This document shows, piece after piece, positions 1 through 64,000 of a stretch of 64,000 nucleotides of DNA. This DNA comes from an uncultured Acidobacteriota bacterium (lineage in GTDB: Bacteria; Acidobacteriota; Vicinamibacteria; Fen-336), in NCBI GenBank assembly GCA_963720545.1, contig OY970399.1, positions 3,904,001 through 3,968,000 on the forward strand, read 5' to 3'. The notes under the pieces were generated by a model. The model was not told where the DNA came from. It worked only from the letters and a program-made list of their open reading frames with translations, and did not search any database. The stretch's first letter is position 1. Each line of letters opens with the position of its first letter. The position numbers and the translations under genes were made by a program.

Positions 1-438
1 GGGCGACATCGCGTCGAGCAGGAAGCCCATGCGGTCGGACTCGAGGAACATCGGCAGCTCCACGGCGTTGCTCGGCGCATCCTCGAAGTACATGGTGCGG
101 TCGTTGTCGGTGGTGCCGTTGTTGCGCCCGCCGGCTTGTTCGAGCCACGCGTCGAACGCTCCCTCGGGCACGTTCTTCGAGCCCTCGAAAAGGATGTGCT
201 CGAAAAGGTGCGCGAAGCCGGTGCGTCCCGGCTTCTCGCGGCCCGAGCCCACCCAGTAGAAGGTGTTGACGCTGACCACCGGCGCCGAATGGTCTTCGTG
301 CACCAGCACGGTGAGCCCGTTCTGCAGCCGGAACACTTCCGTAGGGACCGCAAGCCGCGCCTCGCCGGCCCAGGCGGGGACGGCGAGGCACACGGCAAGG
401 GCCGCGGCGGCGACGGCTCGTGGCGGTGACTGGCGCAT
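1..438 (-). CDS. M16 (pitrilysin-like) zinc peptidase, N-terminal part; runs off the window edge
   Basis: Manual translation of the reverse strand from ATG at 438: signal peptide, then ...RLQNGLTVLVHEDHSAPVVSVNTFYWVGSGREKPGRTGFAHLFEHILFEGS with the HxxEH inverted zinc motif. Confidence 0.9.
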   Translation of the reverse strand, partial: MRQSPPRAVAAAALAVCLAVPAWAGEARLAVPTEVFRLQNGLTVLVHEDHSAPVVSVNTFYWVGSGREKPGRTGFAHLFEHILFEGSKNVPEGAFDAWLEQAGGRNNGTTDNDRTMYFEDAPSNAVELPMFLESDRMGFLLDAMSP

Positions 439-459
439 GACCGCTGAGCTTACGCCGTC

Positions 460-1065
460 TTACTTCGCGGCTGCTGGCGCGTTCTTCGCGTTCGTCTCGA
501 GGTTGATCTCGATCGTGACTTCGTCGCCGAGGATGAAGCCGGCATCGAGCGCGCGGTTCCAGGAGACGCCGTAGTCCTTGCGGTTCACCCTGGTCTCCAG
601 CTCGAAGCTCGCGATGTCGTTGCCGCGCGGATCCTTGCCGGTGCCGAGCAGGGTGACCGGCAGGACCACTTCCTTGGCGACACCGCGGATCGTGAGCGTG
701 CCGGCGACTTCGAACAGGTTGTTGCCCTTGGCGGTGATCCTGCTGCTCTTGAAGGTGATCTCCGGGAACTGCGCGACATCGAAGAAGTCCGCGCTCTTCA
801 GGTGGTTGTCGCGGTCGGGGACACCGGTGTCGATGCTCGCCGCCTTGATCGTGAACTCGACCGAGCCGCCCTCGGGCTTCGCGGGGTCGGCCGCGACGGT
901 GCCGGCGAATTCGTTGAAGCGGCCGCGCACGTTGCCGGTGAGGTGGCGGATCTTGAAGCTCGCCTCGGAGTGTGCCTTGTCGATCTGGTACGCGGTGGAC
1001 GCGGCCATGCCCGGCGCTGCGGCGAGGGCAAGGACGGCTGCGGCGGTGAGGATGAGACCCTTCAT
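460..1065 (-). CDS. YceI-family lipid/polyisoprenoid-binding periplasmic protein
   Basis: Signal peptide; YQIDKAHSEASF, SIDTGVPDRDNHLKSADFFD and GTLTIRGV motifs. Confidence 0.92.
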   Translation of the reverse strand: MKGLILTAAAVLALAAAPGMAASTAYQIDKAHSEASFKIRHLTGNVRGRFNEFAGTVAADPAKPEGGSVEFTIKAASIDTGVPDRDNHLKSADFFDVAQFPEITFKSSRITAKGNNLFEVAGTLTIRGVAKEVVLPVTLLGTGKDPRGNDIASFELETRVNRKDYGVSWNRALDAGFILGDEVTIEINLETNAKNAPAAAK

Positions 1066-1105
1066 GAGTGCGACCTCCTGTGTGTTGGGGAAAACGGTTG
1101 CTGCT

Positions 1106-1603
1106 TCAGGAAATTACTGGACCGGGATGCGCGCCGCTGACGAGCGACGAACGCACGGCATCGAGAAGACGGACGAGACGGGCGAGGTCGGCCTTGCCGA
1201 GCGCCGCCAGCGCGCGCTTGTTGGCGGCACGCACGGGGCGGTCGAGTGCGGCGAGAATGCGCAGGCCTTGCGGGGTGATCCAGGCGAGGACCTGGCGCTT
1301 GTCCGCGTCGCAGCGGCGGCGCGTGACGAGCCCCTTGGCTTCGAGCCTGTCGAGTAGCCGGGTGATGCCCGGAGTTCGTTCCACCATGCGGCCGCCGATC
1401 TCGAGCGTCGGCAGCCCGGCGTCGCCGGCGCCGCGCAGGATGCGCAGCACGTTGTACTGCTGCGGGGTGATCCCGGCCGGCTCGACCACAGCCGTGACCC
1501 GCGCGCGGACCACGTCGGCGGTGCGAAACAGCGCCAGCGCCGCCTCTTCGGCGACGCTCGCAAACGGCCGCGTCTGCTGCAGCTCCTCCTGCATCCTGCC
1601 CAT
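1106..1603 (-). CDS. MarR-family transcriptional regulator
   Basis: GITPQQYNVLRIL...ITRLLDRLEAKGLVTR...DKR...ITPQG winged helix; ATG at 1603 lies downstream of a promoter-like element. Confidence 0.9.
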   Translation of the reverse strand: MGRMQEELQQTRPFASVAEEAALALFRTADVVRARVTAVVEPAGITPQQYNVLRILRGAGDAGLPTLEIGGRMVERTPGITRLLDRLEAKGLVTRRRCDADKRQVLAWITPQGLRILAALDRPVRAANKRALAALGKADLARLVRLLDAVRSSLVSGAHPGPVIS

Positions 1604-1613
1604 GCTGCCGCTG

Positions 1614-1645
1614 AAGTTAGGGCAGAATGCTTGACGTATCAAGCA
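1614..1645 (-). promoter_or_regulatory. Sigma70-like promoter overlapped by a probable MarR operator
   Basis: Minus strand reads TTGATA-17 nt-TAACTT; the perfect inverted repeat TGCTTGA-cgta-TCAAGCA (1628-1645) covers the -35. Confidence 0.7.
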
Positions 1646-1692
1646 AAAGGTTGTTGCGTCATGTATCCGCGGGTCACCGCACGTAACTGCGG

Positions 1693-2793
1693 CTACCGGA
1701 CCCGGCCGCGCGCGACGATCTCGATGTCTTCCACCACGCGGCCGCCGCGCACCCCGAGCAGGCGATCGTGCAGGTTGCTGACGACGCAGGCGTGGTTGGG
1801 CAGGATGCGCACGCGCTGGCCGACGCTGAAGCTGTCGCCTGGCGCCGCCTCGATGACACCGTGTTCTTCGGAGAGGCGCGCAATGCGGCTGTTGGTGCCG
1901 AGCACCAGGCCGTGGCCGCCGCCGCGCGGTCGCAGCGGATCGCTCGAGAGCGTCTTGCTGCCGGCATCCACCACGGCCTGGTTGGCTGCACCCGAGGTGC
2001 TGATCACCGTTGCGATCACCGTCATCGCGCAGTCTTCGAGGCCGCAGGTGCCGAGCGCCACCTGCGAGGCGTCGTGGTAGACGTAGTTGCCGGGACGGCA
2101 TTCGTCGAAGCCGCCGGCGCGCATCGCGGCACGCGCGGTCGGCGTCGAGCCAACCGACACGGTCCCGACCTCGATGCCGTCGGCGCGCAGCTCGGCCGCC
2201 GCCTTCGCCATCACGCCGCCTTCCTCCGCTCCCACCCGCGCCACGTCCGCCGGGGTCTCGCCGGAGTAGCCGTGACCGGCGTGGGTGAAGATTCCCTTGA
2301 GGCGCAGGCCGCGCATCCTGCCGAGCGCGCGCGCCAGTGCCAGCACGTCGCGCGGCTGGACGCCGACGCGGTGGTAGCCGCAATCGACCTTGATGACGAC
2401 GTCGAGAACGCGGTTGGCGGCTGCGAACGTCGCCGCCAGGCTCTCGGCCCCGGCCACCGAGTCGACGCCCACCGAGAGCGTCGCCCGCTCCGCCACGTCC
2501 AGCAGCCGCCGCGCCTTCGCGGCACCGATGACCGGATAGGCGAGGAACAGGTCGGTGAAGCCGCGCGCCGCGAACACCTCGGCTTCACCGGTCTTCGCGA
2601 GCGACAGTCCGCGCGCGCCGGCGTCCAGTTGCAGCTGCGCGATGCGCTCCGACTTGTGGGTTTTCGCGTGCGGGCGCAGCGACACCGAGGCGGCGGCCGC
2701 CGCGGCCGCCATGCTCGCGATGTTGCGCTCCGCCACGTCGAGGTCGACGACGACGGCGGGCGTGTCCACGGAATCGATTTCGAGGGAGGTCAT
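1693..2793 (-). CDS. PLP-dependent fold-type III enzyme (D-threonine aldolase / D-serine dehydratase-like)
   Basis: DTPAVVVD, LRPHAKTHKS (PLP lysine), GSTPT, RPGNYVYHD, SEEHG, PNHAC motifs. Confidence 0.88.
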   Translation of the reverse strand: MTSLEIDSVDTPAVVVDLDVAERNIASMAAAAAAASVSLRPHAKTHKSERIAQLQLDAGARGLSLAKTGEAEVFAARGFTDLFLAYPVIGAAKARRLLDVAERATLSVGVDSVAGAESLAATFAAANRVLDVVIKVDCGYHRVGVQPRDVLALARALGRMRGLRLKGIFTHAGHGYSGETPADVARVGAEEGGVMAKAAAELRADGIEVGTVSVGSTPTARAAMRAGGFDECRPGNYVYHDASQVALGTCGLEDCAMTVIATVISTSGAANQAVVDAGSKTLSSDPLRPRGGGHGLVLGTNSRIARLSEEHGVIEAAPGDSFSVGQRVRILPNHACVVSNLHDRLLGVRGGRVVEDIEIVARGRVR

Positions 2794-2837
2794 TGGCGAT
2801 GTAGCTTACCGGCACCGTCAGCGGGAGGTGAGCGAGC

Positions 2838-3929
2838 GTGGGAGTCCGTGCCATGGTGATGACAGCGCCGCACACCGCCGTGGTGATGCGCGAGTTCGCC
2901 GAGCCGCACGCCGCCGACGGCGGCGCGGTGCTCGACACGATCGCGAGCGAAGTGTGCGGCACCGACGTCCACCTGCACCACGGCCGGCTCGCGGGGGTGC
3001 CGTACCCGATCGTTCCCGGACACGTCAGCCTCGGCACCATCCGTGAGCTGCGCGGCGAGCTCCGCGACGTCGACGGCCGCGCCTTCCGCACCGGCGAGCG
3101 GGTGACCTACTACGACGTCTTCGGCATCTGCGGCGAGTGCTGGCATTGCCTGGTCGCGAAGGCCGGGACGCGCTGCCCGCAGCGCCGCGTCTACGGCATC
3201 ACCACCTCGGCCGCGGATGGACTGCTCGGCGGCTGGTCGGAGCGCATCGAGATCCTGCCTGGCGTGCGGCTCCTGCGAATTCCCGACGAGCTCGACGATC
3301 TCGCTTTCCTCGGCGGCGGTTGCGGCGCGCCCACGGGTTTCCACGCCGTCGAGCGAGCCGGCATTCGCATGGGCGACACGGTGGTGGTGCAGGGCTCGGG
3401 GCCGGTGGGGTTGAGCGCCGCGGTGTTCGCCCAGCTGGCCGGCGCCGATCGCGTGCTGGTGATCGGCTCGCCGCAGCTGCGGCTCGCGGCGGCAGGGCGG
3501 CTCGGCGCCGCCGAAACGCTCGACATCGCGACGGCGTCGAGTGGCGAGCGCGCCGCGTGGGTTCGCGAACGCACTTCAGGCCGCGGCGCCGACGTTGTCA
3601 TCGAGGCGTCTGGCAATCCGGCGGCGGTCCGCGAGGGCCTCGAGATGCTGCGCGACGCCGGTCGCTACGTGGTCGTTGGGCAATACACCGACGCGGGCGA
3701 CGTCAGCCTCAACCCGCACGCGCACATCAACCGCAGGCACGCGACCATCCTCGGCTGCTGGGGATACGAGTTCACGCACCTGCACCGATGCCTGCGGATG
3801 ATGGCGCGCCACGCGCAACGCTTCGACTGGGGTTCGCTGGTGAGCGCCGACTATCGCCTCGAGCGCGCCAACGAGGCGCTCGACGACATGGCCAACCTGC
3901 GCGTGGTGAAGGCCGTGATCCGGCCTTAG
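2838..3929 (+). CDS. Zinc-dependent medium-chain alcohol dehydrogenase
   Basis: CGTDVH, PGH, CGECWHC...C structural zinc, GSGPVG Rossmann motif. Confidence 0.9.
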   Translation: MGVRAMVMTAPHTAVVMREFAEPHAADGGAVLDTIASEVCGTDVHLHHGRLAGVPYPIVPGHVSLGTIRELRGELRDVDGRAFRTGERVTYYDVFGICGECWHCLVAKAGTRCPQRRVYGITTSAADGLLGGWSERIEILPGVRLLRIPDELDDLAFLGGGCGAPTGFHAVERAGIRMGDTVVVQGSGPVGLSAAVFAQLAGADRVLVIGSPQLRLAAAGRLGAAETLDIATASSGERAAWVRERTSGRGADVVIEASGNPAAVREGLEMLRDAGRYVVVGQYTDAGDVSLNPHAHINRRHATILGCWGYEFTHLHRCLRMMARHAQRFDWGSLVSADYRLERANEALDDMANLRVVKAVIRP

Positions 3930-3933
3930 CCGC

Positions 3934-4596
3934 TCAGAAGCGCAGGGTGTGGCGCTGCTTGCGCCACTCGATCTCGACCTCGCCGGTGCCGATGCGCAGC
4001 ACCTTGACGTCGCCGATCTCGTCGCCCTCGAAGAAGATCCTGTCGTCGATGAGCGCGATCGGCTTGCCGTCGCGGGAGCTGATCGCCTGGAGGTGCGGCT
4101 CGCCCTTCATGCTCCCCGGCCCTGACGCACGGGGTTCGTTCGCAGCGCCCGATCCGCTGTCCGCCGGCGCCGCGGCTTCCGCAGTGCGTTGCGGGAGCGG
4201 TTCGGGTCGTACCGCCGGCGCCGCGGAGCGCGGCTGCACTTCACGCGGTGACTCGGGAACGTTGGCGGCGGCCGGCGCCGCGGTGCGGAACGTGCTGGGT
4301 GCAACCGGGGGCGGCTCGGCCGGCGCGACTACGGGCGCCGCAACCACCGGCGGCTGTGCCGCGGCGGGCGGCGGGGCGGCGGCTTGCCTCGCCGGTGGCA
4401 CCGAGTTCCTCGACGTCAGGAACGTCGTGCCGAGCCCGCCGAGCGCCACCAGCGCCAGTGCGCCGATCGCCAGCAGCCACACCGGCACCGCCCGCCTGCC
4501 GTCGCGCCACGGCGCTTCACCGGCGGTGATGATCGGCGCCGCGGCGCGGGCCTGCTCGCGCTCCAGCTTCTTCAGGGCTTCCAGGATGAGGCTCAC
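3934..4596 (-). CDS. GspB/ExeB-like protein
   Basis: N-terminus (V/M)SLILEALKKLEREQ, TM helix, Pro/Ala linker, C-terminal LQAIS...ALID...EGDEIG domain; overlaps the stop of the exeA-like gene. Confidence 0.75.
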   Translation of the reverse strand: MSLILEALKKLEREQARAAAPIITAGEAPWRDGRRAVPVWLLAIGALALVALGGLGTTFLTSRNSVPPARQAAAPPPAAAQPPVVAAPVVAPAEPPPVAPSTFRTAAPAAANVPESPREVQPRSAAPAVRPEPLPQRTAEAAAPADSGSGAANEPRASGPGSMKGEPHLQAISSRDGKPIALIDDRIFFEGDEIGDVKVLRIGTGEVEIEWRKQRHTLRF

Positions 4597-6131
4597 GGGC
4601 GCGCTCCTCCAAGTCTCGGCCGCGGGTAGTCGAGCCCGCTGTAGAGCGCCATCAACGTGCGCTGGCCGGGAATGCCGTCGGCCACGAGCGCGGTGTCGCG
4701 CTGGAAGTTCGCCACGTCGTCGGCCAGCAGGCCGGTGCCGCGCCGCCCGAGCCGCGCCAGGGCGCTCGACGCCCAGGGATAGGAGCGCGTGGAGTCGTCG
4801 GCGACGCCGTCGAAGTCGCGCCAGAGAAAGGTCGTCTGTCCCGTCCAGTACCGCTCCAGCACGCCCAGCGGCACGCGCAGGTCGCCCGACTCGAGGCGCA
4901 GCGTTGCGGAACCTCCATCGAGCGCCACCAGCGGCACGAAGCAGGTGGTCTCGGCGTTGGGCGGCGCCAGTTCGAGGATCGCGGGCACGTCGAGGCGGCG
5001 CACCTGGTCCAGCCGGCTCAGCATGGTCAAAGAGCGCAGCGGCGGTCCCGGCGTCCAGGCGGAGCGCACGCTGTTGACGGCGCTGCTCCACGACGCTTCG
5101 CGCTGCGCCGAGGCGAGAAACGCGTCGAGCGGCGGTGTCGGCACGGGAGTGGGCACCGAAGGCGCCGGGGCCGGCGTGGCGGCAGTAGCTTCGAGGCGTT
5201 CGCGCGCCTGCAGGCGCCCGGCGGGCAGCCACAGGTAGGCGGCGATCGCCAGCAGCGCGATGGCGCCGGCGCCCACCGCCCACGGCAGCGCGCGCTTCGG
5301 CATCCACGGCCCGGCGCCGCCGAACACCTCCTGCGCGGAACGATCGACCATGCCGCGGTCGATCTCGCGGGTGCCGCCGACGTAGCCGGCGAGAAGCGCC
5401 CGGTCGCACACCAGGTTGATGAGGCGGGGAATGCCGCCGGAGCGGCGCTGCACGGCGCGCAGCGCGCCGGTCGTGAACGCGACTTTGCCTTCGCCGCCGG
5501 CAACCGCCAGCCGATGCTTCACGTACGCCGACGTGTCGGCGAGGTCGAAAGGCGCCAGGTGGTAGCGCGCGGTGACGCGCTGCGCCAGCTGCCGCAGGTC
5601 GCGCCGCGCGAGCATCTCCTTCAGCTCGGTCTGGCCGATGAGGACGATCTGGATGAGCTTCTCGGTGTCGGTCTCGAGGTTCGAGATGAGCCGCACCTGC
5701 TCCAGCACGTCGCGGGTCAGGCCCTGAGCCTCATCGACCACCAGCACCACGCGCTGGGCGCGGGCGCGCGCGTCGAGGAGGTACCCGTGCAGGGCGTCCA
5801 TGTACGGCTTGGTCGCTCCGCGCTCGGTGTCGCGTGGCGTCGGGACGTGCAGTTCGTTCAGCACCGTCTCCAGCAGCTCGCCGGCGCTCACCGACGGATA
5901 CAGCACCACCGCGGTCGCGGTGCCCGGCTCGAGCTGCGACAGAAAGTAGCGGGCGAGTGTGGTCTTGCCCATGCCCACTTCGCCGGTGACGACCACGAAG
6001 CCGCCCCGTTCCTGGAAACCGAACTCGAGGTGCGCGAAGGCCTCGGCGTGACGGCCGGACAGGTACAGGTATTTCGGGTCCGGCGTGAGGTTGAATGGCT
6101 TCTCGGTGAAGCCGTAAAACGACTCGTACAT
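4593..6131 (-). CDS. ExeA/GspA-like AAA ATPase with TM segment and C-terminal peptidoglycan-binding domain
   Basis: MYESFYGFTEKPFNLTPDP, Walker A GEVGMGKTT, Walker B VVDEAQ, GIPRLINLVCDRALL; C-terminal VANFQRDTALVADGIPGQRT. Confidence 0.9.
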   Translation of the reverse strand: MYESFYGFTEKPFNLTPDPKYLYLSGRHAEAFAHLEFGFQERGGFVVVTGEVGMGKTTLARYFLSQLEPGTATAVVLYPSVSAGELLETVLNELHVPTPRDTERGATKPYMDALHGYLLDARARAQRVVLVVDEAQGLTRDVLEQVRLISNLETDTEKLIQIVLIGQTELKEMLARRDLRQLAQRVTARYHLAPFDLADTSAYVKHRLAVAGGEGKVAFTTGALRAVQRRSGGIPRLINLVCDRALLAGYVGGTREIDRGMVDRSAQEVFGGAGPWMPKRALPWAVGAGAIALLAIAAYLWLPAGRLQARERLEATAATPAPAPSVPTPVPTPPLDAFLASAQREASWSSAVNSVRSAWTPGPPLRSLTMLSRLDQVRRLDVPAILELAPPNAETTCFVPLVALDGGSATLRLESGDLRVPLGVLERYWTGQTTFLWRDFDGVADDSTRSYPWASSALARLGRRGTGLLADDVANFQRDTALVADGIPGQRTLMALYSGLDYPRPRLGGARP

Positions 6132-6178
6132 GGAGATCGTTGACCGTTTCGGAGTGTAGCATCGAAGCTTTGGCGGCC

Positions 6179-6835
6179 ATGGAAGCGACGATCGACGCCG
6201 GTGGTGGGGGCAAGGCGCCCTTTTCGCTCGCGGTGTTCGGCAGCGGCGGACCCGTCCTGGTGCTCGGCCACGGCGCCGGCGGCAACCGCAGGACCCCCTG
6301 GCTCGTGCGCATGGCCGAAACGCTCGGCGGTCGCGGCCGGCGCGTCGTCCTTTACAACTTTCCCTACACCGAAGCCGGTCGGAAGGTGCCCGACAAGCCC
6401 GACGTGCTCGAAGCCGCGATTGCCGCCGCCGCAGAGTGGTGCCGCAGCACACTCGGCGCGGAGAAGTTGGCGCTCGGCGGCAAGTCGATGGGTGGCCGCA
6501 TCGCCTCGCAGGCCGTCGCCAAGGGCCTGCGCTGCGACGCGCTCGTGTTCCTCGGCTATCCGCTGCACCCGCCGGGACAGCCGGACAAGCTGCGCGATGC
6601 ACACCTCGGGGGGATCCCGGTGCCGATGCTGTTCCTGCAGGGAACCCGCGACGCCTTCGCTTCGTGGGACCGGCTCGAGCCGGTGCTGGCGCGCCTGCCG
6701 AAAGCGACGCTCCACAAGGTCGAGGGCGGCGACCATTCGTTCGCGGTGCCGAAGAAGACCGGGCGCACAGCTGCCGCGGTCGAGGCCGAATGCGCCGCGG
6801 CCGTCTCGGACTGGCTCAGCGCGAAGGGACTGTAA
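6179..6835 (+). CDS. Alpha/beta hydrolase (Tex30/KANL3-like family)
   Basis: [33 protein letters not shown]. Confidence 0.85.
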
Positions 6836-8889
6836 AAGCCGCCGCCTCCGCCTGCAGCGCTTCCCACTGCGCCATCAGGTCGTCGATGCCGGCGAGGTGT
6901 TTCTGGCGGTCGGACACCGCCTGGTCGGCGCGGGCGCGGTCGTCGTAAAAGCCCGCCGAAGCCATCAACGACTCGAGGTCGCGGACCGCCTGTTCCTGCA
7001 CAGCGATCTGCTGCTCAAGTTCCTTGAGCCGCGTCGCACGTTTGCGCGCTTCGCGCTCCTGCGCCTGCTTCTCGGCATGCGAGATCGCGCCGCGCAGCCG
7101 CGGCGCCAGCGGGTTGGCGTTCGCGGCGGGGGCAGCAGCGGGCGCCGCTTCCGCCTGCGGCGCAACCGCGTGCTGCCTCGGCCGCTCCCGCTTCTGCACG
7201 CGCGCCGGCGCCTGCGGCCGCGCCGCGGGCGCGGCAACCACGGCCGGCTTCGCGGCAGCGAGCGGCGGCAGGGCGGCGCCCAGTTCGCGCGCCTTCTTCC
7301 AGGCGAGGAAATCTTCGTAGCCGCCGCTGTAGGAGAACGCCTCGCCCCCGCCCACCTCGACCACGCGGTTCGCGAGCTTGTCCACGAAATAGCGGTCGTG
7401 CGAAACGAAGATCAGCGTGCCGGCATAGTCGAGCAGCGCCTCGAGCAGGATCTCCTTCGAGTCGAGGTCGAGATGGTTGGTCGGCTCGTCGAGCACCAGC
7501 AGGTTGCTCGCGGTCAGCAGCATCTTGGCGAGCGCCAGGCGGTTGCGCTCGCCGCCCGAGAGCACGTTCGTTTTCTTGTAAACGTCGTCGCCCGAGAACA
7601 GGAAGCCGCCGAGGATGTGGCGGATCATCGGCACCATCGTCGACGGGCTGGCCGACGACATCTCCTCGTACACCGTGCGCGCCGGGTTCAGGATCTCGGC
7701 CTGGTTCTGCGCGAAGTAGTCGAGCAGCACCTGGTGGCCGACGATGCGCACGCCCGCATCCGGCTGGTCCACACCCGCGAGGATGCGCATCAGGGTCGAC
7801 TTGCCGGCGCCGTTCGGCCCGACGAGCGCCACGCGCTCGCCGCGCTCCACCAGCAGGTCCACGCTGCGCAGCACCACGTTGGCGCCGTACGTGCGGCCCA
7901 CGCGCCTTGGCCTCGAGGACGATGCGCCCCGGACGCGGCGCCTCGGGAAACTTGAAGCGGATCTTCTTGCGCTGCGGCGGGATCTCGATGCGCTCCACCT
8001 TGTCGAGCTGCTTGATGCGGCTCTGCACCTGCTTCGCCTTGGTCGCCTGGTAGCGGAAGCGGTTGATGAACGCCTCGGTCTTCTCGATCTCCTCCGACTG
8101 GCGGCGGTGCGACTCGAGCAGGCGCTCCATGCGCGCGGCGTGCTCGACCACGTACTTCGAGTAGTTGCCGTGATAGTCGGTCAGCGTCTTCAGGCCCACC
8201 TCCGTGACGCGCTTGACGGTCGCGTCCAGGAAGTAGCGGTCGTGCGACACCAGCACCACCGAGCCCGGGTATTCGTTGAGGTAGTCCTCGAGCCAGTTGC
8301 GCGCGGGCAGGTCGAGATGGTTGGTCGGCTCGTCCATCAGCAGCAGGTTGGGGCGCGCCAGCAGCAGCTTGGCGAGAGCGATGCGCATCTGCCAGCCGCC
8401 GGAGAACTCCTCGGTCTTGCGCTCCTGGTCGGCGAGCGTGAAGCCGAGCCCCTTCAGGACGTCGGCGATGCGCGCATCCATCTCGTAGCCACCGAGGTGC
8501 TTGAAGCGCTCGGTGATGTCGGCATAGCGCTCGAGCAGCTTTTCGTGCGCTCCCTCGGCATCCTCGACCGCCAGCTTGTCCTCGATCTCGTGCTGCTCCG
8601 CCTTCAGCGCCAGCAGCTCCGCGAACGCGAGCATCACCTCGGCGTGCACGGTGCGTCCCTTGTGGACGATGCCGTCCTGCGGCAGGTAGCCGATGGTGGT
8701 GTCCGATGCCATGCGAATCTGGCCCGCGTCCGGCTCTTCGAGGCCCGCGAGCATGCGCAGCAGTGTCGTCTTGCCCGAGCCGTTCGGGCCGGACAGGCCG
8801 ATGCGATCGCGCTTCTTCACGTGCCAGGACACGTCCTGGAGGAGCACGCGTTCGCCGTACCGTTTGGTGAGGCCTTCGACGTGGATCAT
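6816..8889 (-). CDS. ABC-F family ATPase with one apparent +1 frameshift near 7903
   Basis: Two ABC domains ([17 protein letters not shown] and [17 protein letters not shown]) in two frames, joined at ...GCC AAG GCG C GTG GGC...; C-terminal coiled coil. Confidence 0.9.
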
Positions 8890-8978
8890 GGTGTGTGCAA
8901 GAGCTCGAACCCCCTATTTTAGGCGATCCGGCCCGGTTCCTTGCAGGGGCGGCCGTTGCGCCGGGATAATGTCCCCCA

Positions 8979-10418
8979 ATGTCATCGGTCACCGTTGAAA
9001 AGTCGTTTGCCGGCCTCGGCCTTAAGGACGCCACCCTCCAAAGCCTCGAAGCCAAGGGTTACAAGACCCCCACCGACGTGCAGTTCGAGACCATCCCGAA
9101 GGCAATCGCCGGCATCGACCTGGTGGTGCAGTCGCGCACCGGCACCGGCAAGACCGCCGCCTTCGGCATCCCGATCGTCGAGAAGGTGGACCTCGCGAAG
9201 GCCGAGCCGCAGGCGCTGGTGCTGGCACCGACGCGCGAGCTCGCCGTGCAGGTGGCGCAGGAAGTGACCGAGCTGGGGCGCGCGGGCAAGATCAAGGTGG
9301 AGGCGGTCTACGGCGGCGATTCGCTCGACCGCCAGATCGAAGGCATCAAGGCGGGGGCGCAGGTCATCGTCGGCACCCCCGGCCGCGTCCTCGACCACCT
9401 GCGCCGGGGCACGCTGGTGTTGAAGGGCCTGCGCATGCTGGTGCTCGACGAAGCCGACCGCATGCTCGACATGGGCTTCGCGCAGGAGATGAGCCAGATC
9501 ATGGAGTACCTGCCGGCGGAGCGGCAGACGCTGCTGTTCTCGGCGACGGTGCCGGTGAGCATCCGCGGGCTCATCTACCACTACCTCACCGACCCCGAGT
9601 GGGTGCTGCTCTCGACCGACCAGGTGTACGTGCGCGAGGTCGAGCACCTCTACGTGCTGACCTCACGCCTGCACAAGGAGGCGACGCTCGAGCGCATCCT
9701 CGAGTACGAGAAGCCGGCCGCCTCGATGATCTTCTGCAACACCAAGGAGGAGACGCGCAACGTCTCGGCGTTCCTCGCCGGCCGCGGCCACCGCGCCGCC
9801 ATGCTCTCGTCGGACCTGACGCAGAAGAAGCGCGAATCGGTGCTGCTCGCGTTCCGCAACGGCAAGGTGCATCACCTCGTCACCACCGACGTCGCCTCGC
9901 GCGGCATCGACATCGAGGACCTGAGCCACGTCTTCATCTTCTCGACGCCCGATTCGCCCGAACAGTACATTCACCGCGCCGGCCGCACCGGGCGGGTGGG
10001 GAAGTCGGGGCGCGCCATCAGCCTGGTCTCGGCCCACGACCTGATGAACTTCAACCGCCAGGTGCGCCGCTACCGCATCGAGGTGCAGGAACTGCAGGCA
10101 CCCTCCGACGACGAGGTGCGCGCGCGCAAGGCGCAGCGCATCGTCGACGACATCGCCGTGGACGCAGCGACGCTGCCGCTCGAGACCTTCTTCGAGCTGT
10201 CGGGGGCCGCGCGCCTGCTGGCGGCACGCGAGGACCGCGACCGGGTGGTCGTGCTGCTGCTCGCGAAATACCTGGCGGCGAACGCGCCGCCGCCCGAACC
10301 GGAAGAGCCGGCCGACGAGGAGCCGCCCTACCGCGCGGGCGACCAGGCGGGCGGACCGCGCCGGCGCTACGGCGGCGGTGGCGGCGGCAGCAGCCGGCGC
10401 CGCGGGCGCGGCCGCTAG
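8979..10418 (+). CDS. DEAD-box RNA helicase
   Basis: Q motif, RTGTGKT, PTRELA, TPGR, DEAD, SAT, HRAGRTGR; Arg/Gly-rich tail. Confidence 0.95.
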   Translation: MSSVTVEKSFAGLGLKDATLQSLEAKGYKTPTDVQFETIPKAIAGIDLVVQSRTGTGKTAAFGIPIVEKVDLAKAEPQALVLAPTRELAVQVAQEVTELGRAGKIKVEAVYGGDSLDRQIEGIKAGAQVIVGTPGRVLDHLRRGTLVLKGLRMLVLDEADRMLDMGFAQEMSQIMEYLPAERQTLLFSATVPVSIRGLIYHYLTDPEWVLLSTDQVYVREVEHLYVLTSRLHKEATLERILEYEKPAASMIFCNTKEETRNVSAFLAGRGHRAAMLSSDLTQKKRESVLLAFRNGKVHHLVTTDVASRGIDIEDLSHVFIFSTPDSPEQYIHRAGRTGRVGKSGRAISLVSAHDLMNFNRQVRRYRIEVQELQAPSDDEVRARKAQRIVDDIAVDAATLPLETFFELSGAARLLAAREDRDRVVVLLLAKYLAANAPPPEPEEPADEEPPYRAGDQAGGPRRRYGGGGGGSSRRRGRGR

Positions 10419-10437
10419 CTCGTCCCGACGTCAGCGC

Positions 10438-11016
10438 TCAGGAGACGCGGTTCCAGTCCATGAACCAGTCTTCCTGCCAGGTCTTGCCGCCGTCCTTCGA
10501 CAGCCCCTGGCGCCAGCGGCAGGACGTGGGCGTGATCCGGTCCCACACGCCGCGCGAGATCAGCGTCTGGCCGTTCTCCTCCTCGCTCGCCGTAAACGTG
10601 CCGACGCCGTCGACGAAGGCGCCGCGCAAGCCGTCCGGGCAGCCCAGCACCCCCGATTTCGCGTTCACCCAGTAGTCGTTCCACACCTGCTTCTCGAGGT
10701 CGAGAAGGCGGATGCCCGAGCCCATGAAGTCGCGCGCCGGGACGCGCAACTCCTCGATGCTGCCGACGCCGCCGAGGATGGTGAAGCAGGTGGCCTCGCC
10801 CGCGAAGGTGTCCCACTCGCCCGACTTCTTCGCCTGGCGGTGGCTGATCTTCCATTTACCTGCGAGGAAATCGAAGTCGCCCGGCTTGCCCACGCCCTGT
10901 GGCGCGGCCGGTGCCGGATGCGCCGCAGCCGGCAGTCCGGCAGCGGCGAAGGTGAGAGAAGCTGCGGCGCACTTGAGGAGGGTACGGCGCTCGCTGTCGG
11001 TCGGGCCCTTTGTCAT
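10438..11016 (-). CDS. Tat-exported DUF1579-like protein
   Basis: SERRTLLK twin-arginine signal; DFDFLAGKW...SKDGGKTWQEDWFM; RBS GGGAG upstream. Confidence 0.65.
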   Translation of the reverse strand: MTKGPTDSERRTLLKCAAASLTFAAAGLPAAAHPAPAAPQGVGKPGDFDFLAGKWKISHRQAKKSGEWDTFAGEATCFTILGGVGSIEELRVPARDFMGSGIRLLDLEKQVWNDYWVNAKSGVLGCPDGLRGAFVDGVGTFTASEEENGQTLISRGVWDRITPTSCRWRQGLSKDGGKTWQEDWFMDWNRVS

Positions 11017-11070
11017 GAATAATCTCCCTTGTGTTGGAACAAGCCGTGAACGGCAAGGGTAAAGGGCCAT

Positions 11071-11091
11071 TCCTGACAACGTCCGTCAGGA
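11071..11091. promoter_or_regulatory. Probable binding site of the adjacent WYL regulator
   Basis: Perfect inverted repeat TCCTGAC-N7-GTCAGGA between the divergent genes. Confidence 0.7.
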
Positions 11092-11112
11092 TCTCGGCGG
11101 CGCTCTGAGCGC

Positions 11113-12129
11113 ATGCGCGCGAGCCGGCTGCTCTCGATACTGGTGCTCCTGCAGCTGCGGGCGCGGTTGACGGCCGAGGCCCTCGCCGCGGAGTTCGAGG
11201 TTTCGGTGCGCACCATCTACCGCGACATCGAGGAGCTCGGCGCAGCCGGAATCCCGGTCTACGGAGACCGCGGCCCGGGCGGCGGCTTCCAGCTGCTCGA
11301 CGGATGGCAGACCCGCCTCACCGGCCTGGCGCGCGACGAGGCGGAGGCGCTCTTCATGATCGGCATGCCGGGGCCGGCCGCGGCCCTCGGCCTCGGTTCG
11401 GCGGCGGCCGCGGCGCGCAACAAGCTGCTCGCGGCGCTGCCCCAGGCGTGGACCGGCGGCGCCCTGCGCATCGCGGCGCGCTTCCACCTCGACCCCGTCG
11501 ACTGGTACCGCGCCGCGGAGGCGGCCGGGCACCTGCCGCGCGTGGCGCGCGCGGTGCTCGATGAGCGGCGCATCCGCTTCTCGTACGAGAGCTGGAGGGG
11601 GCAGAGGCTGCGGGTGGTCGAGCCGCTCGGCCTGGTGCTGAAGGCCGGTGCCTGGTACCTCGTCGCCGGCAGCGGCGCTTCGGTCCGCACCTACAAGGTG
11701 GCGAACATCCGCAAGCTCGCCGTGCTCGGCGCCACCCAGGCGTTCGTGCGCCCGGCCGGCTTCGACCTCGCCGTGCACTGGGCCGAGTCGCTGCGGCAGT
11801 TCGAGGCCGCGCTGCGCCCGGAGGTCGCGGTCCTGCGCGCATCGCCGCAGGGCCGCGTGCGCCTCGCGCGCCTCGGTGCCTGGGCTGCGGCGGCCGTGAA
11901 GGCGGCATCGCCTCTGCGCGGCGCGCGCGGGCTGATGCGGGTGCGACTGCCGATCGAGAACGTCGAGGACGCGGCCCTCCTGCTGCTCGGCATCGGGCCA
12001 CAGGTCGAGGTGGAGGCGCCCAGGGCGCTGCGCGAGCGCCTGGCGCAGCTCGCCGCGGAGATCGTGAGGAAGGCTGGCCCGCGCGCGCACACGAGGCGCA
12101 CGCGGGCTGGCGCTTACGGGAGCCGCTAG
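11113..12129 (+). CDS. YafY-like HTH-WYL-WCX transcriptional regulator
   Basis: MRASRLLSIL...FEVSVRTIYRDIEEL...GPGGGF wHTH; VEPLGLVLKAGAWYLVA WYL domain. Confidence 0.93.
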   Translation: MRASRLLSILVLLQLRARLTAEALAAEFEVSVRTIYRDIEELGAAGIPVYGDRGPGGGFQLLDGWQTRLTGLARDEAEALFMIGMPGPAAALGLGSAAAAARNKLLAALPQAWTGGALRIAARFHLDPVDWYRAAEAAGHLPRVARAVLDERRIRFSYESWRGQRLRVVEPLGLVLKAGAWYLVAGSGASVRTYKVANIRKLAVLGATQAFVRPAGFDLAVHWAESLRQFEAALRPEVAVLRASPQGRVRLARLGAWAAAAVKAASPLRGARGLMRVRLPIENVEDAALLLLGIGPQVEVEAPRALRERLAQLAAEIVRKAGPRAHTRRTRAGAYGSR

Positions 12130-15100
12130 AAGCTGATCAGCAGGCCGAGCATGAACTTGCTGAACGCGAGGTCGGGCGAGGCGGTGATCGCCCGGTTGTA
12201 GTCGTAGGCGGCCTCGAACGAGAAGCGCTTGCCGGCCGGCAGGTTGACGCCCACGCCGACGTTGAAGCCGGCCTCGAAGCTGCCGGGGTCGAAGTGGTAG
12301 AGGTCGGGGCCGAGGTTCACGAACAGCCGCAACGGGTCGCCGGGGTTGAACGTGTACTTCGCGTTCGCGCCGAGGCGCCACACCTTGAAGTCGGCGGCCG
12401 AGTTGACGCCGTCGAAGCGCGCGCGGCCGAGCCGCAGGTCGAAGGCGAGCTTGGCAGAGACGTTGTTGACGAAGTCGAGGTCGAGCGTCGAGCCGGTGCC
12501 GGCAACGTTGCCGAACGCGCCGTGGGCGTCGACGAGCCCCGCGTGGATGCTGAATGCCGGTGGCGTGCGCGCGGTCAGGGTGCGCGTCACGAGCGGAGTG
12601 TCGGGGTCGTTGCTCGCCACCTGAAGTTGGCACGACTTCGGCCCGGGAAGCTGCGGGGTGAACTCGATCGTCAGGTCGGTGCAGGCGGCCGGCGCCAGCG
12701 TCTTCGGCAGTGGATTGCCGCTGAGCGTGAAGTCGGCGCAGTCGATGGCTGCGCTGGTGACGGTGAGCGGGCACTGGCCCACGTTGCACGCGGTGACCGT
12801 GCGCTCGCCGGGGCTCCATGCCGACACCACGCCGAACGCAGTTGATCCGGTGACTGCGATGTCCTTCTCGGTGCCGCTGCCGCTCGCGGTGACCGCGACG
12901 GCCGGCGTCTCGGGATCGTTGCTCGAGATCGTGAGGGTTGCGGTTTGCGGGCCCTGCGCCGTCGGCGCGAATGACGCCTTGAACGGGAAGCAGGCGCTGG
13001 GAGCGACAGTTACGGGATATCCCGCCGACGGCGCCAGCACGGAGAACTGCGGGTTCGACGAGGCGATGCCGCTGACGATGAGGTCGGCCGAGCCGGTGTT
13101 GCAAACGTTGAGGTCGGCCAGCGCGCTGCTCGCAAGGCATTGCGGCGCGAAGGCGACACCCCCCGGCACCTGGATGGCAGGCGCCGACACGCGCGCGGTC
13201 GCCACCACCGCGAAACCCTGTCCCGGTGCGCCGACGTTCACGGCCGCGCCGCCCACGCGGATCGTCCAGGTGCCGGTCTGCGGAGCGTTCACCACCACCT
13301 GCTCGACGTTGTTCAGGTTGTCCGGCGCGCCGCCCGGAGTCGACTGGCCGGCGGCGAACGCGTTGCCGCGGAACGTCGTCGCATCGGGTGCCGTCACCGT
13401 GAGGTCGAGATCGTTGACACGCGGCGCCGCGGCGCCGGCGGTGCCCGGCGGGTCGCTCCACGCGAGCGTTATCCGCAGTGGCTCGGTGCTCGCCGCCACC
13501 TCGATCGTGAACGCCTGGAACTCGCCGGTGGCGACGCCGTCGGCGTTGCGCACGTCCCACGAACGCAGGCGCCGCGGCGCGCCGGAGAAGAACAGCACGT
13601 TGTTGAGCCGCGCGATGCCCCAGCCTTCGGTGACGCTTGGATAGCCGGTCTCGCCGGCCATGTCGAGGGTGCCGTTCAGCAGCGTCGCCTTCAGCAGGGC
13701 CCCGGTGGGGGTGCGCGCATCCTGCGGCCGCGCCGTGCCGGTGGGGTACCAGCCTTCGGTGTAGTACTGACGGATCAGCGCCACGGTCGCCGAGGCGGCC
13801 GGCGTCGCCCAGCTGGTCGCACACACGTTGGGGCTGCCGGGCCACGTCTGTACGCCGCAGCCGCTGGCGGCGATCGCCGAGGTGATGGCGCAGCCCGGAG
13901 TGACCACGTCGGGCTTGCGGCGGCCGTCGGCGGTGGGCCCGGGATTGCCGTCGCCCACCGTGCCTTCGTTGGGATCGCGCAGCGAAGCGTTCACGCCGAC
14001 CGAGTCCTTCGCAGTGCCGGGCGGTCCCTGCTCCTCGCCGTTGTTGCCCATGGAGCCGAGCACCAGGTGGTCCTCGTTGTTCCACATGAAGGTGTCCACG
14101 TCTTCGGCGGTCTGGTTGTAGGTCGCCGGGTTGCCGGCGCCGGCGGTGTTGTCGTGCCAGCTGTTCGAGTGGATGCGTGCGCCGAGGCCGGCATTGTTGT
14201 TGAGGGTGTTGAGCAGCACGCCGCCGTTGGTAGCCGAGACCAGGCGCGCGGCCCAGGCGTTGCCGCGGTTCAGGCCGGTGCCGGGATTGTTGAAGTCGTC
14301 GCCGGCAAGTATTCCCGCGACGAAGGTGGCATGCGCGGTGGCGGTGCCGCCGGCGACCGCCAGCATCTTGCGGTGCAGCGGGCCGGCCGCCGGGTTCGCC
14401 GGGTCGTTGAACATGCAGTGCGCGATGTCCACCGGGCCGCCGTCGATCACCGCGGCCACCTGGCCTTCGCCATGCAGCCCGCGGTTCCAGACGGGCGTGG
14501 TGCCCGGGGTGCCCGACTGGATGGTGCCGGCAGTGTTGCCGTTGTCCTCGATGCGCTCGGCGACCTCCTCGATGAAGCGCACTGCCTCGAGGCGCGCCAC
14601 CGCCGGCAGCGACTCGCGCGTGGCCAGGTGGAACTCGACGCGCGGCGCGCCGTGCTGCTGGCGCAGGTCCCAGGCCTGCACTTCGCTGGCGCCGGGCAAC
14701 GCACGGATCGCGGCTGCCACGGGCGCGGGATCGGCATCGGCGAACAGGATCGCGCGCAGCAGCAGGCCAGGGGCGGCGCGCCGCTCGGGGCTGCGCAGCG
14801 GCACGCGGCCGATGCGCGGCGAGATCTTGTAAGCCGGCTGCCAGGCAGCCACTGCGCGCACCAGCGGCGAGCGGCGCAGCGCGGCGAGCTGCGCCTGCGG
14901 CACGCGCTCCAGGTACGCAAGGTTCGGGATGTAGCGGTCGAGCGCGAGGCCGAACTCCTTCGTCAGGGCGGCGCGCTGTGCGCGCGTCAGCGGCGCCTTC
15001 ACCTGCACCAGGAAATGTTCGGTTGCAGAATCGGCGACGCGCAGTCCTTCCGCGACGCGGGCGGGCCCGCGCAGCGGATCGAACGCGCCGGTTTCCAGCA

Positions 15101-15224
15101 CGATGCGCATGTCCTGCGCCGGTTGCACTCCTTGCGCAGCCGCGGGACACGGCAGGATCGTGAGAAGGAGGAGGGCTAGTGAAACTGCCGCGGCAAGGCG
15201 GCGTGTGAACCTTCGAGACACCAT
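12126..15224 (-). CDS. Secreted KP-43-type S8 subtilase with PPC-like domain, two Ig-like (ASH/choice-of-anchor D-like) domains and a C-terminal outer-membrane beta-barrel
   Basis: Signal peptide and prodomain; GLHGEGQVAAVID, HATFVAGILAG, IHSNSW, GNNG, KPDVVTPG, ATSWATP; LAWSDPPG...VNDLDL...NNVEQV; amphipathic strands ending GLLISF. Confidence 0.85.
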   Translation of the reverse strand: MVSRRFTRRLAAAVSLALLLLTILPCPAAAQGVQPAQDMRIVLETGAFDPLRGPARVAEGLRVADSATEHFLVQVKAPLTRAQRAALTKEFGLALDRYIPNLAYLERVPQAQLAALRRSPLVRAVAAWQPAYKISPRIGRVPLRSPERRAAPGLLLRAILFADADPAPVAAAIRALPGASEVQAWDLRQQHGAPRVEFHLATRESLPAVARLEAVRFIEEVAERIEDNGNTAGTIQSGTPGTTPVWNRGLHGEGQVAAVIDGGPVDIAHCMFNDPANPAAGPLHRKMLAVAGGTATAHATFVAGILAGDDFNNPGTGLNRGNAWAARLVSATNGGVLLNTLNNNAGLGARIHSNSWHDNTAGAGNPATYNQTAEDVDTFMWNNEDHLVLGSMGNNGEEQGPPGTAKDSVGVNASLRDPNEGTVGDGNPGPTADGRRKPDVVTPGCAITSAIAASGCGVQTWPGSPNVCATSWATPAASATVALIRQYYTEGWYPTGTARPQDARTPTGALLKATLLNGTLDMAGETGYPSVTEGWGIARLNNVLFFSGAPRRLRSWDVRNADGVATGEFQAFTIEVAASTEPLRITLAWSDPPGTAGAAAPRVNDLDLTVTAPDATTFRGNAFAAGQSTPGGAPDNLNNVEQVVVNAPQTGTWTIRVGGAAVNVGAPGQGFAVVATARVSAPAIQVPGGVAFAPQCLASSALADLNVCNTGSADLIVSGIASSNPQFSVLAPSAGYPVTVAPSACFPFKASFAPTAQGPQTATLTISSNDPETPAVAVTASGSGTEKDIAVTGSTAFGVVSAWSPGERTVTACNVGQCPLTVTSAAIDCADFTLSGNPLPKTLAPAACTDLTIEFTPQLPGPKSCQLQVASNDPDTPLVTRTLTARTPPAFSIHAGLVDAHGAFGNVAGTGSTLDLDFVNNVSAKLAFDLRLGRARFDGVNSAADFKVWRLGANAKYTFNPGDPLRLFVNLGPDLYHFDPGSFEAGFNVGVGVNLPAGKRFSFEAAYDYNRAITASPDLAFSKFMLGLLISF

Positions 15225-15315
15225 TTCGAAACCTCCAAGCGTCGGGATGTGCGCAAACTACCCACTCGGAGCGGTTCGAGTCTTCACACTTCGGTCAGGA
15301 TTTGATGCGAACGCG

Positions 15316-16366
15316 TCAGGCGCGGCCGGGCACGGCGGTCGCGGCGCGCCGCAGCCACCGGTCGAAGAACCAGTTGCCGATGCGGCACTTGCCGAGCGCC
15401 GTGACGATGTAGCCCATGCGCTCGAGGCCATAGAGGAGCGAGTCGATGCGCTCCGGACCGCCGAGGCTGCTGGTGAGGGTCGTGATCGTCACCTCGCCCT
15501 CGCGCGCGATCGTCAGCAGCATCTCGCGCTCGTCCTTGCCGAGCGTCTGGAAGTCGACCGCGAAGAAGTTCGCGACCATTTCGTCGGCGGCCACCTGCGA
15601 CAGGGTCGCGCCGAGGTCGCGGCTCTCGAACAGGCGGCTCGCGATGAGCTGCACCAGGAACGGGTTGCAGCCGGTGCGGTCGATGATGGTGGCGCGCTCG
15701 TCGCCGGTGAAGTTGCCGCGCGCCAGCAGCTCGCCGGTCTCCTCGGGGGTCAAGCGGCGTCAGGTAGACGGGCGGGATGAAGCCTTGCAGGAACGGGGAA
15801 GTGGCGAAGCTCGTGGTCTCGTCGATCATCGCGAGCCTCTTGGTGGAGGTGAGCACCGAGCGCAGGTCGGGGCCCTTTTGCAGGATGCGCCGCAGCCGCG
15901 CCAGCACCACCGGCGCCTGTTCGGCGACCGTCAGCAGCTCCTCCGCCTCGTCCACCAGCAGCAGCATGCGCCAGCCGCTCTTGACGGTGCGGCGCGCCAG
16001 CGTCGTGAGCATGTCGGGCACCGTGAGGCCCTCGAGCTGGTCGATCTCGACGTCGGTGGCGCGGCGGAACGGGTCGCTGTCCTCGACGCTCTCCAGCAGG
16101 CTGTCGGCCAGCCCGCGGGCGTCGCCGCTGCCCTGCAGGTCCCAGTAGAGCGGCGCGTAGGGGGTCTGCGGATTCTGCAGCACCCGGTACTCGAGCTCCT
16201 TCAGGAGGCTGGTCTTGCCGAGGCGGCGTGCACCCACCACCCACAGCGAGTCGCGTTCGCCGTCGAGGATCTGGCGCACCAGGGAGCCGCGGCCGAAGAA
16301 GTTCTCGCCGCGCACCCAGCTGCCGGCGACGTACGGATTGCGCGCTTCGCTCACCACGCTGCCCAT
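15316..16366 (-). CDS. Soluble P-loop ATPase (AAA+/STAND-like) with C-terminal winged helix; apparent +1 frameshift near 15751
   Basis: NPYVAGSWVRGENFFGR, Walker A GARRLGKTS, Walker B LLVDEAE, TGCNPFLVQ; frames join at CCG CTT G ACC CCC. Confidence 0.8.
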
Positions 16367-16370
16367 TCTC

Positions 16371-18829
16371 TCAGGAGACCGCTTGTGCGGCGCTGCCCCC
16401 CGCTTCGTCGGGGGCATCGCCTTCGCGCCCCTCTTCGTAGACGAAGGCTTCGCCGGCCGCTGCGATGTCGGCCGCGGTGACGGTCGAGCGGCCCTCCTCG
16501 AGCATGCGGTTGACCGCATGGATGCACAGCCGCTGGATCGCGTACGGCTTCATGCCGCTGATCCGCAGCACCGCCTCCACCGCGTCGCCCTGGTAGCGGA
16601 AGATGCCCTGGACCGGCTCGCGGATCAGCCCCTCGGCCTCTTCGCGCGAGAACTCCTTCAGCTCGATCTCGTCGAAGAAGTTGTACCAGGGGCTGCCTTC
16701 GCTCTTCCAGTTGCGGCGGATGCCGACGCCGCTCATCACCGCCACCAGGTGCTCGGAGAAGGTCTTCATGAAGATGCTGCGCAGCCGCTGGTTGACGCGG
16801 TCGGAGTACTCGTTCAGCACGTCCACCTCGTCGATGAGCAGCGCCAGCTTGACCTTCTTGGCGGTGCGTCCCTTCAGGTCCTCGATGACGCGCTGCAGGT
16901 CGTGCGCAGAAGTCGCGGCCGTCGTAGTCGTCGTCGTCGGGGCCGAACTTGCAGCGCCGCCATGGCCTCGGGCGAGGGCACCGTGGTCTCGACCACGTCG
17001 GCCATCACGGTGTGGAAGAACGCGGCTTCGGGAACGCCCTGCAGGTCGGAGGCGACCGGGAAGAAGCGGTAGTCGTCGCGGTCGTCCTTCTCGAGCGCCT
17101 TCTTCAGGTGGTGCAGCAGGCTGGTCTTGCCGATGCGTCGCTCGCCCGTGATCATCAGGCTGTTGTGGTGCAGGACGTTGAGGATCCGTGTCAGCAGCTT
17201 CTGCCGGCCGAAGAACATGTCGTCGGCGAGCACCGGCGCGCCGGCGATGTAGGGGTTGAAGCGCCGGTTGACCGCGCGCCGCCGTCGCACGCGCTGCATC
17301 GCGAAGCCGGCGCCGACGAGACCGAGGGCGGTGAGCGCCGCCGCCGGCAGGAAGGCGCGCGTCTCGTAAAAGCGCAGCTGCCGCGTGATGGTGAACGGCT
17401 GCGAGGCGCGCAGCCCCTGGGCGTCGGTCGCGACGATCAGCAACTCGTTGGCGCCGGGCGCCAGCGGGAAGGTGCTGTTGATCGCCTGGGTGCGGGCCGG
17501 CTCGCCGTCTTCGACCGCGGTCGGCCGCAGGTCGGCGACCAGCGCCTGGTTGAGGTAGATCTCGACGCGCGAGAGTTGCCGCTCGTCGCTGACCACCGCC
17601 TCCACCTTGACCGTCGGCTGGTCCACCTTCGGCTGCGGCACCGACGGCGCCATCATGACGATGAGCGGCATGCGGTTGGGGAAGAAGCGCGCCAGCAGCG
17701 AGGCCGCCGTCAGCTCCAGCGAGCGCTCGCGGCGCTGCGCGGCGCGTGCGTTCTGCGGGTCGAGGCGCAGGATTTCCTCGTAGCGCAGCTCGGCCTCGGG
17801 ATGCCTGCCGCTCGTGAACAGGGCATCCGCTTCCGACTCGAGACGGCTGATCTCCGCGCGGCGATCGGTCTCGACGCGCAGGCTGTTGACCCGGTCCTCG
17901 GCCTGGGCGCGCAGGCGGCGCGCTTCGGCGTTCCCGGGATCGGCGGCCGCCTCGGTGAGCGGGCGCAGCGCGTCGGCGAACTGCCCCGCGGCGAACAGGC
18001 GCTTGCCTTCCTCGAACTTGCCGGCGAGCTCCGCCTTCGAAGTGGTTTGCCGCAGCTGCTCCTGCGCGGCGGCGATGCCTTCCTGCGCCTCGCGGTTGAC
18101 GGCGTCGAGCGACAGCACCTCGGTGAACTTGAGGATGGCGTCGGTCTCGTTGCCGGCGCGCACCGCCGCCTTCGCCTCGTCGAGCGCCGTCTGCAGGCGC
18201 CGCGCGCGGGTCTGACGCTCAGCGGCCATGCGGCGCTCCTCGAGCAGGTCGTTCTTGCGCTTCTCGATCGACGGGATGAGCGCGGGGTTGATCTTCTGGT
18301 AGATCGACTCCGCCTTGGTCCAGGCGGCGAGCGCCTCGTCGTCGCGGCCGGCGCGGCGCTTGTCGTCGCCTTCCTTCAGGAAGCGCTCGGCTTCGTCGCG
18401 CGCGGCGCGGATCTGGTTCTGCTCGCTTTGCGACTTCACCTCGGCCTGGCGCGCCTGCAGCTTCTGCCACAACTCGGCGCGCTTCTTGATGATGCCCTGT
18501 GTTTCCTCGGAGCCGAACATCGCCACCGCGCGGTCGTTGTCGCCGCGCTCCAGGTAGCAAAGGCCGAGGTAGTAGTAGGGCGTGTAGTCGACGAAGTCGA
18601 CGCCGTAGGTGCGCACGCTCAGCTCCGAGCGCGGCCGCAGTTCCACGGCCTTCTGCAGGTCGGCGAGCGCCGCGGGGGTGCACTGGCCGGCGCGGAAGTT
18701 GCGGCCGCGGTCGTCGATGGCGCGCTGGTAGTAGACGTACCACTCGTCGGCCGCGCGCGCCGGGACGGCGCGCAGGCCGAGGTGGGTGGCGACCAGGAGG
18801 CAGGCGGCGACAATACGTCCGGACGGCAT
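16371..18829 (-). CDS. Transmembrane protein: signal peptide, TPR repeats, Ig-like domain, TM helix, cytoplasmic P-loop ATPase; two apparent +1 frameshifts near 16951 and 16908
   Basis: PYYYLGLCY and other TPR-like helices; LAPGANELLIVATD Ig domain; TM helix then RRRR; NPYIAGAPV...FFGR, GERRIGKTS; corrected frame gives LLIDEVD and SGMKPYAIQ. Confidence 0.8.
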
Positions 18830-18864
18830 GCTGCGGACCTTACGCCCCTGCGCTGCCGCCCGTG

Positions 18865-19926
18865 CTACTTCTCGTACATCGCGGCAATCAGGGCCCCGCG
18901 CGCGGTGGCGGTGAGGGGATCCTTGGCGAGACGCACGCCGGCGATCTCGATGGGCAGCGGCCTGGCCTTCATGGTGCGCTCGAACAGCTCCTTGAAGCCC
19001 TTGGCCTTGGCGGTGCCGCCGGAAAGCACGATCGGCAGCGGCCGGTCGGTGCGCGGCAGCTTGTCGGTCGCGGCCAGCGACTTGCGCAGCGAGTCGACCA
19101 GCGCGTCGACCAGATCCTCGTAGTAGATGTTGAGGGCCTTCTCGATCTTGTCCTTGCCGGGACGGCCGAGGTCGAGCCCCTCTTCCTTCGCCATCTTCAC
19201 CCGCGTCGCCGACTCGGCAACCACCGCACCCACCGAGGCGTCGATCGAATCGCCGCCCTTCTGGAGGCTGTACATGATGGCCGGGATCGACAGGAAGGCG
19301 AGGGCGACGTTGCACATGCCACCGCCGCAGGAGATGCCGATGCCGCTGAAGTTGTTGTCCTCGAGTTCGCTGAAGACGACTGCCAGGCCCTCGTTGACCG
19401 CAACCGCGCGGTAACCGAGGCCGTCGAAGTACTTGCGCAGCGTGGCCTCGTGGTAGGTGAGCTCGCTCTCACGGCCGTCGGGCGCCGCGGGCACCGAGAA
19501 CGCCAGCACGTCGCCCTGGCCCTTGGCCTTCGGCACCACGTTCTGCACGATCACGTCGAGCACCTGCATCGCCGACTTCTCGCGCGCGTTCAGCAGGCCG
19601 AAGGCCATGGGCCGGCGGCTCTCCGCGCCGAACATGTTGGCGAACTTGTCGGTGGCGTCGCCGTAGACGACGATCTCCTCGCCGTCGCGGTAGTAGGGAA
19701 TGTTCTGCTGGCCGAGGATCGTCTCGGTGAAGCGCGAATACGGCACCTGGATGAACGCGTTCAATTGCGCCACCGTCTCGACCCCGTTGCCGCGCTTGCG
19801 GGCGGCGACGATGCGGCTCGTTCCGACATCGACGCCTTGGGGACTGCTACCCTTCTGGGCTTCCTCGTTCATCCGCTCCTCCGCATCGGGTTGCACCTTC
19901 CACAACTGATCCTTGCGTTCTTCCAT
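18865..19926 (-). CDS. Actin-fold ATPase, volactin-like
   Basis: Phosphate-1 GVDVGTSRI, connect-1 NEGLAVVFSEL, phosphate-2 GISCGGGMCNV, adenosine IVLSGGTA, connect-2 DPLTATARGALIAA. Confidence 0.85.
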   Translation of the reverse strand: MEERKDQLWKVQPDAEERMNEEAQKGSSPQGVDVGTSRIVAARKRGNGVETVAQLNAFIQVPYSRFTETILGQQNIPYYRDGEEIVVYGDATDKFANMFGAESRRPMAFGLLNAREKSAMQVLDVIVQNVVPKAKGQGDVLAFSVPAAPDGRESELTYHEATLRKYFDGLGYRAVAVNEGLAVVFSELEDNNFSGIGISCGGGMCNVALAFLSIPAIMYSLQKGGDSIDASVGAVVAESATRVKMAKEEGLDLGRPGKDKIEKALNIYYEDLVDALVDSLRKSLAATDKLPRTDRPLPIVLSGGTAKAKGFKELFERTMKARPLPIEIAGVRLAKDPLTATARGALIAAMYEK

Positions 19927-19936
19927 TATCTAGGGC

Positions 19937-21262
19937 CTAGCCTCCGCTGGCGACGTCAACCTCGTCCTTCCGGGCCGAGACTTCCTGCGCTCCGGCCTTC
20001 GTCTGCTCCAGAATCCACCGGTCGTACATCGCGCGCTTGCGCAGGCGCAGCGCCTCGATGCTCTCGCCCGTCTGGCGGGCTTCCGCGACCAGCGCCTGCT
20101 CGGCGCTCGCGACGCCCGGCCACGGCTCGCCCTGCATCTTCGCCAGGAACTCGTCGTCGTAGTGGAAGCCGAACTCCAGCACCGCCGGCGACGGCACGTC
20201 GTAGGCGTTCGGCAGGCCGAACGCGCCGAACGGAAAGCCGCGCGCCCAGTCGACGTGGTGGCCGATGAGGTGCTCACGCGAGTTGACGCTCGTCAGGCCG
20301 TGCGTGACGCACATCTGCGGCGCGATCTCGTAGCGCAAGCGCAGATGCTCCGTGAGAGCGAGTCCCGATGCAAGCTGGGCCTGGGTGATGGGCAGCGCGC
20401 GCCCGCCCTCCCAGCGCGTCTCGAAGCACACGCCGATGAAGGCGCTGTTGAGGTTGAGGAAAGTGGTGTCGCCGTCCTTCCACACGGAAAAGCCCGCGTG
20501 GTTGGCGCGGCCGTTCTCCTCGACGATGCGGTAGACGCGGCCGAAGCGGTCGATGACGTAGTTGTAGAGCCGGCGCCTGGCGATGTACTTCATCAGGCCG
20601 TGCGAGCTCTTCTTGAGGTTGTCGTTGAACGATTCCTCGAGCGGCCAGATGTCGCTTTCCGAGGTGTGAAACAGGATGCCGACAGGCCTGGTGTAGGTCT
20701 CGCGCTGCATCCCGGTGCGGCGGAACACGCGGTATCGGCGCTCGGGGCCGGCCACGGCGAAATTGGTCTCGATGCGCAGGCCGTTGCTGTACTGCTCGAA
20801 GTTCGCGCCGCGCTCCACCAGCCAGATGCTCTTCGGCGCGGGCGCGGACGAGGCCGGCATCGGTTCGGCGACAGGATCGAGACGCGGCGCGCCTGCCAGC
20901 ACGGGCGCCGCGGCGCGGGCCGCGCGCGCGTCGCGCGTGCTCCAGCGGGCCGCCGCGAACAAGGAAGCCGCGAGCAGCGCGCCGACCACGGCGAAGCCGA
21001 GCCAGGCGGGACGGTGCCGCTTCGTCTTCCTGGCGACCGCGCGGCTCAGGCTGGAGTGGCCGAGCAACGGATCCACCGAGTCGTAGCCGAGCATGCGCTG
21101 CGCCATGCGGTGCACGCCGGGGATGGGGATGAGGCGCAGCAGGCGGTCGGTGCGGCGGTAGCGGGAGATCGACCCGCGCAGGTGGCGCAGCTTGGCCACC
21201 GGATCGGCAATGACCTCGGTTTCGCGCTCGAGCGCGCGCAGCAGCGGCTCGCCTGTGTTCAC
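19937..21262 (-). CDS. Membrane-anchored N-acetylmuramoyl-L-alanine amidase (Amidase_2/PGRP-like)
   Basis: Single TM helix, then GILFHTSES, YNYVIDRFGRVY, RANHAG, NSAFIGVCFE, ITQAQ, VTHG, HVD. Confidence 0.82.
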   Translation of the reverse strand: MNTGEPLLRALERETEVIADPVAKLRHLRGSISRYRRTDRLLRLIPIPGVHRMAQRMLGYDSVDPLLGHSSLSRAVARKTKRHRPAWLGFAVVGALLAASLFAAARWSTRDARAARAAAPVLAGAPRLDPVAEPMPASSAPAPKSIWLVERGANFEQYSNGLRIETNFAVAGPERRYRVFRRTGMQRETYTRPVGILFHTSESDIWPLEESFNDNLKKSSHGLMKYIARRRLYNYVIDRFGRVYRIVEENGRANHAGFSVWKDGDTTFLNLNSAFIGVCFETRWEGGRALPITQAQLASGLALTEHLRLRYEIAPQMCVTHGLTSVNSREHLIGHHVDWARGFPFGAFGLPNAYDVPSPAVLEFGFHYDDEFLAKMQGEPWPGVASAEQALVAEARQTGESIEALRLRKRAMYDRWILEQTKAGAQEVSARKDEVDVASGG

Positions 21263-21372
21263 GGACTCCTAAATCCTTTGTGGCCTGCGAATTATAGGAC
21301 ACGAATTTCGGACCCGGCAATGCTTTCGCGAAGCCGATGTGCGCTGGATCCGCCGCCGGGCCCATTGTATGG

Positions 21373-22332
21373 TTGCGAATCGCCACCATTGTCCCAAATG
21401 CGCAGCTGGCGCGGCTTCCGAGGGATCCCCGCGCCTTGCGGCCGCTCATCGAGGAGGAGTCGCAGGCCTGGGCGGCCGATCTCGACTGGGACTATGCCGA
21501 CGTGGCCCGGGCACTCCTCGCCGGGCTCGAGAACGGCTCGCTGCGCGGCTTCGGCTTCGAGGACTCGGGCAGGGTGGTCGCCTACGGTTACTACCTGCTC
21601 GACGGCCGGCGGGCGGTGCTGGGGTCGCTGTTCGCCTCGGCCGCCCATCGCGGGCGCGGCTACGAGGCGACACTCGTGGACGCCCTGGTGGCCGACGCGC
21701 GCGGCGCCGCGCACGGCCGCCGCATCGAGTGCCAGACGCTTTTCACCAGCGACCAGGCGGTGGACGAGCGGTTCCGCGCGCTCGGCTTCACGAGCCACGA
21801 CCGGCACTATCTCGCCGCATCGCTGCTGGCGGGAGAGGTGCTCGCCGCGCCGGCGATCGCCGGCGCGCGCGGCCTGACGCTTGGCGACATCCCGCAGGCG
21901 GCCGCCGTCATCCACAGCAGCCATCAGGGCACCGTGGACGCCGAGATGAACACCACCTACAAGACCGAGAACCATTGCCGCACTTTCCTCGAGACGTTGA
22001 TCCTGCGTTCGGGCTGCGGCGAATTCGACGCCGAGGCTTCGCTGTTCGTCGAAGGCGCGCCCGGCACAGGTCCGGTCGCTGTGCTGCTCGCGAGCCGCCT
22101 GTCGCGAGACAACGGCCACATCTGCCAGGTGTCGGTGGTGCCGCAGGCGCAGCGCAAGGGTCTCGGCCGCGCGCTCGTGAGCCACGCGCTCGGCGTGTTC
22201 CGCGCGCGCGGCCTGCGGCAGGCGACGCTCAGCGCGACGGTCGCGAACGCGCGCGCCTACGCCCTCTACCGCGACCTCGGCTTCGCGCCGCGGCGCCTCT
22301 TCAAGGCGCACGCGTGGCAAGCGCCCGCATGA
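21373..22332 (+). CDS. Tandem GNAT-family acetyltransferase (start uncertain)
   Basis: AHRGRGY and VSVVPQAQRKGLGRAL acetyl-CoA motifs; NARAYALYRDLGF. Confidence 0.8.
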   Translation: MRIATIVPNAQLARLPRDPRALRPLIEEESQAWAADLDWDYADVARALLAGLENGSLRGFGFEDSGRVVAYGYYLLDGRRAVLGSLFASAAHRGRGYEATLVDALVADARGAAHGRRIECQTLFTSDQAVDERFRALGFTSHDRHYLAASLLAGEVLAAPAIAGARGLTLGDIPQAAAVIHSSHQGTVDAEMNTTYKTENHCRTFLETLILRSGCGEFDAEASLFVEGAPGTGPVAVLLASRLSRDNGHICQVSVVPQAQRKGLGRALVSHALGVFRARGLRQATLSATVANARAYALYRDLGFAPRRLFKAHAWQAPA

Positions 22333-23909
22333 CCCTTGCGGGCCTCGCGGCGCTGCTCGTCGCCAGCGCTGCAGCGAACGCCGAGCCGCAGCCGCGCGTG
22401 ATGGTGGTGCCGTTCGTCATGCAGCCCGCCTCTGCGGCCTGGGTGGGCGAGTACCTCGCCGACGACATGCCGCGTACCCTGGCGCTCGCCGGCGTCGCCG
22501 CGGTGCCGCGACCGATGCGCACGGCCGCCCACGACGCCTTCGGCCTGGCGCAGGCGCCGCTCTCGCGCGCCACCGCCATCCGCATGGCCGAGGCGCTCGC
22601 GGCCGACCGCGTCGTCATCGGCAGCGGCACGTTCGACACGTCCGGCGTGACGCTCGAGGCGCGCATCCTCGACGTTTCGCGCGGCTCGCTGTCGGCGCCG
22701 CTGCGCGCCTCGGGCAGCCTCGAGACGCTCACCGATGTCGCCTTCTCGCTCGCCTGGGACGTCGCGCTGGCCGGCTCGCCGGGACCAGCCCGCACCCGCG
22801 TCGAAACCGCGCGCGAGCGGGTGCGCCGCCACTACACGGTGCTGCGCGCCTACGGCGAGGCGCTCGTCGCCGGCGACCTGGCGCGCCGCCTGAAGATGCT
22901 CGCCGAGGCCGTTTCCCTGGCGCCCGACTTCGATGCGGCGCGCCTCGACCTGGTGCGCGCGCGTCTCGATGCCCGCGACTTCGCCGCGGCGCTCGAGGAG
23001 GTGCGGCGCATTGCTCCAGGCGCGCCCGCCGCGACCCGGCGCGAGGCCGACTTCCTGCAAGGTGCTGTGCTCTTCGGCCTCGGCCGTTGCGACGAGGCGG
23101 ACGCGCTCTACCAGCGGCTGTCGGCTGCGAACGAAACGGCGGCGGTGCTCGCGAACCGCGCGCTCGCGGTGCTGCGCTCGCCTCGGCCTGCGGCCCTGCG
23201 CGCCGGCTCGGCGCGCGCCTCGGATTTGCTGCGCCAGGCGAACGCGCTCCTGCCGGGGTCCACCGAAGTCACCTTCGACCTCGGCTTCGCGCTCTTTGTC
23301 GAAGGCGATGACGACGCCGCGATCTTCTGGTTGCGCGGCCTGCAGGAGCTCGACCCCGAGGACAACGACGCGCGCGTCGTGCTCGCCTGGGCGCTGCGCC
23401 GCGCCGGCCGCACCGCCGAAGCCGACGCCACGTGGCAGGCGCTCGTCAGCCATTCGCGCTCGCTCTCGGGCATGGCGGCGCCGGACCCCGCGCGCCGGCT
23501 CGAGCGCGTGTTGTCGACGGAAAACCCGTTCGTCCTCGACCCGAACCGCCGCGGCGACTCGGCCGATGCCGCGGGGCTGCGCGACCACGGCGAGCGCGCG
23601 CTCCTGGCGGGCGACCTCGACACCGCGTTTCGCGAGCTGTCGCGCGCCGCGTACCTCAACCCCTACGAAGCCTCGGTGCATCGTTCATTGGCGCAGGTGC
23701 ACGTGCGGCGCGGCGACCGCGAAAACGCCGCCGCCGAGCTGCGCACGTCGCTGTGGTGCGCCGAGAGCACCGCGGTCCGCGTCGAGCTCATGAACCTGTT
23801 CGCCGAGCTCGGCCGCCGCGCCGAGGCCGAGAGCGAAGCGCGCCGCATCCTCAAGGCCGATCCCGGCAACGAGGCGGCCCGCAAGCTCGCGCCAAACGGG
23901 TCGCTATAA
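22329..23909 (+). CDS. Exported TolB-N-like/TPR-repeat protein
   Basis: Signal peptide; VMVVPF...ARILDV domain followed by multiple TPR-like helical pairs; ATGA overlap with the GNAT gene. Confidence 0.7.
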   Translation: MTLAGLAALLVASAAANAEPQPRVMVVPFVMQPASAAWVGEYLADDMPRTLALAGVAAVPRPMRTAAHDAFGLAQAPLSRATAIRMAEALAADRVVIGSGTFDTSGVTLEARILDVSRGSLSAPLRASGSLETLTDVAFSLAWDVALAGSPGPARTRVETARERVRRHYTVLRAYGEALVAGDLARRLKMLAEAVSLAPDFDAARLDLVRARLDARDFAAALEEVRRIAPGAPAATRREADFLQGAVLFGLGRCDEADALYQRLSAANETAAVLANRALAVLRSPRPAALRAGSARASDLLRQANALLPGSTEVTFDLGFALFVEGDDDAAIFWLRGLQELDPEDNDARVVLAWALRRAGRTAEADATWQALVSHSRSLSGMAAPDPARRLERVLSTENPFVLDPNRRGDSADAAGLRDHGERALLAGDLDTAFRELSRAAYLNPYEASVHRSLAQVHVRRGDRENAAAELRTSLWCAESTAVRVELMNLFAELGRRAEAESEARRILKADPGNEAARKLAPNGSL

Positions 23910-23927
23910 TGGACGGCAAGCAGCGAC

Positions 23928-24512
23928 ATGATCACCCTCCTCCTGGCCGCGGCACTCGCGGCGCAAGCAGCCGGCAATCCGCTCGCACTCACCAAGGCGG
24001 CTGCCGACACGTGCCGCGCGAAGATCGACGCGCTCGATCGCCGCTTCAAGGCCAAGGCGACAACACCCGCTGAGCCGGTCGCCTTCTCGGAGCAGGAGGT
24101 GAACTCGTACCTCGCGCTCGGCGGCGCCGTCCTGCCGGTTGGCATCAAGTCCTTCACCGTGAGCCTGCGCCGCGATCGCCTCGAAGCCAAGGGCATGGTG
24201 GACCTCGACGCCCTGAAGGCGAAAGTGCCGGCTTCGAAGAGCGCCACCAATCCTTTGTGGCTGCTTGGCGGGCTGATGCCCTTCGAGTTGAAGGGCAAGT
24301 TCAAGAGCGCCAACCGCTTCGGCCAGGCGGAGATCGAGGAAGTGCGGCTCGGGCCGGTGATGCTGCCGCCGAGCGTCGTGGCGCAGCTGGTCGCATCCTC
24401 CACCAAGAGCCCGAGCATGCCGCAAGGTGTCGATTTGATGGCGCCGTTCCGCTTGCCTTACGGCGTCAGGAGCCTTCGGCTCGAGGCGTACCGCGCCGTG
24501 GTGGAGCCGTAA
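23928..24512 (+). CDS. Exported hypothetical protein (possible LmeA/DUF2993-like fold)
   Basis: Signal peptide; [10 protein letters not shown] and PFRLPYGV motifs; codon usage consistent with coding. Confidence 0.6.
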
Positions 24513-24532
24513 GGGCAGGATCGAGGCCGGGC

Positions 24533-26650
24533 CTGGCCCTCGACACGACCGCACTCGACACGCCGGTCCAGTTCGTCAAGGGAGTCGGCCCGCAGCGCGC
24601 TGCCGCGCTCGCCAAGGAGGGCATCCACACCGTCTCCGACCTGCTGTGGCGGCTGCCGTTTCGCTACGAAGACCGCAGCCGCTTCGTGCCGGTGCGGGCG
24701 CTGCGCGCCGGCGAAAAGGCGCTCGTCGCCGGACGGGTCGCCGTGTGCGGCCTGCGGCGGATCCGGCGCCTGAGCCTGTTCGAGGCGCGCATCGAGGACG
24801 CGGCCGGCGATCGCCTCAAGGTGCTCTGGTTCAACCAGCCCTATCTCGCCGACAGCATCGAGCGCGGCACGAACCTGGTGCTCTACGGCGCCGTCGAGCG
24901 CGACACTCGCGGCGGCTCGCTGATGCTCTCGTCGCCGGAGTTCGAGATCGTCGACGACGCGGACGAGCCGGCATCGGTGCACGTCGGCCGCATCGTGCCG
25001 ATCTACGAGCGCTTCGCGGGGCTCGGCGGCCGGCAGGTGCGCCGGCTGCTCGCGGCGGTGATCGCGGGGCTGCCCGACGAGCTGCCCGACTCGCTGCCGC
25101 AGGAAGCGCGGCGAGCGCTCGGCACAGAGCCGCTCGCCGCCGCGTTTCGCGCGGTGCACCGGCCGCCGGACGATGCGGACCTGGCGCTCCTCAACCGCTT
25201 CCGCGGGCCGGGCCACCTGCGCCTCATCCTCGAGGAGCTGTTCTTGTTCCAGCTCGGCCTCGCGGCGCGGCGCTCGGCGGTGAAGCATTCGCCGAAGGGC
25301 ATCGCCTTCGCCATCACCGACGCCACGCGCGAAGCGGTCAAGGCGATCCTGCCGTTCCACCTGACCGGCGCGCAACGGCGCGTGCTGCAGGAGATCGCCG
25401 ACGACATGAAGTCGCCGCACCCGATGCACCGCCTGGTGCAGGGCGACGTCGGCTCCGGCAAGACGATCGTCGCGCTGCTGGCGATGGTGATCGCGGTCGA
25501 GAACGGCTACCAGGCCGCCTTCATGGCGCCGACCGAGATACTGGCCGAGCAGCACTTCCTGAACTTCAAGCGGCTGCTGCGCCGCCGCCCCTATGCCGCC
25601 GAGGCGCTGACCGGCGGCCTCACGAAGAAAGAGCGCGGCGCGCTCCTCGAGCGCATCGCCGCAGGGGCGGCGCGCATCGTCGTGGGGACGCATGCGCTCA
25701 TCCAGGAGAGCGTGCGCTTCCAGCGTCTCGGCCTCGCCGTGGTGGACGAGCAGCACCGCTTCGGCGTGCTGCAGCGCGACGAGCTGCAGAAGAAGGGCTA
25801 CGACGTGGACGTCCTCATCATGACGGCGACGCCGATCCCGCGCACGCTCTCGCTCACGGCCTACGGCGATCTCGACATCTCGGTGCTCGACGAGAAGCCG
25901 CCCGGCCGCACGCCGATCGTCACCAGCCAGCACCCGGCCGGAGAGCGCGCGCGGGTGGTGGCCGCCGTGCGCGAGGAACTCGGCGCCGGGCGCCGCGCCT
26001 ACATCGTGTACCCGCTGGTCGCCGAGTCGGAAAAGCTCGAGGACGTGAACGCGGCCACCGCCATGGCCGTCGAGTGGCAGCGCCTGCTCCCCGGGAACAC
26101 CGTGGCGCTGCTGCACGGCCGCATGAAGAGTGCCGACAAGGAAGCGGTGATGGCCGACTTCGCCGCCGGCCGTGCGCAGGTGCTGGTCGCGACCAGCGTC
26201 ATCGAGGTGGGGGTGGACGTTCCCGAGGCGACGCTCATGGTCATCGAACATGCCGAACGCTTTGGCCTGGCCCAGCTCCACCAGCTGCGCGGTCGCGTCG
26301 GCCGCGGCGCGGCGCGCTCGCGCTGCCTGCTCGTGACCCACGGCCGGTTGTCGGAGATCGCGCGCCAGCGGCTCGACACGCTCTGCGCCAGCACCGACGG
26401 CTTCGCCATCGCCGAGGCCGACCTGTTGATCCGCGGGCCGGGCGACTTCTTCGGCACGCGCCAGTGGGGCATGCCGCAGTTCCGCGCCACCAACCTGCTG
26501 CGCGACCGCGACCTGCTGGAGCAGGCGCGCGCGCACGCGCAGGCGCTCTACCCGCAGGCGGCCGCCGGCGTGGGCGAGTGGGCGCCGCTGCGGAAATTTC
26601 TCGAGGACGGCGGCTGGGCGCGGCGTTTCGGACTGGCCGTGGTCGGGTAG
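24533..26650 (+). CDS. recG: ATP-dependent DNA helicase RecG (probable CTG start)
   Basis: VKGVGPQRA...PFRYEDR, WFNQPYL wedge, [51 protein letters not shown]. Confidence 0.96.
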
Positions 26651-26653
26651 GCG

Positions 26654-27211
26654 ATGCCGCGGATCCTGGGCGGCAGCGGACGCGGGCGGCGCCTCGGTTC
26701 GCCGCGCGGTGCGGCGGTGCGTCCCACCGGCGCGCGCGTGCGGCAGAGCCTCTTCGACATCCTCGCGGCGCGCCTGCCGGGCGCCGCGTTCCTCGATCTG
26801 TGCGCCGGCAGCGGTGCCATCGGCCTCGAAGCGCTGTCGCGCGGCGCGGCACGCGCCGTGTTCGTGGACAAGGCAGGCTCCGCCGCGGCGCTCGTCGCAA
26901 AGAACCTGCGCCTGAGTGGCGAGGTGGCGCCGCGCGGCACGGTAATCCGGGCGGACGCGCTCGCCGCACTGAAGACATTGGCAAGCGCCGGCGAACGGTT
27001 CGACATCGTGTTCTTCGACCCGCCTTACGAGAGCGCGCTCTACGAGCCGGTGCTCGAGCGGGCCGGCCGAGGCGAGCTGCTGGCCGCGGGCGGGCTGCTG
27101 ATCGCGGAACACTTCCACAAGCGGGCGCTGCCGGAGACAATAGGCGGGCTCGCGCGCACCCGCCAGGTGAAGGTTTCGGATCACGTGCTGTCGTTCTACG
27201 AGGTGCCATGA
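26654..27211 (+). CDS. rsmD: 16S rRNA m2G966 methyltransferase
   Basis: [40 protein letters not shown]; recG-rsmD-coaD synteny. Confidence 0.93.
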
Positions 27212-27699
27212 CCAACAAGCGGATCGCCCTCTTTCCAGGCTCTTTCGATCCCATCACCAACGGCCATGTGGACATCATCGGCCGCGGCCTCACGGTGTTC
27301 GACGAGGTCATCGTCGCGATCCTGGTGAACACCGAAAAGACGCCGCTGTTCACGGTCGAGGAGCGCGTCGCGATCATCGAGGACGCTTTCTCGGGCGAGT
27401 CGCGCCTGCGGGTCGCGAGCTTCTCCGGGCTGCTCGTCGACTACGCGCGCAAGGCGTCCGCCTCGGTGATCGTGCGCGGCCTGCGCGCCGTCTCCGACTT
27501 CGAGTACGAGTTCCAGATGGCGCTCATGAACCGCCGCCTCGACCCGGCGATCGAGACCGTGTTCATGATGCCGGCCGAGCAGTACTCGTACCTGTCCTCG
27601 CGGCTCGTCAAGGAAGTGGCGCAGCTCGGCGGCGACGTCAGCGGTTTGGTGCCGCCGGGGGTCGCCGCGGCGCTTGCGGGCAAGTTGAAGAAATCCTGA
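27208..27699 (+). CDS. coaD: Phosphopantetheine adenylyltransferase
   Basis: [44 protein letters not shown]. Confidence 0.97.
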
Positions 27700-27706
27700 G
27701 CGGCCT

Positions 27707-27733
27707 TGTAAGAAACCGCCGGTCCCGTTCGTA
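27707..27733 (+). promoter_or_regulatory. Candidate ECF-sigma autoregulatory promoter
   Basis: TGTAAG-17 nt-CGTA upstream of the RBS (CAGGAG) of the ECF sigma gene; resembles the TGTAAC/TGAAAC...CGT ECF promoter class. Confidence 0.45.
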
Positions 27734-27765
27734 GTTACAGGCAGGAGCGCCCATTCCGGGCGGCC

Positions 27766-28308
27766 ATGGGCAAGAGCCGTAACCATGAATTTGACGAGCT
27801 TTACGGGGGGCACGCCACGCGGGTGCTCGCGGCTTGCCGCCGCCTCCTCGGCCCCGGAACCGGCGCCGAAGACGCCGCCCACGAGACCTTCCTGCGCGCC
27901 GGGCGCGGCTTCGAAAGCTACGAGCCGGAGCGGCCGTTCGCACCCTGGGTGCTGCGCATCGCGGCCAACGTCTGCCTCGACGAGCTGCGCCGCCGCAAGC
28001 GCGACGCGCAGCTCTTCGCACCGATCGACGCCGACCGCGAAGGTCGGGAACTCGCCGACGGCGGGGGCGCCAGCGCTTCGCCGCTGTCGCAGGCACTCGC
28101 AGCGGAAGAGCGGGAACTGCTGCGCCGCGCCCTCGACGCGCTACCCGATCGGGAGCGGGCTCTGATGACCCTGCGCTACGAGGCTGAGATGAGCTACGAC
28201 GAGATCGGCCGCGCCGTCTCGCTCACGCCGGCGAACGTCGGCGTCATCATCCACCGGGTCAAGCTGCGGCTGCGCGCCGCTCTCGGCGAAACGCTGGGGC
28301 GGCGATGA
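27766..28308 (+). CDS. ECF RNA polymerase sigma factor
   Basis: AEDAAHETFLRA, FAPWVLRIAANVCLDELRR (region 2); LPDRER...MSYDEIG...NVGVIIHR (region 4). Confidence 0.93.
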   Translation: MGKSRNHEFDELYGGHATRVLAACRRLLGPGTGAEDAAHETFLRAGRGFESYEPERPFAPWVLRIAANVCLDELRRRKRDAQLFAPIDADREGRELADGGGASASPLSQALAAEERELLRRALDALPDRERALMTLRYEAEMSYDEIGRAVSLTPANVGVIIHRVKLRLRAALGETLGRR

Positions 28309-29927
28309 GCATCGAATCGATCGTCACCTGCCGCGACGACCTGACGCTGAGCCTGCATGCCGAAGGTGCGCTCACCGGCGAGGAGGCGTGGCGCATCAAG
28401 TCGCATGTGCAGCACTGCGGGCGGTGCACCCGCCGGCTTGCGGAGCTGGCCGCAGAAGACGCGGTGCTGGCCGAGGCACTCGCGGGTACGGTGCGCCGCG
28501 TGTCCTTCCTGCAGCGCTTCGGGCCGTGGGCGGCGGCGCTTGGCGTGCTGCTCGCGGGCCGGCTCGGACTGCAACTCCTCGACGACACCTGGGACGAGGC
28601 GCTCGGCGCGCTCAACCTGCAGTGGTTCGATCCGCGTGGTTCGCAGATGGCCGGAAATGCGCTCTACAGCGCTTTGTTCTTTGTGACGAGGGAAGCCATG
28701 GACTGGTTGAGTTCCTACCTGCTGCCGGTGGCGTCGGTGCTTGCCGGCGCGTCGATCGTGGGCCTGTTGCTGTGGTCGCTGCGGCGCACGCGGCTGCCGC
28801 GGGTGGCCGCAGCGTTCGCATTTTCGCTCGCGTGTCTCTTGGTCACAGCCGCGCCCGCCGCGGCCATGACGGTGCGCAAGGGCGAGGACGTCACCGTGCC
28901 GGCAGGGGAGACGCTGCACGATTCGCTGATCGCCGCCGGCGAGGTGGTGCGCATCGACGGCATCGTCGAAGGCGACGTGGTGGTGTTCGCGGGGCGTGTG
29001 GTGGTGAAGGGCACGATCACCGGCAACCTGGTGGCCTGGACCCAGCGCCTGCAGCTCGACGGCACCGTGTCCGGCACGGTGTTCGCCGGCGCGCAGCAAG
29101 TCGCCCTGGCCGGCGGGGTCGGCAGGAACGCGTTCACGTTCGCGCAGACGGCGACGCTCCCGCCCGGCGGCCGCGTGGACGGCGACCTCATCAGCTGGGT
29201 GCAGGATCTCGCGGTCGACGGCCGTGTGGGCCGCGACTTGTGGGCGATGTCGGAAACGCCGACGGTGTCGGGCGAAGTCGGCCGCAACGTCAGGGCAAAG
29301 ACCAGGCGGCTGCACCTCCTCGGCACGGCGAAGGTCGCCGGCGACGTGTCGGCGATCGTCCCGGCCACCGACCGCGTGGTCGTCGACCAGGGGGCTTCCA
29401 TTGGCGGGAAGGTGAGTGCCGAGCTGCCCGAGCCGAAGAGCCGCAAGAAGGTGTGGCTATGGCGCCTGGTCGGCCTGGGAGCGGCGCTCTTCACCGGTCT
29501 CTTCCTTGCGTGGCTGGCGCCCGCCACCACCACCGGCCCGGTCGACACGCTGCGCGTCCTGGGCCAGGCATGGGGGCGCGGCGCGATCGTGCTGTTCGTG
29601 TTGATCGCCGCGACCATTGTGCTGTGCGTGACCCTCGTGGGCCTGCCGCTCGGCCTCGCGTCGCTGGCGGTCTTCGTCTTCGCGCTCTATACCGGGCCCA
29701 TCGTGCTCGCGGGCGCCATCGGCCGCAAGCTGCTGGGGGCTCCGGCCGGCCTCAACGCCCGCTACGCGCTGGGGCTCGTCGCCGGCCTGGTGCTGTTGAC
29801 GATCGCGCTGCAGATGCCGTTCGTCGGCGTTTTGACCAGGCTGATTGCGACGCCGCTCGGCGTCGGCATGGCGTACACCGCGCTGCGGGCGCGCTGGGCG
29901 ACGGCGACGACGGCGGAGAGGGCCTAG
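28305..29927 (+). CDS. Zinc-binding anti-sigma (HxxxCxxC) fused to a bactofilin-like beta-helical repeat region and C-terminal multi-TM domain
   Basis: SHVQHCGRC; TM segments; repeats IDGIVEGDVVVFA/VKGTITGNL/LDGTVSGTV/VDGRVGRDL/VSGEVGRNV; about five C-terminal hydrophobic helices. Confidence 0.8.
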   Translation: MSIESIVTCRDDLTLSLHAEGALTGEEAWRIKSHVQHCGRCTRRLAELAAEDAVLAEALAGTVRRVSFLQRFGPWAAALGVLLAGRLGLQLLDDTWDEALGALNLQWFDPRGSQMAGNALYSALFFVTREAMDWLSSYLLPVASVLAGASIVGLLLWSLRRTRLPRVAAAFAFSLACLLVTAAPAAAMTVRKGEDVTVPAGETLHDSLIAAGEVVRIDGIVEGDVVVFAGRVVVKGTITGNLVAWTQRLQLDGTVSGTVFAGAQQVALAGGVGRNAFTFAQTATLPPGGRVDGDLISWVQDLAVDGRVGRDLWAMSETPTVSGEVGRNVRAKTRRLHLLGTAKVAGDVSAIVPATDRVVVDQGASIGGKVSAELPEPKSRKKVWLWRLVGLGAALFTGLFLAWLAPATTTGPVDTLRVLGQAWGRGAIVLFVLIAATIVLCVTLVGLPLGLASLAVFVFALYTGPIVLAGAIGRKLLGAPAGLNARYALGLVAGLVLLTIALQMPFVGVLTRLIATPLGVGMAYTALRARWATATTAERA

Positions 29928-30340
29928 CGGCAGCGCGGCGCGAACGCGCGGTTGCCGACAACGCCGCGGACGCCGTGGAACGAACGAAACTGGGATGGCC
30001 GCGGCGCGTAGCCGTAGCCCGACTGAAAACCGTAGCCGTAATAGCCGTATCCGTAGCCGTGCGCTGGGCCGCTCGGTTCGCTGCTGCGATAGAACGACGA
30101 GATCGAACGCGGGTCGATCGTGACCCGTCCGTCCTCGTCCTCGAAGCGCGGCGCCGCGGGGCCCGCGCCGTCGGCACGGTAGTAAGAAGAAATCTCGTAG
30201 GGATCGCGCAGCACGCGAACGTGAGGCCTGGGCGCCGCTTCTTCGGCCGCGGCTTCCTGAGGCTGAACCTGCGCCTGAGTTTCGCCCGCGAAGACCGGCG
30301 GTGCGGCAAGAAGCAACGTCGCAAGCAGCGTCAGTCTCAT
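29924..30340 (-). CDS. Small secreted Tyr/Gly-rich hypothetical protein
   Basis: RBS GAGAGG, signal peptide ending VFA, duplicated DPxxISSxYR motif, GYGYGYYGYG tract. Confidence 0.65.
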   Translation of the reverse strand: MRLTLLATLLLAAPPVFAGETQAQVQPQEAAAEEAAPRPHVRVLRDPYEISSYYRADGAGPAAPRFEDEDGRVTIDPRSISSFYRSSEPSGPAHGYGYGYYGYGFQSGYGYAPRPSQFRSFHGVRGVVGNRAFAPRCR

Positions 30341-30534
30341 GGCGAAAACCTCTCTCTGACAATCTACGCGCCAGCCCGCGCGTTGTTCGCTGCCGAAGCA
30401 GCGCGTGTGAGCGCTGGCACAAGCAATGATGAAGTGCCGCGCAGACGGCCAAAGTATAATGACGGACCCACGAACCTCAGAAACGCAAATCGCATGCCGC
30501 CGTCATGCTGCTGTTACAGAGTGCAAACAGCAAG

Positions 30535-30610
30535 AAGTCGTCGGCAAGCAACAACTTAGCAACACGATCGGGCGACTTTGCACAGGCTTTTCCACAGAAA
30601 CTGTGGAAGC
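30535..30610. promoter_or_regulatory. Cluster of three DnaA-box-like 9-mers with an adjacent IHF-like site
   Basis: CTTTGCACA (30576-84), TTTTCCACA (30588-96), reverse TGTGGAAGC (30602-10); AAGCAAcaacTTA (30546-58) versus the WATCAAN4TTR consensus. Confidence 0.6.
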
Positions 30611-30656
30611 TCACAAAATCTCCCAGCGACGGTTCAGAAAGGCGCCTGCTCACTCC

Positions 30657-31817
30657 ATGCTCAAGAAGGAAAGGCTCTTCACTCCCGGCCCGACGCCTTT
30701 GTCGCCGGAAGTCCAGCTGGCGATGGCGCGCCCGATCGTCCATCACCGCACCGACGAGTTCCGCAAGATCTTCCGCGACGCCGCGGCGCGGCTGCAATCG
30801 TTCCTGAAGACGAAGCACGACGTGCTGCTGCTCGCCGCGTCCGGCAGCGGCGCGATGGAAGCGGCCGTCGTCAACACGATGTCGCCGGGCGACACCATGC
30901 TGGCGCTGGTCGCCGGCAGCTTCGGCGAGCGCTGGGCGGCGATCGGCAAGGCGCACGGCATGAACGTCGTGACGATCGACGCCGAGTGGGGCGAGGCGGT
31001 CGCTCCCGCGGCCGTCAAGGCCGCTCTCGATGCCAATCCGTCGATCCGCGGCGTGTTCGTGCAGCTGAACGAGTCGTCTACCGGGGCAAAGCACGACATC
31101 GAAGGCATCGGCGCCGTGGTCAAGGGGCGGCCCGACACGCTGCTGGTGGTGGACGCCATCTCCGGCGCGGGCGCGATGGCGCTCGACACCGACGCCTGGG
31201 GTGTGGACATCGCGGTCGTCGGCAGCCAGAAGTCGCTCGCGCTGCCGCCCGGCCTGGTCTTCCTGGCCGTCAGTCCGGATGCCTGGAAGCGAATCGACCA
31301 AAGCACCTCGCCGCGCTTCTATTTCGACCTGCGCCGCGAATTCAAGGTCCAGCCGACCGGCGAATCCTCGTTCACGCCCGCGATTTCCATCATCGTGGCG
31401 CTCGGCGCCGCTCTCGACAACGTCGACAAGCTGGGCGGAGTCGACGCGCTCGTCGAGAACGCAGCCACCTTGGCGGCCATGATGCGCGCCGCCGCCGCGG
31501 CGCTAGGCATGCCGCTGCTTTCGCCCACCGCGCACGGCGATGCCTTGAGCGCGCTGCGGCCGCCACCGGGCATCGACGCCTCGGCCATCGTGAAAGGGCT
31601 GAAAGCGGAGTTCCGCTCGACGGTCGCCGGCGGCCAGGGCAAGCTGAAGGGCGAGATCATCCGAGTCGCGCACCTCGGCTACTACGACGTCACGGACATC
31701 CTCGGCCTCATCGGCACGCTCGAGATCGTCCTGCACCGACTGGGCCACAAGATGGCTCTGGGTGCCGGATCCGCGGCAGCCGTTGGCGCATACCTGAAGC
31801 GCCGGCCCAAGGCATGA
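30657..31817 (+). CDS. Class V aminotransferase (alanine-glyoxylate/serine-pyruvate type; probably supplies SerC function)
   Basis: LFTPGPT, HHRT, SGSGAMEAA, VDAIS, GSQKSLALPPGL (PLP lysine); coupled to serA. Confidence 0.9.
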   Translation: MLKKERLFTPGPTPLSPEVQLAMARPIVHHRTDEFRKIFRDAAARLQSFLKTKHDVLLLAASGSGAMEAAVVNTMSPGDTMLALVAGSFGERWAAIGKAHGMNVVTIDAEWGEAVAPAAVKAALDANPSIRGVFVQLNESSTGAKHDIEGIGAVVKGRPDTLLVVDAISGAGAMALDTDAWGVDIAVVGSQKSLALPPGLVFLAVSPDAWKRIDQSTSPRFYFDLRREFKVQPTGESSFTPAISIIVALGAALDNVDKLGGVDALVENAATLAAMMRAAAAALGMPLLSPTAHGDALSALRPPPGIDASAIVKGLKAEFRSTVAGGQGKLKGEIIRVAHLGYYDVTDILGLIGTLEIVLHRLGHKMALGAGSAAAVGAYLKRRPKA

Positions 31818-33400
31818 CCTACAAGATCCTGGTCCTCGAGGGCATCACCGAGCGGGGGCTCGAGGTGCTGAAGGCGGAAGGCTGGGAGGTCGACCAGCGC
31901 AAGGCGATGCCGGCGGCCGAGATCGCCGCCATCATCGAGCCGTTCCATGCCCTGACGATCCGTAGCGGCAGCAACATCAACGAAGCGGTGACGGCCGCGG
32001 CGAAGAACCTGCGGGTCATCGGCCGTCCCGGCGTCGGCGTCGACAACGTGGACGTCGAAGCGGCCACCCGCCACGGCATCGTGGTGATGAACTCGCCGAT
32101 GGGGAACCTCGCCTCGACCGCGGAGCTGACCTTCGCGCTGCTGCTGGCGGTGGCGCGCAACATCGCGCAGGCGGACGCGTCGCTCAAGGCCGGGAAATGG
32201 GACCGCAAGGCGTTCGCCGGCGCGGAGCTGTCGGGCAAGAACATCGGCGTCATCGGCTTCGGCCGCATCGGCCGCGAAGTCGCGAACCGCTGCCGGGCGT
32301 TCGGCATGGAAGTGTTCGCGTTCGATCCGTTCGTGCTGCCGGCGACCATCGAGGCGCTGGGCGCGCGCGCGCTCAGCTTCGACGAGCTGCTCGCGCGCAG
32401 CGACTTCATCACGCTGCACACCACCATGTCGAAGGAGACGAAGAACCTGATGGACGCCGCGGCGTTCGCGAAGCTGAAACCGGGGGCGCGCATCGTCAAT
32501 GCCGCGCGCGGCGAGCTCATCGACGAAGCGGCGCTGCTGGCAGCGCTCGACAGCGGCAAGGTGGCGGGCGCGGGGCTCGACGTGCACGGCCAGGAGCCGC
32601 CGGTCGACTGGCGCCTGGCACAGCACCCGAAGGTGGTGGCAACACCGCACATCGGCGCGCAGACGAAGGAAGCGCAGGAGCGGGTGGGCACCGACATCGC
32701 GTACCAGGTCCGCGACTTCCTGAAGGGCGGAGTAATCTCGCAGGCGGTCAACTTCTTCTCGCTGTCGGGGGACCTCTACGACCAGGTGCGGCCGGCGATG
32801 GACCTGGCTTCGCGGCTTGGCTCGTTCCTGTCGCAAACGGCGACCGGCGCGGTGCAGCGCATCGAAATCGGCCTCTACGGCGAGCTGCGCGACATCGACC
32901 CCAAGCCCATCCTGCCCGCGGCGGTCGCGGGCGTGCTGCGCGGCCGCGAACCGGGCTCGATCACCTACGTGAACGCGATGGCGAAGGCGCAGGAACGGCA
33001 CATCGCCGTGGTGCAGTCGACGTCGGCCTCGCCGGTCGCGTTCTCGAGCCTCATCGCGATGCGCGTCAAGACTGCCGAGGACGACGTCTCGGTGGCCGGC
33101 GCGATCGTCGGCGGCGACCACATCCGGCTCGTGGAGATAGACGGCGTCGAGGTGGACACGATCCCCGACGGCCACATCCTCTACGTCCGCAACGACGACA
33201 CGCCCGGCGTCGTCGGGCACATCGGTGTCGCGCTCGGCGAGGAAGGCGTCAACATCGCCCGCATGACGGTTGGCCGCAAGCCCGGCTCGGGCAGGGCGGT
33301 GATGTTGATCGAGGTGGACAGCGCCGTGGGCGACGACACGGTTGCCAAAGTCCGCAAAGTCGCGGGCGTGCGCGACGCTCGCGCCATAGCGCTCGGGTAA
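31814..33400 (+). CDS. serA: D-3-phosphoglycerate dehydrogenase (type I, with ASB and ACT domains)
   Basis: [43 protein letters not shown] domain. Confidence 0.95.
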
Positions 33401-33411
33401 ACTCCGGCGCC

Positions 33412-34806
33412 ATGCCCGGATACGACAGCCTGACGCCGCCGGACGGTGGCACCATCACCGTCAAGGACGGGGTGCTCAGCGTTCCCGACAACCCCGTCAT
33501 CCCGTTCGTCGAAGGCGACGGCACGGGCCGGGACATCTGGCGCGCCTCGGTGCGCGTCTTCGACGCCGCCATCGCGAAGAGCTACTCTGGCAAGCGCAAG
33601 ATCGCGTGGTTCGAGGTTCTCGCGGGCGAGAAGGCGTTCAACAAGACCCGCGAGTGGATGCCGGCCGACACGCTGCGGGCGTTCCGCGAGTTCCTGGTGG
33701 GCATCAAGGGCCCGTTGACGACGCCGGTGGGCGGCGGCATCCGGTCGCTGAACGTGGCGCTGCGCCAGGAGCTCGACCTCTACACCTGCCTGCGGCCGGT
33801 GCGTTATTTCGCGGGTGTGCCGAGCCCGGTGAAGCGGCCGGAAGCGGTGAACATGGTGATCTTCCGCGAGAACACCGAGGACATCTACGCGGGTGTCGAA
33901 TGGGCCGCGGGCAGCGCCGACGCGCACAAGGTCATCGCCTGGCTGCAGTCCGAGATGGCGGTCAACAAGATCCGCTTCCCGAAGACCAGCGGCATCGGCA
34001 TCAAGCCGATGTCGAGCGAAGGCACGGAACGGCTGGTGCGCGCCGCGATCCGGTACGCGAAGCAGTTCGGCCGCCGCAGCGTCACGCTGGTGCACAAGGG
34101 CAACATCATGAAGTTCACCGAGGGTGCCTTCCGCGACTGGGGTTACGCTCTGGCCGCGCGCGAGTTCCGTTCCGACATCGTCACCGAGCGCGAAAGCTGG
34201 ATCCTCGCCAACCGCGAGAAGAACGGGGCGATCAGCGTCGAGGAAAACGCCCGCGCCATCGACCCGGGTTACGACCTGATGACCGCGGCGCAGCAGGCGC
34301 AGGTGCGCGGCGATGTCGAGGCGGCCATGGCCCTCTGGCCGAGCCACGGCGACGGCAAGTGGAAGAAGAAGATCCTGGTGCGCGACTCGATCGCCGACAT
34401 CACCTTGCAGCAGGTGCTCACCCGGCCCGCCGAGTTCGACGTCATCGCGACGCCCAACCTCAACGGCGACTACCTCTCCGATGCGCTGGCCGCGCAGGTC
34501 GGCGGCATCGGCATCGCACCGGGCGGCAACATCAACTATGAAACCGGCCACGCGATCTTCGAGGCGACCCACGGCACCGCGCCGAAGTACGCCGACCTCG
34601 ACAAGGTCAACCCGGGCTCGGTGATCCTCTCGGGGTGCATGATGCTCCGCTACATGGGCTGGGTCGAGGCCGCCGACGCCATCGAGGCCGCCATGGGCCG
34701 CGCCATCGACCACAAGCATGTCACCTACGATTTCGCTCGCCAGATGGAGGGCGCGACCGAGGCGAAGACCTCGCAATTCGCCGACTCGATCATCGCGCGG
34801 CTGTAG
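33412..34806 (+). CDS. icd: NADP-dependent isocitrate dehydrogenase, long-insert type
   Basis: [67 protein letters not shown]. Confidence 0.97.
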
Positions 34807-34830
34807 CAGGGAAAGGGAAGAAGGAACCAA

Positions 34831-35757
34831 ATGAACCGCAAAGTGACGGTGGTGGGCGGCGGCAACGTAGGGGCCACGCTGGCGCAGCGTATCGCCGACC
34901 GCGAACTCGCCGACGTCTGCCTCATCGACATCGTCGAGGGCATGCCGCAGGGCAAGGGCCTCGACATCATGGAGGCGGGGCCGGTGGAAGGCTCGGACGC
35001 GCGCGTGCTGGGCACCAACGACTACCAGGACACCGCCAATTCCGACGTCGTGGTCATCACGGCCGGCATCGCGCGCAAGCCCGGGATGAGCCGCGACGAC
35101 CTGCTGAACACCAACTTCAAGATCGTCAAGGAGTGCACCGAGCAGGCGCTCAAGCACTCGCCGAACGCCATCCTGGTGGTGGTGAGCAACCCGCTCGACG
35201 CCATGACGCAGGTGGCCTACAAGGTGTCGGGCTTGCCGAAGGAACGCGTGATCGGCATGGCCGGCGTTCTCGACAGCGCGCGGATGCGGACCTTCATCGC
35301 CATGGAGCTGGGCGTGTCGGTGGACAATGTCCACGCCTTCGTCCTCGGCGGCCACGGCGACACCATGGTGCCGCTGCCGCGCTACTCGACGGTGGCGGGC
35401 GTGCCGATCACCGAACTCATGAGCGCCGAGCGGGTCGAGGCGATCTGCAAGCGCACCGCGAGCGGCGGCGCGGAGATCGTAGCGCTGCTCAAAACCGGCT
35501 CCGCCTACTACGCGCCATCGTCTTCGACCGCCGAGATGGTCGATGCGATCCTCAAGGACAAGCACAAGATCCTGGCGTCCTGCTGCTATCTCGAAGGAGA
35601 GTTCGGCATCAGCGGTCTCTACGTCGGCGTGCCCGCACAGCTGGGCGCCAAGGGCGTCGAGAAGATCTGGGAGATCAAGCTCACCGACACCGAAAACGCG
35701 GCACTGCAGAAGTCGGCCGCGGCTGTGAAGGAACTGGTGGACATCCTCAAGATCTGA
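34831..35757 (+). CDS. mdh: Malate dehydrogenase (LDH-like)
   Basis: [40 protein letters not shown]. Confidence 0.97.
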
Positions 35758-35768
35758 GGAGACAAGAC

Positions 35769-36197
35769 ATGGCGCCGGCGAAGAAGAAGGCCGCAAAAAA
35801 GCGGACCGCGACCAAGGCGTCGCCGAAGAGGCAACCGGCAGTGAAGGCCTCGACCGCGCTCGTCGCCATGCGCCGGATCTGCCTGAGCCTGCCGGACACC
35901 ACCGAGACGCTCACCTGGGGCCAGCCGCACTTCCGCGTCGCTGACAAGATCTTCTCCGGCTGCGGCGATGAGAAGGGCCGCCTCACCATCGGCTTCAAGC
36001 TCGAGATGGAGCACGCCGCGGCGATCCTTTCCGACCCGCGCTTCACGCGCGCACCGTACGTCGGCCGCTACGGCTGGGTGTCGATGGACGCGAGCCAGGT
36101 GGACGACTGGAAGCAGGTGGAGATGCTGGTGCGCGAGAGCTACTCGCTCATCGCGCCCAAGGCGAGCGTCGCCAAGCTGCGCCGCTCGCAACCTTGA
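35769..36197 (+). CDS. MmcQ/YjbR-family protein with Lys-rich N-terminal extension
   Basis: CLSLPDTTETLTWGQPHFRVADKIF...APYVGRYGWVS...VRESYSLIAPK. Confidence 0.85.
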   Translation: MAPAKKKAAKKRTATKASPKRQPAVKASTALVAMRRICLSLPDTTETLTWGQPHFRVADKIFSGCGDEKGRLTIGFKLEMEHAAAILSDPRFTRAPYVGRYGWVSMDASQVDDWKQVEMLVRESYSLIAPKASVAKLRRSQP

Positions 36198-36298
36198 GCG
36201 TTTCCTGAGCGAGCACTGAAGACAGCAGCGGCGGCATCGCCGTATCTTCTCCGCAGGTTGATCGCGTTGATCGGCTCTCCCTCCCAAGGAGAAACGCC

Positions 36299-36472
36299 GT
36301 GGCTCTCAACCCAAAGAAGTACACGCTGGTCGTGCAGTTGCTGTCACCGGGAATCGTGAGCGGCGCCGGTGGCATTGGCATCGTCGGCGGCAAGATCGTC
36401 AAGATTCCTCCGCGTGGCCCCGCCTACCGACAGATCGTCGGCCTGATGAAGGACCTGGCCCGCGGCGGCTAG
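36299..36472 (+). CDS. 57-aa small protein, below the ORF-track cutoff
   Basis: RBS AAGGAG upstream of GTG; MALNPKKYTLVVQLLSPGIVSGAGGIGIVGGKIVKIPPRGPAYRQIVGLMKDLARGG; mostly G/C third positions. Confidence 0.7.
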   Translation: MALNPKKYTLVVQLLSPGIVSGAGGIGIVGGKIVKIPPRGPAYRQIVGLMKDLARGG

Positions 36473-36539
36473 CCGCTGACGATTGACAGCGTCGATCTGG
36501 CCAACTGCGTCCGGACGCAGTTGGCGGTAGGGTCTGCCG

Positions 36540-37193
36540 CTATCTCAGCTTGCTGGTCCGGGTGCTGACGGTCATGACGTCGGGGTCGTCGGACATGGCG
36601 GAGAGAAACTGCTCCAGGGCGCGGGCGGAGCCGCGCAGGTGCAGTTCGAGCACGAGGTCGTCGCCTTCCTGGCGCGAGTCGCGCCGCTCGATCTGGGCGC
36701 CGGCGGTGGCGGCAACCGACGCGACGTTCGCAGCCACGTTCGCTTGCGGGCGGGTGTGCACCATGAAGAGGCGGTGCTTCACGCGCCGCTCCACCCAGCG
36801 CTCGGCCCATTCGATGCCGGCGAGCACGACCAGGGCGCCGGCCGTGGAGCCTGCAGCTTCGGCGTACTGACCCGAGCCCACCGCCATGCCGATGGCTGTG
36901 ACCACCCAGATGGTCGCGGCGCTGGTGAGCCCGGTGACCGAGCCCTTGTGGTGCAGGATGGTGCCGGCGCCGATGAAGCCGATGCCGGTGAGGATTTGCG
37001 CGGCGATTCTGCCAGGATCGCCGCCGATGACGGTGAAGTGCAGCGACAGGCGCGTGAACATGGTGGCGCCGAGGCCGATGAGGATGTTGGTGCGCAGGCC
37101 AGCGGGCTTGCCCTTCAGCTCGCGCTCCATGCCGATGATGCCGCTGAGCAGCACCGACAACGCGAGTTGCGTCAGGAGGTCGTAAGGAGGCGT
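36540..37193 (-). CDS. MgtC/SapB-family membrane protein with C-terminal ACT-like domain (start ACG at 37193 or TTG at 37160)
   Basis: IIGMERELKGKPAGLRTNILI, DPGRIAAQILTGIGFIGAGTI, GLTSAATIW. Confidence 0.9.
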   Translation of the reverse strand, partial: TPPYDLLTQLALSVLLSGIIGMERELKGKPAGLRTNILIGLGATMFTRLSLHFTVIGGDPGRIAAQILTGIGFIGAGTILHHKGSVTGLTSAATIWVVTAIGMAVGSGQYAEAAGSTAGALVVLAGIEWAERWVERRVKHRLFMVHTRPQANVAANVASVAATAGAQIERRDSRQEGDDLVLELHLRGSARALEQFLSAMSDDPDVMTVSTRTSKLR

Positions 37194-37203
37194 GGCCTGG
37201 TTC

Positions 37204-38001
37204 CTAGTCGCCGCCGCCGTCCGACGCCTTGGCCGCGCGCCGCCCGTGGGCGGCGCTGGCGCGCAGCCACTCGCGGTTCAGGCGCGCGATGAAGTCGATC
37301 GGGATCTCCTTCGGGCACGCGGCCTCGCACTCGCGATGATTGCTGCAGCCGCCGAAGCCTTCCGCGTCCATCGCCGCAACCATGTTGAGCACGCGCTCCT
37401 CGCGCTCCGCCTGGCCCTGGGGCAGGAGGGCCAGGTGCGAGACCTTGGCCGCGACGAACAGCATGGCCGAAGCGTTGGGGCAGGCGGCGACGCAGGCGCC
37501 ACAGCCGATGCAGGCGGCCGCGTCCATCGCGAGGTCGGCATTTTCCTTGCGGATCGGGATGGCGTTGCCGTCGGGCGCGCTGCCGGTCGGCGCGCTGACG
37601 AACCCGCCCTTCGCGATGATGCGGTCGAACGCCTTGCGATCGACGATCAGGTCCTTCATGACCGGGAAGGCGCTGGCGCGCCACGGCTCGATCGTCACGG
37701 TGTCGCCGTCGTCGAAGCTGCGCATGTGCAGCTGGCAGGTGGTGGTGGCGCGGCGCGGGCCGTGCGGCGCGCCGTTCACCACCACGCCGCACATGCCGCA
37801 AATGCCCTCGCGGCAGTCGTGGTCGAAGGCGATCGGGTCGACGCCCCGGGCCGTAAGCCCTTCGTTCACCACGTCGAGCATCTCGAGGAACGACATGTCG
37901 GGGCTGACGTCGCGGGCCTCGTAGCTCTCGAAGCGGCCCGCCGCCTGCGCGCTCGGCTGGCGCCAGACCTTGAGCGTAAGCTTCATCGCCGCGCGGGTCA
38001 C
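37204..38001 (-). CDS. sdhB: Succinate dehydrogenase/fumarate reductase iron-sulfur subunit
   Basis: [45 protein letters not shown]; start GTG 38001 (RBS GAGGAG) or ATG 37986. Confidence 0.96.
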
Positions 38002-38157
38002 TTGTAGCTCCTCTGCAAGGATTGCGTACGGGATGCTGGCACTTCTTCAATGCTCGCACGGAACCGGCTGTTGCTAAAAAGTGGAAAGCGCAATCACCGG
38101 CGCATATTGAAATAACCGAAAAGCTCTTTTCGCGGGCCTTCGGGCCGTTCACGAGAT

Positions 38158-38198
38158 GTAATACAACTGTAGCAAGACATAGAGCAGTTGTGATATAC
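38158..38198. promoter_or_regulatory. Probable ChrB operator
   Basis: Inverted repeat ACAACTG (38163-69)-N15-CAGTTGT (38185-91) with imperfect flanks, in an AT-rich patch just before the chrB ATG. Confidence 0.55.
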
Positions 38199-38205
38199 AG
38201 TAGTC

Positions 38206-39168
38206 ATGTCTGATGTTGCAAACCCTCGTTGGCTGCTGCTGATCCATCAGATTCCGCCCCAACCGAGTTATCTGCGGGTGAAGGTCGGTCGTCGGTTGCA
38301 CGGGCTGGGCGCCGTGGCGGTGAAGAACTCGGTCTACGTGCTGCCTCGCGGCGACCAGGCGCTCGAAGACTTCCAATGGGTACGGCGCGAAATCGTGGAC
38401 GGTGGTGGCGACGCGTCCGTTTGCGAGGCGCGCTTCGTCGAAGGCCTCTCGGACGACGCGGTTGAGGCGTTGTTCATGGTCGCTCGCGATGCCGACTACG
38501 CATCGTTGGCCGGGGAGGGGCGCCGGCTTCAGGCAGCGATCGGCCGTCGCAAGCGTCCGCGCGAGGCCAATGGGCCTGCTGCCGCGGCGCTGCTGCGCCT
38601 GCGCAAACGCCTGGGCGAAGTCGCGGGCATCGACTTCTTCGGAGCCCGCGGCCGCGGCGTCGTCGAGGGCTTGCTGGCGTCGATCGATGCCGCGCTGCGA
38701 CCCGCGCCGGATGCGAAGGCGGTGAAGGAGACGCCACTCGCCGAAGTGCGCAGCCGGACGTGGGTCACGCGCAAGGACGTGCACATCGACCGCATAGCCT
38801 CCGTCTGGCTGATCCGGCGCTTCATCGACGCTGAGGCAAAGTTCAAGTTCGTGCGCGGAGAATACCAACCCGAGAAGGACGAGCTGCGCTTCGACATGTT
38901 CGAGGGCGAGTTCACTCACGAGGGCGAGCTGTGCACGTTCGAGGTGCTGTTGCGCCGGTTCCGGCTCGAGGACGCGGCGCTGCGCCATATCGGCGAGATC
39001 GTGCACGACATCGACCTCAAGGACGCCAGGTTCGCCCGGCACGAAGCGGCGGGCATCGATCGGCTGATCGTCGGCATTGCGATGCGCCACGAGAGCGACG
39101 AGGCGCGCCTCGAGGAAGGCGCCCACGCGTTCGCGTCGCTCTACGAGTACTTCAAACGGAAGGCGTGA
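38206..39168 (+). CDS. chrB: Chromate-sensing regulator ChrB (N-terminal and C-terminal domains)
   Basis: WLLLIHQIPPQPSYLRVKVGRRL...KNSVYVLP; WVTRKDVHIDRIASVWLIRRFID, FDM...FTHEGELCTFEVL, IVHDIDLKD. Confidence 0.92.
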   Translation: MSDVANPRWLLLIHQIPPQPSYLRVKVGRRLHGLGAVAVKNSVYVLPRGDQALEDFQWVRREIVDGGGDASVCEARFVEGLSDDAVEALFMVARDADYASLAGEGRRLQAAIGRRKRPREANGPAAAALLRLRKRLGEVAGIDFFGARGRGVVEGLLASIDAALRPAPDAKAVKETPLAEVRSRTWVTRKDVHIDRIASVWLIRRFIDAEAKFKFVRGEYQPEKDELRFDMFEGEFTHEGELCTFEVLLRRFRLEDAALRHIGEIVHDIDLKDARFARHEAAGIDRLIVGIAMRHESDEARLEEGAHAFASLYEYFKRKA

Positions 39169-39172
39169 CGGC

Positions 39173-40159
39173 ATGGACACGCTGGTCCTGACGCGGAGCG
39201 ACGTGCAGGCGCTGCTCGATATGGACGCGTGCATCTCCGGTGTCGAGCAGGCGTTCCGGCTCCACGCCGAGGGTCGGAGCCTGGCGCCAGGAGTCCTGGG
39301 CGTTCCTGCACCCCAGGGAGGCTTCCACATCAAGGCCGCCGGTTTGCAGCTCGGCCGGCTGTACTTCGTAGCGAAGACGAACGCGAATTTCCCCGGCAAC
39401 CCGGCCAGGCACGGCCTGCCGGCCATTCAGGGAATCATCGTCCTTTGCGACGCCGACAACGGGTGCGCGCTGGCGGTGATGGACTCGATGGAGGTCACCG
39501 CCAGACGCACTGCCGCAGCCACGGCAGTCGCTGCGAAGCGGCTTGCTCGCGGCGACGCGAGCGTCGTTACCATTTGCGGCTGCGGGCTGCAGGGCCGCGA
39601 GCAGCTCCGTGCGCTCGCCCGTGTTCGATCCATACGGCGTGCCTACGCGTTCGATCTCAACGCCGCTACGGCGGAGGCGTTCGCGCGCGACCTCTCGTCG
39701 GAGCTGGGCTTCGAGGTGGTGGTCGCTCGCGACCTCGCGAGCGCCGTGCGAGGAAGTCACGTGTGCGTCACCTGCACCCCGTCGCGTAAGGCGTTTTTGC
39801 TGGTGGATCATGTGACGCCCGGCACCTTCGTGGCGGCTGTCGGCGCGGACAGCTCCGACAAGCAGGAACTCGATCCGCGGTTGATGGCGAAAGCGCTCGT
39901 TGTCGTGGATGTCCTCGAACAATGCGCTTCGATCGGGGACCTCCATCACGCGCTGGACGCGGGCGCGCTCACCCGGGACACGGTGCATGCGGAGCTGGCG
40001 GACGTCGTGACGGGCCGAAAGTCGGGGCGCCGATCGGACGACGAGATCACGGTGTTCGACTCCACGGGGACGGCGATCGAAGACGTGGCGGCCGCCGCAG
40101 TCGTGTACGAGAGAGCAGTCGCCTCCGGCCGCGGGCACGGCGTGGCCTTCGGGAGCTGA
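39173..40159 (+). CDS. Ornithine cyclodeaminase/mu-crystallin family protein
   Basis: FPGNP..HGLP, TARRTAAATAVAA, GCGLQG, AVGAD...KQELD, ITVFDSTGTAIEDVAAA. Confidence 0.9.
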   Translation: MDTLVLTRSDVQALLDMDACISGVEQAFRLHAEGRSLAPGVLGVPAPQGGFHIKAAGLQLGRLYFVAKTNANFPGNPARHGLPAIQGIIVLCDADNGCALAVMDSMEVTARRTAAATAVAAKRLARGDASVVTICGCGLQGREQLRALARVRSIRRAYAFDLNAATAEAFARDLSSELGFEVVVARDLASAVRGSHVCVTCTPSRKAFLLVDHVTPGTFVAAVGADSSDKQELDPRLMAKALVVVDVLEQCASIGDLHHALDAGALTRDTVHAELADVVTGRKSGRRSDDEITVFDSTGTAIEDVAAAAVVYERAVASGRGHGVAFGS

Positions 40160-40182
40160 GTGCGGAGACGCGGGGCACCGCC

Positions 40183-41358
40183 ATGACCGGACCGACGGCC
40201 ACATCCGCAGAGATTTCTGGTCCCTGCACGATCTCGGAGCTGGTCCGCTATTTCCTCTGGCTCGGCACCACCGGTTTCGGCGGTCCGATCGCTCTCGTGG
40301 GCTTCATGCAGCGCGACCTCGTGGAAAAACGCCGCTGGTTCACGACGCAGGAATACCGCGACGGCCTCGCACTAGCCCAGCTCGCGCCGGGTCCGCTTGC
40401 GGCGCAGCTCGCCATGTACCTCGGATGGGCACGCCGTGGCGCACTCGGGGCGGCCCTGGTGGGTGTTGCCTTCGTTGTCCCGTCGTTCGTCATGGTTCTC
40501 CTACTGGCCGTCGGCTACCTCCGCTTCGGCGGCCTGTCCTGGATGCAAGGCGCGTTCTACGGGATCGGGGCCGCCGTCATCGCCATCATCGCTCGCAGCG
40601 CGGTGAAGCTGACGCGCCTGACCCTGGGGCGTGATTTGCTGCTGTGGAGCCTGTTCGCCGTGGCTGCGGCGGTGACCGCCTGGACGGAATCGGAGGTCGT
40701 CTGGGTGTTCCTCGGTTCGGGAGCGCTCGCGACACTCGTCCGTGGCAAGCCGTTCGCGCGGACCTCGAGTACCGCGCTCGGGATCGCGGTCCTGCCTCCG
40801 TCACTCGTAACCGGCCTGCTGGGACCCTCCAGCACCGAAACCGTGTGGAAGATCGGCTGGTATTTCGCCGAAGCAGGCGCCTTTGTCTTTGGCAGCGGCC
40901 TTGCCATCGTCCCCTTTCTGCACGGGGGCGTCGTGCAGGAGTTCGGCTGGCTCAACGAGCGGCAGTTCCTGGACGCTGTCGCTGTGGCCATGATCACGCC
41001 AGGTCCGGTCGTCATCACCGTGGGCTTCATCGGCTACCTGGTGGCAGGCCCCGCGGGCGCCGTCGTCGCCGCGCTCGGCACGTTCTTGCCCTGTTACGTC
41101 TTCACTGTCCTACCCGCTCCCCATTTCCAACGCTGGTCGCGAAACACGACGGTCCGGGCCTTCGTGGACGGCGTCACGGCCGCGGCGACTGGCGCGATCG
41201 CAGGCGCGGCCCTCGTCCTGGGACGTCGAGCCGTCGTCGACCTGCCGACCTTCGTGATCGCCGCGTCGGTCCTGGGCGTGGCCTGGCGCTGGCGGAAGGC
41301 CCCGGAGCCGGTCTTGATTCTTGCCGCCGGGCTCGTGGGCGTGATGCTTCGGGGCTGA
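40183..41358 (+). CDS. chrA: Long-chain chromate efflux transporter
   Basis: LGTTGFGGP, LAQLAPGPLAAQ, FVFGSGLAIVP, FLDAVAVAMITPGPVVI. Confidence 0.94.
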   Translation: MTGPTATSAEISGPCTISELVRYFLWLGTTGFGGPIALVGFMQRDLVEKRRWFTTQEYRDGLALAQLAPGPLAAQLAMYLGWARRGALGAALVGVAFVVPSFVMVLLLAVGYLRFGGLSWMQGAFYGIGAAVIAIIARSAVKLTRLTLGRDLLLWSLFAVAAAVTAWTESEVVWVFLGSGALATLVRGKPFARTSSTALGIAVLPPSLVTGLLGPSSTETVWKIGWYFAEAGAFVFGSGLAIVPFLHGGVVQEFGWLNERQFLDAVAVAMITPGPVVITVGFIGYLVAGPAGAVVAALGTFLPCYVFTVLPAPHFQRWSRNTTVRAFVDGVTAAATGAIAGAALVLGRRAVVDLPTFVIAASVLGVAWRWRKAPEPVLILAAGLVGVMLRG

Positions 41359-41370
41359 GGTAGCCCGCGA

Positions 41371-43284
<1,914 letters not shown>

Positions 43285-43289
43285 GCGCG

Positions 43290-43982
43290 TCAGCGCCCGC
43301 CGCCGTGCTGCGGCGCGCCGGCGATCTCCGAAACCGGCGGCGCTTTTATGTATCCCGTCAGGACCGCGATGGGAAACGAGATGTTTCCTGCCACCACCAC
43401 GGCCGTGATGATGCTGGCGGCTGCGCGGCGCAGCGGGTCGTAGCGCGGATGGCTGATGCCGAGCGTCTGCATCAGGCTCCAGATGCCGTGGTACATGTGC
43501 AGGCCGAGCGCCAGCATCGAGAGGATGTAGACGATGGAAATCGGCAGCGAGCGGAAGGCGTCGACGAAGTTGTGGGTGATGGCGCCTTCGACGAACGTCG
43601 GGTGCACCGTGCCGAAGGTGAAGTGCAGCAGGTGATAGAAGATGAACAGCAGCAGCCAGACGCCGGTGAGGCGCATGGTGCGCGAGGCGTAGCTGGACGC
43701 GATCGCCTGCGTGCGGTCGTAGCCGACCGGCCGGGCGCTCCAGTCGGTGCGAGTGATCGACCAGGCCGCCCAGACGTGCGCGACGACAGCAACCAGCAGG
43801 CCGAGCCGCGCTGTCCACAGAAGCGCCGGGAGACGGCGCAGCGCCGCGCCATACTCGTCGAGCTTCGTGGGACCGAAGTACACCTGCAGGTTGCCGGCCA
43901 TGTGCGCGACGACGAAACCGACTATGGCGATGCCGCTCACCGCCATCACGACCTTGCGGCCGATAGTCGAGTTCATTTGCAC
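43290..43982 (-). CDS. sdhC: Succinate dehydrogenase cytochrome b subunit
   Basis: [11 protein letters not shown]...[24 protein letters not shown]; five TM helices; upstream of sdhA. Confidence 0.93.
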
Positions 43983-43987
43983 TTATT

Positions 43988-45454
43988 TTAGCCGACGGCG
44001 GGCACGTCGAGTGGGGCGTCGAGCGGAGTCGGGCCGGGCGTCGCCGCCGCGGCCGGCAGCACGTCCTTGTCCTTCGGCCGCCGGTCGCCGCGGTAGAGGA
44101 TGCGCAGCAGCAGGCTCTGGAAGGTCGGCTCGTTGTAGAAACCGTGATGGTCGCTGGCGCCGAAGAAGGCGTGCTCCATTTCGGGAATGCCGCTCTCTTC
44201 CAGGCCGCGCGCCCGGGTGGCGAGGTGCGCCGCCAGCGTGCTGGCGCGCGTCACGCGTCCGTCGCCCGCCTCGAACATCAGCCGCGATTCGATGCGGGTG
44301 CGCGGGGCGAACAGGGGTGACGCGCCGCGGCGGTCGGGCACCACCACCCGGCCGAGTGTCGGCAGGCAGTCGCCGGCGAGCGAATAGACGTGAGCCGGGC
44401 AGTCTTCCTCCGGATCGCGCGCGAGGCCGCGGTGGAACTGTGCGGCGCGTTCCAGCGCAGCATTCAGGAACGCCTCGCGCAACTCACGCTGGGCATCGAC
44501 GTGGCGCAGCGCCAGGCCGTCGGGCCGCGGGTTGAACGGCCCCCAGCCGAAGCGCTTCCAGGTGCCGATGTCCATGAGGTCGGCATCGAGCGGCTCGCCG
44601 CGATGGTCGATGAGCGCGCTGACACCGTGCGGCGGCAACAGCATGTAGGTGGCCGGGCAGCCGGCGACGACGTGCGCCGCCATGGTCGCCGAGGACAGGC
44701 CGATGCGGCTGCCGTTGAGGATGGCGTCGAGCGACGGGATGCTGCCGCCGTTGGGCGTGCCGACGAGCAGCAGGCTCGAGATGCGCCGCGCGCCCGCCCA
44801 GGTGACCGGCGGGTTGCTTGCCGGATCCACACTGCCGTAGCGCAGGTAATAGCGCGCGACCAGGCCGCCCATGCTCTGGCCAATGACGTTGAAGCGCGCC
44901 GCCGCATCGCCGCGCTTGTCGGCCAGCTCGTCGAGCCGCGCTTCGAGCTGCACCACCGCCTCGTGCAGGTCGCGCCGCCAGTCGTAGGTGAAGACGTGGT
45001 ACGACGGCCCGTGGTCGCCGCGCACCGGGTCGCGCACGAAGCCGGCGCGGTCGAGCAGCTCGAGCAGGTCGGAGTATTCGTTGAAGCCGAAAAGCCGCGG
45101 CAGCAGGGTGTCTACGCCCAGCAGGCCGCCCGGACGCAGCTCGTCGCGGCTGTCGCCAAGCGGCAGGCGCAGCGGCAGGCTCAGGTCGTGGGAGCCGAAG
45201 GCCGAACCCATGTTGAGCCAGGCGATGGTGCCATCGGGCCGCACCAGCTCGCTGCCGCAGACGCCCGGCACCACCACCACCGGCGGCAGGTCCTTTTCCT
45301 GGGGCCGGCGAGCGATCAGGAACGGGTCGACGCCCTCCGGGGCATCGTGGATGGCGCGGAAGATGACGGTCGCGACCGCACCGAGCGCGGCACCCAGCAA
45401 AAGCGGGCCCATCACGGGCCGCTTCGCCGGCGTTTGCGGGTCGCTTGCTGCCAT
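43988..45454 (-). CDS. Membrane-anchored LCAT/PGAP1-like lipase or acyltransferase
   Basis: [22 protein letters not shown] nucleophile elbow, GTPNGGS, GDGRV. Confidence 0.8.
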
Positions 45455-45563
45455 ATTGCATGCTAACCCGCGCCTGGCGTTCGCGTTGACTCGCGCCGGA
45501 GCGGCTTCTATCATCACTGTTTCCAATCGAAGCCGAATTCGTCCAATCACTTAAGGAGTCCTG

Positions 45564-46280
45564 ATGCTGAGTACGAAGAACGTCCTTGCCTGCGCCGCGG
45601 TGGCCCTTTTCACCGTGTCGTGCGCCGACAAGGGCAAGCCGGCCGCCACGGCCTCGCCGGCGGGAGCCCAGGGAGCTGGAATGAGCGAAGAGCAGAAGAC
45701 CCTCTATGCCCTCGGCGTCATCGTGGGGCGCAACGTCGCGCCGTTCCACCTCACGCCGGAGGAAGTCAACGCAGTCGAGCGGGGCATGAAGGACGCGATC
45801 GCCGGCAAGACTCCGGAAGTCGACATGGAAAGCTTCGGCCCGAAGGTGCAGGAGTTCGCGCGCTCGCGCCAGATGGCGTCGGTGCAGGTCGAGAAGGACA
45901 AGGGCAAGTCGTACGCCGAGACCGCGAGCAAGGAAGCCGGTGCGCAGGTGCTGCCGTCGGGCGTCGTCTACAAGACGATGACCCCGGGCAGCGGTGATCA
46001 CCCGGGGGCCACGTCCACGGTGCGCGTGCACTACACGGGCAAGTTGATCGACGGCAAGGTCTTCGACAGCTCCGTGCAACGCGGCCAGCCCGCCGAGTTC
46101 GCACTGAACGCCGTGGTGAAGTGCTGGGGCGAGGGCGTGCAGAAGATGCAGGTTGGCGAGAAGGCGCAGCTCGTCTGCCCGTCTGACACTGCGTACGGCG
46201 ACAGCGGTCCGGGTCCGCAGATCCCCGGCGGCGCCACGCTCGTGTTCGATGTGGAACTGCTCGCCATCGTCAAGAAGTAG
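45564..46280 (+). CDS. FKBP-type peptidyl-prolyl isomerase (FkpA/Mip-like lipoprotein)
   Basis: Lipobox-like TVSC; YALG; VHYTGKLIDGKVFDSS, IPGGATLVFDVELL. Confidence 0.93.
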   Translation: MLSTKNVLACAAVALFTVSCADKGKPAATASPAGAQGAGMSEEQKTLYALGVIVGRNVAPFHLTPEEVNAVERGMKDAIAGKTPEVDMESFGPKVQEFARSRQMASVQVEKDKGKSYAETASKEAGAQVLPSGVVYKTMTPGSGDHPGATSTVRVHYTGKLIDGKVFDSSVQRGQPAEFALNAVVKCWGEGVQKMQVGEKAQLVCPSDTAYGDSGPGPQIPGGATLVFDVELLAIVKK

Positions 46281-46292
46281 CCACAGCACCCC

Positions 46293-47468
46293 GTGAACAT
46301 CCACGAATACCAGGCGAAGCAGGTCCTGGCGTCTTTCGGCGTGCCCACACCCAAGGGCACGCCGGTGCGCACCCCCGAGGAAGCGGCGCAGGCGGCGCAG
46401 GGCCTGGGGCTGCCGGTGGTGGTGAAGGCGCAGATCCACGCGGGCGGCCGCGGCAAGGCCGGCGGCGTCAAGCTCGCGAAGACCGGCGCCGAAGTGTTCG
46501 AGATCGCGAAAGGCATGCTGGGGACAACCCTGCGCACGCACCAGACCGGTCCCGACGGCCGCCTGGTGCGCTGCCTGCTGATCGAACAGGGCATGAACCT
46601 GAGCGGCGCGAAACAGATGTATTTCGCCGTGGTCGTCGACCGCGCTTCCGGCAGCCCGGTGGTGATGGCTTCGGCGGAGGGCGGCGTCGACATCGAGGAA
46701 GTCGCGGCCAGCAACCCGAAGGCGATCCTGCGCGAGGTGGTGCACCCGGCTGCCGGATTCCGTCCCTACCAGGCGCGCCGGCTCGCCATGGGCATCGGCA
46801 TCCCCGCGGCGTCGATAGCGAAGGTGGTCGCCTTCATGCAGTCGATCTACCGCGCGTTCGAGGGCACCGACGCTTCGCTGCTCGAGATCAACCCGATGCT
46901 GATCACGGCGGGCGGCGACCCGATCGCCCTCGACGCCAAGATCAACTTCGACGACAACGCGCTCTTCCGCCATCCCGAGATCGCCGCCATGCGCGACCTC
47001 GACGAAGAGATCGCCGCTCGAGGTGGAGGCGTCGAAGTACAGCCTCAACTACATCAAGCTCGACGGCGGCAACGTCGGCTGCATGGTGAACGGCGCCGGC
47101 CTGGCGATGGCGACCATGGACATCATCAAGCTGGCCGGCGGCGCGCCGGCCAACTTCCTCGACGTCGGCGGCGGCGCCAACGCCGAGCAGATCCGCAGCG
47201 CCTTCCGCATCCTGATGGCCGACGGCGACGTCAAGGCGGTGCTCATCAACATCTTCGGCGGCATCCTGCGCTGCGACGTGCTCGCCGAAGGCGTGATCGC
47301 CGCGGTGCGCGACCTCAACGTGAAGATGCCGGTGGTGGTGCGCATGAAGGGCAACAACGAGGAGAAGGGCAAGCAGATGCTGCGCTCGTCGGGGCTCAAC
47401 TTCACGCCGGCGGACGACATGAAGGAAGCGGCGAAGCGCGTGGTGACGCTGGCCGCGGCGGCGGCGAA

Positions 47469-47472
<4 letters not shown>
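46293..47472 (+). CDS. sucC: Succinyl-CoA synthetase beta subunit (+1 frameshift near 47010)
   Basis: [43 protein letters not shown]; second frame [25 protein letters not shown]. Confidence 0.95.
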
Positions 47473-48350
<878 letters not shown>

Positions 48351-48359
48351 GACGAGAAC

Positions 48360-48776
48360 TTGAGCGAGAGAACGTTTTCCATCATCAAGCCGGACGCGGT
48401 CAAGGCCGGCAACGCCGGCAACATCCTGGCGCGCCTCGAGAAGTCCGGCTTCCGCGTCGTCGGCCTGCGGCTGCGGCACCTGACGCTGCGCGAGGCCGAG
48501 GGCTTCTACCACGTCCACAAGGCGCGACCGTTCTTCGCCAGCCTGTGCTCGTTCATGTCGTCGGGACCGTGCATCACGATGGTGCTCGAGGGCGACGGCG
48601 CGATCGCGAAGCTGCGCGAGCTGATGGGCGCGACCGACCCGGCCAAGGCGGCCGCCGGCACCATTCGCAAGGATTTCGCCGGGTCGATCGAGGCCAACGC
48701 CATCCACGGCTCGGACGCGCCGGAGACCGCCAGCTTCGAGATCGGCTACTTCTTTGCGGGCATCGAATTCTCGTAG
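48360..48776 (+). CDS. ndk: Nucleoside diphosphate kinase
   Basis: [28 protein letters not shown]. Confidence 0.97.
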
Positions 48777-48815
48777 AGACCCTTCAGTAACGGCTGCCCT
48801 TCAATCGGGGAAACC

Positions 48816-49370
48816 ATGAGCGTCAAGTCCGACCGCTGGATCCGCAGGATGTCCCTCGAGCACCGGATGATCGAGCCGTTCACCGAGAAGCAGATGCGCG
48901 AAGGCGTGATCTCGTACGGCCTGTCGTCCTACGGTTACGACATCCGCATCGCCGACGAGTTCAAGATCTTCACCAACATCAACTCGTCGGTGGTCGACCC
49001 CAAGAACTTCGACCCGAACGCGTTCGTCGACTTCAAGGGCCCGACCTGCACCATTCCGCCCAACTCGTTCGCGCTCGCGAAGACGGTGGAGTACTTCCGC
49101 ATCCCGCGCAGCGTCATCACCGTTTGTGTGGGCAAATCCACGTATGCGCGCTGCGGGATCATCGTCAACGTCACGCCGTTCGAGCCCGAGTGGGAAGGCA
49201 TCGTCACCCTCGAGGTGTCGAACACGACGCCGCTGCCGGCGAAGATCTACGCCGGCGAAGGCATTGCACAGGTGCTGTTCTTCGAGAGCGACGAGGTCTG
49301 CGAGACGTCTTACGCCGACAAGAAGGGCAAGTACCAGGCGCAGACCGACCTGACGCTGCCGCGCCTCTAG
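48816..49370 (+). CDS. dcd: dCTP deaminase
   Basis: [38 protein letters not shown]. Confidence 0.96.
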
Positions 49371-49879
49371 CCGATCGACGCTGCCTTGCCGGCCAGCCAC
49401 TGGATGCCGGCGAGGTGCTGCTGGTCGTGGCTGCGCAGGTAGTGAACGAGCCCGCGCAGGCTGAGGCGCCCGTACTCGGCGAACACGCCGGTGCGCGCGA
49501 GCTGTTCCGTCGTCACCGCGCGCAACCGCGCCACGGTCTGGGCGCGCACCGCGCCGAACGCCGCGAGTGCCTCGTTGAGATCGGCGTCGGCATAGCCGCG
49601 CTCGCGCGCCATCTCGTCGCCGTTCAGCGACTCGAGAGAGGGTTCGGTCTCTTCCAGCATCCGCCGGATGCGCACGTGGTAACCATCGCTTTCGATGTCG
49701 CGCAGGTGGCAGACGTGTTCGATCGCGCTGAACGTCTCACCGGGTGAACCGCCGCGCGTTTCCGGCAGCCAGCGCAGCTGCGCCTCCGGCACGGCGCGCA
49801 CCGCTCGCACCAGCTCCTCGGGCATCTGCTCCAGTTCCGCGAGCAGTTGCGTCCAGCGTCCATAAGCCGATGGTTTCAT
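49367..49879 (-). CDS. DinB-family protein
   Basis: [14 protein letters not shown]...HDQQHL metal-binding histidines. Confidence 0.85.
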
Positions 49880-49915
49880 GTCAAGGCCTTCCCGGCGACG
49901 ATTCTAGGCTCGAGC

Positions 49916-51187
49916 TCACGCGCGCGCGGCATCGAGCGCCAGCTTGCGCGCGAGGCCTTCGCGGCCGTCGTAGCGGAAGAAGCGCGGCAGCAGCGCGGTG
50001 AGGATCACCGAGCCCGCGATGCACATGATGCCGCCGGAAACCACCGAGGTTCGCAGGCCGTAGAGGCTTGCGACCAACCCGGCTTCGGCATTGCCCAGGT
50101 ACGGGCCGGTGAGGTAGCTGATCATCTCGATGCCGGCGAGGCGGCCGCGCAGGTGATCGGGAATCGTCTGGTTCCAGATGGTCAGGCGAAACAGGCCGCT
50201 GACATTGTCGGCGGCGCCGGCAAACGCGAGACACCCGAGCGCCAGCCACAGGTTGGTCGCCAGCCCGAAGCCGACGATGCCGAGGCCCCAGACGGCGGCG
50301 GCGATCGACACCGCCAGGCCATGCCGGTGCACACGGGTCACCCAGCCCGAGGTGAGGCTGACGACGAGCGTGCCCAGGGCGGGCATCGAGTAGAAGAGGC
50401 CCACCGAAGCATTGCCGAAGCTCGCGGCGATGGCGGGGAAGAGCGCCATCGGCATGCCGAAGAACATCGCGTTCAGGTCGATGAGGTAGGTGCCGAGCAG
50501 TTCCTGGCGGCTGCGCGCATAGCGCCAGCCTTCGAGCACCGACCGCAGGTCGGGCCGCTCGCCTTCCGCCTGCTTTGGGTTCGGCACAGGCCGCAGCGCG
50601 AGCAGTGCCACGATCGAGACGACGAACGTGGCACCGTCGATCGCGAAGGCGACCGCCGTGCCGAAGGCGGCGGCAATGATGCCGGCGAGAGCCGGCCCGA
50701 CAATGAAGTTGAAGCTGTAGCGAAAGCTCTGCAGTGCCGCGACCGACGGGATCAGTTCCGGCGCCACGAGCCGCGGCGTCAGCGCCTCGATCGCGGGCCG
50801 GTGCAGCCCATTCAGCAGCGCAAAGGCCGCGGCCACGGCGAACAGCACCCAGACGCGCGGCGCGCCGAGCATCGCATTCGCGGCCAGCACCGCGCAGCAC
50901 AGCGCGAGCGCCGTTTCAGACCCCACGATCATACGCCGCCGGTCCACGTGGTCGGCGAGCGCACCGCCGACGATCGCGCCGATGAACATCGGCACGAACT
51001 CGGCGAGCCCGAGCAGGCCGACGGCGAGCGACGACTTCGTCAGCTGGTACATCTGCAACGGCAGTACCACGTAGCTGATGGCGGTGCCGAACATCGAGAC
51101 GAACTGTCCCGTGTACAGCAGGCGATAGTCGCGCGACGCGCGCAGCGGCGTAATGTCCACGGCGAGCGCGCTCCAGAAGGGTTTCAT
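49916..51187 (-). CDS. MFS transporter (EntS-like/DHA3)
   Basis: DITPLR...DYRLLY, GGALADHVDRRR, TIPDHLRGR; twelve hydrophobic segments. Confidence 0.9.
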   Translation of the reverse strand: MKPFWSALAVDITPLRASRDYRLLYTGQFVSMFGTAISYVVLPLQMYQLTKSSLAVGLLGLAEFVPMFIGAIVGGALADHVDRRRMIVGSETALALCCAVLAANAMLGAPRVWVLFAVAAAFALLNGLHRPAIEALTPRLVAPELIPSVAALQSFRYSFNFIVGPALAGIIAAAFGTAVAFAIDGATFVVSIVALLALRPVPNPKQAEGERPDLRSVLEGWRYARSRQELLGTYLIDLNAMFFGMPMALFPAIAASFGNASVGLFYSMPALGTLVVSLTSGWVTRVHRHGLAVSIAAAVWGLGIVGFGLATNLWLALGCLAFAGAADNVSGLFRLTIWNQTIPDHLRGRLAGIEMISYLTGPYLGNAEAGLVASLYGLRTSVVSGGIMCIAGSVILTALLPRFFRYDGREGLARKLALDAARA

Positions 51188-51296
51188 GGCAGCGCGGGAT
51201 TCTTGCAGGAATCCGGGGAGATTCAATGCGTTGTTCAACACATGTTGCAAGGCGGTGCGCGTTGGCTAAGCTGCATGGAATCCGCGCGGAGGCGTC

Positions 51297-51599
51297 ATGC
51301 ATCGATCGATTGGTTTCGTCCTGCTGGTAGCGCTCAACGTCACCTCGGGCGCTGTGTCGGCACACTCCGCGGAGCCGCCGCCCCCCGCGCCGCTGCGCGC
51401 CGCTGTCGCAGCGGCAGCGGTGCGCGCCGCGGCCGATCCTCGCGAACAGGAAGCCGCCGCCGCGCAACCGGCTACCGACAGCCGTCCGTTCTTCAAGACC
51501 GGCCGCGGCAAGGCAGTCATCGTCCTGATGGCTGCGATCACCGGTTACGCGGTCTATTCGCGCTACCACGACCGCATCAAGTCGCCGATCAACGAGTAG
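51297..51599 (+). CDS. Small exported protein with C-terminal hydrophobic helix
   Basis: RBS GGAGG, signal peptide, Ala/Pro linker, FFKTGRGKAVIVLMAAITGYAVYS. Confidence 0.65.
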   Translation: MHRSIGFVLLVALNVTSGAVSAHSAEPPPPAPLRAAVAAAAVRAAADPREQEAAAAQPATDSRPFFKTGRGKAVIVLMAAITGYAVYSRYHDRIKSPINE

Positions 51600-51609
51600 G
51601 CAAGGGATC

Positions 51610-54330
51610 ATGATGAAGCTCCTCGGTCGCATTGTGGTTATCGCCGCGGTGCTCGCGGCTATCGCGGTTCCGTCGTTTGCTCAAAGCCTCACCGGCGCGA
51701 TCGGCGGCAGGGTGGTGGACGAACAGGGCGGAGCGCTCCCCGGTGTTTTGCTGACGCTGATCGGCCCCACCGGCAGCACCACGGCGGTTTCGGACGCCAA
51801 AGGCTTTTACCGGTTCCCGGCCGTCGCTCCCGGCACCTACAGCCTCGAGGCGTCACTTGCCGGCTTCCAGTCGCGCCAGGAAACGAGCATCGGCATCTCG
51901 GTGGGCAAGCAGCTGACCTTCGACTTCCAGTTGAAGATCGCGGGCGTCGCCGAGTCGGTCGAAGTCGTGGACCGCGCGCCGGTGGTGGACGTCACCAGCA
52001 GCGCCACGCAGAACTCGGTGTCGCAGGACATCCTCTTCAACATCCCGCTGAGCCGCTTTTCCTACAACGTCCTCAACTACGCGCCCGGCGTCAACAACGA
52101 CTCGGGCTACGGCGGCGGCAATGACTCGGGCAACAGCCTGCTGCTTGACGGCGTCGACACGCGCAGCCCGTCGGGGGGCGGCTCGTTCGTCTACCAGAAC
52201 TACAACGTCATCGAGGAAGTGCAGGTCCAGGGCCTCGGCGCGCCGGCGGAGTATGGCCAGTTCACGGGCGCCATCGTCAACACCATCACCAAGTCGGGCA
52301 AGAACAAGTTCGAGAGCCTGTTCGACGTCCGCTACACGAGCGGCGGATTGTCGAGCAACAACGTGCCCGCATCCGCGGTGGCGCTCAACCCGACGCTCGA
52401 GGTGCCGCAACGCACCAACAAGGAATTCGACCTGACCGCGCAGTTCAGCGGGCCGATCGTCAAGGACAAGCTGTTCTTCTTCGCCGGCGTGCAGCGTTAC
52501 AAGCTCGACTACGAGCCGCCCGGCCCGCGCACCGCGGCCAACGAGGTGACGCCGCGCTTCAACGCCAAGATCAACTGGAACCTCGGTTCGAATGACTCGA
52601 TCATCGGGCTGTTCCAGGCCGAGGACTACAACCGCGACAAGCGGCCCAACTCGCGCTTCGCCGGCAGCTTCTCGACCACCGACGAAACCTCGCGCCAGGA
52701 AGACTCTAAGGACCAGCTGTGGAGCCTGCAGTGGCGCCACATCTTCGGCGCCAACACGTTCAGCGAGATCAAGTACGTCGGCTGGAACGGCTACGACTAC
52801 CTCGACCCGACGATCAACGCGCCGACCCGATGCGACGAAACCGGCGCCTGCTACGGCGGCGGCGGCTACAGCACGTACTTCGACCGCAAGCGCCACCAGG
52901 TAAACGCCGCGGTCTCGCACTATGCCGAGGCCTTCGGCCGCCACGACCTGAAGTTCGGCGTCGAGATCGAACGCAGCCGCGTGCGCGACCGCTTGAGCTA
53001 CGTGAACGGGCTGTACTACTACGACTACTATGGCGCCCCGTACGTCGCTTATAGCTACAGTTACGACCAGCGCGCCGACAACCACCGCGAGTCGTTCTTC
53101 GTGCAGGATTCGTGGAAGCTCAATAGCCGGCTCACCATCAATCCAGGCGTGCGCTACGACCGCAACCGCGGCATCGCCGCCGAGACCGGGCAGAAGGTAT
53201 TCCAGACGAGCGGGCTCGCGCCGCGGCTCGGCTTCGCCCTCGACCTCACCGGCAATCGTTCGGCCGTGCTCAAGGGCTCCTATAGCCAGTACTACGAGGG
53301 ACTCTTCGAGACTTACTACTACCGCGTCGTGCCAGGATTCTCGGATACGATCGAGTACGACGTCACCGGCGACACGCCCGTCGAGATCGACCGGACCCCG
53401 GGCACGTCCGCGTACCGAGTCGACCCGAACCTCAAACATCCACGCGTGGACGAATGGGTTGTGGGCTTCGAGAAGGCGCTGGGCCGCGACGTGCGGCTTG
53501 CGATCACCGGCATCCACCGCAACAGCAAGAACTTCATCAGCTCGGTGCGTCCGTCCGCGCGCTGGGAGCCGGTGACGCTCGAGAACCCGCTCAACGGCCA
53601 GCCGCTCATCGCCTACAACTGGGTGAACGAGGACGAGTCGGAGAACGACCTGCTCATCACCAACCCGCAGGGATTCCAGTACAAGGACGCCGCCGGCAAC
53701 GTGCTCGGCACCGCCGACGCCAGCGCTCGTTACAAGGCGCTGATGTTCGTCCTGAACCGGCCGCAGAAAAACCGCTGGCAGGCGCAAATCTCCTACGTGC
53801 TCTCGAAGAACACCGGCACACTCGATCCCAATACCGTGGAAAACATCGGCTACGGCGGCACCTACGAGACGCCGACCCGGGCTCTCGTCAACTCGAAGGG
53901 CGAGTTCCAGACGAGCCGCCGCCACGAGATCAAGGTGTTCACGGCCTACGACGTGCCGAAGCTCGACTTCCAGCTGGGCGCCTACTACCGCTACATCAGC
54001 GGTACCACCTACACGCCTTACGCGCGCTTCAGCTCGTCCGAGATCAACTACACCGCGTCTGGCCGCGAGCCGTGGCTCGAGCCGCTCGGTTCGCGCCGCC
54101 TCGACGGCGAGTCGATCCTCGACCTGCGCGCCGAGAAGATCTTTCCGGTTGGCGACAACCGCGTCGCGATCTACGCCGACCTCATCAACCTGTTCAACGC
54201 CTCGACCGCCGACTCGGTACAGATCCGCTCACCCTCGATCGGCATTAACGGCAACGACGTCCCGTTCGGCGCCCCCGACTCGATCACGCCGCCGCGGCAG
54301 ATCACCTTCGGCGCACGCTGGAGCTTCTAG
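51610..54330 (+). CDS. TonB-dependent receptor with N-terminal carboxypeptidase-regulatory-like domain (Oar-like)
   Basis: GRVVDEQGGALPGV, plug APAEYGQFTGAIVNTITKSG, SGPIVKDKLFFF, NPGVRYD, C-terminal PRQITFGARWSF. Confidence 0.92.
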   Translation: MMKLLGRIVVIAAVLAAIAVPSFAQSLTGAIGGRVVDEQGGALPGVLLTLIGPTGSTTAVSDAKGFYRFPAVAPGTYSLEASLAGFQSRQETSIGISVGKQLTFDFQLKIAGVAESVEVVDRAPVVDVTSSATQNSVSQDILFNIPLSRFSYNVLNYAPGVNNDSGYGGGNDSGNSLLLDGVDTRSPSGGGSFVYQNYNVIEEVQVQGLGAPAEYGQFTGAIVNTITKSGKNKFESLFDVRYTSGGLSSNNVPASAVALNPTLEVPQRTNKEFDLTAQFSGPIVKDKLFFFAGVQRYKLDYEPPGPRTAANEVTPRFNAKINWNLGSNDSIIGLFQAEDYNRDKRPNSRFAGSFSTTDETSRQEDSKDQLWSLQWRHIFGANTFSEIKYVGWNGYDYLDPTINAPTRCDETGACYGGGGYSTYFDRKRHQVNAAVSHYAEAFGRHDLKFGVEIERSRVRDRLSYVNGLYYYDYYGAPYVAYSYSYDQRADNHRESFFVQDSWKLNSRLTINPGVRYDRNRGIAAETGQKVFQTSGLAPRLGFALDLTGNRSAVLKGSYSQYYEGLFETYYYRVVPGFSDTIEYDVTGDTPVEIDRTPGTSAYRVDPNLKHPRVDEWVVGFEKALGRDVRLAITGIHRNSKNFISSVRPSARWEPVTLENPLNGQPLIAYNWVNEDESENDLLITNPQGFQYKDAAGNVLGTADASARYKALMFVLNRPQKNRWQAQISYVLSKNTGTLDPNTVENIGYGGTYETPTRALVNSKGEFQTSRRHEIKVFTAYDVPKLDFQLGAYYRYISGTTYTPYARFSSSEINYTASGREPWLEPLGSRRLDGESILDLRAEKIFPVGDNRVAIYADLINLFNASTADSVQIRSPSIGINGNDVPFGAPDSITPPRQITFGARWSF

Positions 54331-54382
54331 GGGGTCGCCGCACAAAGCCAGTGCGCGCGGTGCCTGCAGTAGCATCGCGAGC

Positions 54383-55825
54383 ATGCGACAACCGATAGCG
54401 CCGCTCGTTCTGGCCGCAGCCCTTGGCCTGGCCGTGGTGCCATGCCATGCGCAGGCGGATGATGCCGCCGTCTCCGGGATCGTCGGCGCGGCCATGACCG
54501 GCGGCGGGGCTTCACGGTTCCTGGCGGAGCTGACCGACACGGTGGGCGGGCGCGTCACGGGCAGCCCGGAATCGCGGGCCGCGTCCGAGCTGCTCCTGAA
54601 GACGCTGAAGAGCGCGGGCTACGACAACGCGCGCTTCGAGGAGTACCCGATCGCGAGCCGCTGGGCGCGGGGACAAGCGAAGGCGCGGGTTGCGAGCCCC
54701 ATCGACCGGCAGCTCGCGGTGCTCTCGTTCGCGTGGGTTCCGGGCACGCCGGGGGCGATCGAGGCGCCGCTCGTGGACCTCGGCAAGCCGGGCGCCAACG
54801 AACTCTCCGTACCGGCAGCGCAGCTGCGCGGCGCCGCGGTGCTGGTCGAGCCGCAGGCGATTGGCAGCGTGCCATCACAGGTGATGCGTTCGGCCCTCGT
54901 AGCAGAGCTGAGCCGCGCTGGCGCCGCTGCCATGCTGATCCCGTCCGACAAGCCCGACCGCATGCTGTTCACTTCGGCCTTCGGTTTGTATCCCGGCACG
55001 ACCCTGCCGGTGCTGTCGATCGCGAAGGAGGACACGCTGCTGCTGCGGCGCCTGCTCGCGAGGGGCGCGGTGCGTGTCGGCCTCGACGTCGCCAACACGC
55101 TCGACCGCAGTCCGGCCAAGGAGCGCAACGTCATCGCCGACTTGCCCGGTACGAACGCCGACGAGATCGTCCTTGTCGGCGCGCATCTCGATTCGTGGGA
55201 TCTCGCCGAGGGCGCTGACGACGATGGCTCGGGTGTCGCGGCGGTGCTCGAAGCGGCGCGGATCCTGAAGGCGTCCGGAGTGAAGCCGCGCCGCACGATC
55301 CGCTTTGCCTTCTTCACGGGCGAGGAGCAGGCGCTCCTCGGATCACGCGCCTACGTGGAAGCGCACCAGGCCGAGCTGAACAGCCACCGGGCCGTGGTCA
55401 TCATGGACTCCGGTGCCGGGGCGCCGCGCGGGCTGATGCTGCACGGCCGAACTGACCTCGCCGACTCGATGCGCAAGCTCATCACACCGCTCGCACCACT
55501 GGGTGCCGGCGGCGTTTCCGTGGAGGCGTCGTTCGACATGGACCACGCGCCATTCCTCGTGGCCGGTGTGCCAGCGTTCTCCCTGTGGGTGGATGACGGC
55601 GCCTACGACAACCACCACCACGCGGTCACCGACACCTTCGACAAGGTGCTTCCCCTGAACCTGAGCCTCGACACAGCGGCGCTGGCCGCGAGCGCCTTCC
55701 TGCTCGCGAACAGCGACCAGCCGGGGAAGCGCCTCAGCACGGCCGAAGCCGACGCGATCCTGGCACGCACCGGCCTGGAGCCGTTGCGGACCATCATCTA
55801 TCGAGGCGGCTCAGCGCGCGAGTGA
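54383..55825 (+). CDS. M28-family metallopeptidase with PA domain
   Basis: GGRVTGS, VGAHLDSWD, GADDDGSG, FTGEEQ, DHAPF, HHAVTDTFDK. Confidence 0.9.
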   Translation: MRQPIAPLVLAAALGLAVVPCHAQADDAAVSGIVGAAMTGGGASRFLAELTDTVGGRVTGSPESRAASELLLKTLKSAGYDNARFEEYPIASRWARGQAKARVASPIDRQLAVLSFAWVPGTPGAIEAPLVDLGKPGANELSVPAAQLRGAAVLVEPQAIGSVPSQVMRSALVAELSRAGAAAMLIPSDKPDRMLFTSAFGLYPGTTLPVLSIAKEDTLLLRRLLARGAVRVGLDVANTLDRSPAKERNVIADLPGTNADEIVLVGAHLDSWDLAEGADDDGSGVAAVLEAARILKASGVKPRRTIRFAFFTGEEQALLGSRAYVEAHQAELNSHRAVVIMDSGAGAPRGLMLHGRTDLADSMRKLITPLAPLGAGGVSVEASFDMDHAPFLVAGVPAFSLWVDDGAYDNHHHAVTDTFDKVLPLNLSLDTAALAASAFLLANSDQPGKRLSTAEADAILARTGLEPLRTIIYRGGSARE

Positions 55826-56617
55826 GTTGACGAAGGCGGCGATCCGCCGCAGCGAATCGTCGCGCTGGTTGTTGCTCGCGAATATGCCGTTGTGCCCGGC
55901 GCCGTCGTAGAACGTCGCGTCAACTCTTTTGCCGGCGCGTCGCAGCGCCGCTTCGAACGCGCGCGCCTGGCGCGGGTCGGTCACCGGCGAGCCGCCCTCA
56001 CCTTGGCCGTCGGCGGTGCCGTGCAACATCAGCAACGGCACCTTGATCTCCGCGGCGCGCGGCACCAGCTCGTCGGGGTAGCCCGCCGAATTGAGCACCG
56101 CTCCCTGCACACCGCCCGTGCCGAGGACGTACTGGAGCGCGGCGCCGCCGCCGCGCGAGTGGCCGAACAGGATGATTCGCTCGGCACGAACGCCCGGCAG
56201 GCGGCGCACGGCGGTAACCAGCGCGCCTACGGCACGCTGGGTCGCAGCGTCTGCGGCGGGCTCCATCGGGTGCGCATCCGGACAGGCGATCGGCGTGACG
56301 AACCGGGCTCCCGCGCCGCCGCCGCCCGCGGCCCAGCAGGCGGCAACCGCAAGCACGCCCTCACGCGCCAACCCCTGCGCCAGCTCGACGTACTCGCGCG
56401 CGAAGCCGTGAGAACCGTGCAGCACGATGACGGCGGGGAAGGGGCCTGTCCCCGAAGGCCGCGCGACCGCGGCCAACATGGCCCCGGTGCCAGTCGCCTC
56501 GATCCGAAGCCACTCGACGGCGAGGCCCGCGCCGCCGGGAGGAACGGCCGTGGGTGTCGCGACTGGTCGGGAGGCTGGCGCGACCGCCAGCAGCAGGACG
56601 AGCGACAGCGCCAGCAT
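55811..56617 (-). CDS. Exported dienelactone-hydrolase/S9-like alpha/beta hydrolase
   Basis: PFPAVIVLHGS, GHSRGG, LHGTAD, YDGAGH. Confidence 0.85.
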   Translation of the reverse strand: MLALSLVLLLAVAPASRPVATPTAVPPGGAGLAVEWLRIEATGTGAMLAAVARPSGTGPFPAVIVLHGSHGFAREYVELAQGLAREGVLAVAACWAAGGGGAGARFVTPIACPDAHPMEPAADAATQRAVGALVTAVRRLPGVRAERIILFGHSRGGGAALQYVLGTGGVQGAVLNSAGYPDELVPRAAEIKVPLLMLHGTADGQGEGGSPVTDPRQARAFEAALRRAGKRVDATFYDGAGHNGIFASNNQRDDSLRRIAAFVNSLAR

Positions 56618-56630
56618 CGGAGACGACCTC

Positions 56631-58853
56631 CTACCGGTACGGCTTCAGCAGTTTCCGGTCTTCGGCGGAGGCGGGGCGGAAGCTGACAGCAGCGCCGCCG
56701 CCGGGGGCGAGGGCGACCTTCAGGATCGATTTGTCGGTGACCAGGAACTTGTCGATCTTGTAGGCCATCGGGTTCTTGTCCCAGCTGGCGCCGGCGGCAT
56801 CCGCGTAGATGGCGGCGACGTAGGTGGTGCCCGGCGTCAGGTACGCCGCCGGCAGCGTCGCGACGCGCGCGTTCTCGTTGGTGATGGCGCCGACGTACCA
56901 CTCGTCCTTGCCCTTGGCCTTGCGGGCGATCGTCACGTAGTCGCCGGGTTCGGCCTCGAGGATCCTGGTGTCGTCCCAGTCCACCGCGACGTCGTGGATG
57001 AACTGGAACGCGTCCATGTGCTTCTCGTAGTTCTGCGGGAAGTCGGCGGCCATCTGCAGCGGGCTGTACATCGTGACGTAGAGCGCCAGCTGCTTGGCGA
57101 GCGTCGTGTGCACCTGCGCCTTGTTCTTCGGGTCGTAGACCGACATCTTGATCTCGAAGATCCCCGGCGTGTAGTCCATCGGCCCGCCCATGAGGCGCGT
57201 GAACGGCAGGATGGTCTCGTGCGCGGGTGGGTTGCCGCCGCTCCAGGCGTTGAACTCGTTGCCGCGCGCCGCCTCGCTCGCCATCCAGTTGGGCCAGGTG
57301 CGCGACAGCCCGGTGGGCCGCACCGGCTCGTGCGAGTCCACCATGATCTGCATGCCGGCTGCCTTGGCGGCGACGCGCGCGTAGTGGTTCACCATCCACT
57401 GGCCGTCATGGTGCTCGCCGCGCGGGATGATGCGCCCGACATAGCCGGTCTTGACCGCGTCGTAGCCGTTGTCCTTCATGAAGCGGAACGCGGCGTCGAG
57501 GCGGCGCTCGTAATTGGTGGCCGAGGCCGAGGTCTCGTGGTGCATGATGAGCTTCACGCCCTTCTGCGCGCTGTAGCGGTGCAGCTCGGCGACGTCGAAG
57601 TCGGGATAGGGCGTGACGAAGTCGAAGACGTTTTCCTTCCACTGCCCGAACCAGTCTTCCCAGCCGATGTTCCACCCCTCGACCAGCACGCCGCCGATGC
57701 CGTTGGCGGCAGCGAAGTCGATGTAGCGCTTCACGTTCGCGGTGTTGGCGCTGTGCTTGCCGCTCGGCTTCAGCGCCTGCCAGTCGGTGGTGTCGAGCCG
57801 CAGGCCGGTTTCGTCCGAGAAGCTCCAGGTGCCGGTCTTGGCGTGCATCTCCCACCAGACGCCGACGAACTTCTGCGGCTTGATGAAGCTCGTGTCCTTG
57901 ATCTGCGACGGCTCGTTGAGGTTGAGGATCGTCTTCGACGCCAGGATGTCGGCCGCCTTGTCGCTGACGATGACTGTGCGCCACGGCGAGACCGCCGGCG
58001 TCTGCAAATAGGCCTTGTTGCCGACGGCGTCCGGCACCAGGTGGGCGGTGAGACGCAGCGCCTTCTTGTCGACCGCCAGCTGCATTGCGGGATAGTCGAC
58101 GAGCGCCGCCTCGTGGATGCTGATGTAAAGGCCGTCCGTCGTCTTCATCAGCAGCGGCGTCTGTACGTTGTCGCCCGGGATCACGGTGCGCGCCGCGATT
58201 TCGGCTGCCGCATTGCCCTTCGAGGAGTCGACCTCGGTCAGCTTCGACACGGTGTAGGCATACTCGTTGGTGTCGTAGTCGCCGGGAATCCAGAAGGTCT
58301 TGTGGTCGCCGGTCAGGCTGAACTGGGTCTTTTCGTCGGCGACGATGAAGGACCCCAGCGCGTCCTGGCGCGGGAACTCGTAGCGAAAGCCGAGGCCGTC
58401 GTCGAACAGGCGGAAGCGCACGATGATGCGGCGGTTCTTCGTCGCGGCCTGGGCCAGCGTGACGGCAAGCTCCTTGTAGCGGTTGCGGATCGTCTTCACT
58501 TCGCCCCAGACGGGATCCCAGGTTTCGTCCTTGTCGGCCTGGTCCGCCGCGGCGACGCTGAAACCGCTGGCGAGTGTCGGCTGGTCGCGCAGCTCGAGGC
58601 CGAGCGTGCTCTCATTGATCACCGGCTTGCCGGCCAGCGTGAGCGCGTAGGACGGCGTGCCCTGCGCATTCAGCGAGAAGATGAGCACGAGCCTGCCGTT
58701 CGGCGACTGCAGCGTCTGCGTGGCCGGAGCTGTGGACGGGGCCGCCGCCGCAGCCGCGGCCGTGGGAGTTGCCGGCGCGGTCGCTACCTGGAACGGGAAC
58801 GTGCCTGCCGGCAGCAGCAGTAACGCGAGCGCGACCGGAAGGAGAGGCTTCAT
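56631..58853 (-). CDS. Glycoside hydrolase family 97 (SusB-like alpha-glucosidase)
   Basis: YDTNEY, GVWWEMH, LVEGWNIGWEDW, MHHET, KTGYVG, EAARGNEF, GGPMDYTPG. Confidence 0.95.
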   Translation of the reverse strand: MKPLLPVALALLLLPAGTFPFQVATAPATPTAAAAAAAPSTAPATQTLQSPNGRLVLIFSLNAQGTPSYALTLAGKPVINESTLGLELRDQPTLASGFSVAAADQADKDETWDPVWGEVKTIRNRYKELAVTLAQAATKNRRIIVRFRLFDDGLGFRYEFPRQDALGSFIVADEKTQFSLTGDHKTFWIPGDYDTNEYAYTVSKLTEVDSSKGNAAAEIAARTVIPGDNVQTPLLMKTTDGLYISIHEAALVDYPAMQLAVDKKALRLTAHLVPDAVGNKAYLQTPAVSPWRTVIVSDKAADILASKTILNLNEPSQIKDTSFIKPQKFVGVWWEMHAKTGTWSFSDETGLRLDTTDWQALKPSGKHSANTANVKRYIDFAAANGIGGVLVEGWNIGWEDWFGQWKENVFDFVTPYPDFDVAELHRYSAQKGVKLIMHHETSASATNYERRLDAAFRFMKDNGYDAVKTGYVGRIIPRGEHHDGQWMVNHYARVAAKAAGMQIMVDSHEPVRPTGLSRTWPNWMASEAARGNEFNAWSGGNPPAHETILPFTRLMGGPMDYTPGIFEIKMSVYDPKNKAQVHTTLAKQLALYVTMYSPLQMAADFPQNYEKHMDAFQFIHDVAVDWDDTRILEAEPGDYVTIARKAKGKDEWYVGAITNENARVATLPAAYLTPGTTYVAAIYADAAGASWDKNPMAYKIDKFLVTDKSILKVALAPGGGAAVSFRPASAEDRKLLKPYR

Positions 58854-60476
58854 TTATTTCTCCGTCATGAAAGGGTAGCGGTAATCGCGCGGTGGCGAGA
58901 ACGTCTCCTTGATCGAGCGAGCGCTCACCCAGCGCACCAGGTTGAGCTTGGAACCGGCCTTGTCGTTGGTGCCCGAGGCGCGGGCGCCGCCGAACGGCTG
59001 CTGGCCAACCACGGCACCCGTCGGCTTGTCGTTGACGTAGAAGTTTCCGGCCGCGTTGACGAGAGCTGCCGACGCTTCGCGCACCGCGGCACGGTCCTGG
59101 GAGAAGACTGCTCCGGTGAGCGCGTAAGGCGAGGTGCGGTCGACGAGCCGCAGCGTCTCCTTCCACTTGTTGTCGTCATAGACGTAGGCGGTGACGACCG
59201 GGCCGAAGATCTCCTCGCACATCAACTTGTGGTCGGGGTCGTTGGCCTGGACCAGCGTTGGCTCGATGAACCAGCCGGTCTTGCCGTCGCTCCTGCCGCC
59301 GGCGACGATGCGCCCCTTCCGGCCCCCATCCTTTATATAGGCGGAGATCTTGTCGAAGGCGCGCTGGTCGATCACCGCACCCATGAAGTTGCGGAAGTCC
59401 TGGATGTCGCCCATCTTGATGTCCGCGATCATCGCAGCCACTCGTCCCGAAACGTCCTTCCACAGCGACCTCGGCACGTAGATGCGGCTGGCCGCGGAGC
59501 ACTTCTGTCCCTGGTACTCGAACCCGCCGCGGACGATTGCGACCGCCAGCGCCGCGGCGTCCGCGGAGGCGTGGGCCACGATGAAGTCCTTGCCGCCGGT
59601 CTCGCCAACGATGCGTGGATAGCTGCGGTAGCGGTCCATGTTGTGGCCGATGGTGCGCCACATCGCGTTGAACACCGAGGTGCTGCCGGTGAAGTGCACG
59701 CCGGCCAGGTCCGCGTGGTTCAGCACCACGTCGGAGATGGCGACCGGATCGCCGGGAACGAAGTTGATGACGCCGGGCGGCAGGCCGGCTTCCTCGAGCA
59801 GGCGCAGCAGGTAGTAGGCGCTCGGGATCGCCGAGGAGGCCGGCTTCCACAGCACGACGTTGCCCATGAGCGCGGGCGAGGTGGGCAGGTTGCCGGCGAT
59901 CGAGGTGAAGTTGAAGGGCGTGACCGCGTAGACAAAACCCTCGAGCGGCCGGTACTCGGCCTGGTTCCACATCGTGTGGTTGCTGATCGGCTGCTCGGCG
60001 TACAGCTCCTGCGCGTAGTGCGGGTTGAAGCGCCAGAAGTCGATGAGCTCGACGGCCGAGTCGATCTCGGCCTGGAACGCCGTCTTCGACTGGCCGAGCA
60101 TCGTGATTGCGTTGATCGTTTGCCGCCAGGTGGTCGCGAGCAGCTCCGCCGCCTTGAGGAAGATCGCCGCGCGATCCTCGAACGGCCAGTTCGCCCAGTC
60201 CTTCCGCGCCGCCGCCGCGGCCGCGACCGCCGCCTGCACCTGCGCGGTGCCGGCCTTGTGCCAGTCGGCGAGCACGTGCCGATGGTCGTGAGGCATCACC
60301 GCGGTGCCGCGTTCCTTGCCCTTCACGTCCTTGCCGCCGATCACCAGCGGAATCTCGATGCGCTCGCCGGCCATCGCCTTGAGCCGCGCCTTCAGCTCGG
60401 CCTTCTCGGGAGATCCTGGTGCGTACGACTTCACGGGCTCGTTGCTGGGCGGTGGAACGCGGCGGGTGGAGTTCAT
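58854..60476 (-). CDS. pruA: L-glutamate gamma-semialdehyde (P5C) dehydrogenase
   Basis: [62 protein letters not shown]. Confidence 0.95.
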
Positions 60477-60483
60477 GATCCCA

Positions 60484-60495
60484 AAGGTTAACCTT
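60484..60495. promoter_or_regulatory. Perfect 12-bp palindrome; candidate bidirectional -10 element
   Basis: AAGGTTAACCTT centred in the 26-bp gap between two divergent ATGs. Confidence 0.6.
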
Positions 60496-60502
60496 CGGCA
60501 CC

Positions 60503-62158
60503 ATGTTGAAGGAACCGGGCCGGCCCGCGGCCGTCCGCGCGCTCGCCGCGCTGCTGGCACTGCTGGCGGTCGCCGGCGGAGCGATGCTGTTCGCCCAGGC
60601 CGCGTGGCGTTCGGTGGTGCGTTACAAGACGCCCTATTCCTTCGCCGAAGGACGCCAGCTGCCGAGCCCCGCGCCTGCCGGCCGCGTGGTCTTCATCATC
60701 GTGGACGGGCTGCGGGTGGACGCTTCGCGGCGCATGCCGTTCCTCAACGAGCTGCGTGCGAAGGGCGCCGACCTCCTCGCGGCTGTGGGTACGCCGTCCT
60801 ATTCGCGTCCCGGCCGGATGACGATCGCCACCGGCACCTGGCCCGAGATCCACGGCGCCACCACCAACGACTTCAAGGGGCCGATGCCCTCCGACAACAT
60901 CATTCGCGCCGTGGCGCGCACCGGCCGCAGCTGCCGGATCGCCGGCTCGCGCATCTGGGCCGAGCAGTTTGCCGCCGACATCGCGCTCTGCGGCTCCGCC
61001 CGCGCGCTCGCCGAAAACGAGGGACCGGGACTCTTCCGGCCGTATCGGCCGAAGCTCGAGGCCGAGGAGGAGGCCGGTGTCGCCTTCGCCCTCGCGAAGC
61101 CGGCCGACCTCACCATGGTCGATTTCGTCGCGACCGATGCCGCGGCGCACGATCTCGGGGCCGCGTCGCCCGAGTACTTCGACGAGACGCAGCGCATCGA
61201 CGCGATGATCCGTCGCATCGTTGCGCAGGTGGGCCTCGACAACGCCACCTTCATCGTGACCGCCGACCACGGCCATCGCGACCTCGGCGGACACGGGTCG
61301 GACGAGCCCGAGGTGCGCAGCGTGCCGCTGGTCCTTGCCGGCGCGATGATCCGGCCCGGCACGCGCGTCCCGGCGCGGCAGATCGACCTCGCGCCGACAC
61401 TCGCGGCGCTCCTCGGCGTTCCCATTCCCGGCGGCGCCTCCGGCCGGGTGCTCACCGAACTGCTGGACATCGACGGCAACCGGCTCGGACTGGCGCAAAA
61501 CGCGTCGCGCGGCCAGCAGCGCGTGTTCGCCGACGACTACGCGCGCGCCGTGGGTGTCGATCCGCAAACGCTGCCCGACGATCCGGAGGCGGCGATCTCG
61601 CGGGTGCGCAGCGACATCGTCGAGCACGAACGCCTGCGCCGCCTGCCAACAGCCGCCCTGCTCACGTTCACGGCCCTGGCGATTGCCGCGCTCGGCCTGG
61701 GCGGCGGACCGGCGTGGCGGAAGGCGACGCTCGCCGGCCTCGGTGCTTACGCCGCGGCCTTCACCGTGCTGCTGTTCGCCACTCGCCAGGCCCTGACGCT
61801 GAGCGCGATCAACCACGACGAGCAGGTGGCTGCCTTCTTCCGCCCGTTCGTGATCGACAGCTTCGCTGCCAGCCTGGTGGCTGCGCTGGTGGTCCTGCTG
61901 ATGGACCGGCGCTCGCCTCCCGGCCGCCCGTTCGTTCCGGTGCTGCGCATTGGTGCCGTGCTGCTGGCGCTCGGCACCGCCTACGTCGCCTGGGGCTACG
62001 GCGTTGCCGGGTTGTTCTCGAGCTGGCGGCTGCCGTCGATCCCGGCCGTCTTCGGGTTGTTCATCGCCGCGCTGCAGCTCGTCGGCGTGTGCGGCGCGCT
62101 CCTCGTGTTCGGCGCCTGGTCGCTGCTCGCGGGCAGGTACTCGCGGGCCCTGAAATGA
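60503..62158 (+). CDS. Alkaline-phosphatase-superfamily membrane protein (GPI ethanolamine-phosphate transferase-like layout)
   Basis: N-terminal [41 protein letters not shown]; about six C-terminal hydrophobic helices. Confidence 0.8.
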
Positions 62159-63468
62159 GCGCACGGGCGGGCAGCGCACCGCGACCCGGCCACTGGTACG
62201 GGCACCTCTACTTCCAGGTCCTCACCGCCATCACGCTGGGCGCGTTGCTCGGGCACTTCTGGCCGGCCACGGGGGCTGCGATGAAGCCGCTCGGCGACGG
62301 GTTCATTCGCCTGGTGCGGATGATCATCGCTCCCGTCGTCTTTTGCACCGTCGTCGTGGGCATCGCGAGGATGGGCGAGATGCGGGACGTGGGCAGAATC
62401 GGCGTCAAGGCTCTCGTCTACTTCGAGGCCGCCTCGACGCTGGCGCTCGTCATCGGGCTCGTCGTGGTGAACGTCTACAAGCCGGGCGCCGGCATGAACG
62501 TCGACGTGCGCACGCTCGACGCCGGTGCGGTGTCGGCCTACAGCTCGTCGGCAACCCACCTGGGTACGGTCGACTTCTTAATGAACATCATCCCGACAAC
62601 CGTGGTGGACGCGTTCGCCAGGGGCGAGATCCTGCAGGTGCTGTTCGTGGCGCTACTCTTCGGCACCGCCTTGCTGCACGGCGGGGAGCACGCCCATAAC
62701 CTGGTGCAGATCCTCGACGACGCGACGCAGGCGCTTTTCCGCGTAGTGGCGCTCATCATGCGGCTCGCGCCGATCGGGGCTTTCGGCGCGATGGCCTTCA
62801 CCATCGGGCAATACGGCATCGGCACGTTGTTCTCGCTCGGCAAGCTGATGGCGAGCTTCTACGCCACCTGCATCCTGTTCGTGGCTCTGGTGCTCGGCAG
62901 CGTGGCGCGCTGGGCCGGCTTCTCCATCCTCCGGTTCATCGCTTACATCAAGGAAGAGATCCTGATCGTGCTCGGCACCTCGTCCTCCGAATCGGTGCTG
63001 CCGAGGATGATGCAGAAGCTCGAGAATCTCGGCTGTGCGCGCCCGGTGGTCGGCCTCGTCATCCCCACCGGCTACTCCTTCAACCTGGACGGCACGTCCA
63101 TCTACATGACGATGGCCGCCATCTTCATCGCGCAGGCCACCAACACGCCGCTCACGCTGGGCCACCAGCTCGGGATCCTGGCGATACTGCTGCTCACGTC
63201 GAAAGGCGCTGCCGCGGTGACCGGCGGGGGCTTCGTGACCCTCGCCGCGACGCTCGCGGCCATGCCGCCGCTGCCAGTCGCCGGCCTCGCCCTCATCATC
63301 GGCATCGACCGCTTCATGTCGGAAGCCCGTGCCATCACCAACCTCATCGGCAACGGCGTCGGCACTGTCGTCGTCGCCAAATGGGAGGGCGCCCTCGACA
63401 CCGCGCGCATGAAGCAGGTCCTGGCCGGCGATGCCGACCTGCCTGACGCCGAAGCGCTGGAGCCATAG
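62155..63468 (+). CDS. dctA: C4-dicarboxylate:H+ symporter
   Basis: [53 protein letters not shown]. Confidence 0.95.
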
Positions 63469-63526
63469 GCGTTCGGGGAAACGACGGCGGGCTGCTAAAA
63501 TCGCCCCTTTTGCGGGGGATTCCACG

Positions 63527-64000
63527 GTGCTGCGGGTGTTCATGGGACGGCGGCCGGCGCTCGGGGCGGGGGTGTACGTGGACCGCACCGCGCAGGTCAT
63601 CGGCGACGTGGACGCTCGGCGACCACTCGAGCGTCTGGATGAACAGCGTGGTGCGCGGCGACGTCAACTCCATCCGCATCGGCAGCGCACACGAACATCC
63701 AGGACAACTGCGTGGTGCACGTGTTCAAGGACCACGCACCCGACGGTGCTCGGCCGACCACGTCACGGTCGGCCACTCGGTGACGCTGCACGGCTGCCCA
63801 TCGGCTACTACTGCCTCATCGGCATGGGCGCGACCATCCTGAACGGCGCGACACATTGGCGAGGAGTGCGTCGTGGCGGCGCGGACGCTGGTCCCGGAAG
63901 ACGCTGTGATTCCGCCGCGCAGCCTGGTGATGGGTGTGCCGGGGAAGGTGCGGCGGGCGCAGACCACGGACGAGGAGCGCAGGGCCTGCGCCGCTACGCG
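63527..64000 (+). CDS. Gamma-class carbonic anhydrase family protein (several frameshifts; 3' end at the window edge)
   Basis: AQVIGDV, SSVW..VVRGDVNSIRIG, TNIQDNCVVH, VTVGHSVTLHGC, CLIGMGA, IPPRSLVMGVPGKV recovered across frames. Confidence 0.88.
   Translation, partial: MLRVFMGRRPALGAGVYVDRTAQVIGDVDARRPLERLDEQRGARRRQLHPHRQRTRTSRTTAWCTCSRTTHPTVLGRPRHGRPLGDAARLPIGYYCLIGMGATILNGATHWRGVRRGGADAGPGRRCDSAAQPGDGCAGEGAAGADHGRGAQGLRRYA

Follow-up and report, generated by a model that had tools for sequence, protein, structure and literature searches.

The control of periplasmic amidases by cytoplasmic nucleotide-driven machinery is known from FtsEX-EnvC-AmiA/B, which serves cell separation, while amidases of the AmiD, AmpDh2 and AmpD kind are lipoproteins or cytoplasmic. 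MreBH of Bacillus subtilis is reported to govern the localisation of the hydrolase LytE (PMC6403190). In the archaeon Haloferax volcanii, volactin forms dynamic filaments that end at the membrane (PMC10869688). Its gene adjoins that of a CdpA-like membrane protein with a cytoplasmic part, HVO_2016, and volactin was enriched in a CdpA pull-down, so that it is linked to the division-ring proteins (PMC12126565).

Here we describe a bacterial locus in which a volactin-family actin is encoded next to a predicted membrane-spanning amidase. The window is the whole 64,000-nucleotide stretch analysed, from an uncultured soil Acidobacteriota bacterium (GCA_963720545.1 OY970399.1:3904001-3968000), and positions are counted from its first letter. 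No description of an amidase-actin system was found in the literature searched, and the pair has apparently not been studied so far. The locus consists of four co-oriented minus-strand genes, g1 to g4, and the junction sequences give the gaps of 10, 35 and 4 nt that had been reported in a preliminary description of this DNA.

21337..22332, plus strand, divergent two-domain GNAT acetyltransferase (Pfam Acetyltransf_1, E 3.6e-21)
21291..21320, minus strand, promoter-like site upstream of g1 (TTGCCG, 18 nt spacer, TATAAT)
19937..21262, minus strand, g1, amidase, 441 aa
18865..19926, minus strand, g2, actin, 353 aa
16371..18829, minus strand, g3, TPR/STAND-like ATPase, frame-broken here
15316..16366, minus strand, g4, soluble STAND-like ATPase, frame-broken here

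The site upstream of g1 is a putative promoter by its match to the consensus (10 of 12 positions; two such sites occur, where shuffled sequences average 0.3). In 17 of 20 loci from relatives in the window's order, a homologue of the divergent GNAT gene is found a few kb or less from the amidase; the gene is a loosely conserved neighbour within that order and at most a candidate member of the system. As had been noted, neither mreC nor rodA is nearby: the canonical MreB, MreC and RodA genes form a group at 2.27 Mb, FtsW is encoded at 2.36 Mb, and the window is over 1.5 Mb away from every one of them. Two Amidase_3 genes are also present elsewhere in the genome.

The amidase-actin pair

The features of the first two genes are as follows.

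21176..21211, minus strand, cytoplasmic head motif of g1, residues 18-29 (I-A-D-P-V-A-K-L-R-H-L-R), putative actin docking site
20939..21010, minus strand, transmembrane helix of g1, residues 85-108 (hydropathy and model)
20243..20686, minus strand, Amidase_2 catalytic core of g1, residues 193-340 (invariant columns in alignment A1)
19816-19830, minus strand, phosphate-1 motif of g2, DVGTS, intact
19309-19338, minus strand, phosphate-2 motif of g2, GISCGGGMCN, intact
19009-19026, minus strand, adenosine motif of g2, LSGGTA, intact

From the N-terminus, the g1 product has a helical head in the cytoplasm, one transmembrane helix, a linker, the Amidase_2 domain (PF01510; 55.5 bits against a cut-off of 26, E 9.8e-15) and a conserved C-terminal extension. 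The head of 84 aa is followed by a single hydrophobic segment at residues 85-108, the sole 19-residue window of the protein with a Kyte-Doolittle mean of at least 1.6, and the structure model places a helix at 84-112; the earlier outline of a head of about 85 aa, one transmembrane helix and an amidase domain is thus borne out. The AlphaFold model (pLDDT 86.4) has AmpD (E 1.2e-7), AmpDh2 and AmiD as its top Foldseek matches. Assignment of g1 as an AmpD equivalog (NCBIfam NF008758) was rejected at 29.5 bits against a cut-off of 143.

Across the 44 sequences from two phyla in alignment A1, residues H199, E281, H321, H336 and D338 are invariant. In E. coli AmiD the counterparts of E281 and H321 lie in the stretches ELENR and VAHA. 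The His, His and Asp/Cys ligands and the catalytic Glu of Amidase_2 would be H199, H321, D338 and E281, the first His and the Asp being placed by conservation and not by structural overlay; they would bind zinc or serve as general base, as is described for AmpD, AmiD and T7 lysozyme. Judged from these residues, g1 looks like an active single-pass inner-membrane N-acetylmuramoyl-L-alanine amidase, a predicted zinc enzyme with its catalytic domain in the periplasm.

The cytoplasmic head contains a near-invariant motif, D-P-V-x-K-L-R-F-L-R, in which P21 is invariant and L25 is present in 98% of 44 amidase sequences from two phyla; of the 150 best family representatives, 83 show the pattern within their first 250 aa. 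The mean share of the majority residue is 0.61 for residues 17-30, which include the motif; on the same measure the catalytic core reaches 0.68 and the transmembrane helix with the linker 0.33. Conservation of the motif about as strong as that of the catalytic core fits a filament acting through the head, and this candidate docking site is probably where the actin would bind.

The identification of gene 2 as a volactin-like actin was confirmed by the Pfam Volactin profile (PF25216), which matches g2 with 269.5 bits (cut-off 35) over profile positions 3-321 of 321 and exceeds its cut-off in just one of 14 control genomes. In alignment A2 of the actins, D33, G35, T36, S37, G197, G201, G203, G303 and G304 are invariant. 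The structure model (pLDDT 88.4, pTM 0.85), with residues 1-25 disordered, is matched by Foldseek to MreB, MamK and BeeR at TM 0.6-0.74, and the nearest solved structure by sequence profile is MamK (E 1e-4). Two other assignments were tried and rejected: MreB/Mbl, at 16.9 bits against a cut-off of 27 and with MreB itself encoded elsewhere alongside MreC and RodA, and MamK/salactin (NCBIfam NF040964 and NF053533), at 33.7 and 27.3 bits against a cut-off of 400. With its nucleotide motifs intact, g2 looks like an active volactin-family actin, which would be expected to form filaments.

The preliminary description had made its proposal depend on the amidase-actin and actin-ATPase adjacencies recurring in other genomes. 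The former does recur, in two phyla: the amidase lies directly upstream of the actin on the same strand in 95 of the 102 loci with enough flank, drawn from two collections that partly share contigs and include related, non-independent loci. These belong to Vicinamibacteria, Blastocatellia, other Acidobacteriota and Steroidobacteraceae. Within the window's order, and likewise in Gammaproteobacteria, most gaps between the two genes measure 4-5 nt. Of the 301 Acidobacteriota genomes in one sample, ten gave a strong actin match, and a g1-type amidase (E <= 1e-30) was present in nine of these ten carriers against none of the other 291. The actin carrier G228 has no such amidase, and its actin gene has a different neighbourhood with a ParA-like ATPase. 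In quick maximum-likelihood trees of actin and amidase, both midpoint-rooted, the gammaproteobacterial group is monophyletic (SH-aLRT 100) and joins Vicinamibacteria (97 and 96), and Blastocatellia branch outside these two. Around Steroidobacter the actin has a scattered distribution, being above cut-off in 2 of 81 genomes of the order and 3 of 41 of the family, which together with the matching trees fits transfer of the amidase-actin pair as a unit. On this comparative evidence the core of the locus is the amidase-actin pair, travelling together across bacterial phyla.

The ATPase pair

The features of the remaining two genes are these.

18749-18829, minus strand, signal-like N-terminus of g3 (hydropathy)
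17297-17356, minus strand, transmembrane helix of g3 (hydropathy)
17123-17146, minus strand, Walker A of g3
16905..16951, minus strand, two 1-nt insertions in g3 (frame -1, then frame 0, then frame -3)
16821-16841, minus strand, Walker B of g3
16211-16234, minus strand, Walker A of g4
15941-15964, minus strand, Walker B of g4
15752..15758, minus strand, shift of frame in g4 at a run of five C, explicable by one additional C

In g3 an N-terminal hydrophobic signal-like segment is followed by TPR matches, one transmembrane segment (residues 492-511) and a P-loop, with a predicted periplasmic TPR/coiled-coil region ahead of the helix. Its Pfam matches are TPR_2, AAA_16, ATPase_2 and nSTAND. The g4 product, a paralogue of g3 that is soluble and shares 39-45% identity with it across the P-loop region, matches AAA_22 at 32.6 bits (cut-off 27), a family also above cut-off in intact homologues (29.9 and 30.1 bits), and nSTAND1 at 26.7 bits; its C-terminal domain of about 145 aa gave no family match. 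For both proteins nSTAND1, nSTAND2, AAA_16 and ATPase_2 fall below their own cut-offs, and the Walker motifs are present. Genes 3 and 4 can thus still be described as related P-loop ATPases, one of them membrane-spanning, as had been proposed, while the Ig part of that description finds weak matches only (Big_7, E 0.004, in one homologue) and intact single frames are not what the sequence holds.

There are two 1-nt insertions in g3 and one in g4, whilst g1 and g2 are intact. The tblastn matches fall into pieces in frames -1 and -3 for g3 and -1 and -2 for g4, and the 14 codons between the g3 insertions are still homologue-like (KFGPDDDDYDGRDF against RFRPEDKGYDGRDF in a relative). In relatives the g3 and g4 homologues are single ORFs of 795-812 aa and 341-346 aa, and the background of split genes elsewhere in the window's genome is one of 68 control genes. 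Both ATPases appear, from these frames, to be disabled in this genome.

Readings of the locus

On balance we think it somewhat more likely than not that the functional unit is a two-gene envelope module, in which an actin filament docks on the amidase head and directs the periplasmic amidase. The g2 actin would polymerise in the cytoplasm on ATP and the filament would dock on the D-P-V-x-K-L-R-F-L-R helix of the g1 head, thereby gathering, placing or activating the amidase. Stem peptides would then be cut from peptidoglycan at sites selected from the cell interior, most likely at the septum during daughter-cell separation. Next to this module the two STAND-like ATPases would form an accessory layer peculiar to the window's order, one of them spanning the envelope and reaching the periplasm with its TPR part; they may act as sensors or regulators.

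Variants of the pair in relatives bear on this question. By tblastn, an HU DNA-binding domain is fused to the actin N-terminus in nine related loci, and Pfam (Bac_DNA_binding and HU-HIG) confirms it in five. Five of the nine HU-actin loci lack an adjacent amidase, and all five of these genomes encode a full-length amidase orthologue elsewhere (E 1e-138 to 1e-145). In 11 loci the amidase has a SPOR-domain protein encoded upstream of it, with Pfam confirmation for one; the window itself has no SPOR neighbour. The preliminary description had put forward budding and shape change among the possible roles. The SPOR neighbours hint at the septum and cell separation, and the two kinds of variant taken together hint at septal or nucleoid coupling. 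A bolder extension, which we put forward tentatively and regard as rather doubtful, is that the pair constitutes a third bacterial actin wall machine alongside the elongasome of MreB and the divisome of FtsA: a filament-gripped amidase with an HU/SPOR tie between nucleoid and septum, spread as a transferred cassette. Polymer dynamics would pass straight to a peptidoglycan hydrolase through a short helix, with no adaptor; in lineages with HU-actin and SPOR proteins the filament would tie the nucleoid to the site where the septal wall is split; and Steroidobacteraceae would have received the cassette whole from Acidobacteriota. If true, this would provide a built-in checkpoint linking chromosome clearance to cell separation.

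The HU-actin fusions, more than half of them without an adjacent amidase, also mean that DNA rather than the wall is possibly the filament's main task. The amidase-fold protein would then be mainly a peptidoglycan anchor for the actin tips of a DNA filament, in nucleoid positioning, segregation or coupling to the septum, its activity being secondary, for example in seating the anchor in the wall. There are precedents for the parts: a tether from DNA to wall made of HU, a transmembrane segment and SPOR/LysM has been described (PMC5499826), and the related salactin aids DNA partitioning whilst volactin filament tips touch the membrane (PMC10869688). However, the actin of the window and of most loci has no HU domain, its N-terminus consisting of 25-30 disordered residues, the loci examined show no conserved neighbour encoding a centromere-binding adaptor, and the strict conservation of catalytic residues in the amidase argues for an enzyme over a mere anchor. 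We consider a wall-anchored DNA filament unlikely.

A little less likely again is a four-gene signalling machine, with all four genes needed, in which the ATPase that crosses the envelope would be a periplasmic sensor and would act with its soluble paralogue to control actin assembly and thereby the amidase. The gaps of just 35 and 4 nt speak for it, as do the 15 of 20 loci of the window's order in which the four genes are contiguous and co-oriented and the four further loci in which the ATPase pair is rearranged within about 3 kb. But this actin-ATPase adjacency is confined to that order, and the four genes, presented in the preliminary description as one system, do not form a conserved whole: the pair is absent beside the actin in all the Gammaproteobacteria, Blastocatellia and other acidobacterial loci examined, and in one genus of the order it lies on the opposite strand, past another gene. 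With a g4 query the ATPase pair was not found in four of five whole genomes of Steroidobacter or Blastocatellia that carry the amidase-actin pair, the match in the fifth being just 24% identical, and the three frame breaks here fall in the ATPases and spare amidase and actin. That the genes are neighbours without a common function, or the remnant of a prophage or defence system with an endolysin-type amidase and a phage-type actin, seems highly improbable. The amidase domain does give weak PHROGs endolysin matches (E 1e-6), but the actin gives none, neither protein has a PADLOC match, and nearly every genome of the order has the pair, in a chromosomal setting that is stable (the actin is found in 39 of 41 genomes, the two without it being 63% and 84% complete). 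An 84-aa head before a membrane helix, co-occurrence across genomes and matching trees would not be expected of chance neighbours. For the ATPases PADLOC returned short P-loop matches only (E 2e-5 to 7e-3).

Comparison with known systems

The two-gene module can be set against several described systems. The amidase shares its fold and conserved active-site positions with AmiD, AmpDh2 and AmpD, but, unlike them, carries a head in the cytoplasm, a membrane-spanning helix and roughly 100 aa of conserved extension. The amidases of FtsEX-EnvC-AmiA/B are of the Amidase_3 type and activated by LytM factors, whereas g1 is of the Amidase_2 type and its proposed coupling to actin is direct. The HU-CCDC81 proteins join DNA and peptidoglycan binding (Burroughs et al., 2017, PMC5499826), as would HU-actin, amidase and SPOR protein in relatives of this locus, although in this case two or three proteins would make up the link, which would run through an actin filament; a term search of the main text of that paper gave no mention of an actin fusion. 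ParM/ParR, MamK and salactin are likewise actins with a dedicated, adjacently encoded partner, but the loci examined lack a centromere or adaptor gene, and no genes for magnetosomes were seen in them.

The MreB elongasome (MreB-RodZ-MreCD-RodA/PBP2) is also an actin-fold filament under the membrane that steers wall enzymes, and the g2 fold resembles MreB. The difference is that g2 would have a membrane-spanning hydrolase as its partner and could do without an adaptor such as RodZ. The closest kinship, by profile, is with volactin VolA (HVO_2015) of H. volcanii, which belongs to the same Pfam family, PF25216. Volactin is archaeal, works in the rod-to-disk shape change of a cell without peptidoglycan and has a four-helix CdpA-like membrane protein as its neighbour, whereas g2 is bacterial and is encoded beside a single-pass Amidase_2 protein.

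The locus and its conservation

The genome is one contig of 4.09 Mb with ~70% G+C, and its nearest named kin belong to Vicinamibacteria, a class of Acidobacteriota. The window spans 3.90-3.97 Mb, and the genes under study lie in it as follows:

19937-21262, minus strand, single-pass membrane amidase
18865-19926, minus strand, volactin-family actin
18829 to 16371, minus strand, predicted trans-envelope TPR/STAND-like ATPase
16366 to 15316, minus strand, soluble paralogous ATPase

The junction DNA confirms that the four genes are co-oriented with gaps of 10, 35 and 4 nt, and the gene set and order of the preliminary description stand, except that the two ATPase genes are interrupted by frame breaks. 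A Shine-Dalgarno-like GGAGG lies within the 3′ end of the amidase gene, and a sigma-70-like promoter site, identified by consensus match alone, lies directly upstream of that gene. As had been claimed, neither mreC nor rodA is near the actin: the MreB-MreC-RodA cluster is at 2.27 Mb and FtsW at 2.36 Mb. The actin is an extra one beside the canonical MreB of this genome, which also encodes two Amidase_3 proteins elsewhere.

Two neighbours flank the cluster. Directly downstream and co-oriented is a 1032-aa S8 subtilase (12126-15224, minus strand) that combines PPC and HYDIN/ASH-type Ig domains and ends in an outer-membrane beta-barrel; relatives do not keep it next to the cluster. Divergent from the amidase is a two-domain GNAT acetyltransferase (21337-22332, plus strand) that matched no curated NCBIfam model at cut-off; of the order's 20 loci, 17 have a homologue no more than a few kb away, and in one genus this homologue separates the amidase from the ATPase pair.

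Within the order to which this genome belongs, the actin is present in 39 of 41 genomes, the two lacking it being 63% and 84% complete. Twenty loci of the order were retrieved with ~8 kb on either side: all four genes are contiguous and co-oriented in 15; in four, all from one genus, amidase and actin remain together and the ATPase pair lies on the other strand, past the GNAT gene; and one locus ends too early to judge. With a further 80 loci from a one-genome-per-species scan and 7 from a phylum survey, the amidase is directly upstream of the actin, on the same strand, in 95 of the 102 loci with enough upstream flank, divergent in one and missing in six, a count in which relatives are not independent and at least eight loci are the same contigs fetched twice.

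Table. Loci with the amidase directly upstream of the actin on the same strand, by group
Window's order: 20/20
Further Vicinamibacteria-like loci: 25/25
Gammaproteobacteria (Steroidobacter, Peristeroidobacter, Povalibacter, Lysobacterales-labelled MAGs): 23/23
Blastocatellia: 16/19
Other Acidobacteriota families (phylum survey): 5/7
Unclassified Acidobacteriota: 3/4
MAGs labelled Clostridia or Heliobacteriaceae: 3/4

The ATPase pair was found in no locus outside the order, and a query with the soluble ATPase against five Steroidobacter and Blastocatellia genomes returned nothing in four and, in the fifth, nothing better than a match of 24% identity. Of the proposal that the four genes form one system, the adjacency of amidase and actin therefore holds across these groups, but the inclusion of the ATPases does not.

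The two genes also co-occur across genomes. In one sample of 301 Acidobacteriota genomes, ten carry a strong actin match (E <= 5e-69); when the five best candidates per genome were scored, the amidase was found at E <= 1e-30 in nine of these ten and in none of the other 291. The exception, genome G228, carries its actin in another setting and without the amidase. There (locus L054, G228:C4:21687-38652, ~4391-10221), the volactin-type actin is clustered with a second actin-like protein matching MreB-like_C, three ORFs that match no family and a ParA/MinD-like ATPase, with FeoB next in line; this cluster may represent a separate actin system. Few genomes around Steroidobacter have the actin: it exceeds the cut-off in 2 of 81 from that order and in 3 of 41 from the family. 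Trees of the actin and of the amidase, built by quick searches and rooted at the midpoint, recover the same main groups, in which the sequences from Gammaproteobacteria cluster together and join Vicinamibacteria, with Blastocatellia outside. The agreement is consistent with a pair that is inherited and transferred as a unit, in a direction that the midpoint root leaves unset.

The amidase, its cytoplasmic head and the actin

The amidase matches Pfam Amidase_2 and has a sole strongly hydrophobic segment, residues 85-108, bearing out the architecture suggested for it: a cytoplasmic head, one transmembrane helix and an amidase domain. In the predicted model (mean pLDDT 86.4), four cytoplasmic helices (residues 2-82) precede a long helix (84-112) that contains the hydrophobic segment, and beyond it the chain passes through a disordered linker and a small part rich in beta structure into the amidase core, to end in a helical extension at the C-terminus. 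The best Foldseek matches are AmpD, AmpDh2 and AmiD. Residues H199, E281, H321, H336 and D338, whose functional roles we take to be those described for AmpD, AmiD and T7 lysozyme, are invariant among 44 aligned orthologues drawn from two phyla. Since these catalytic columns are invariant, and since E281 and H321 line up with their counterparts in E. coli AmiD, the protein looks like an active enzyme. PHROGs, PADLOC and NCBIfam gave no match that names either the amidase or the actin.

The head is variable apart from residues 17-30 (I-x-D-P-V-x-K-L-R-F-L-R), in which P21 is invariant and L25 is present in 98% of sequences, and this motif is retained where the head is shortened to ~40 residues (loci L051 and L057). 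When the whole amidase was used for an exhaustive search, 200 representatives reached E <= 1e-30. The motif pattern occurs in the N-terminal 250 residues of 83 of the top 150, mostly 20-50 residues in, against an estimated chance expectation of ~0.001 per protein, and 70 of these 83 have a hydrophobic 19-mer after it. An ESM Atlas search with head residues 1-112 gave no usable match. We infer that so constant a cytoplasmic motif on a periplasmic enzyme requires a cytoplasmic partner, and we propose the actin for that part because it is the only gene that always accompanies the motif.

The actin scores 269.5 bits against Pfam Volactin (cut-off 35), in line with its earlier description as volactin-like, and 16.9 bits against MreB_Mbl, under the cut-off of 27; it is far under the cut-offs of the NCBIfam MamK and salactin models. 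Its phosphate-1, phosphate-2 and adenosine motifs are invariant. The predicted model (pLDDT 88.4, pTM 0.85) resembles MreB, MamK and BeeR at 13-20% identity, and MamK (E 1e-4) is the only solved structure that the actin profile retrieves. The N-terminus (19897-19926 in the window, and in relatives) is a short conserved acidic-basic peptide, M-E/D-E-R-K-D-H-L-W-K-V in Vicinamibacteria and M-D-D-R-N-D in Gammaproteobacteria, after which comes a variable linker, modelled as disordered.

The ATPase genes and their frame breaks

The larger ATPase has a signal-like N-terminus, TPR matches and a second hydrophobic segment (492-511) before its P-loop domain, and the smaller is its soluble paralogue, so that the earlier account of two related P-loop ATPases, one of them membrane-spanning, is upheld. 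Matches to nSTAND, AAA_16 and ATPase_2 fall under the cut-offs; AAA_22 (cut-off 27 bits) is passed by the soluble protein at 32.6 bits and by three of four intact homologues scanned, at 27.8-30.1 bits. PADLOC returned short P-loop matches only.

Intact homologues in relatives are 795-812 aa (larger ATPase) and 341-346 aa (smaller), and when aligned to the window they fall into pieces in different frames. The larger gene is read in frame -1 up to 16952 and in frame -3 starting at 16904. The 14 codons between the breaks are readable in the third frame, as KFGPDDDDYDGRDF compared with RFRPEDKGYDGRDF in a relative, and because this middle stretch reads correctly, two separate 1-nt insertions are indicated. 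In the smaller gene the frame changes at ~15752-15758, where removing one C from a run of five would restore PLDPEETGELL. The control set was 172 ORFs of at least 300 aa in a 400-kb stretch of a relative, G016. For 68 of them the window's genome has an orthologue-like match (31,457 residues aligned in total), and just one of these 68 was split over frames, a count that misses breaks near gene ends, against three breaks in ~3.5 kb of the ATPase genes. The breaks thus exceed the general error level of the genome, and general assembly noise is an unlikely cause. Programmed frameshifting is also unlikely, as it would place two +1 shifts 45 nt apart in a gene that is a plain ORF in relatives.

The frame breaks mean either that both ATPase genes have decayed recently or that the consensus sequence is wrong at this place. 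In three loci from few-contig assemblies (L049 in G025, L050 in G012, and L058) the actin or the larger ATPase is also split over frames, and these splits look like the indel errors typical of long-read assemblies; the decay reading therefore needs read support. The sole split control gene (G000:C1:4023088-4024111, in the window's own genome) is outside the window and may be another frame break here. Sequencing runs that contain the locus include 18 provisionally marked as DNA and two of RNA (shares 0.07 and 0.05).

Proposed role of the module and comparison with known actins

The best reading of these data is a two-gene actin-amidase module to which the ATPases are an accessory specific to the order. 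That actin and amidase work together we regard as very likely. In the mechanism we propose, the actin filament would dock on the head helix of the amidase and would thereby place or regulate the enzyme, probably at the septum; taken as a whole, we rate this at somewhat better than an even chance. SPOR domains bind the peptide-free glycan left by amidases at the septum, and a SPOR-domain protein is encoded upstream of the amidase in 11 loci, mostly of Blastocatellia, which points to a role in cell separation. In one locus the SPOR match is Pfam-confirmed, in a protein that starts with a zinc-ribbon-like part and contains a membrane segment. In these SPOR-amidase-actin arrays (L055:4837-6075 and L052, L056, L101, L103, L119, L122, L123, L133, L134, L135), the SPOR protein begins with a zinc-ribbon-like region, carries the SPOR domain at its C-terminus and has between them a long Pro/Gln-rich linker and a single membrane segment.

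The main rival explanation is a wall-anchored filament serving the nucleoid, which we consider rather improbable beside the septal mechanism. The actin carries an N-terminal HU domain in nine loci, with Pfam support in five, and these fusions point to DNA. The HU-actins (L055:7548-8981; L099:7557-8969; L104:7626-8969; L107:7647-8969; L127:7743-9014; also L056, L110, L130 and L135) have a Bac_DNA_binding or HU-HIG domain joined via a low-complexity linker, and haem-synthesis genes (cytochrome c assembly protein, glutamyl-tRNA reductase) lie downstream of them. In five of the nine loci the amidase is not adjacent, and all five genomes encode a full-length orthologue elsewhere. Proteins combining HU, a transmembrane segment and SPOR or LysM have been proposed as DNA-wall tethers (PMC5499826), and a search for terms in the main text there brought up no actin fusion. 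The HU-actin fusions give a handle on a possible tie of cell separation to the chromosome.

Among bacterial actins, MreB guides wall synthesis, FtsA anchors the division ring, and ParM and MamK move plasmids or organelles. The literature searched (volactin, PF25216, and actin with amidase and the taxa) contains no description of a bacterial volactin-amidase pair, nor of a chromosomal actin dedicated to a membrane-crossing wall hydrolase. The pair is near-universal in an abundant, poorly understood group of soil bacteria. Its presence in strains of Steroidobacter and Peristeroidobacter that are in culture already opens it to genetics and microscopy. A likeness is found in MreBH, which is reported to localise the hydrolase LytE (PMC6403190, a review). 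In archaea, volactin forms dynamic filaments whose ends lie at the membrane, and salactin aids DNA partitioning (PMC10869688); the volactin gene adjoins that of a CdpA-like membrane protein, with volactin enriched in a CdpA pull-down (PMC12126565). With the actin-amidase pair, the volactin family would extend from archaea to bacteria with a defined partner.

Follow-up and report, generated by a model that had tools for sequence, protein, structure and literature searches.

The genome of a soil acidobacterium (Vicinamibacteria) that already encodes canonical MreB and FtsA carries, in the 64,000-nucleotide stretch of DNA analyzed here (the window), a third protein with the actin fold. To which actin family does it belong, and what might it do beside the other two? 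The gene (positions 18865..19926, minus strand) has an ATG start and encodes 353 amino acids (aa); it is a real open reading frame (ORF), its coordinates and strand being identical in the ORF list, and its copy number in the source genome is 1. An earlier note on this DNA had likened its product to the haloarchaeal protein volactin.

A full-length volactin homolog distinct from other actins

The resemblance holds in profile searches. The protein matches the Pfam Volactin model (PF25216) with 269.5 bits (cutoff, 35) from profile position 3 to 321 of 321, and with E = 6.4e-80 over this span, the likeness is far beyond chance and identifies a full-length member of the family. On the same model, haloarchaeal members score 436 to 466 bits, a planctomycete member scores 286 bits, and phage and viral copies score 211 to 240 bits. 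BLASTP aligns the protein to a family member of the Haloferacaceae species Halogeometricum borinquense with 36% identity over 325 residues (E = 9e-77) and to the MreB of its own genome with 24% identity over 175 residues (E = 0.001). The volactin side of this comparison consists of the Pfam model and homologs from Halogeometricum, Natrinema, and Haloarcula, rather than H. volcanii VolA itself.

The models for MreB, MamK, and Salactin all remain below their cutoffs. MreB/Mbl (PF06723) reaches 16.9 bits (cutoff, 27), and the true MreB of the source genome scores 497 bits on the MreB model. MamK (NF040964) reaches 33.7 bits versus a cutoff of 400; a true MamK-family actin found in the same phylum reaches 374.9 bits on this model but only 43 bits on the Volactin model. 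Salactin reaches 23.7 bits versus 27.1 in Pfam (PF25229) and 27.3 bits versus 400 in NCBIfam (NF053533), with matches that cover the C-terminal third only. No FtsA family (PF14450/TIGR01174) was recovered in Pfam or NCBIfam at E values up to 0.1, and the genome has a separate FtsA (a 463-aa open frame; 143.9 bits); hence, the label "cell division protein FtsA" that NCBI attaches to the Vicinamibacteria homologs looks like a misnomer. FcmB, the cyanobacterial "fifth family," was likewise rejected as a member of the same family, being related to ParM/AlfA.

Sequence signature and predicted fold

All of the sequence blocks quoted in the earlier note (NAFIQVPYS, FANMFGAESRRPM, FSVPAAP, YHEATL, NEGLAVVFSELEDNNFSGIGISCGGGMCNV, GGDSID, and IEKALNIYYEDL) are found in the translation. 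So are the five actin-ATPase motifs that it listed, which map to columns that are invariant or nearly so in a family alignment of 37 sequences: phosphate-1 (D33/G35/T36), connect-1 (E179), phosphate-2 (G201/G203), adenosine (G303/G304), and connect-2 (G344). The substitution of Ser for the phosphate-2 Asp, also pointed out there, is genuine: S199 stands opposite the Asp of MamK in HMMER and that of the genome's own MreB in BLASTP, as well as opposite the Asp of both the MamK-like and MreB rows when 384 family members are aligned with hmmalign. With Ser in 371 of these 384 members, the substitution is a family-wide mark and not a peculiarity of the window gene. M204 (340/384) and N206 (372/384) belong to the same stretch, and the MamK-like and MreB rows carry D, T, and D where the volactin family has S199, M204, and N206; H159 (380/384) and E179 (377/384) are also conserved. 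Judged on the invariant or near-invariant columns of the two alignments, the family signature is complete in the window protein (D-x-G-T, RRPM, Y-H, N-E-G, S-x-G-x-G-M-x-N, GGD-x-x-D, K-E, I-Y-Y, and G-G-T).

Structure prediction returned a four-subdomain actin (AF2 pLDDT, 92.0; pTM, 0.88) with its core at about residues 30 to 353, preceded by a low-confidence N-terminal extension (residues 1 to 29). The top fold matches of this model are the MamK filament (5ljv_A; Z = 28.3; root mean square deviation of 3.0 over 294 residues), the BeeR filament (8r2n_A; Z = 27.1), and MreB (Z = 26.4); the FtsA-FtsN(1-29) complex (7q6i) and MreB-RodZ (2wus) are also among the matches. A phmmer search of the PDB with the single sequence yielded 0 matches at E values up to 10; solved structures were found by a profile search, in which MamK (5jyg; 55.7 bits) is the closest.

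Phyletic spread of the family

The volactin family is large, and its named members are mostly bacterial. Carriers with names include Acidobacteriota, Planctomycetota, haloarchaea, huge phages, and Steroidobacteraceae, among them the cultured Steroidobacter flavus, S. agaridevorans, S. gossypii, Peristeroidobacter soli, and P. agariperforans. Viral members come from two huge uncultured phages (485 kb and 595 kb) and from 5 IMG/VR contigs, and the commonest taxon of the corresponding ESM Atlas row is Uroviricota; these phage copies have no amidase neighbor (see below). For one protein (P0194), a haloarchaeal origin guessed from its acidic composition was rejected, its named relatives being Planctomycetota. 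Bacterial membership itself is already in the databases, since a planctomycete protein is annotated at NCBI as "disk-shape morphogenesis protein volactin" and Pfam matches have been precomputed for thousands of metagenomic proteins. What these records lack is a functional description, in agreement with the earlier note, which knew of none in bacteria, and our literature search found no paper on bacterial volactins.

The maximum-likelihood analysis that the note had suggested was carried out as a quick tree of 118 rows (115 family rows plus three outgroup rows, with Salactin, ParM, crenactin, and H. volcanii VolA left out). The 115 family rows stand apart from the MamK-like and MreB rows (SH-aLRT, 97), with the MamK-family actin of the same phylum in the outgroup; a search of three haloarchaeal replicons for Salactin outgroup candidates returned none above the cutoff. 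Rather than being the sister of the haloarchaeal clade, the window protein lies in a separate, starred clade of Acidobacteriota and Gammaproteobacteria. In the window's order, the actin is present in 39 of 41 genomes (23/23 of the high-quality ones) as a single copy, in a conserved chromosomal synteny with genes for a GNAT protein, a TPR protein, and RecG.

A transmembrane amidase encoded directly upstream

The gene upstream of the actin (19937..21262, minus strand) encodes a 441-aa bitopic peptidoglycan amidase of the Amidase_2/AmpD-AmiD type (Pfam PF01510; 55.5 bits; cutoff, 26), with its stop codon 10 nt before the actin gene begins. A promoter-like site, identified by consensus match only, is located upstream of the amidase start (21291..21320, minus strand; TTGCCG-18-TATAAT; 10/12 in the scan), and the consensus scan found no terminator-like site between the two genes. 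The amidase model comprises helices within residues 6 to 82, a transmembrane (TM)-like helix, a linker that is disordered, and, at residues 147 to 400, a confidently modeled domain. The predicted TM helix (20927..21013, minus strand; residues 84 to 112) is hydrophobic in the translation and helical in the model, and a hydrophobic segment is aligned there in 24/24 homologs. In the same 24 sequences, which come from Vicinamibacteria, Blastocatellia-type bacteria, and Steroidobacteraceae, the cytoplasmic tail carries a P-x-x-K-L-R-x-L motif (21179..21202, minus strand; residues 21 to 28) with P21 and L25 invariant and L28 conserved in at least 90%. The motif opens a helix (residues 21 to 42) in the model, and we propose it as a docking site to which the actin may bind.

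Foldseek places AmpD, AmpDh2/3, AmiD, and endolysins at the top of the matches of the amidase, those to AmpDh2, AmpDh3, and AmiD having E values of 2e-7 to 3e-4 and 18 to 23% identity. Within the amidase domain, H199, H255, H321, H336, and D338 are invariant in the 24-sequence alignment; on the basis of the AmpD spacing, H199, H321, H336, and D338 are putative zinc ligands.

The conserved amidase-actin two-gene cassette is a new observation. The amidase gene lies directly upstream of the actin gene, on the same strand and at a distance of 5 to 209 nt, in 74 of 80 loci from GTDB species (by record title, Acidobacteriota, 49/54; Pseudomonadota, 24/24; Bacillota labeled, 1/2). Two of the six unpaired loci have less than 120 nt of upstream DNA; the other four have enough but no amidase, and the one looked at (L117) encodes a fusion described below. 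The amidase also adjoins the actin in 14 of 16 loci from relatives, and the genes around the pair in Steroidobacter flavus are unrelated to it. Among 201 sampled genomes of the phylum, 4 encode the full-length amidase type (500 to 602 bits), and all 4 have a strong volactin; none of the 196 genomes that lack a strong volactin has this amidase type. The link is not family wide, which counts against the reading preferred below: an amidase neighbor is absent from all 11 haloarchaeal, phage, IMG/VR, and G225 loci. Some cassettes have a second peptidoglycan link in a bitopic zinc-ribbon/TM/SPOR protein encoded upstream of the amidase (L028, L030, and 7/80 loci). The pair has apparently been transferred between phyla: of the 61 genomes sampled from the Steroidobacter GTDB family, only 3 carry it, compared with 39 of 41 in the order of the window. 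Adjacency and cotransfer are possible without physical contact between the products.

Proposed function and alternative explanations

The pairing suggests an undescribed filament system for cell wall remodeling. We put at about even the chances that a cytoplasmic volactin-type filament positions or regulates the bitopic amidase. The actin would be a cytoplasmic, ATP-binding, filament-forming volactin that works as a two-gene unit with the amidase, and the latter would extend from a cytoplasmic tail of about 83 residues with the conserved helix motif, through one TM helix, to a periplasmic N-acetylmuramoyl-L-alanine amidase domain of the AmpD/AmiD type. The actin has no recognizable membrane-targeting sequence, and we therefore propose that it is tethered to the inner membrane via the amidase tail. 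Its polymer might then set the place or time at which the periplasmic domain cuts peptide stems from peptidoglycan, possibly in local wall remodeling, cell separation, or shape change; both the tail-actin contact and the process served are presumed here. We infer polymerization from homology to H. volcanii volactin, which has the same phosphate-2 signature; volactin-GFP forms dynamic filaments in H. volcanii, the only organism for which in vivo polymerization and a part in the change from rods to disks are known (PMC10869688). A point against this reading is that the phosphate-2 Ser might alter ATP hydrolysis. Besides MreB and FtsA, the source genome has two Amidase_3 genes and a SPOR protein, so there is no gap that the cassette would need to fill.

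Other members of the family point to a link with DNA. The L117 actin is fused to HU (HU, residues 1 to 78; volactin domain, 118 to 436), and the same fusion occurs in P0122 and in an ORF of L030, a locus that also holds the amidase. P0182 has a ParB-type helix-turn-helix N terminal to its volactin domain (27.8 bits), found weakly also in P0331, and a ParA/MinD-like ATPase gene adjoins the actin in L029. These architectures would suit a DNA- or nucleoid-associated cytomotive filament that organizes or segregates chromosomes or plasmids with a ParM-like logic, the amidase being incidental or secondary. For the window protein, we regard this as unlikely, as its clade has no DNA-binding domain (residues 1 to 29 are short and modeled with low confidence) and a strict amidase pairing and co-occurrence, and the gene is chromosomal, single copy, and core in its order. 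There is a small chance that the actin does not polymerize at all and serves as an allosteric ATPase switch of the amidase across the membrane, in the manner of FtsEX-EnvC and without a cytoskeleton. The tail-TM-amidase architecture is suited to transmembrane signaling, no bacterial family member has been reported as a filament, and S-x-G-x-G-M-x-N replaces the D-x-G-x-G-T-T-D of all of the polymerizing relatives compared. However, the haloarchaeal members share this signature, including the volactin seen as dynamic filaments in H. volcanii (PMC10869688), and the model most closely resembles actins that form filaments, those of MamK and BeeR ranking first.

A phage derivation, or residence in a mobile lysis or defense element with an endolysin-like amidase, a phage-type actin, and STAND-like NTPases, would accord with the viral copies of the family (two huge phages and 5 IMG/VR contigs), the weak PHROGs endolysin matches of the amidase (23 to 29 bits), the apparent move between phyla, and the P-loop/STAND-like genes downstream of the actin. 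We consider it very improbable: the actin has zero matches in PHROGs and PADLOC and the NTPases have only weak ones (17 to 25 bits), the viral copies have no amidase neighbor, and in the window's order, the gene is single copy in conserved chromosomal synteny. The filament-amidase coupling stays our preferred reading.

Relation to known systems and implications

The closest characterized relative is volactin (VolA; HVO_2015) of Haloferax volcanii, whose Pfam family the window protein matches over its full length. Haloarchaeal volactins share with the window protein the conserved blocks and the S-x-G-x-G-M-x-N signature, and in both cases, the organism has this actin in addition to its main systems for shape and division. 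In contrast, the window protein belongs to another clade of the family, its host has peptidoglycan and an outer membrane, and its gene has that of a peptidoglycan amidase as its partner, which is missing from the three haloarchaeal loci examined; the Halogeometricum member is encoded near SMC-related and rdfA genes instead. A haloarchaeon, lacking peptidoglycan, would offer such an enzyme no substrate. The disk-shape role of the H. volcanii protein cannot simply be transferred to the window protein.

MamK and BeeR are, like the window protein, bacterial actins additional to MreB and provide its nearest solved structures, but the window protein falls far below the NCBIfam MamK cutoff, and there are no magnetosome genes near its gene. 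The proposed tethering resembles the way in which FtsA holds the tail of bitopic FtsN and MreB holds RodZ. As in FtsA-FtsN, a cytoplasmic actin-fold protein would meet a bitopic partner whose cytoplasmic tail is short, and as with the division amidases, there is periplasmic amidase chemistry; some lineages also encode SPOR proteins in the operon. Here, however, the amidase itself is the bitopic partner and is of the Amidase_2 rather than the Amidase_3 type. With MreB-RodZ, the window system shares the actin fold (Z of about 26), a membrane-associated partner with an actin-binding cytoplasmic domain (2wus; putative in the amidase), and possibly a link from a polymer in the cytoplasm to wall enzymes in the periplasm, but MreB guides wall synthases, whereas the proposed partner of the window actin is a hydrolase. 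The periplasmic domain of that partner resembles AmpDh2, AmpDh3, and AmiD in its fold and invariant His and Asp positions. Those are soluble enzymes or lipoproteins, whereas the window amidase has an N-terminal TM anchor and a conserved cytoplasmic tail, as well as further conserved segments on both sides of the catalytic domain.

The literature consulted describes volactin as archaeal, and a 2025 paper lists four characterized bacterial actin families (ParM, FtsA, MamK, and MreB) and adds its own fifth (PMC12645912). Our analysis shows the volactin family to be large and widespread in bacteria, with one subfamily strictly coupled to a membrane-anchored cell wall hydrolase. The finding also bears on the origin of haloarchaeal volactin and on how actins work with Ser instead of the phosphate-2 Asp. 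The coupling provides a concrete, testable hypothesis, a cytoplasmic polymer that steers peptidoglycan cleavage, and the cultured Steroidobacter and Peristeroidobacter carriers make it accessible to experiment. Tentatively, and with the balance tilted against it, we also entertain the broader idea that volactin-type actin and tail-anchored amidase could form a previously unrecognized third, hydrolase-based machine for actin-guided work on peptidoglycan beside the MreB elongasome and the FtsA divisome, as a self-contained cassette mobile between phyla. Under that idea, volactin would be a primarily bacterial (and phage) family of actins, with the shape protein of haloarchaea as one branch of it.

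Other genes downstream of the actin

Downstream of the actin, on the minus strand, are two P-loop NTPase genes whose frames are disrupted in the assembly. The nearer one (16371..18829) encodes a TPR/Ig-like/TM/P-loop (STAND-like) protein with a Pfam TPR_2 match and weak AAA_16/nSTAND matches; it occupies this position, on the same strand as the actin, in 28 of the 80 loci, all Acidobacteriota labeled. Its frame breaks around 16904 to 16949, at a short C run, and the single 815-aa ORF of a relative aligns to it in two frames. The second (15316..16369; Pfam AAA_22, 30.3 bits) is disrupted near 15752, with a CCCCC run at the break, and the single 354-aa ORF of a relative aligns to it in two frames that meet at 15752/15753.

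Assignment of the window actin to the volactin family

The 353-aa protein encoded at 18865..19926 on the minus strand (ATG start) is a further member of a known actin family, and the volactin interpretation put forward in the earlier note is supported. The curated Pfam family Volactin (PF25216; cut-off, 35 bits) matches it end to end (269.5 bits; E = 6.4e-80), while Pfam Salactin (23.7 bits) and MreB_Mbl (16.9 bits) remain under their cut-offs and no NCBIfam model passes (MamK, 33.7 of 400; salactin, 27.3 of 400). The same PF25216 profile scores 436-466 bits against proteins of Halogeometricum, Natrinema, and Haloarcula, 286 bits against a planctomycete protein, 211-240 bits against huge-phage or IMG/VR copies, and only 43 bits against a genuine MamK-family actin of another acidobacterium; it registers no match on the MreB of the window genome. 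In BLASTP comparisons, the window actin is 36% identical to the Halogeometricum borinquense member over 325 residues (E = 9e-77) versus 24% identical over 175 residues (E = 0.001) to its own genome's MreB.

The proposed separation from MreB was recovered in a quick maximum-likelihood tree of 118 rows, in which 115 family rows stand apart from two MamK-like rows and MreB (SH-aLRT, 97). The tree takes in 76 of 150 metagenomic representatives and leaves out 74 (73 with a length of <315 or >400 aa, and P0194, which is present under its own label); its rows do not include H. volcanii VolA, salactin, ParM, or crenactin. The window actin falls within a starred 51-row clade of Acidobacteriota and Gammaproteobacteria and, inside it, within a starred 21-row clade of Vicinamibacteria and Steroidobacteraceae, with the three haloarchaeal rows forming their own clade (100) elsewhere. 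Since the base of the family lacks resolution, donor and recipient of the gene cannot be read from this tree.

All of the sequence blocks quoted in the earlier note are present in the translation, and the actin-ATPase motifs reported there occupy invariant or near-invariant columns of the 37-sequence family alignment, A1 (D33/G35/T36, E179, G201/G203, G303/G304, and G344). The noted replacement of Asp by Ser at phosphate-2 is likewise real, with S199 aligned opposite the Asp of MamK by HMMER and that of the genome's own MreB by BLASTP. When 384 family members were aligned to the profile of A1, Ser was found at position 199 in 371, Met at position 204 in 340, and Asn at position 206 in 372, versus D, T, and D in the MamK-like and MreB rows. 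The phosphate-2 Ser is a mark of the whole family and not peculiar to the window gene, because 371 of the 384 members have it.

An AlphaFold2 model built on A1 (mean pLDDT, 92.0; pTM, 0.88; values of <50 only at residues 1-12) bears out the actin fold and groups with polymerizing actins in Foldseek and VIA-align comparisons. It matches the MamK filament (5ljv_A; Z = 28.3; rmsd, 3.0 over 294 residues), the BeeR filament (8r2n_A; Z = 27.1), MreB (1jcf; Z = 26.4), and F-actin (Z of about 25), with sequence identities to the structural matches of 10-21%. Sequence searches of solved structures recovered no family member (0 phmmer matches at E up to 10), the best profile match of the family among them being MamK (55.7 bits).

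Distribution of the family

A word-indexed search with the window actin recovered at least 3,276 clusters at E up to 0.001 among 8,000 candidates scored, and PF25216 is present in all of the best 120 matches. An exhaustive search of 50%-identity representatives recovered 1,232 proteins at E up to 0.001, of which 779 reach 1e-10 and 335 reach 1e-30. The closest homologs are titled Vicinamibacteria or Acidobacteriota, and within the window's order the gene is found in 39 of 41 genomes, including 23 of 23 high-quality ones. Across a sample of 201 genomes from the phylum, a strong copy (256-275 bits) is found in only five (G000, G004, G056, G089, and G225), and three more (G047, G065, and G081) have a match of 38-39 bits; G047 and G081 encode a MamK-family actin (loci L043 and L044). 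These two genomes have the MamK-family protein instead of the volactin type; it scores 374.9 bits with NCBIfam MamK, slightly under the cut-off of 400, and 214 bits with BeeR.

Of 481 candidate loci from GTDB species genomes, 441 were confirmed; Vicinamibacteria, Blastocatellia, and 24 Pseudomonadota-titled records are represented among the best 80. The last group includes the cultured Steroidobacter flavus, S. agaridevorans, S. gossypii, Peristeroidobacter soli, and P. agariperforans (about 55% identity). The cut-off is exceeded in only 2 of 81 genomes sampled from the Steroidobacter order and in 3 of 61 from its GTDB family, a patchiness that fits transfer into a sublineage. Family members are also carried by haloarchaeal replicons and by Planctomycetota MAGs. 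Bacterial members are already recognized in databases, both by Pfam matches and by the NCBI name "disk-shape morphogenesis protein volactin" of a planctomycete protein (P0331). NCBI names within the family differ, with P0064, P0077, and P0113 of Vicinamibacteria called "cell division protein FtsA."

Full-length volactin-family actins are additionally encoded by two huge uncultured phages (L042, LR745208.1, 485 kb; L051, LR756511.1, 595 kb; 36% and 29.5% identity) and five IMG/VR contigs (L034-L038), none with an amidase neighbor; four of these copies were scanned with Pfam (211-240 bits). These proteins constitute a phage actin family that differs from the phage tubulin and actin systems already known. 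The actins encoded on MAG contigs L110 and L115, whose titles name Clostridia and Heliobacteriaceae, match Blastocatellia copies or lie close to them: in the tree, L110 clusters with L117, and L115, absent from it, has the same tblastn identities as L112. These bins are probably mislabeled or contaminated, and we do not read them as Bacillota carrying the gene.

The window lies within a single 4.09-Mb contig (94.8% completeness) with one volactin-type gene. The genome also encodes a canonical MreB (497 bits) and an FtsA (143.9 bits; 463-aa open frame), and hence the window actin is a third actin-fold protein beside an ordinary elongasome and divisome.

A conserved actin-amidase gene pair

Directly upstream on the minus strand, a gene for a 441-aa Amidase_2 protein (19937-21262) ends with its stop 10 nt before the actin start. 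A homologous amidase adjoins the actin in 14 of 16 loci fetched from relatives, the two misses being a locus without upstream DNA and G225. Among the best 80 of the 441 GTDB loci, 74 have this amidase gene 5-209 nt upstream of the actin and on its strand (by record title, 49/54 Acidobacteriota, 24/24 Pseudomonadota, and 1/2 Bacillota-labeled); upstream DNA is shorter than 120 nt in two of the six others. The Steroidobacter flavus pair is an isolated unit, bordered by TonB-dependent receptor, BNR-repeat, and desaturase genes. With the amidase profile A4, full-length amidases (500-602 bits) were found in exactly four of the 201 phylum genomes, all with a strong actin, and in none of the 196 without one, three of which have domain-level matches of 45-48 bits.

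In the amidase model, cytoplasmic helices precede a TM-like helix (84-112), after which come a disordered linker and a confident domain (147-400) that matches AmpD, AmpDh2/3, AmiD, and endolysins. In a 24-sequence alignment spanning Vicinamibacteria, Blastocatellia-type lineages, and Steroidobacteraceae, H199, H255, H321, H336, and D338 of the periplasmic domain and P21 and L25 of the cytoplasmic tail are invariant, and L28 is conserved at 90% or more. The pairing with a tail-anchored peptidoglycan amidase, conserved across two phyla, is as far as found undescribed in the literature. The available parts of the volactin, salactin, and FcmB literature, including Supplementary Note 5 of the founding paper, make no mention of bacterial volactin homologs or of an amidase link; literature on actin-like proteins with amidase, SPOR, and Acidobacteria, or on BeeR, MamK, and bacterial actins, searched outside subscription journals and bioRxiv supplements, yielded no such module.

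Other genes join the pair in some lineages. In Blastocatellia-type lineages, a gene for a bitopic zinc-ribbon/TM/SPOR protein lies directly upstream of the amidase, in L028 and L030 as well as in 7 of the best 80 GTDB loci. In 28 of these 80, all Acidobacteriota-titled, the actin is followed on its own strand by a TPR/Ig-like/TM/P-loop gene and a second P-loop gene; in 4 more, the TPR/P-loop gene is found upstream in the opposite orientation. The window's P-loop NTPase genes (15316-16369 and 16371-18829, minus strand) are frame disrupted relative to intact single ORFs in the relative L019. The frame is lost at about 15752, where there is a CCCCC run, and within 16904-16949, where there is a CCCC run; these breaks could be homopolymer indel errors of the single-contig assembly or real pseudogenes. 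In P0147, a metagenomic protein of 494 aa, the final part of an Amidase_2 domain runs into the first half of a volactin domain within one ORF; as a real fusion would be topologically odd, read-through or a frame error across the neighboring genes is the probable origin.

Possible function of the pair and alternative readings

Given its topology and the location of its substrate, the amidase catalytic domain must be periplasmic, which places the conserved tail in the cytoplasm. Inspection of the window actin sequence and model revealed neither an amphipathic helix at a terminus nor any other feature for membrane targeting. On the simplest reading, the amidase tail would be a putative membrane adaptor of the actin, whose polymer might set where or when the amidase acts; we consider such positioning or timing evenly balanced between true and false. 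FtsA coupling to the FtsN tail and MreB coupling to RodZ are well established. The proposed link follows the logic of both, and the corresponding complexes (7q6i and 2wus) are among the fold matches. We infer that the window actin may polymerize because H. volcanii volactin forms dynamic filaments (PMC10869688) and its relatives have the same phosphate-2 signature.

Members of the family clearly work in more than one cellular setting; a DNA-linked role of the actin is therefore a live rival to amidase positioning. Pointing to it, a sister subclade has an HU DNA-binding domain fused to the actin (L117, P0122, and an ORF of L030), the amidase and the HU-actin ORF occur together in L030, P0182 has an N-terminal ParB-type HTH, and in L029 the actin lies beside a ParA-like gene. 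Also counting against amidase positioning, the window genome is not short of conventional amidases, with two Amidase_3 genes; it further encodes one SPOR protein. N-terminal zinc ribbons (P0133, P0134, and P0151) and a receiver domain (P0132) are further partners of the volactin domain. A phage or defense origin of the cassette is weakly supported at best; the 11 haloarchaeal, phage, IMG/VR, or G225 loci have no amidase near the actin.

Architectural and contextual variants

The many domain fusions in the family comprise HU-, zinc-ribbon-, receiver-, and ParB-HTH-volactin proteins, tandem double volactin domains, and a 1,160-aa fusion of volactin to Wzz/GNVR/ParA-like tyrosine-kinase-type domains (examples in L117:5647-6969, L030:6870-8303, P0122, P0133, P0134, P0151, P0132, P0182, P0185, P0123, and P0149). 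In the amidase-less L029 (G225; 3578-9408), the gene flanking the actin encodes a ParA/MinD-like ATPase, and a weak archaeal MreB-like_C protein (26.3 bits, below the cut-off) is encoded two genes upstream. On Halogeometricum borinquense pHBOR01 (L039; 234437-247405), the actin, named "cell division protein FtsA," has an archaea-specific SMC-related gene and rdfA about 3 kb away, shape genes of the type examined alongside volactin in H. volcanii. An intein/Hint domain is present in 8 of 52 long family representatives (P0172, P0186, P0213, P0240, P0241, P0245, P0257, and P0270), some also with LAGLIDADG or HNH endonucleases, and it interrupts the volactin domain around profile position 170-200, near the phosphate-2 loop.
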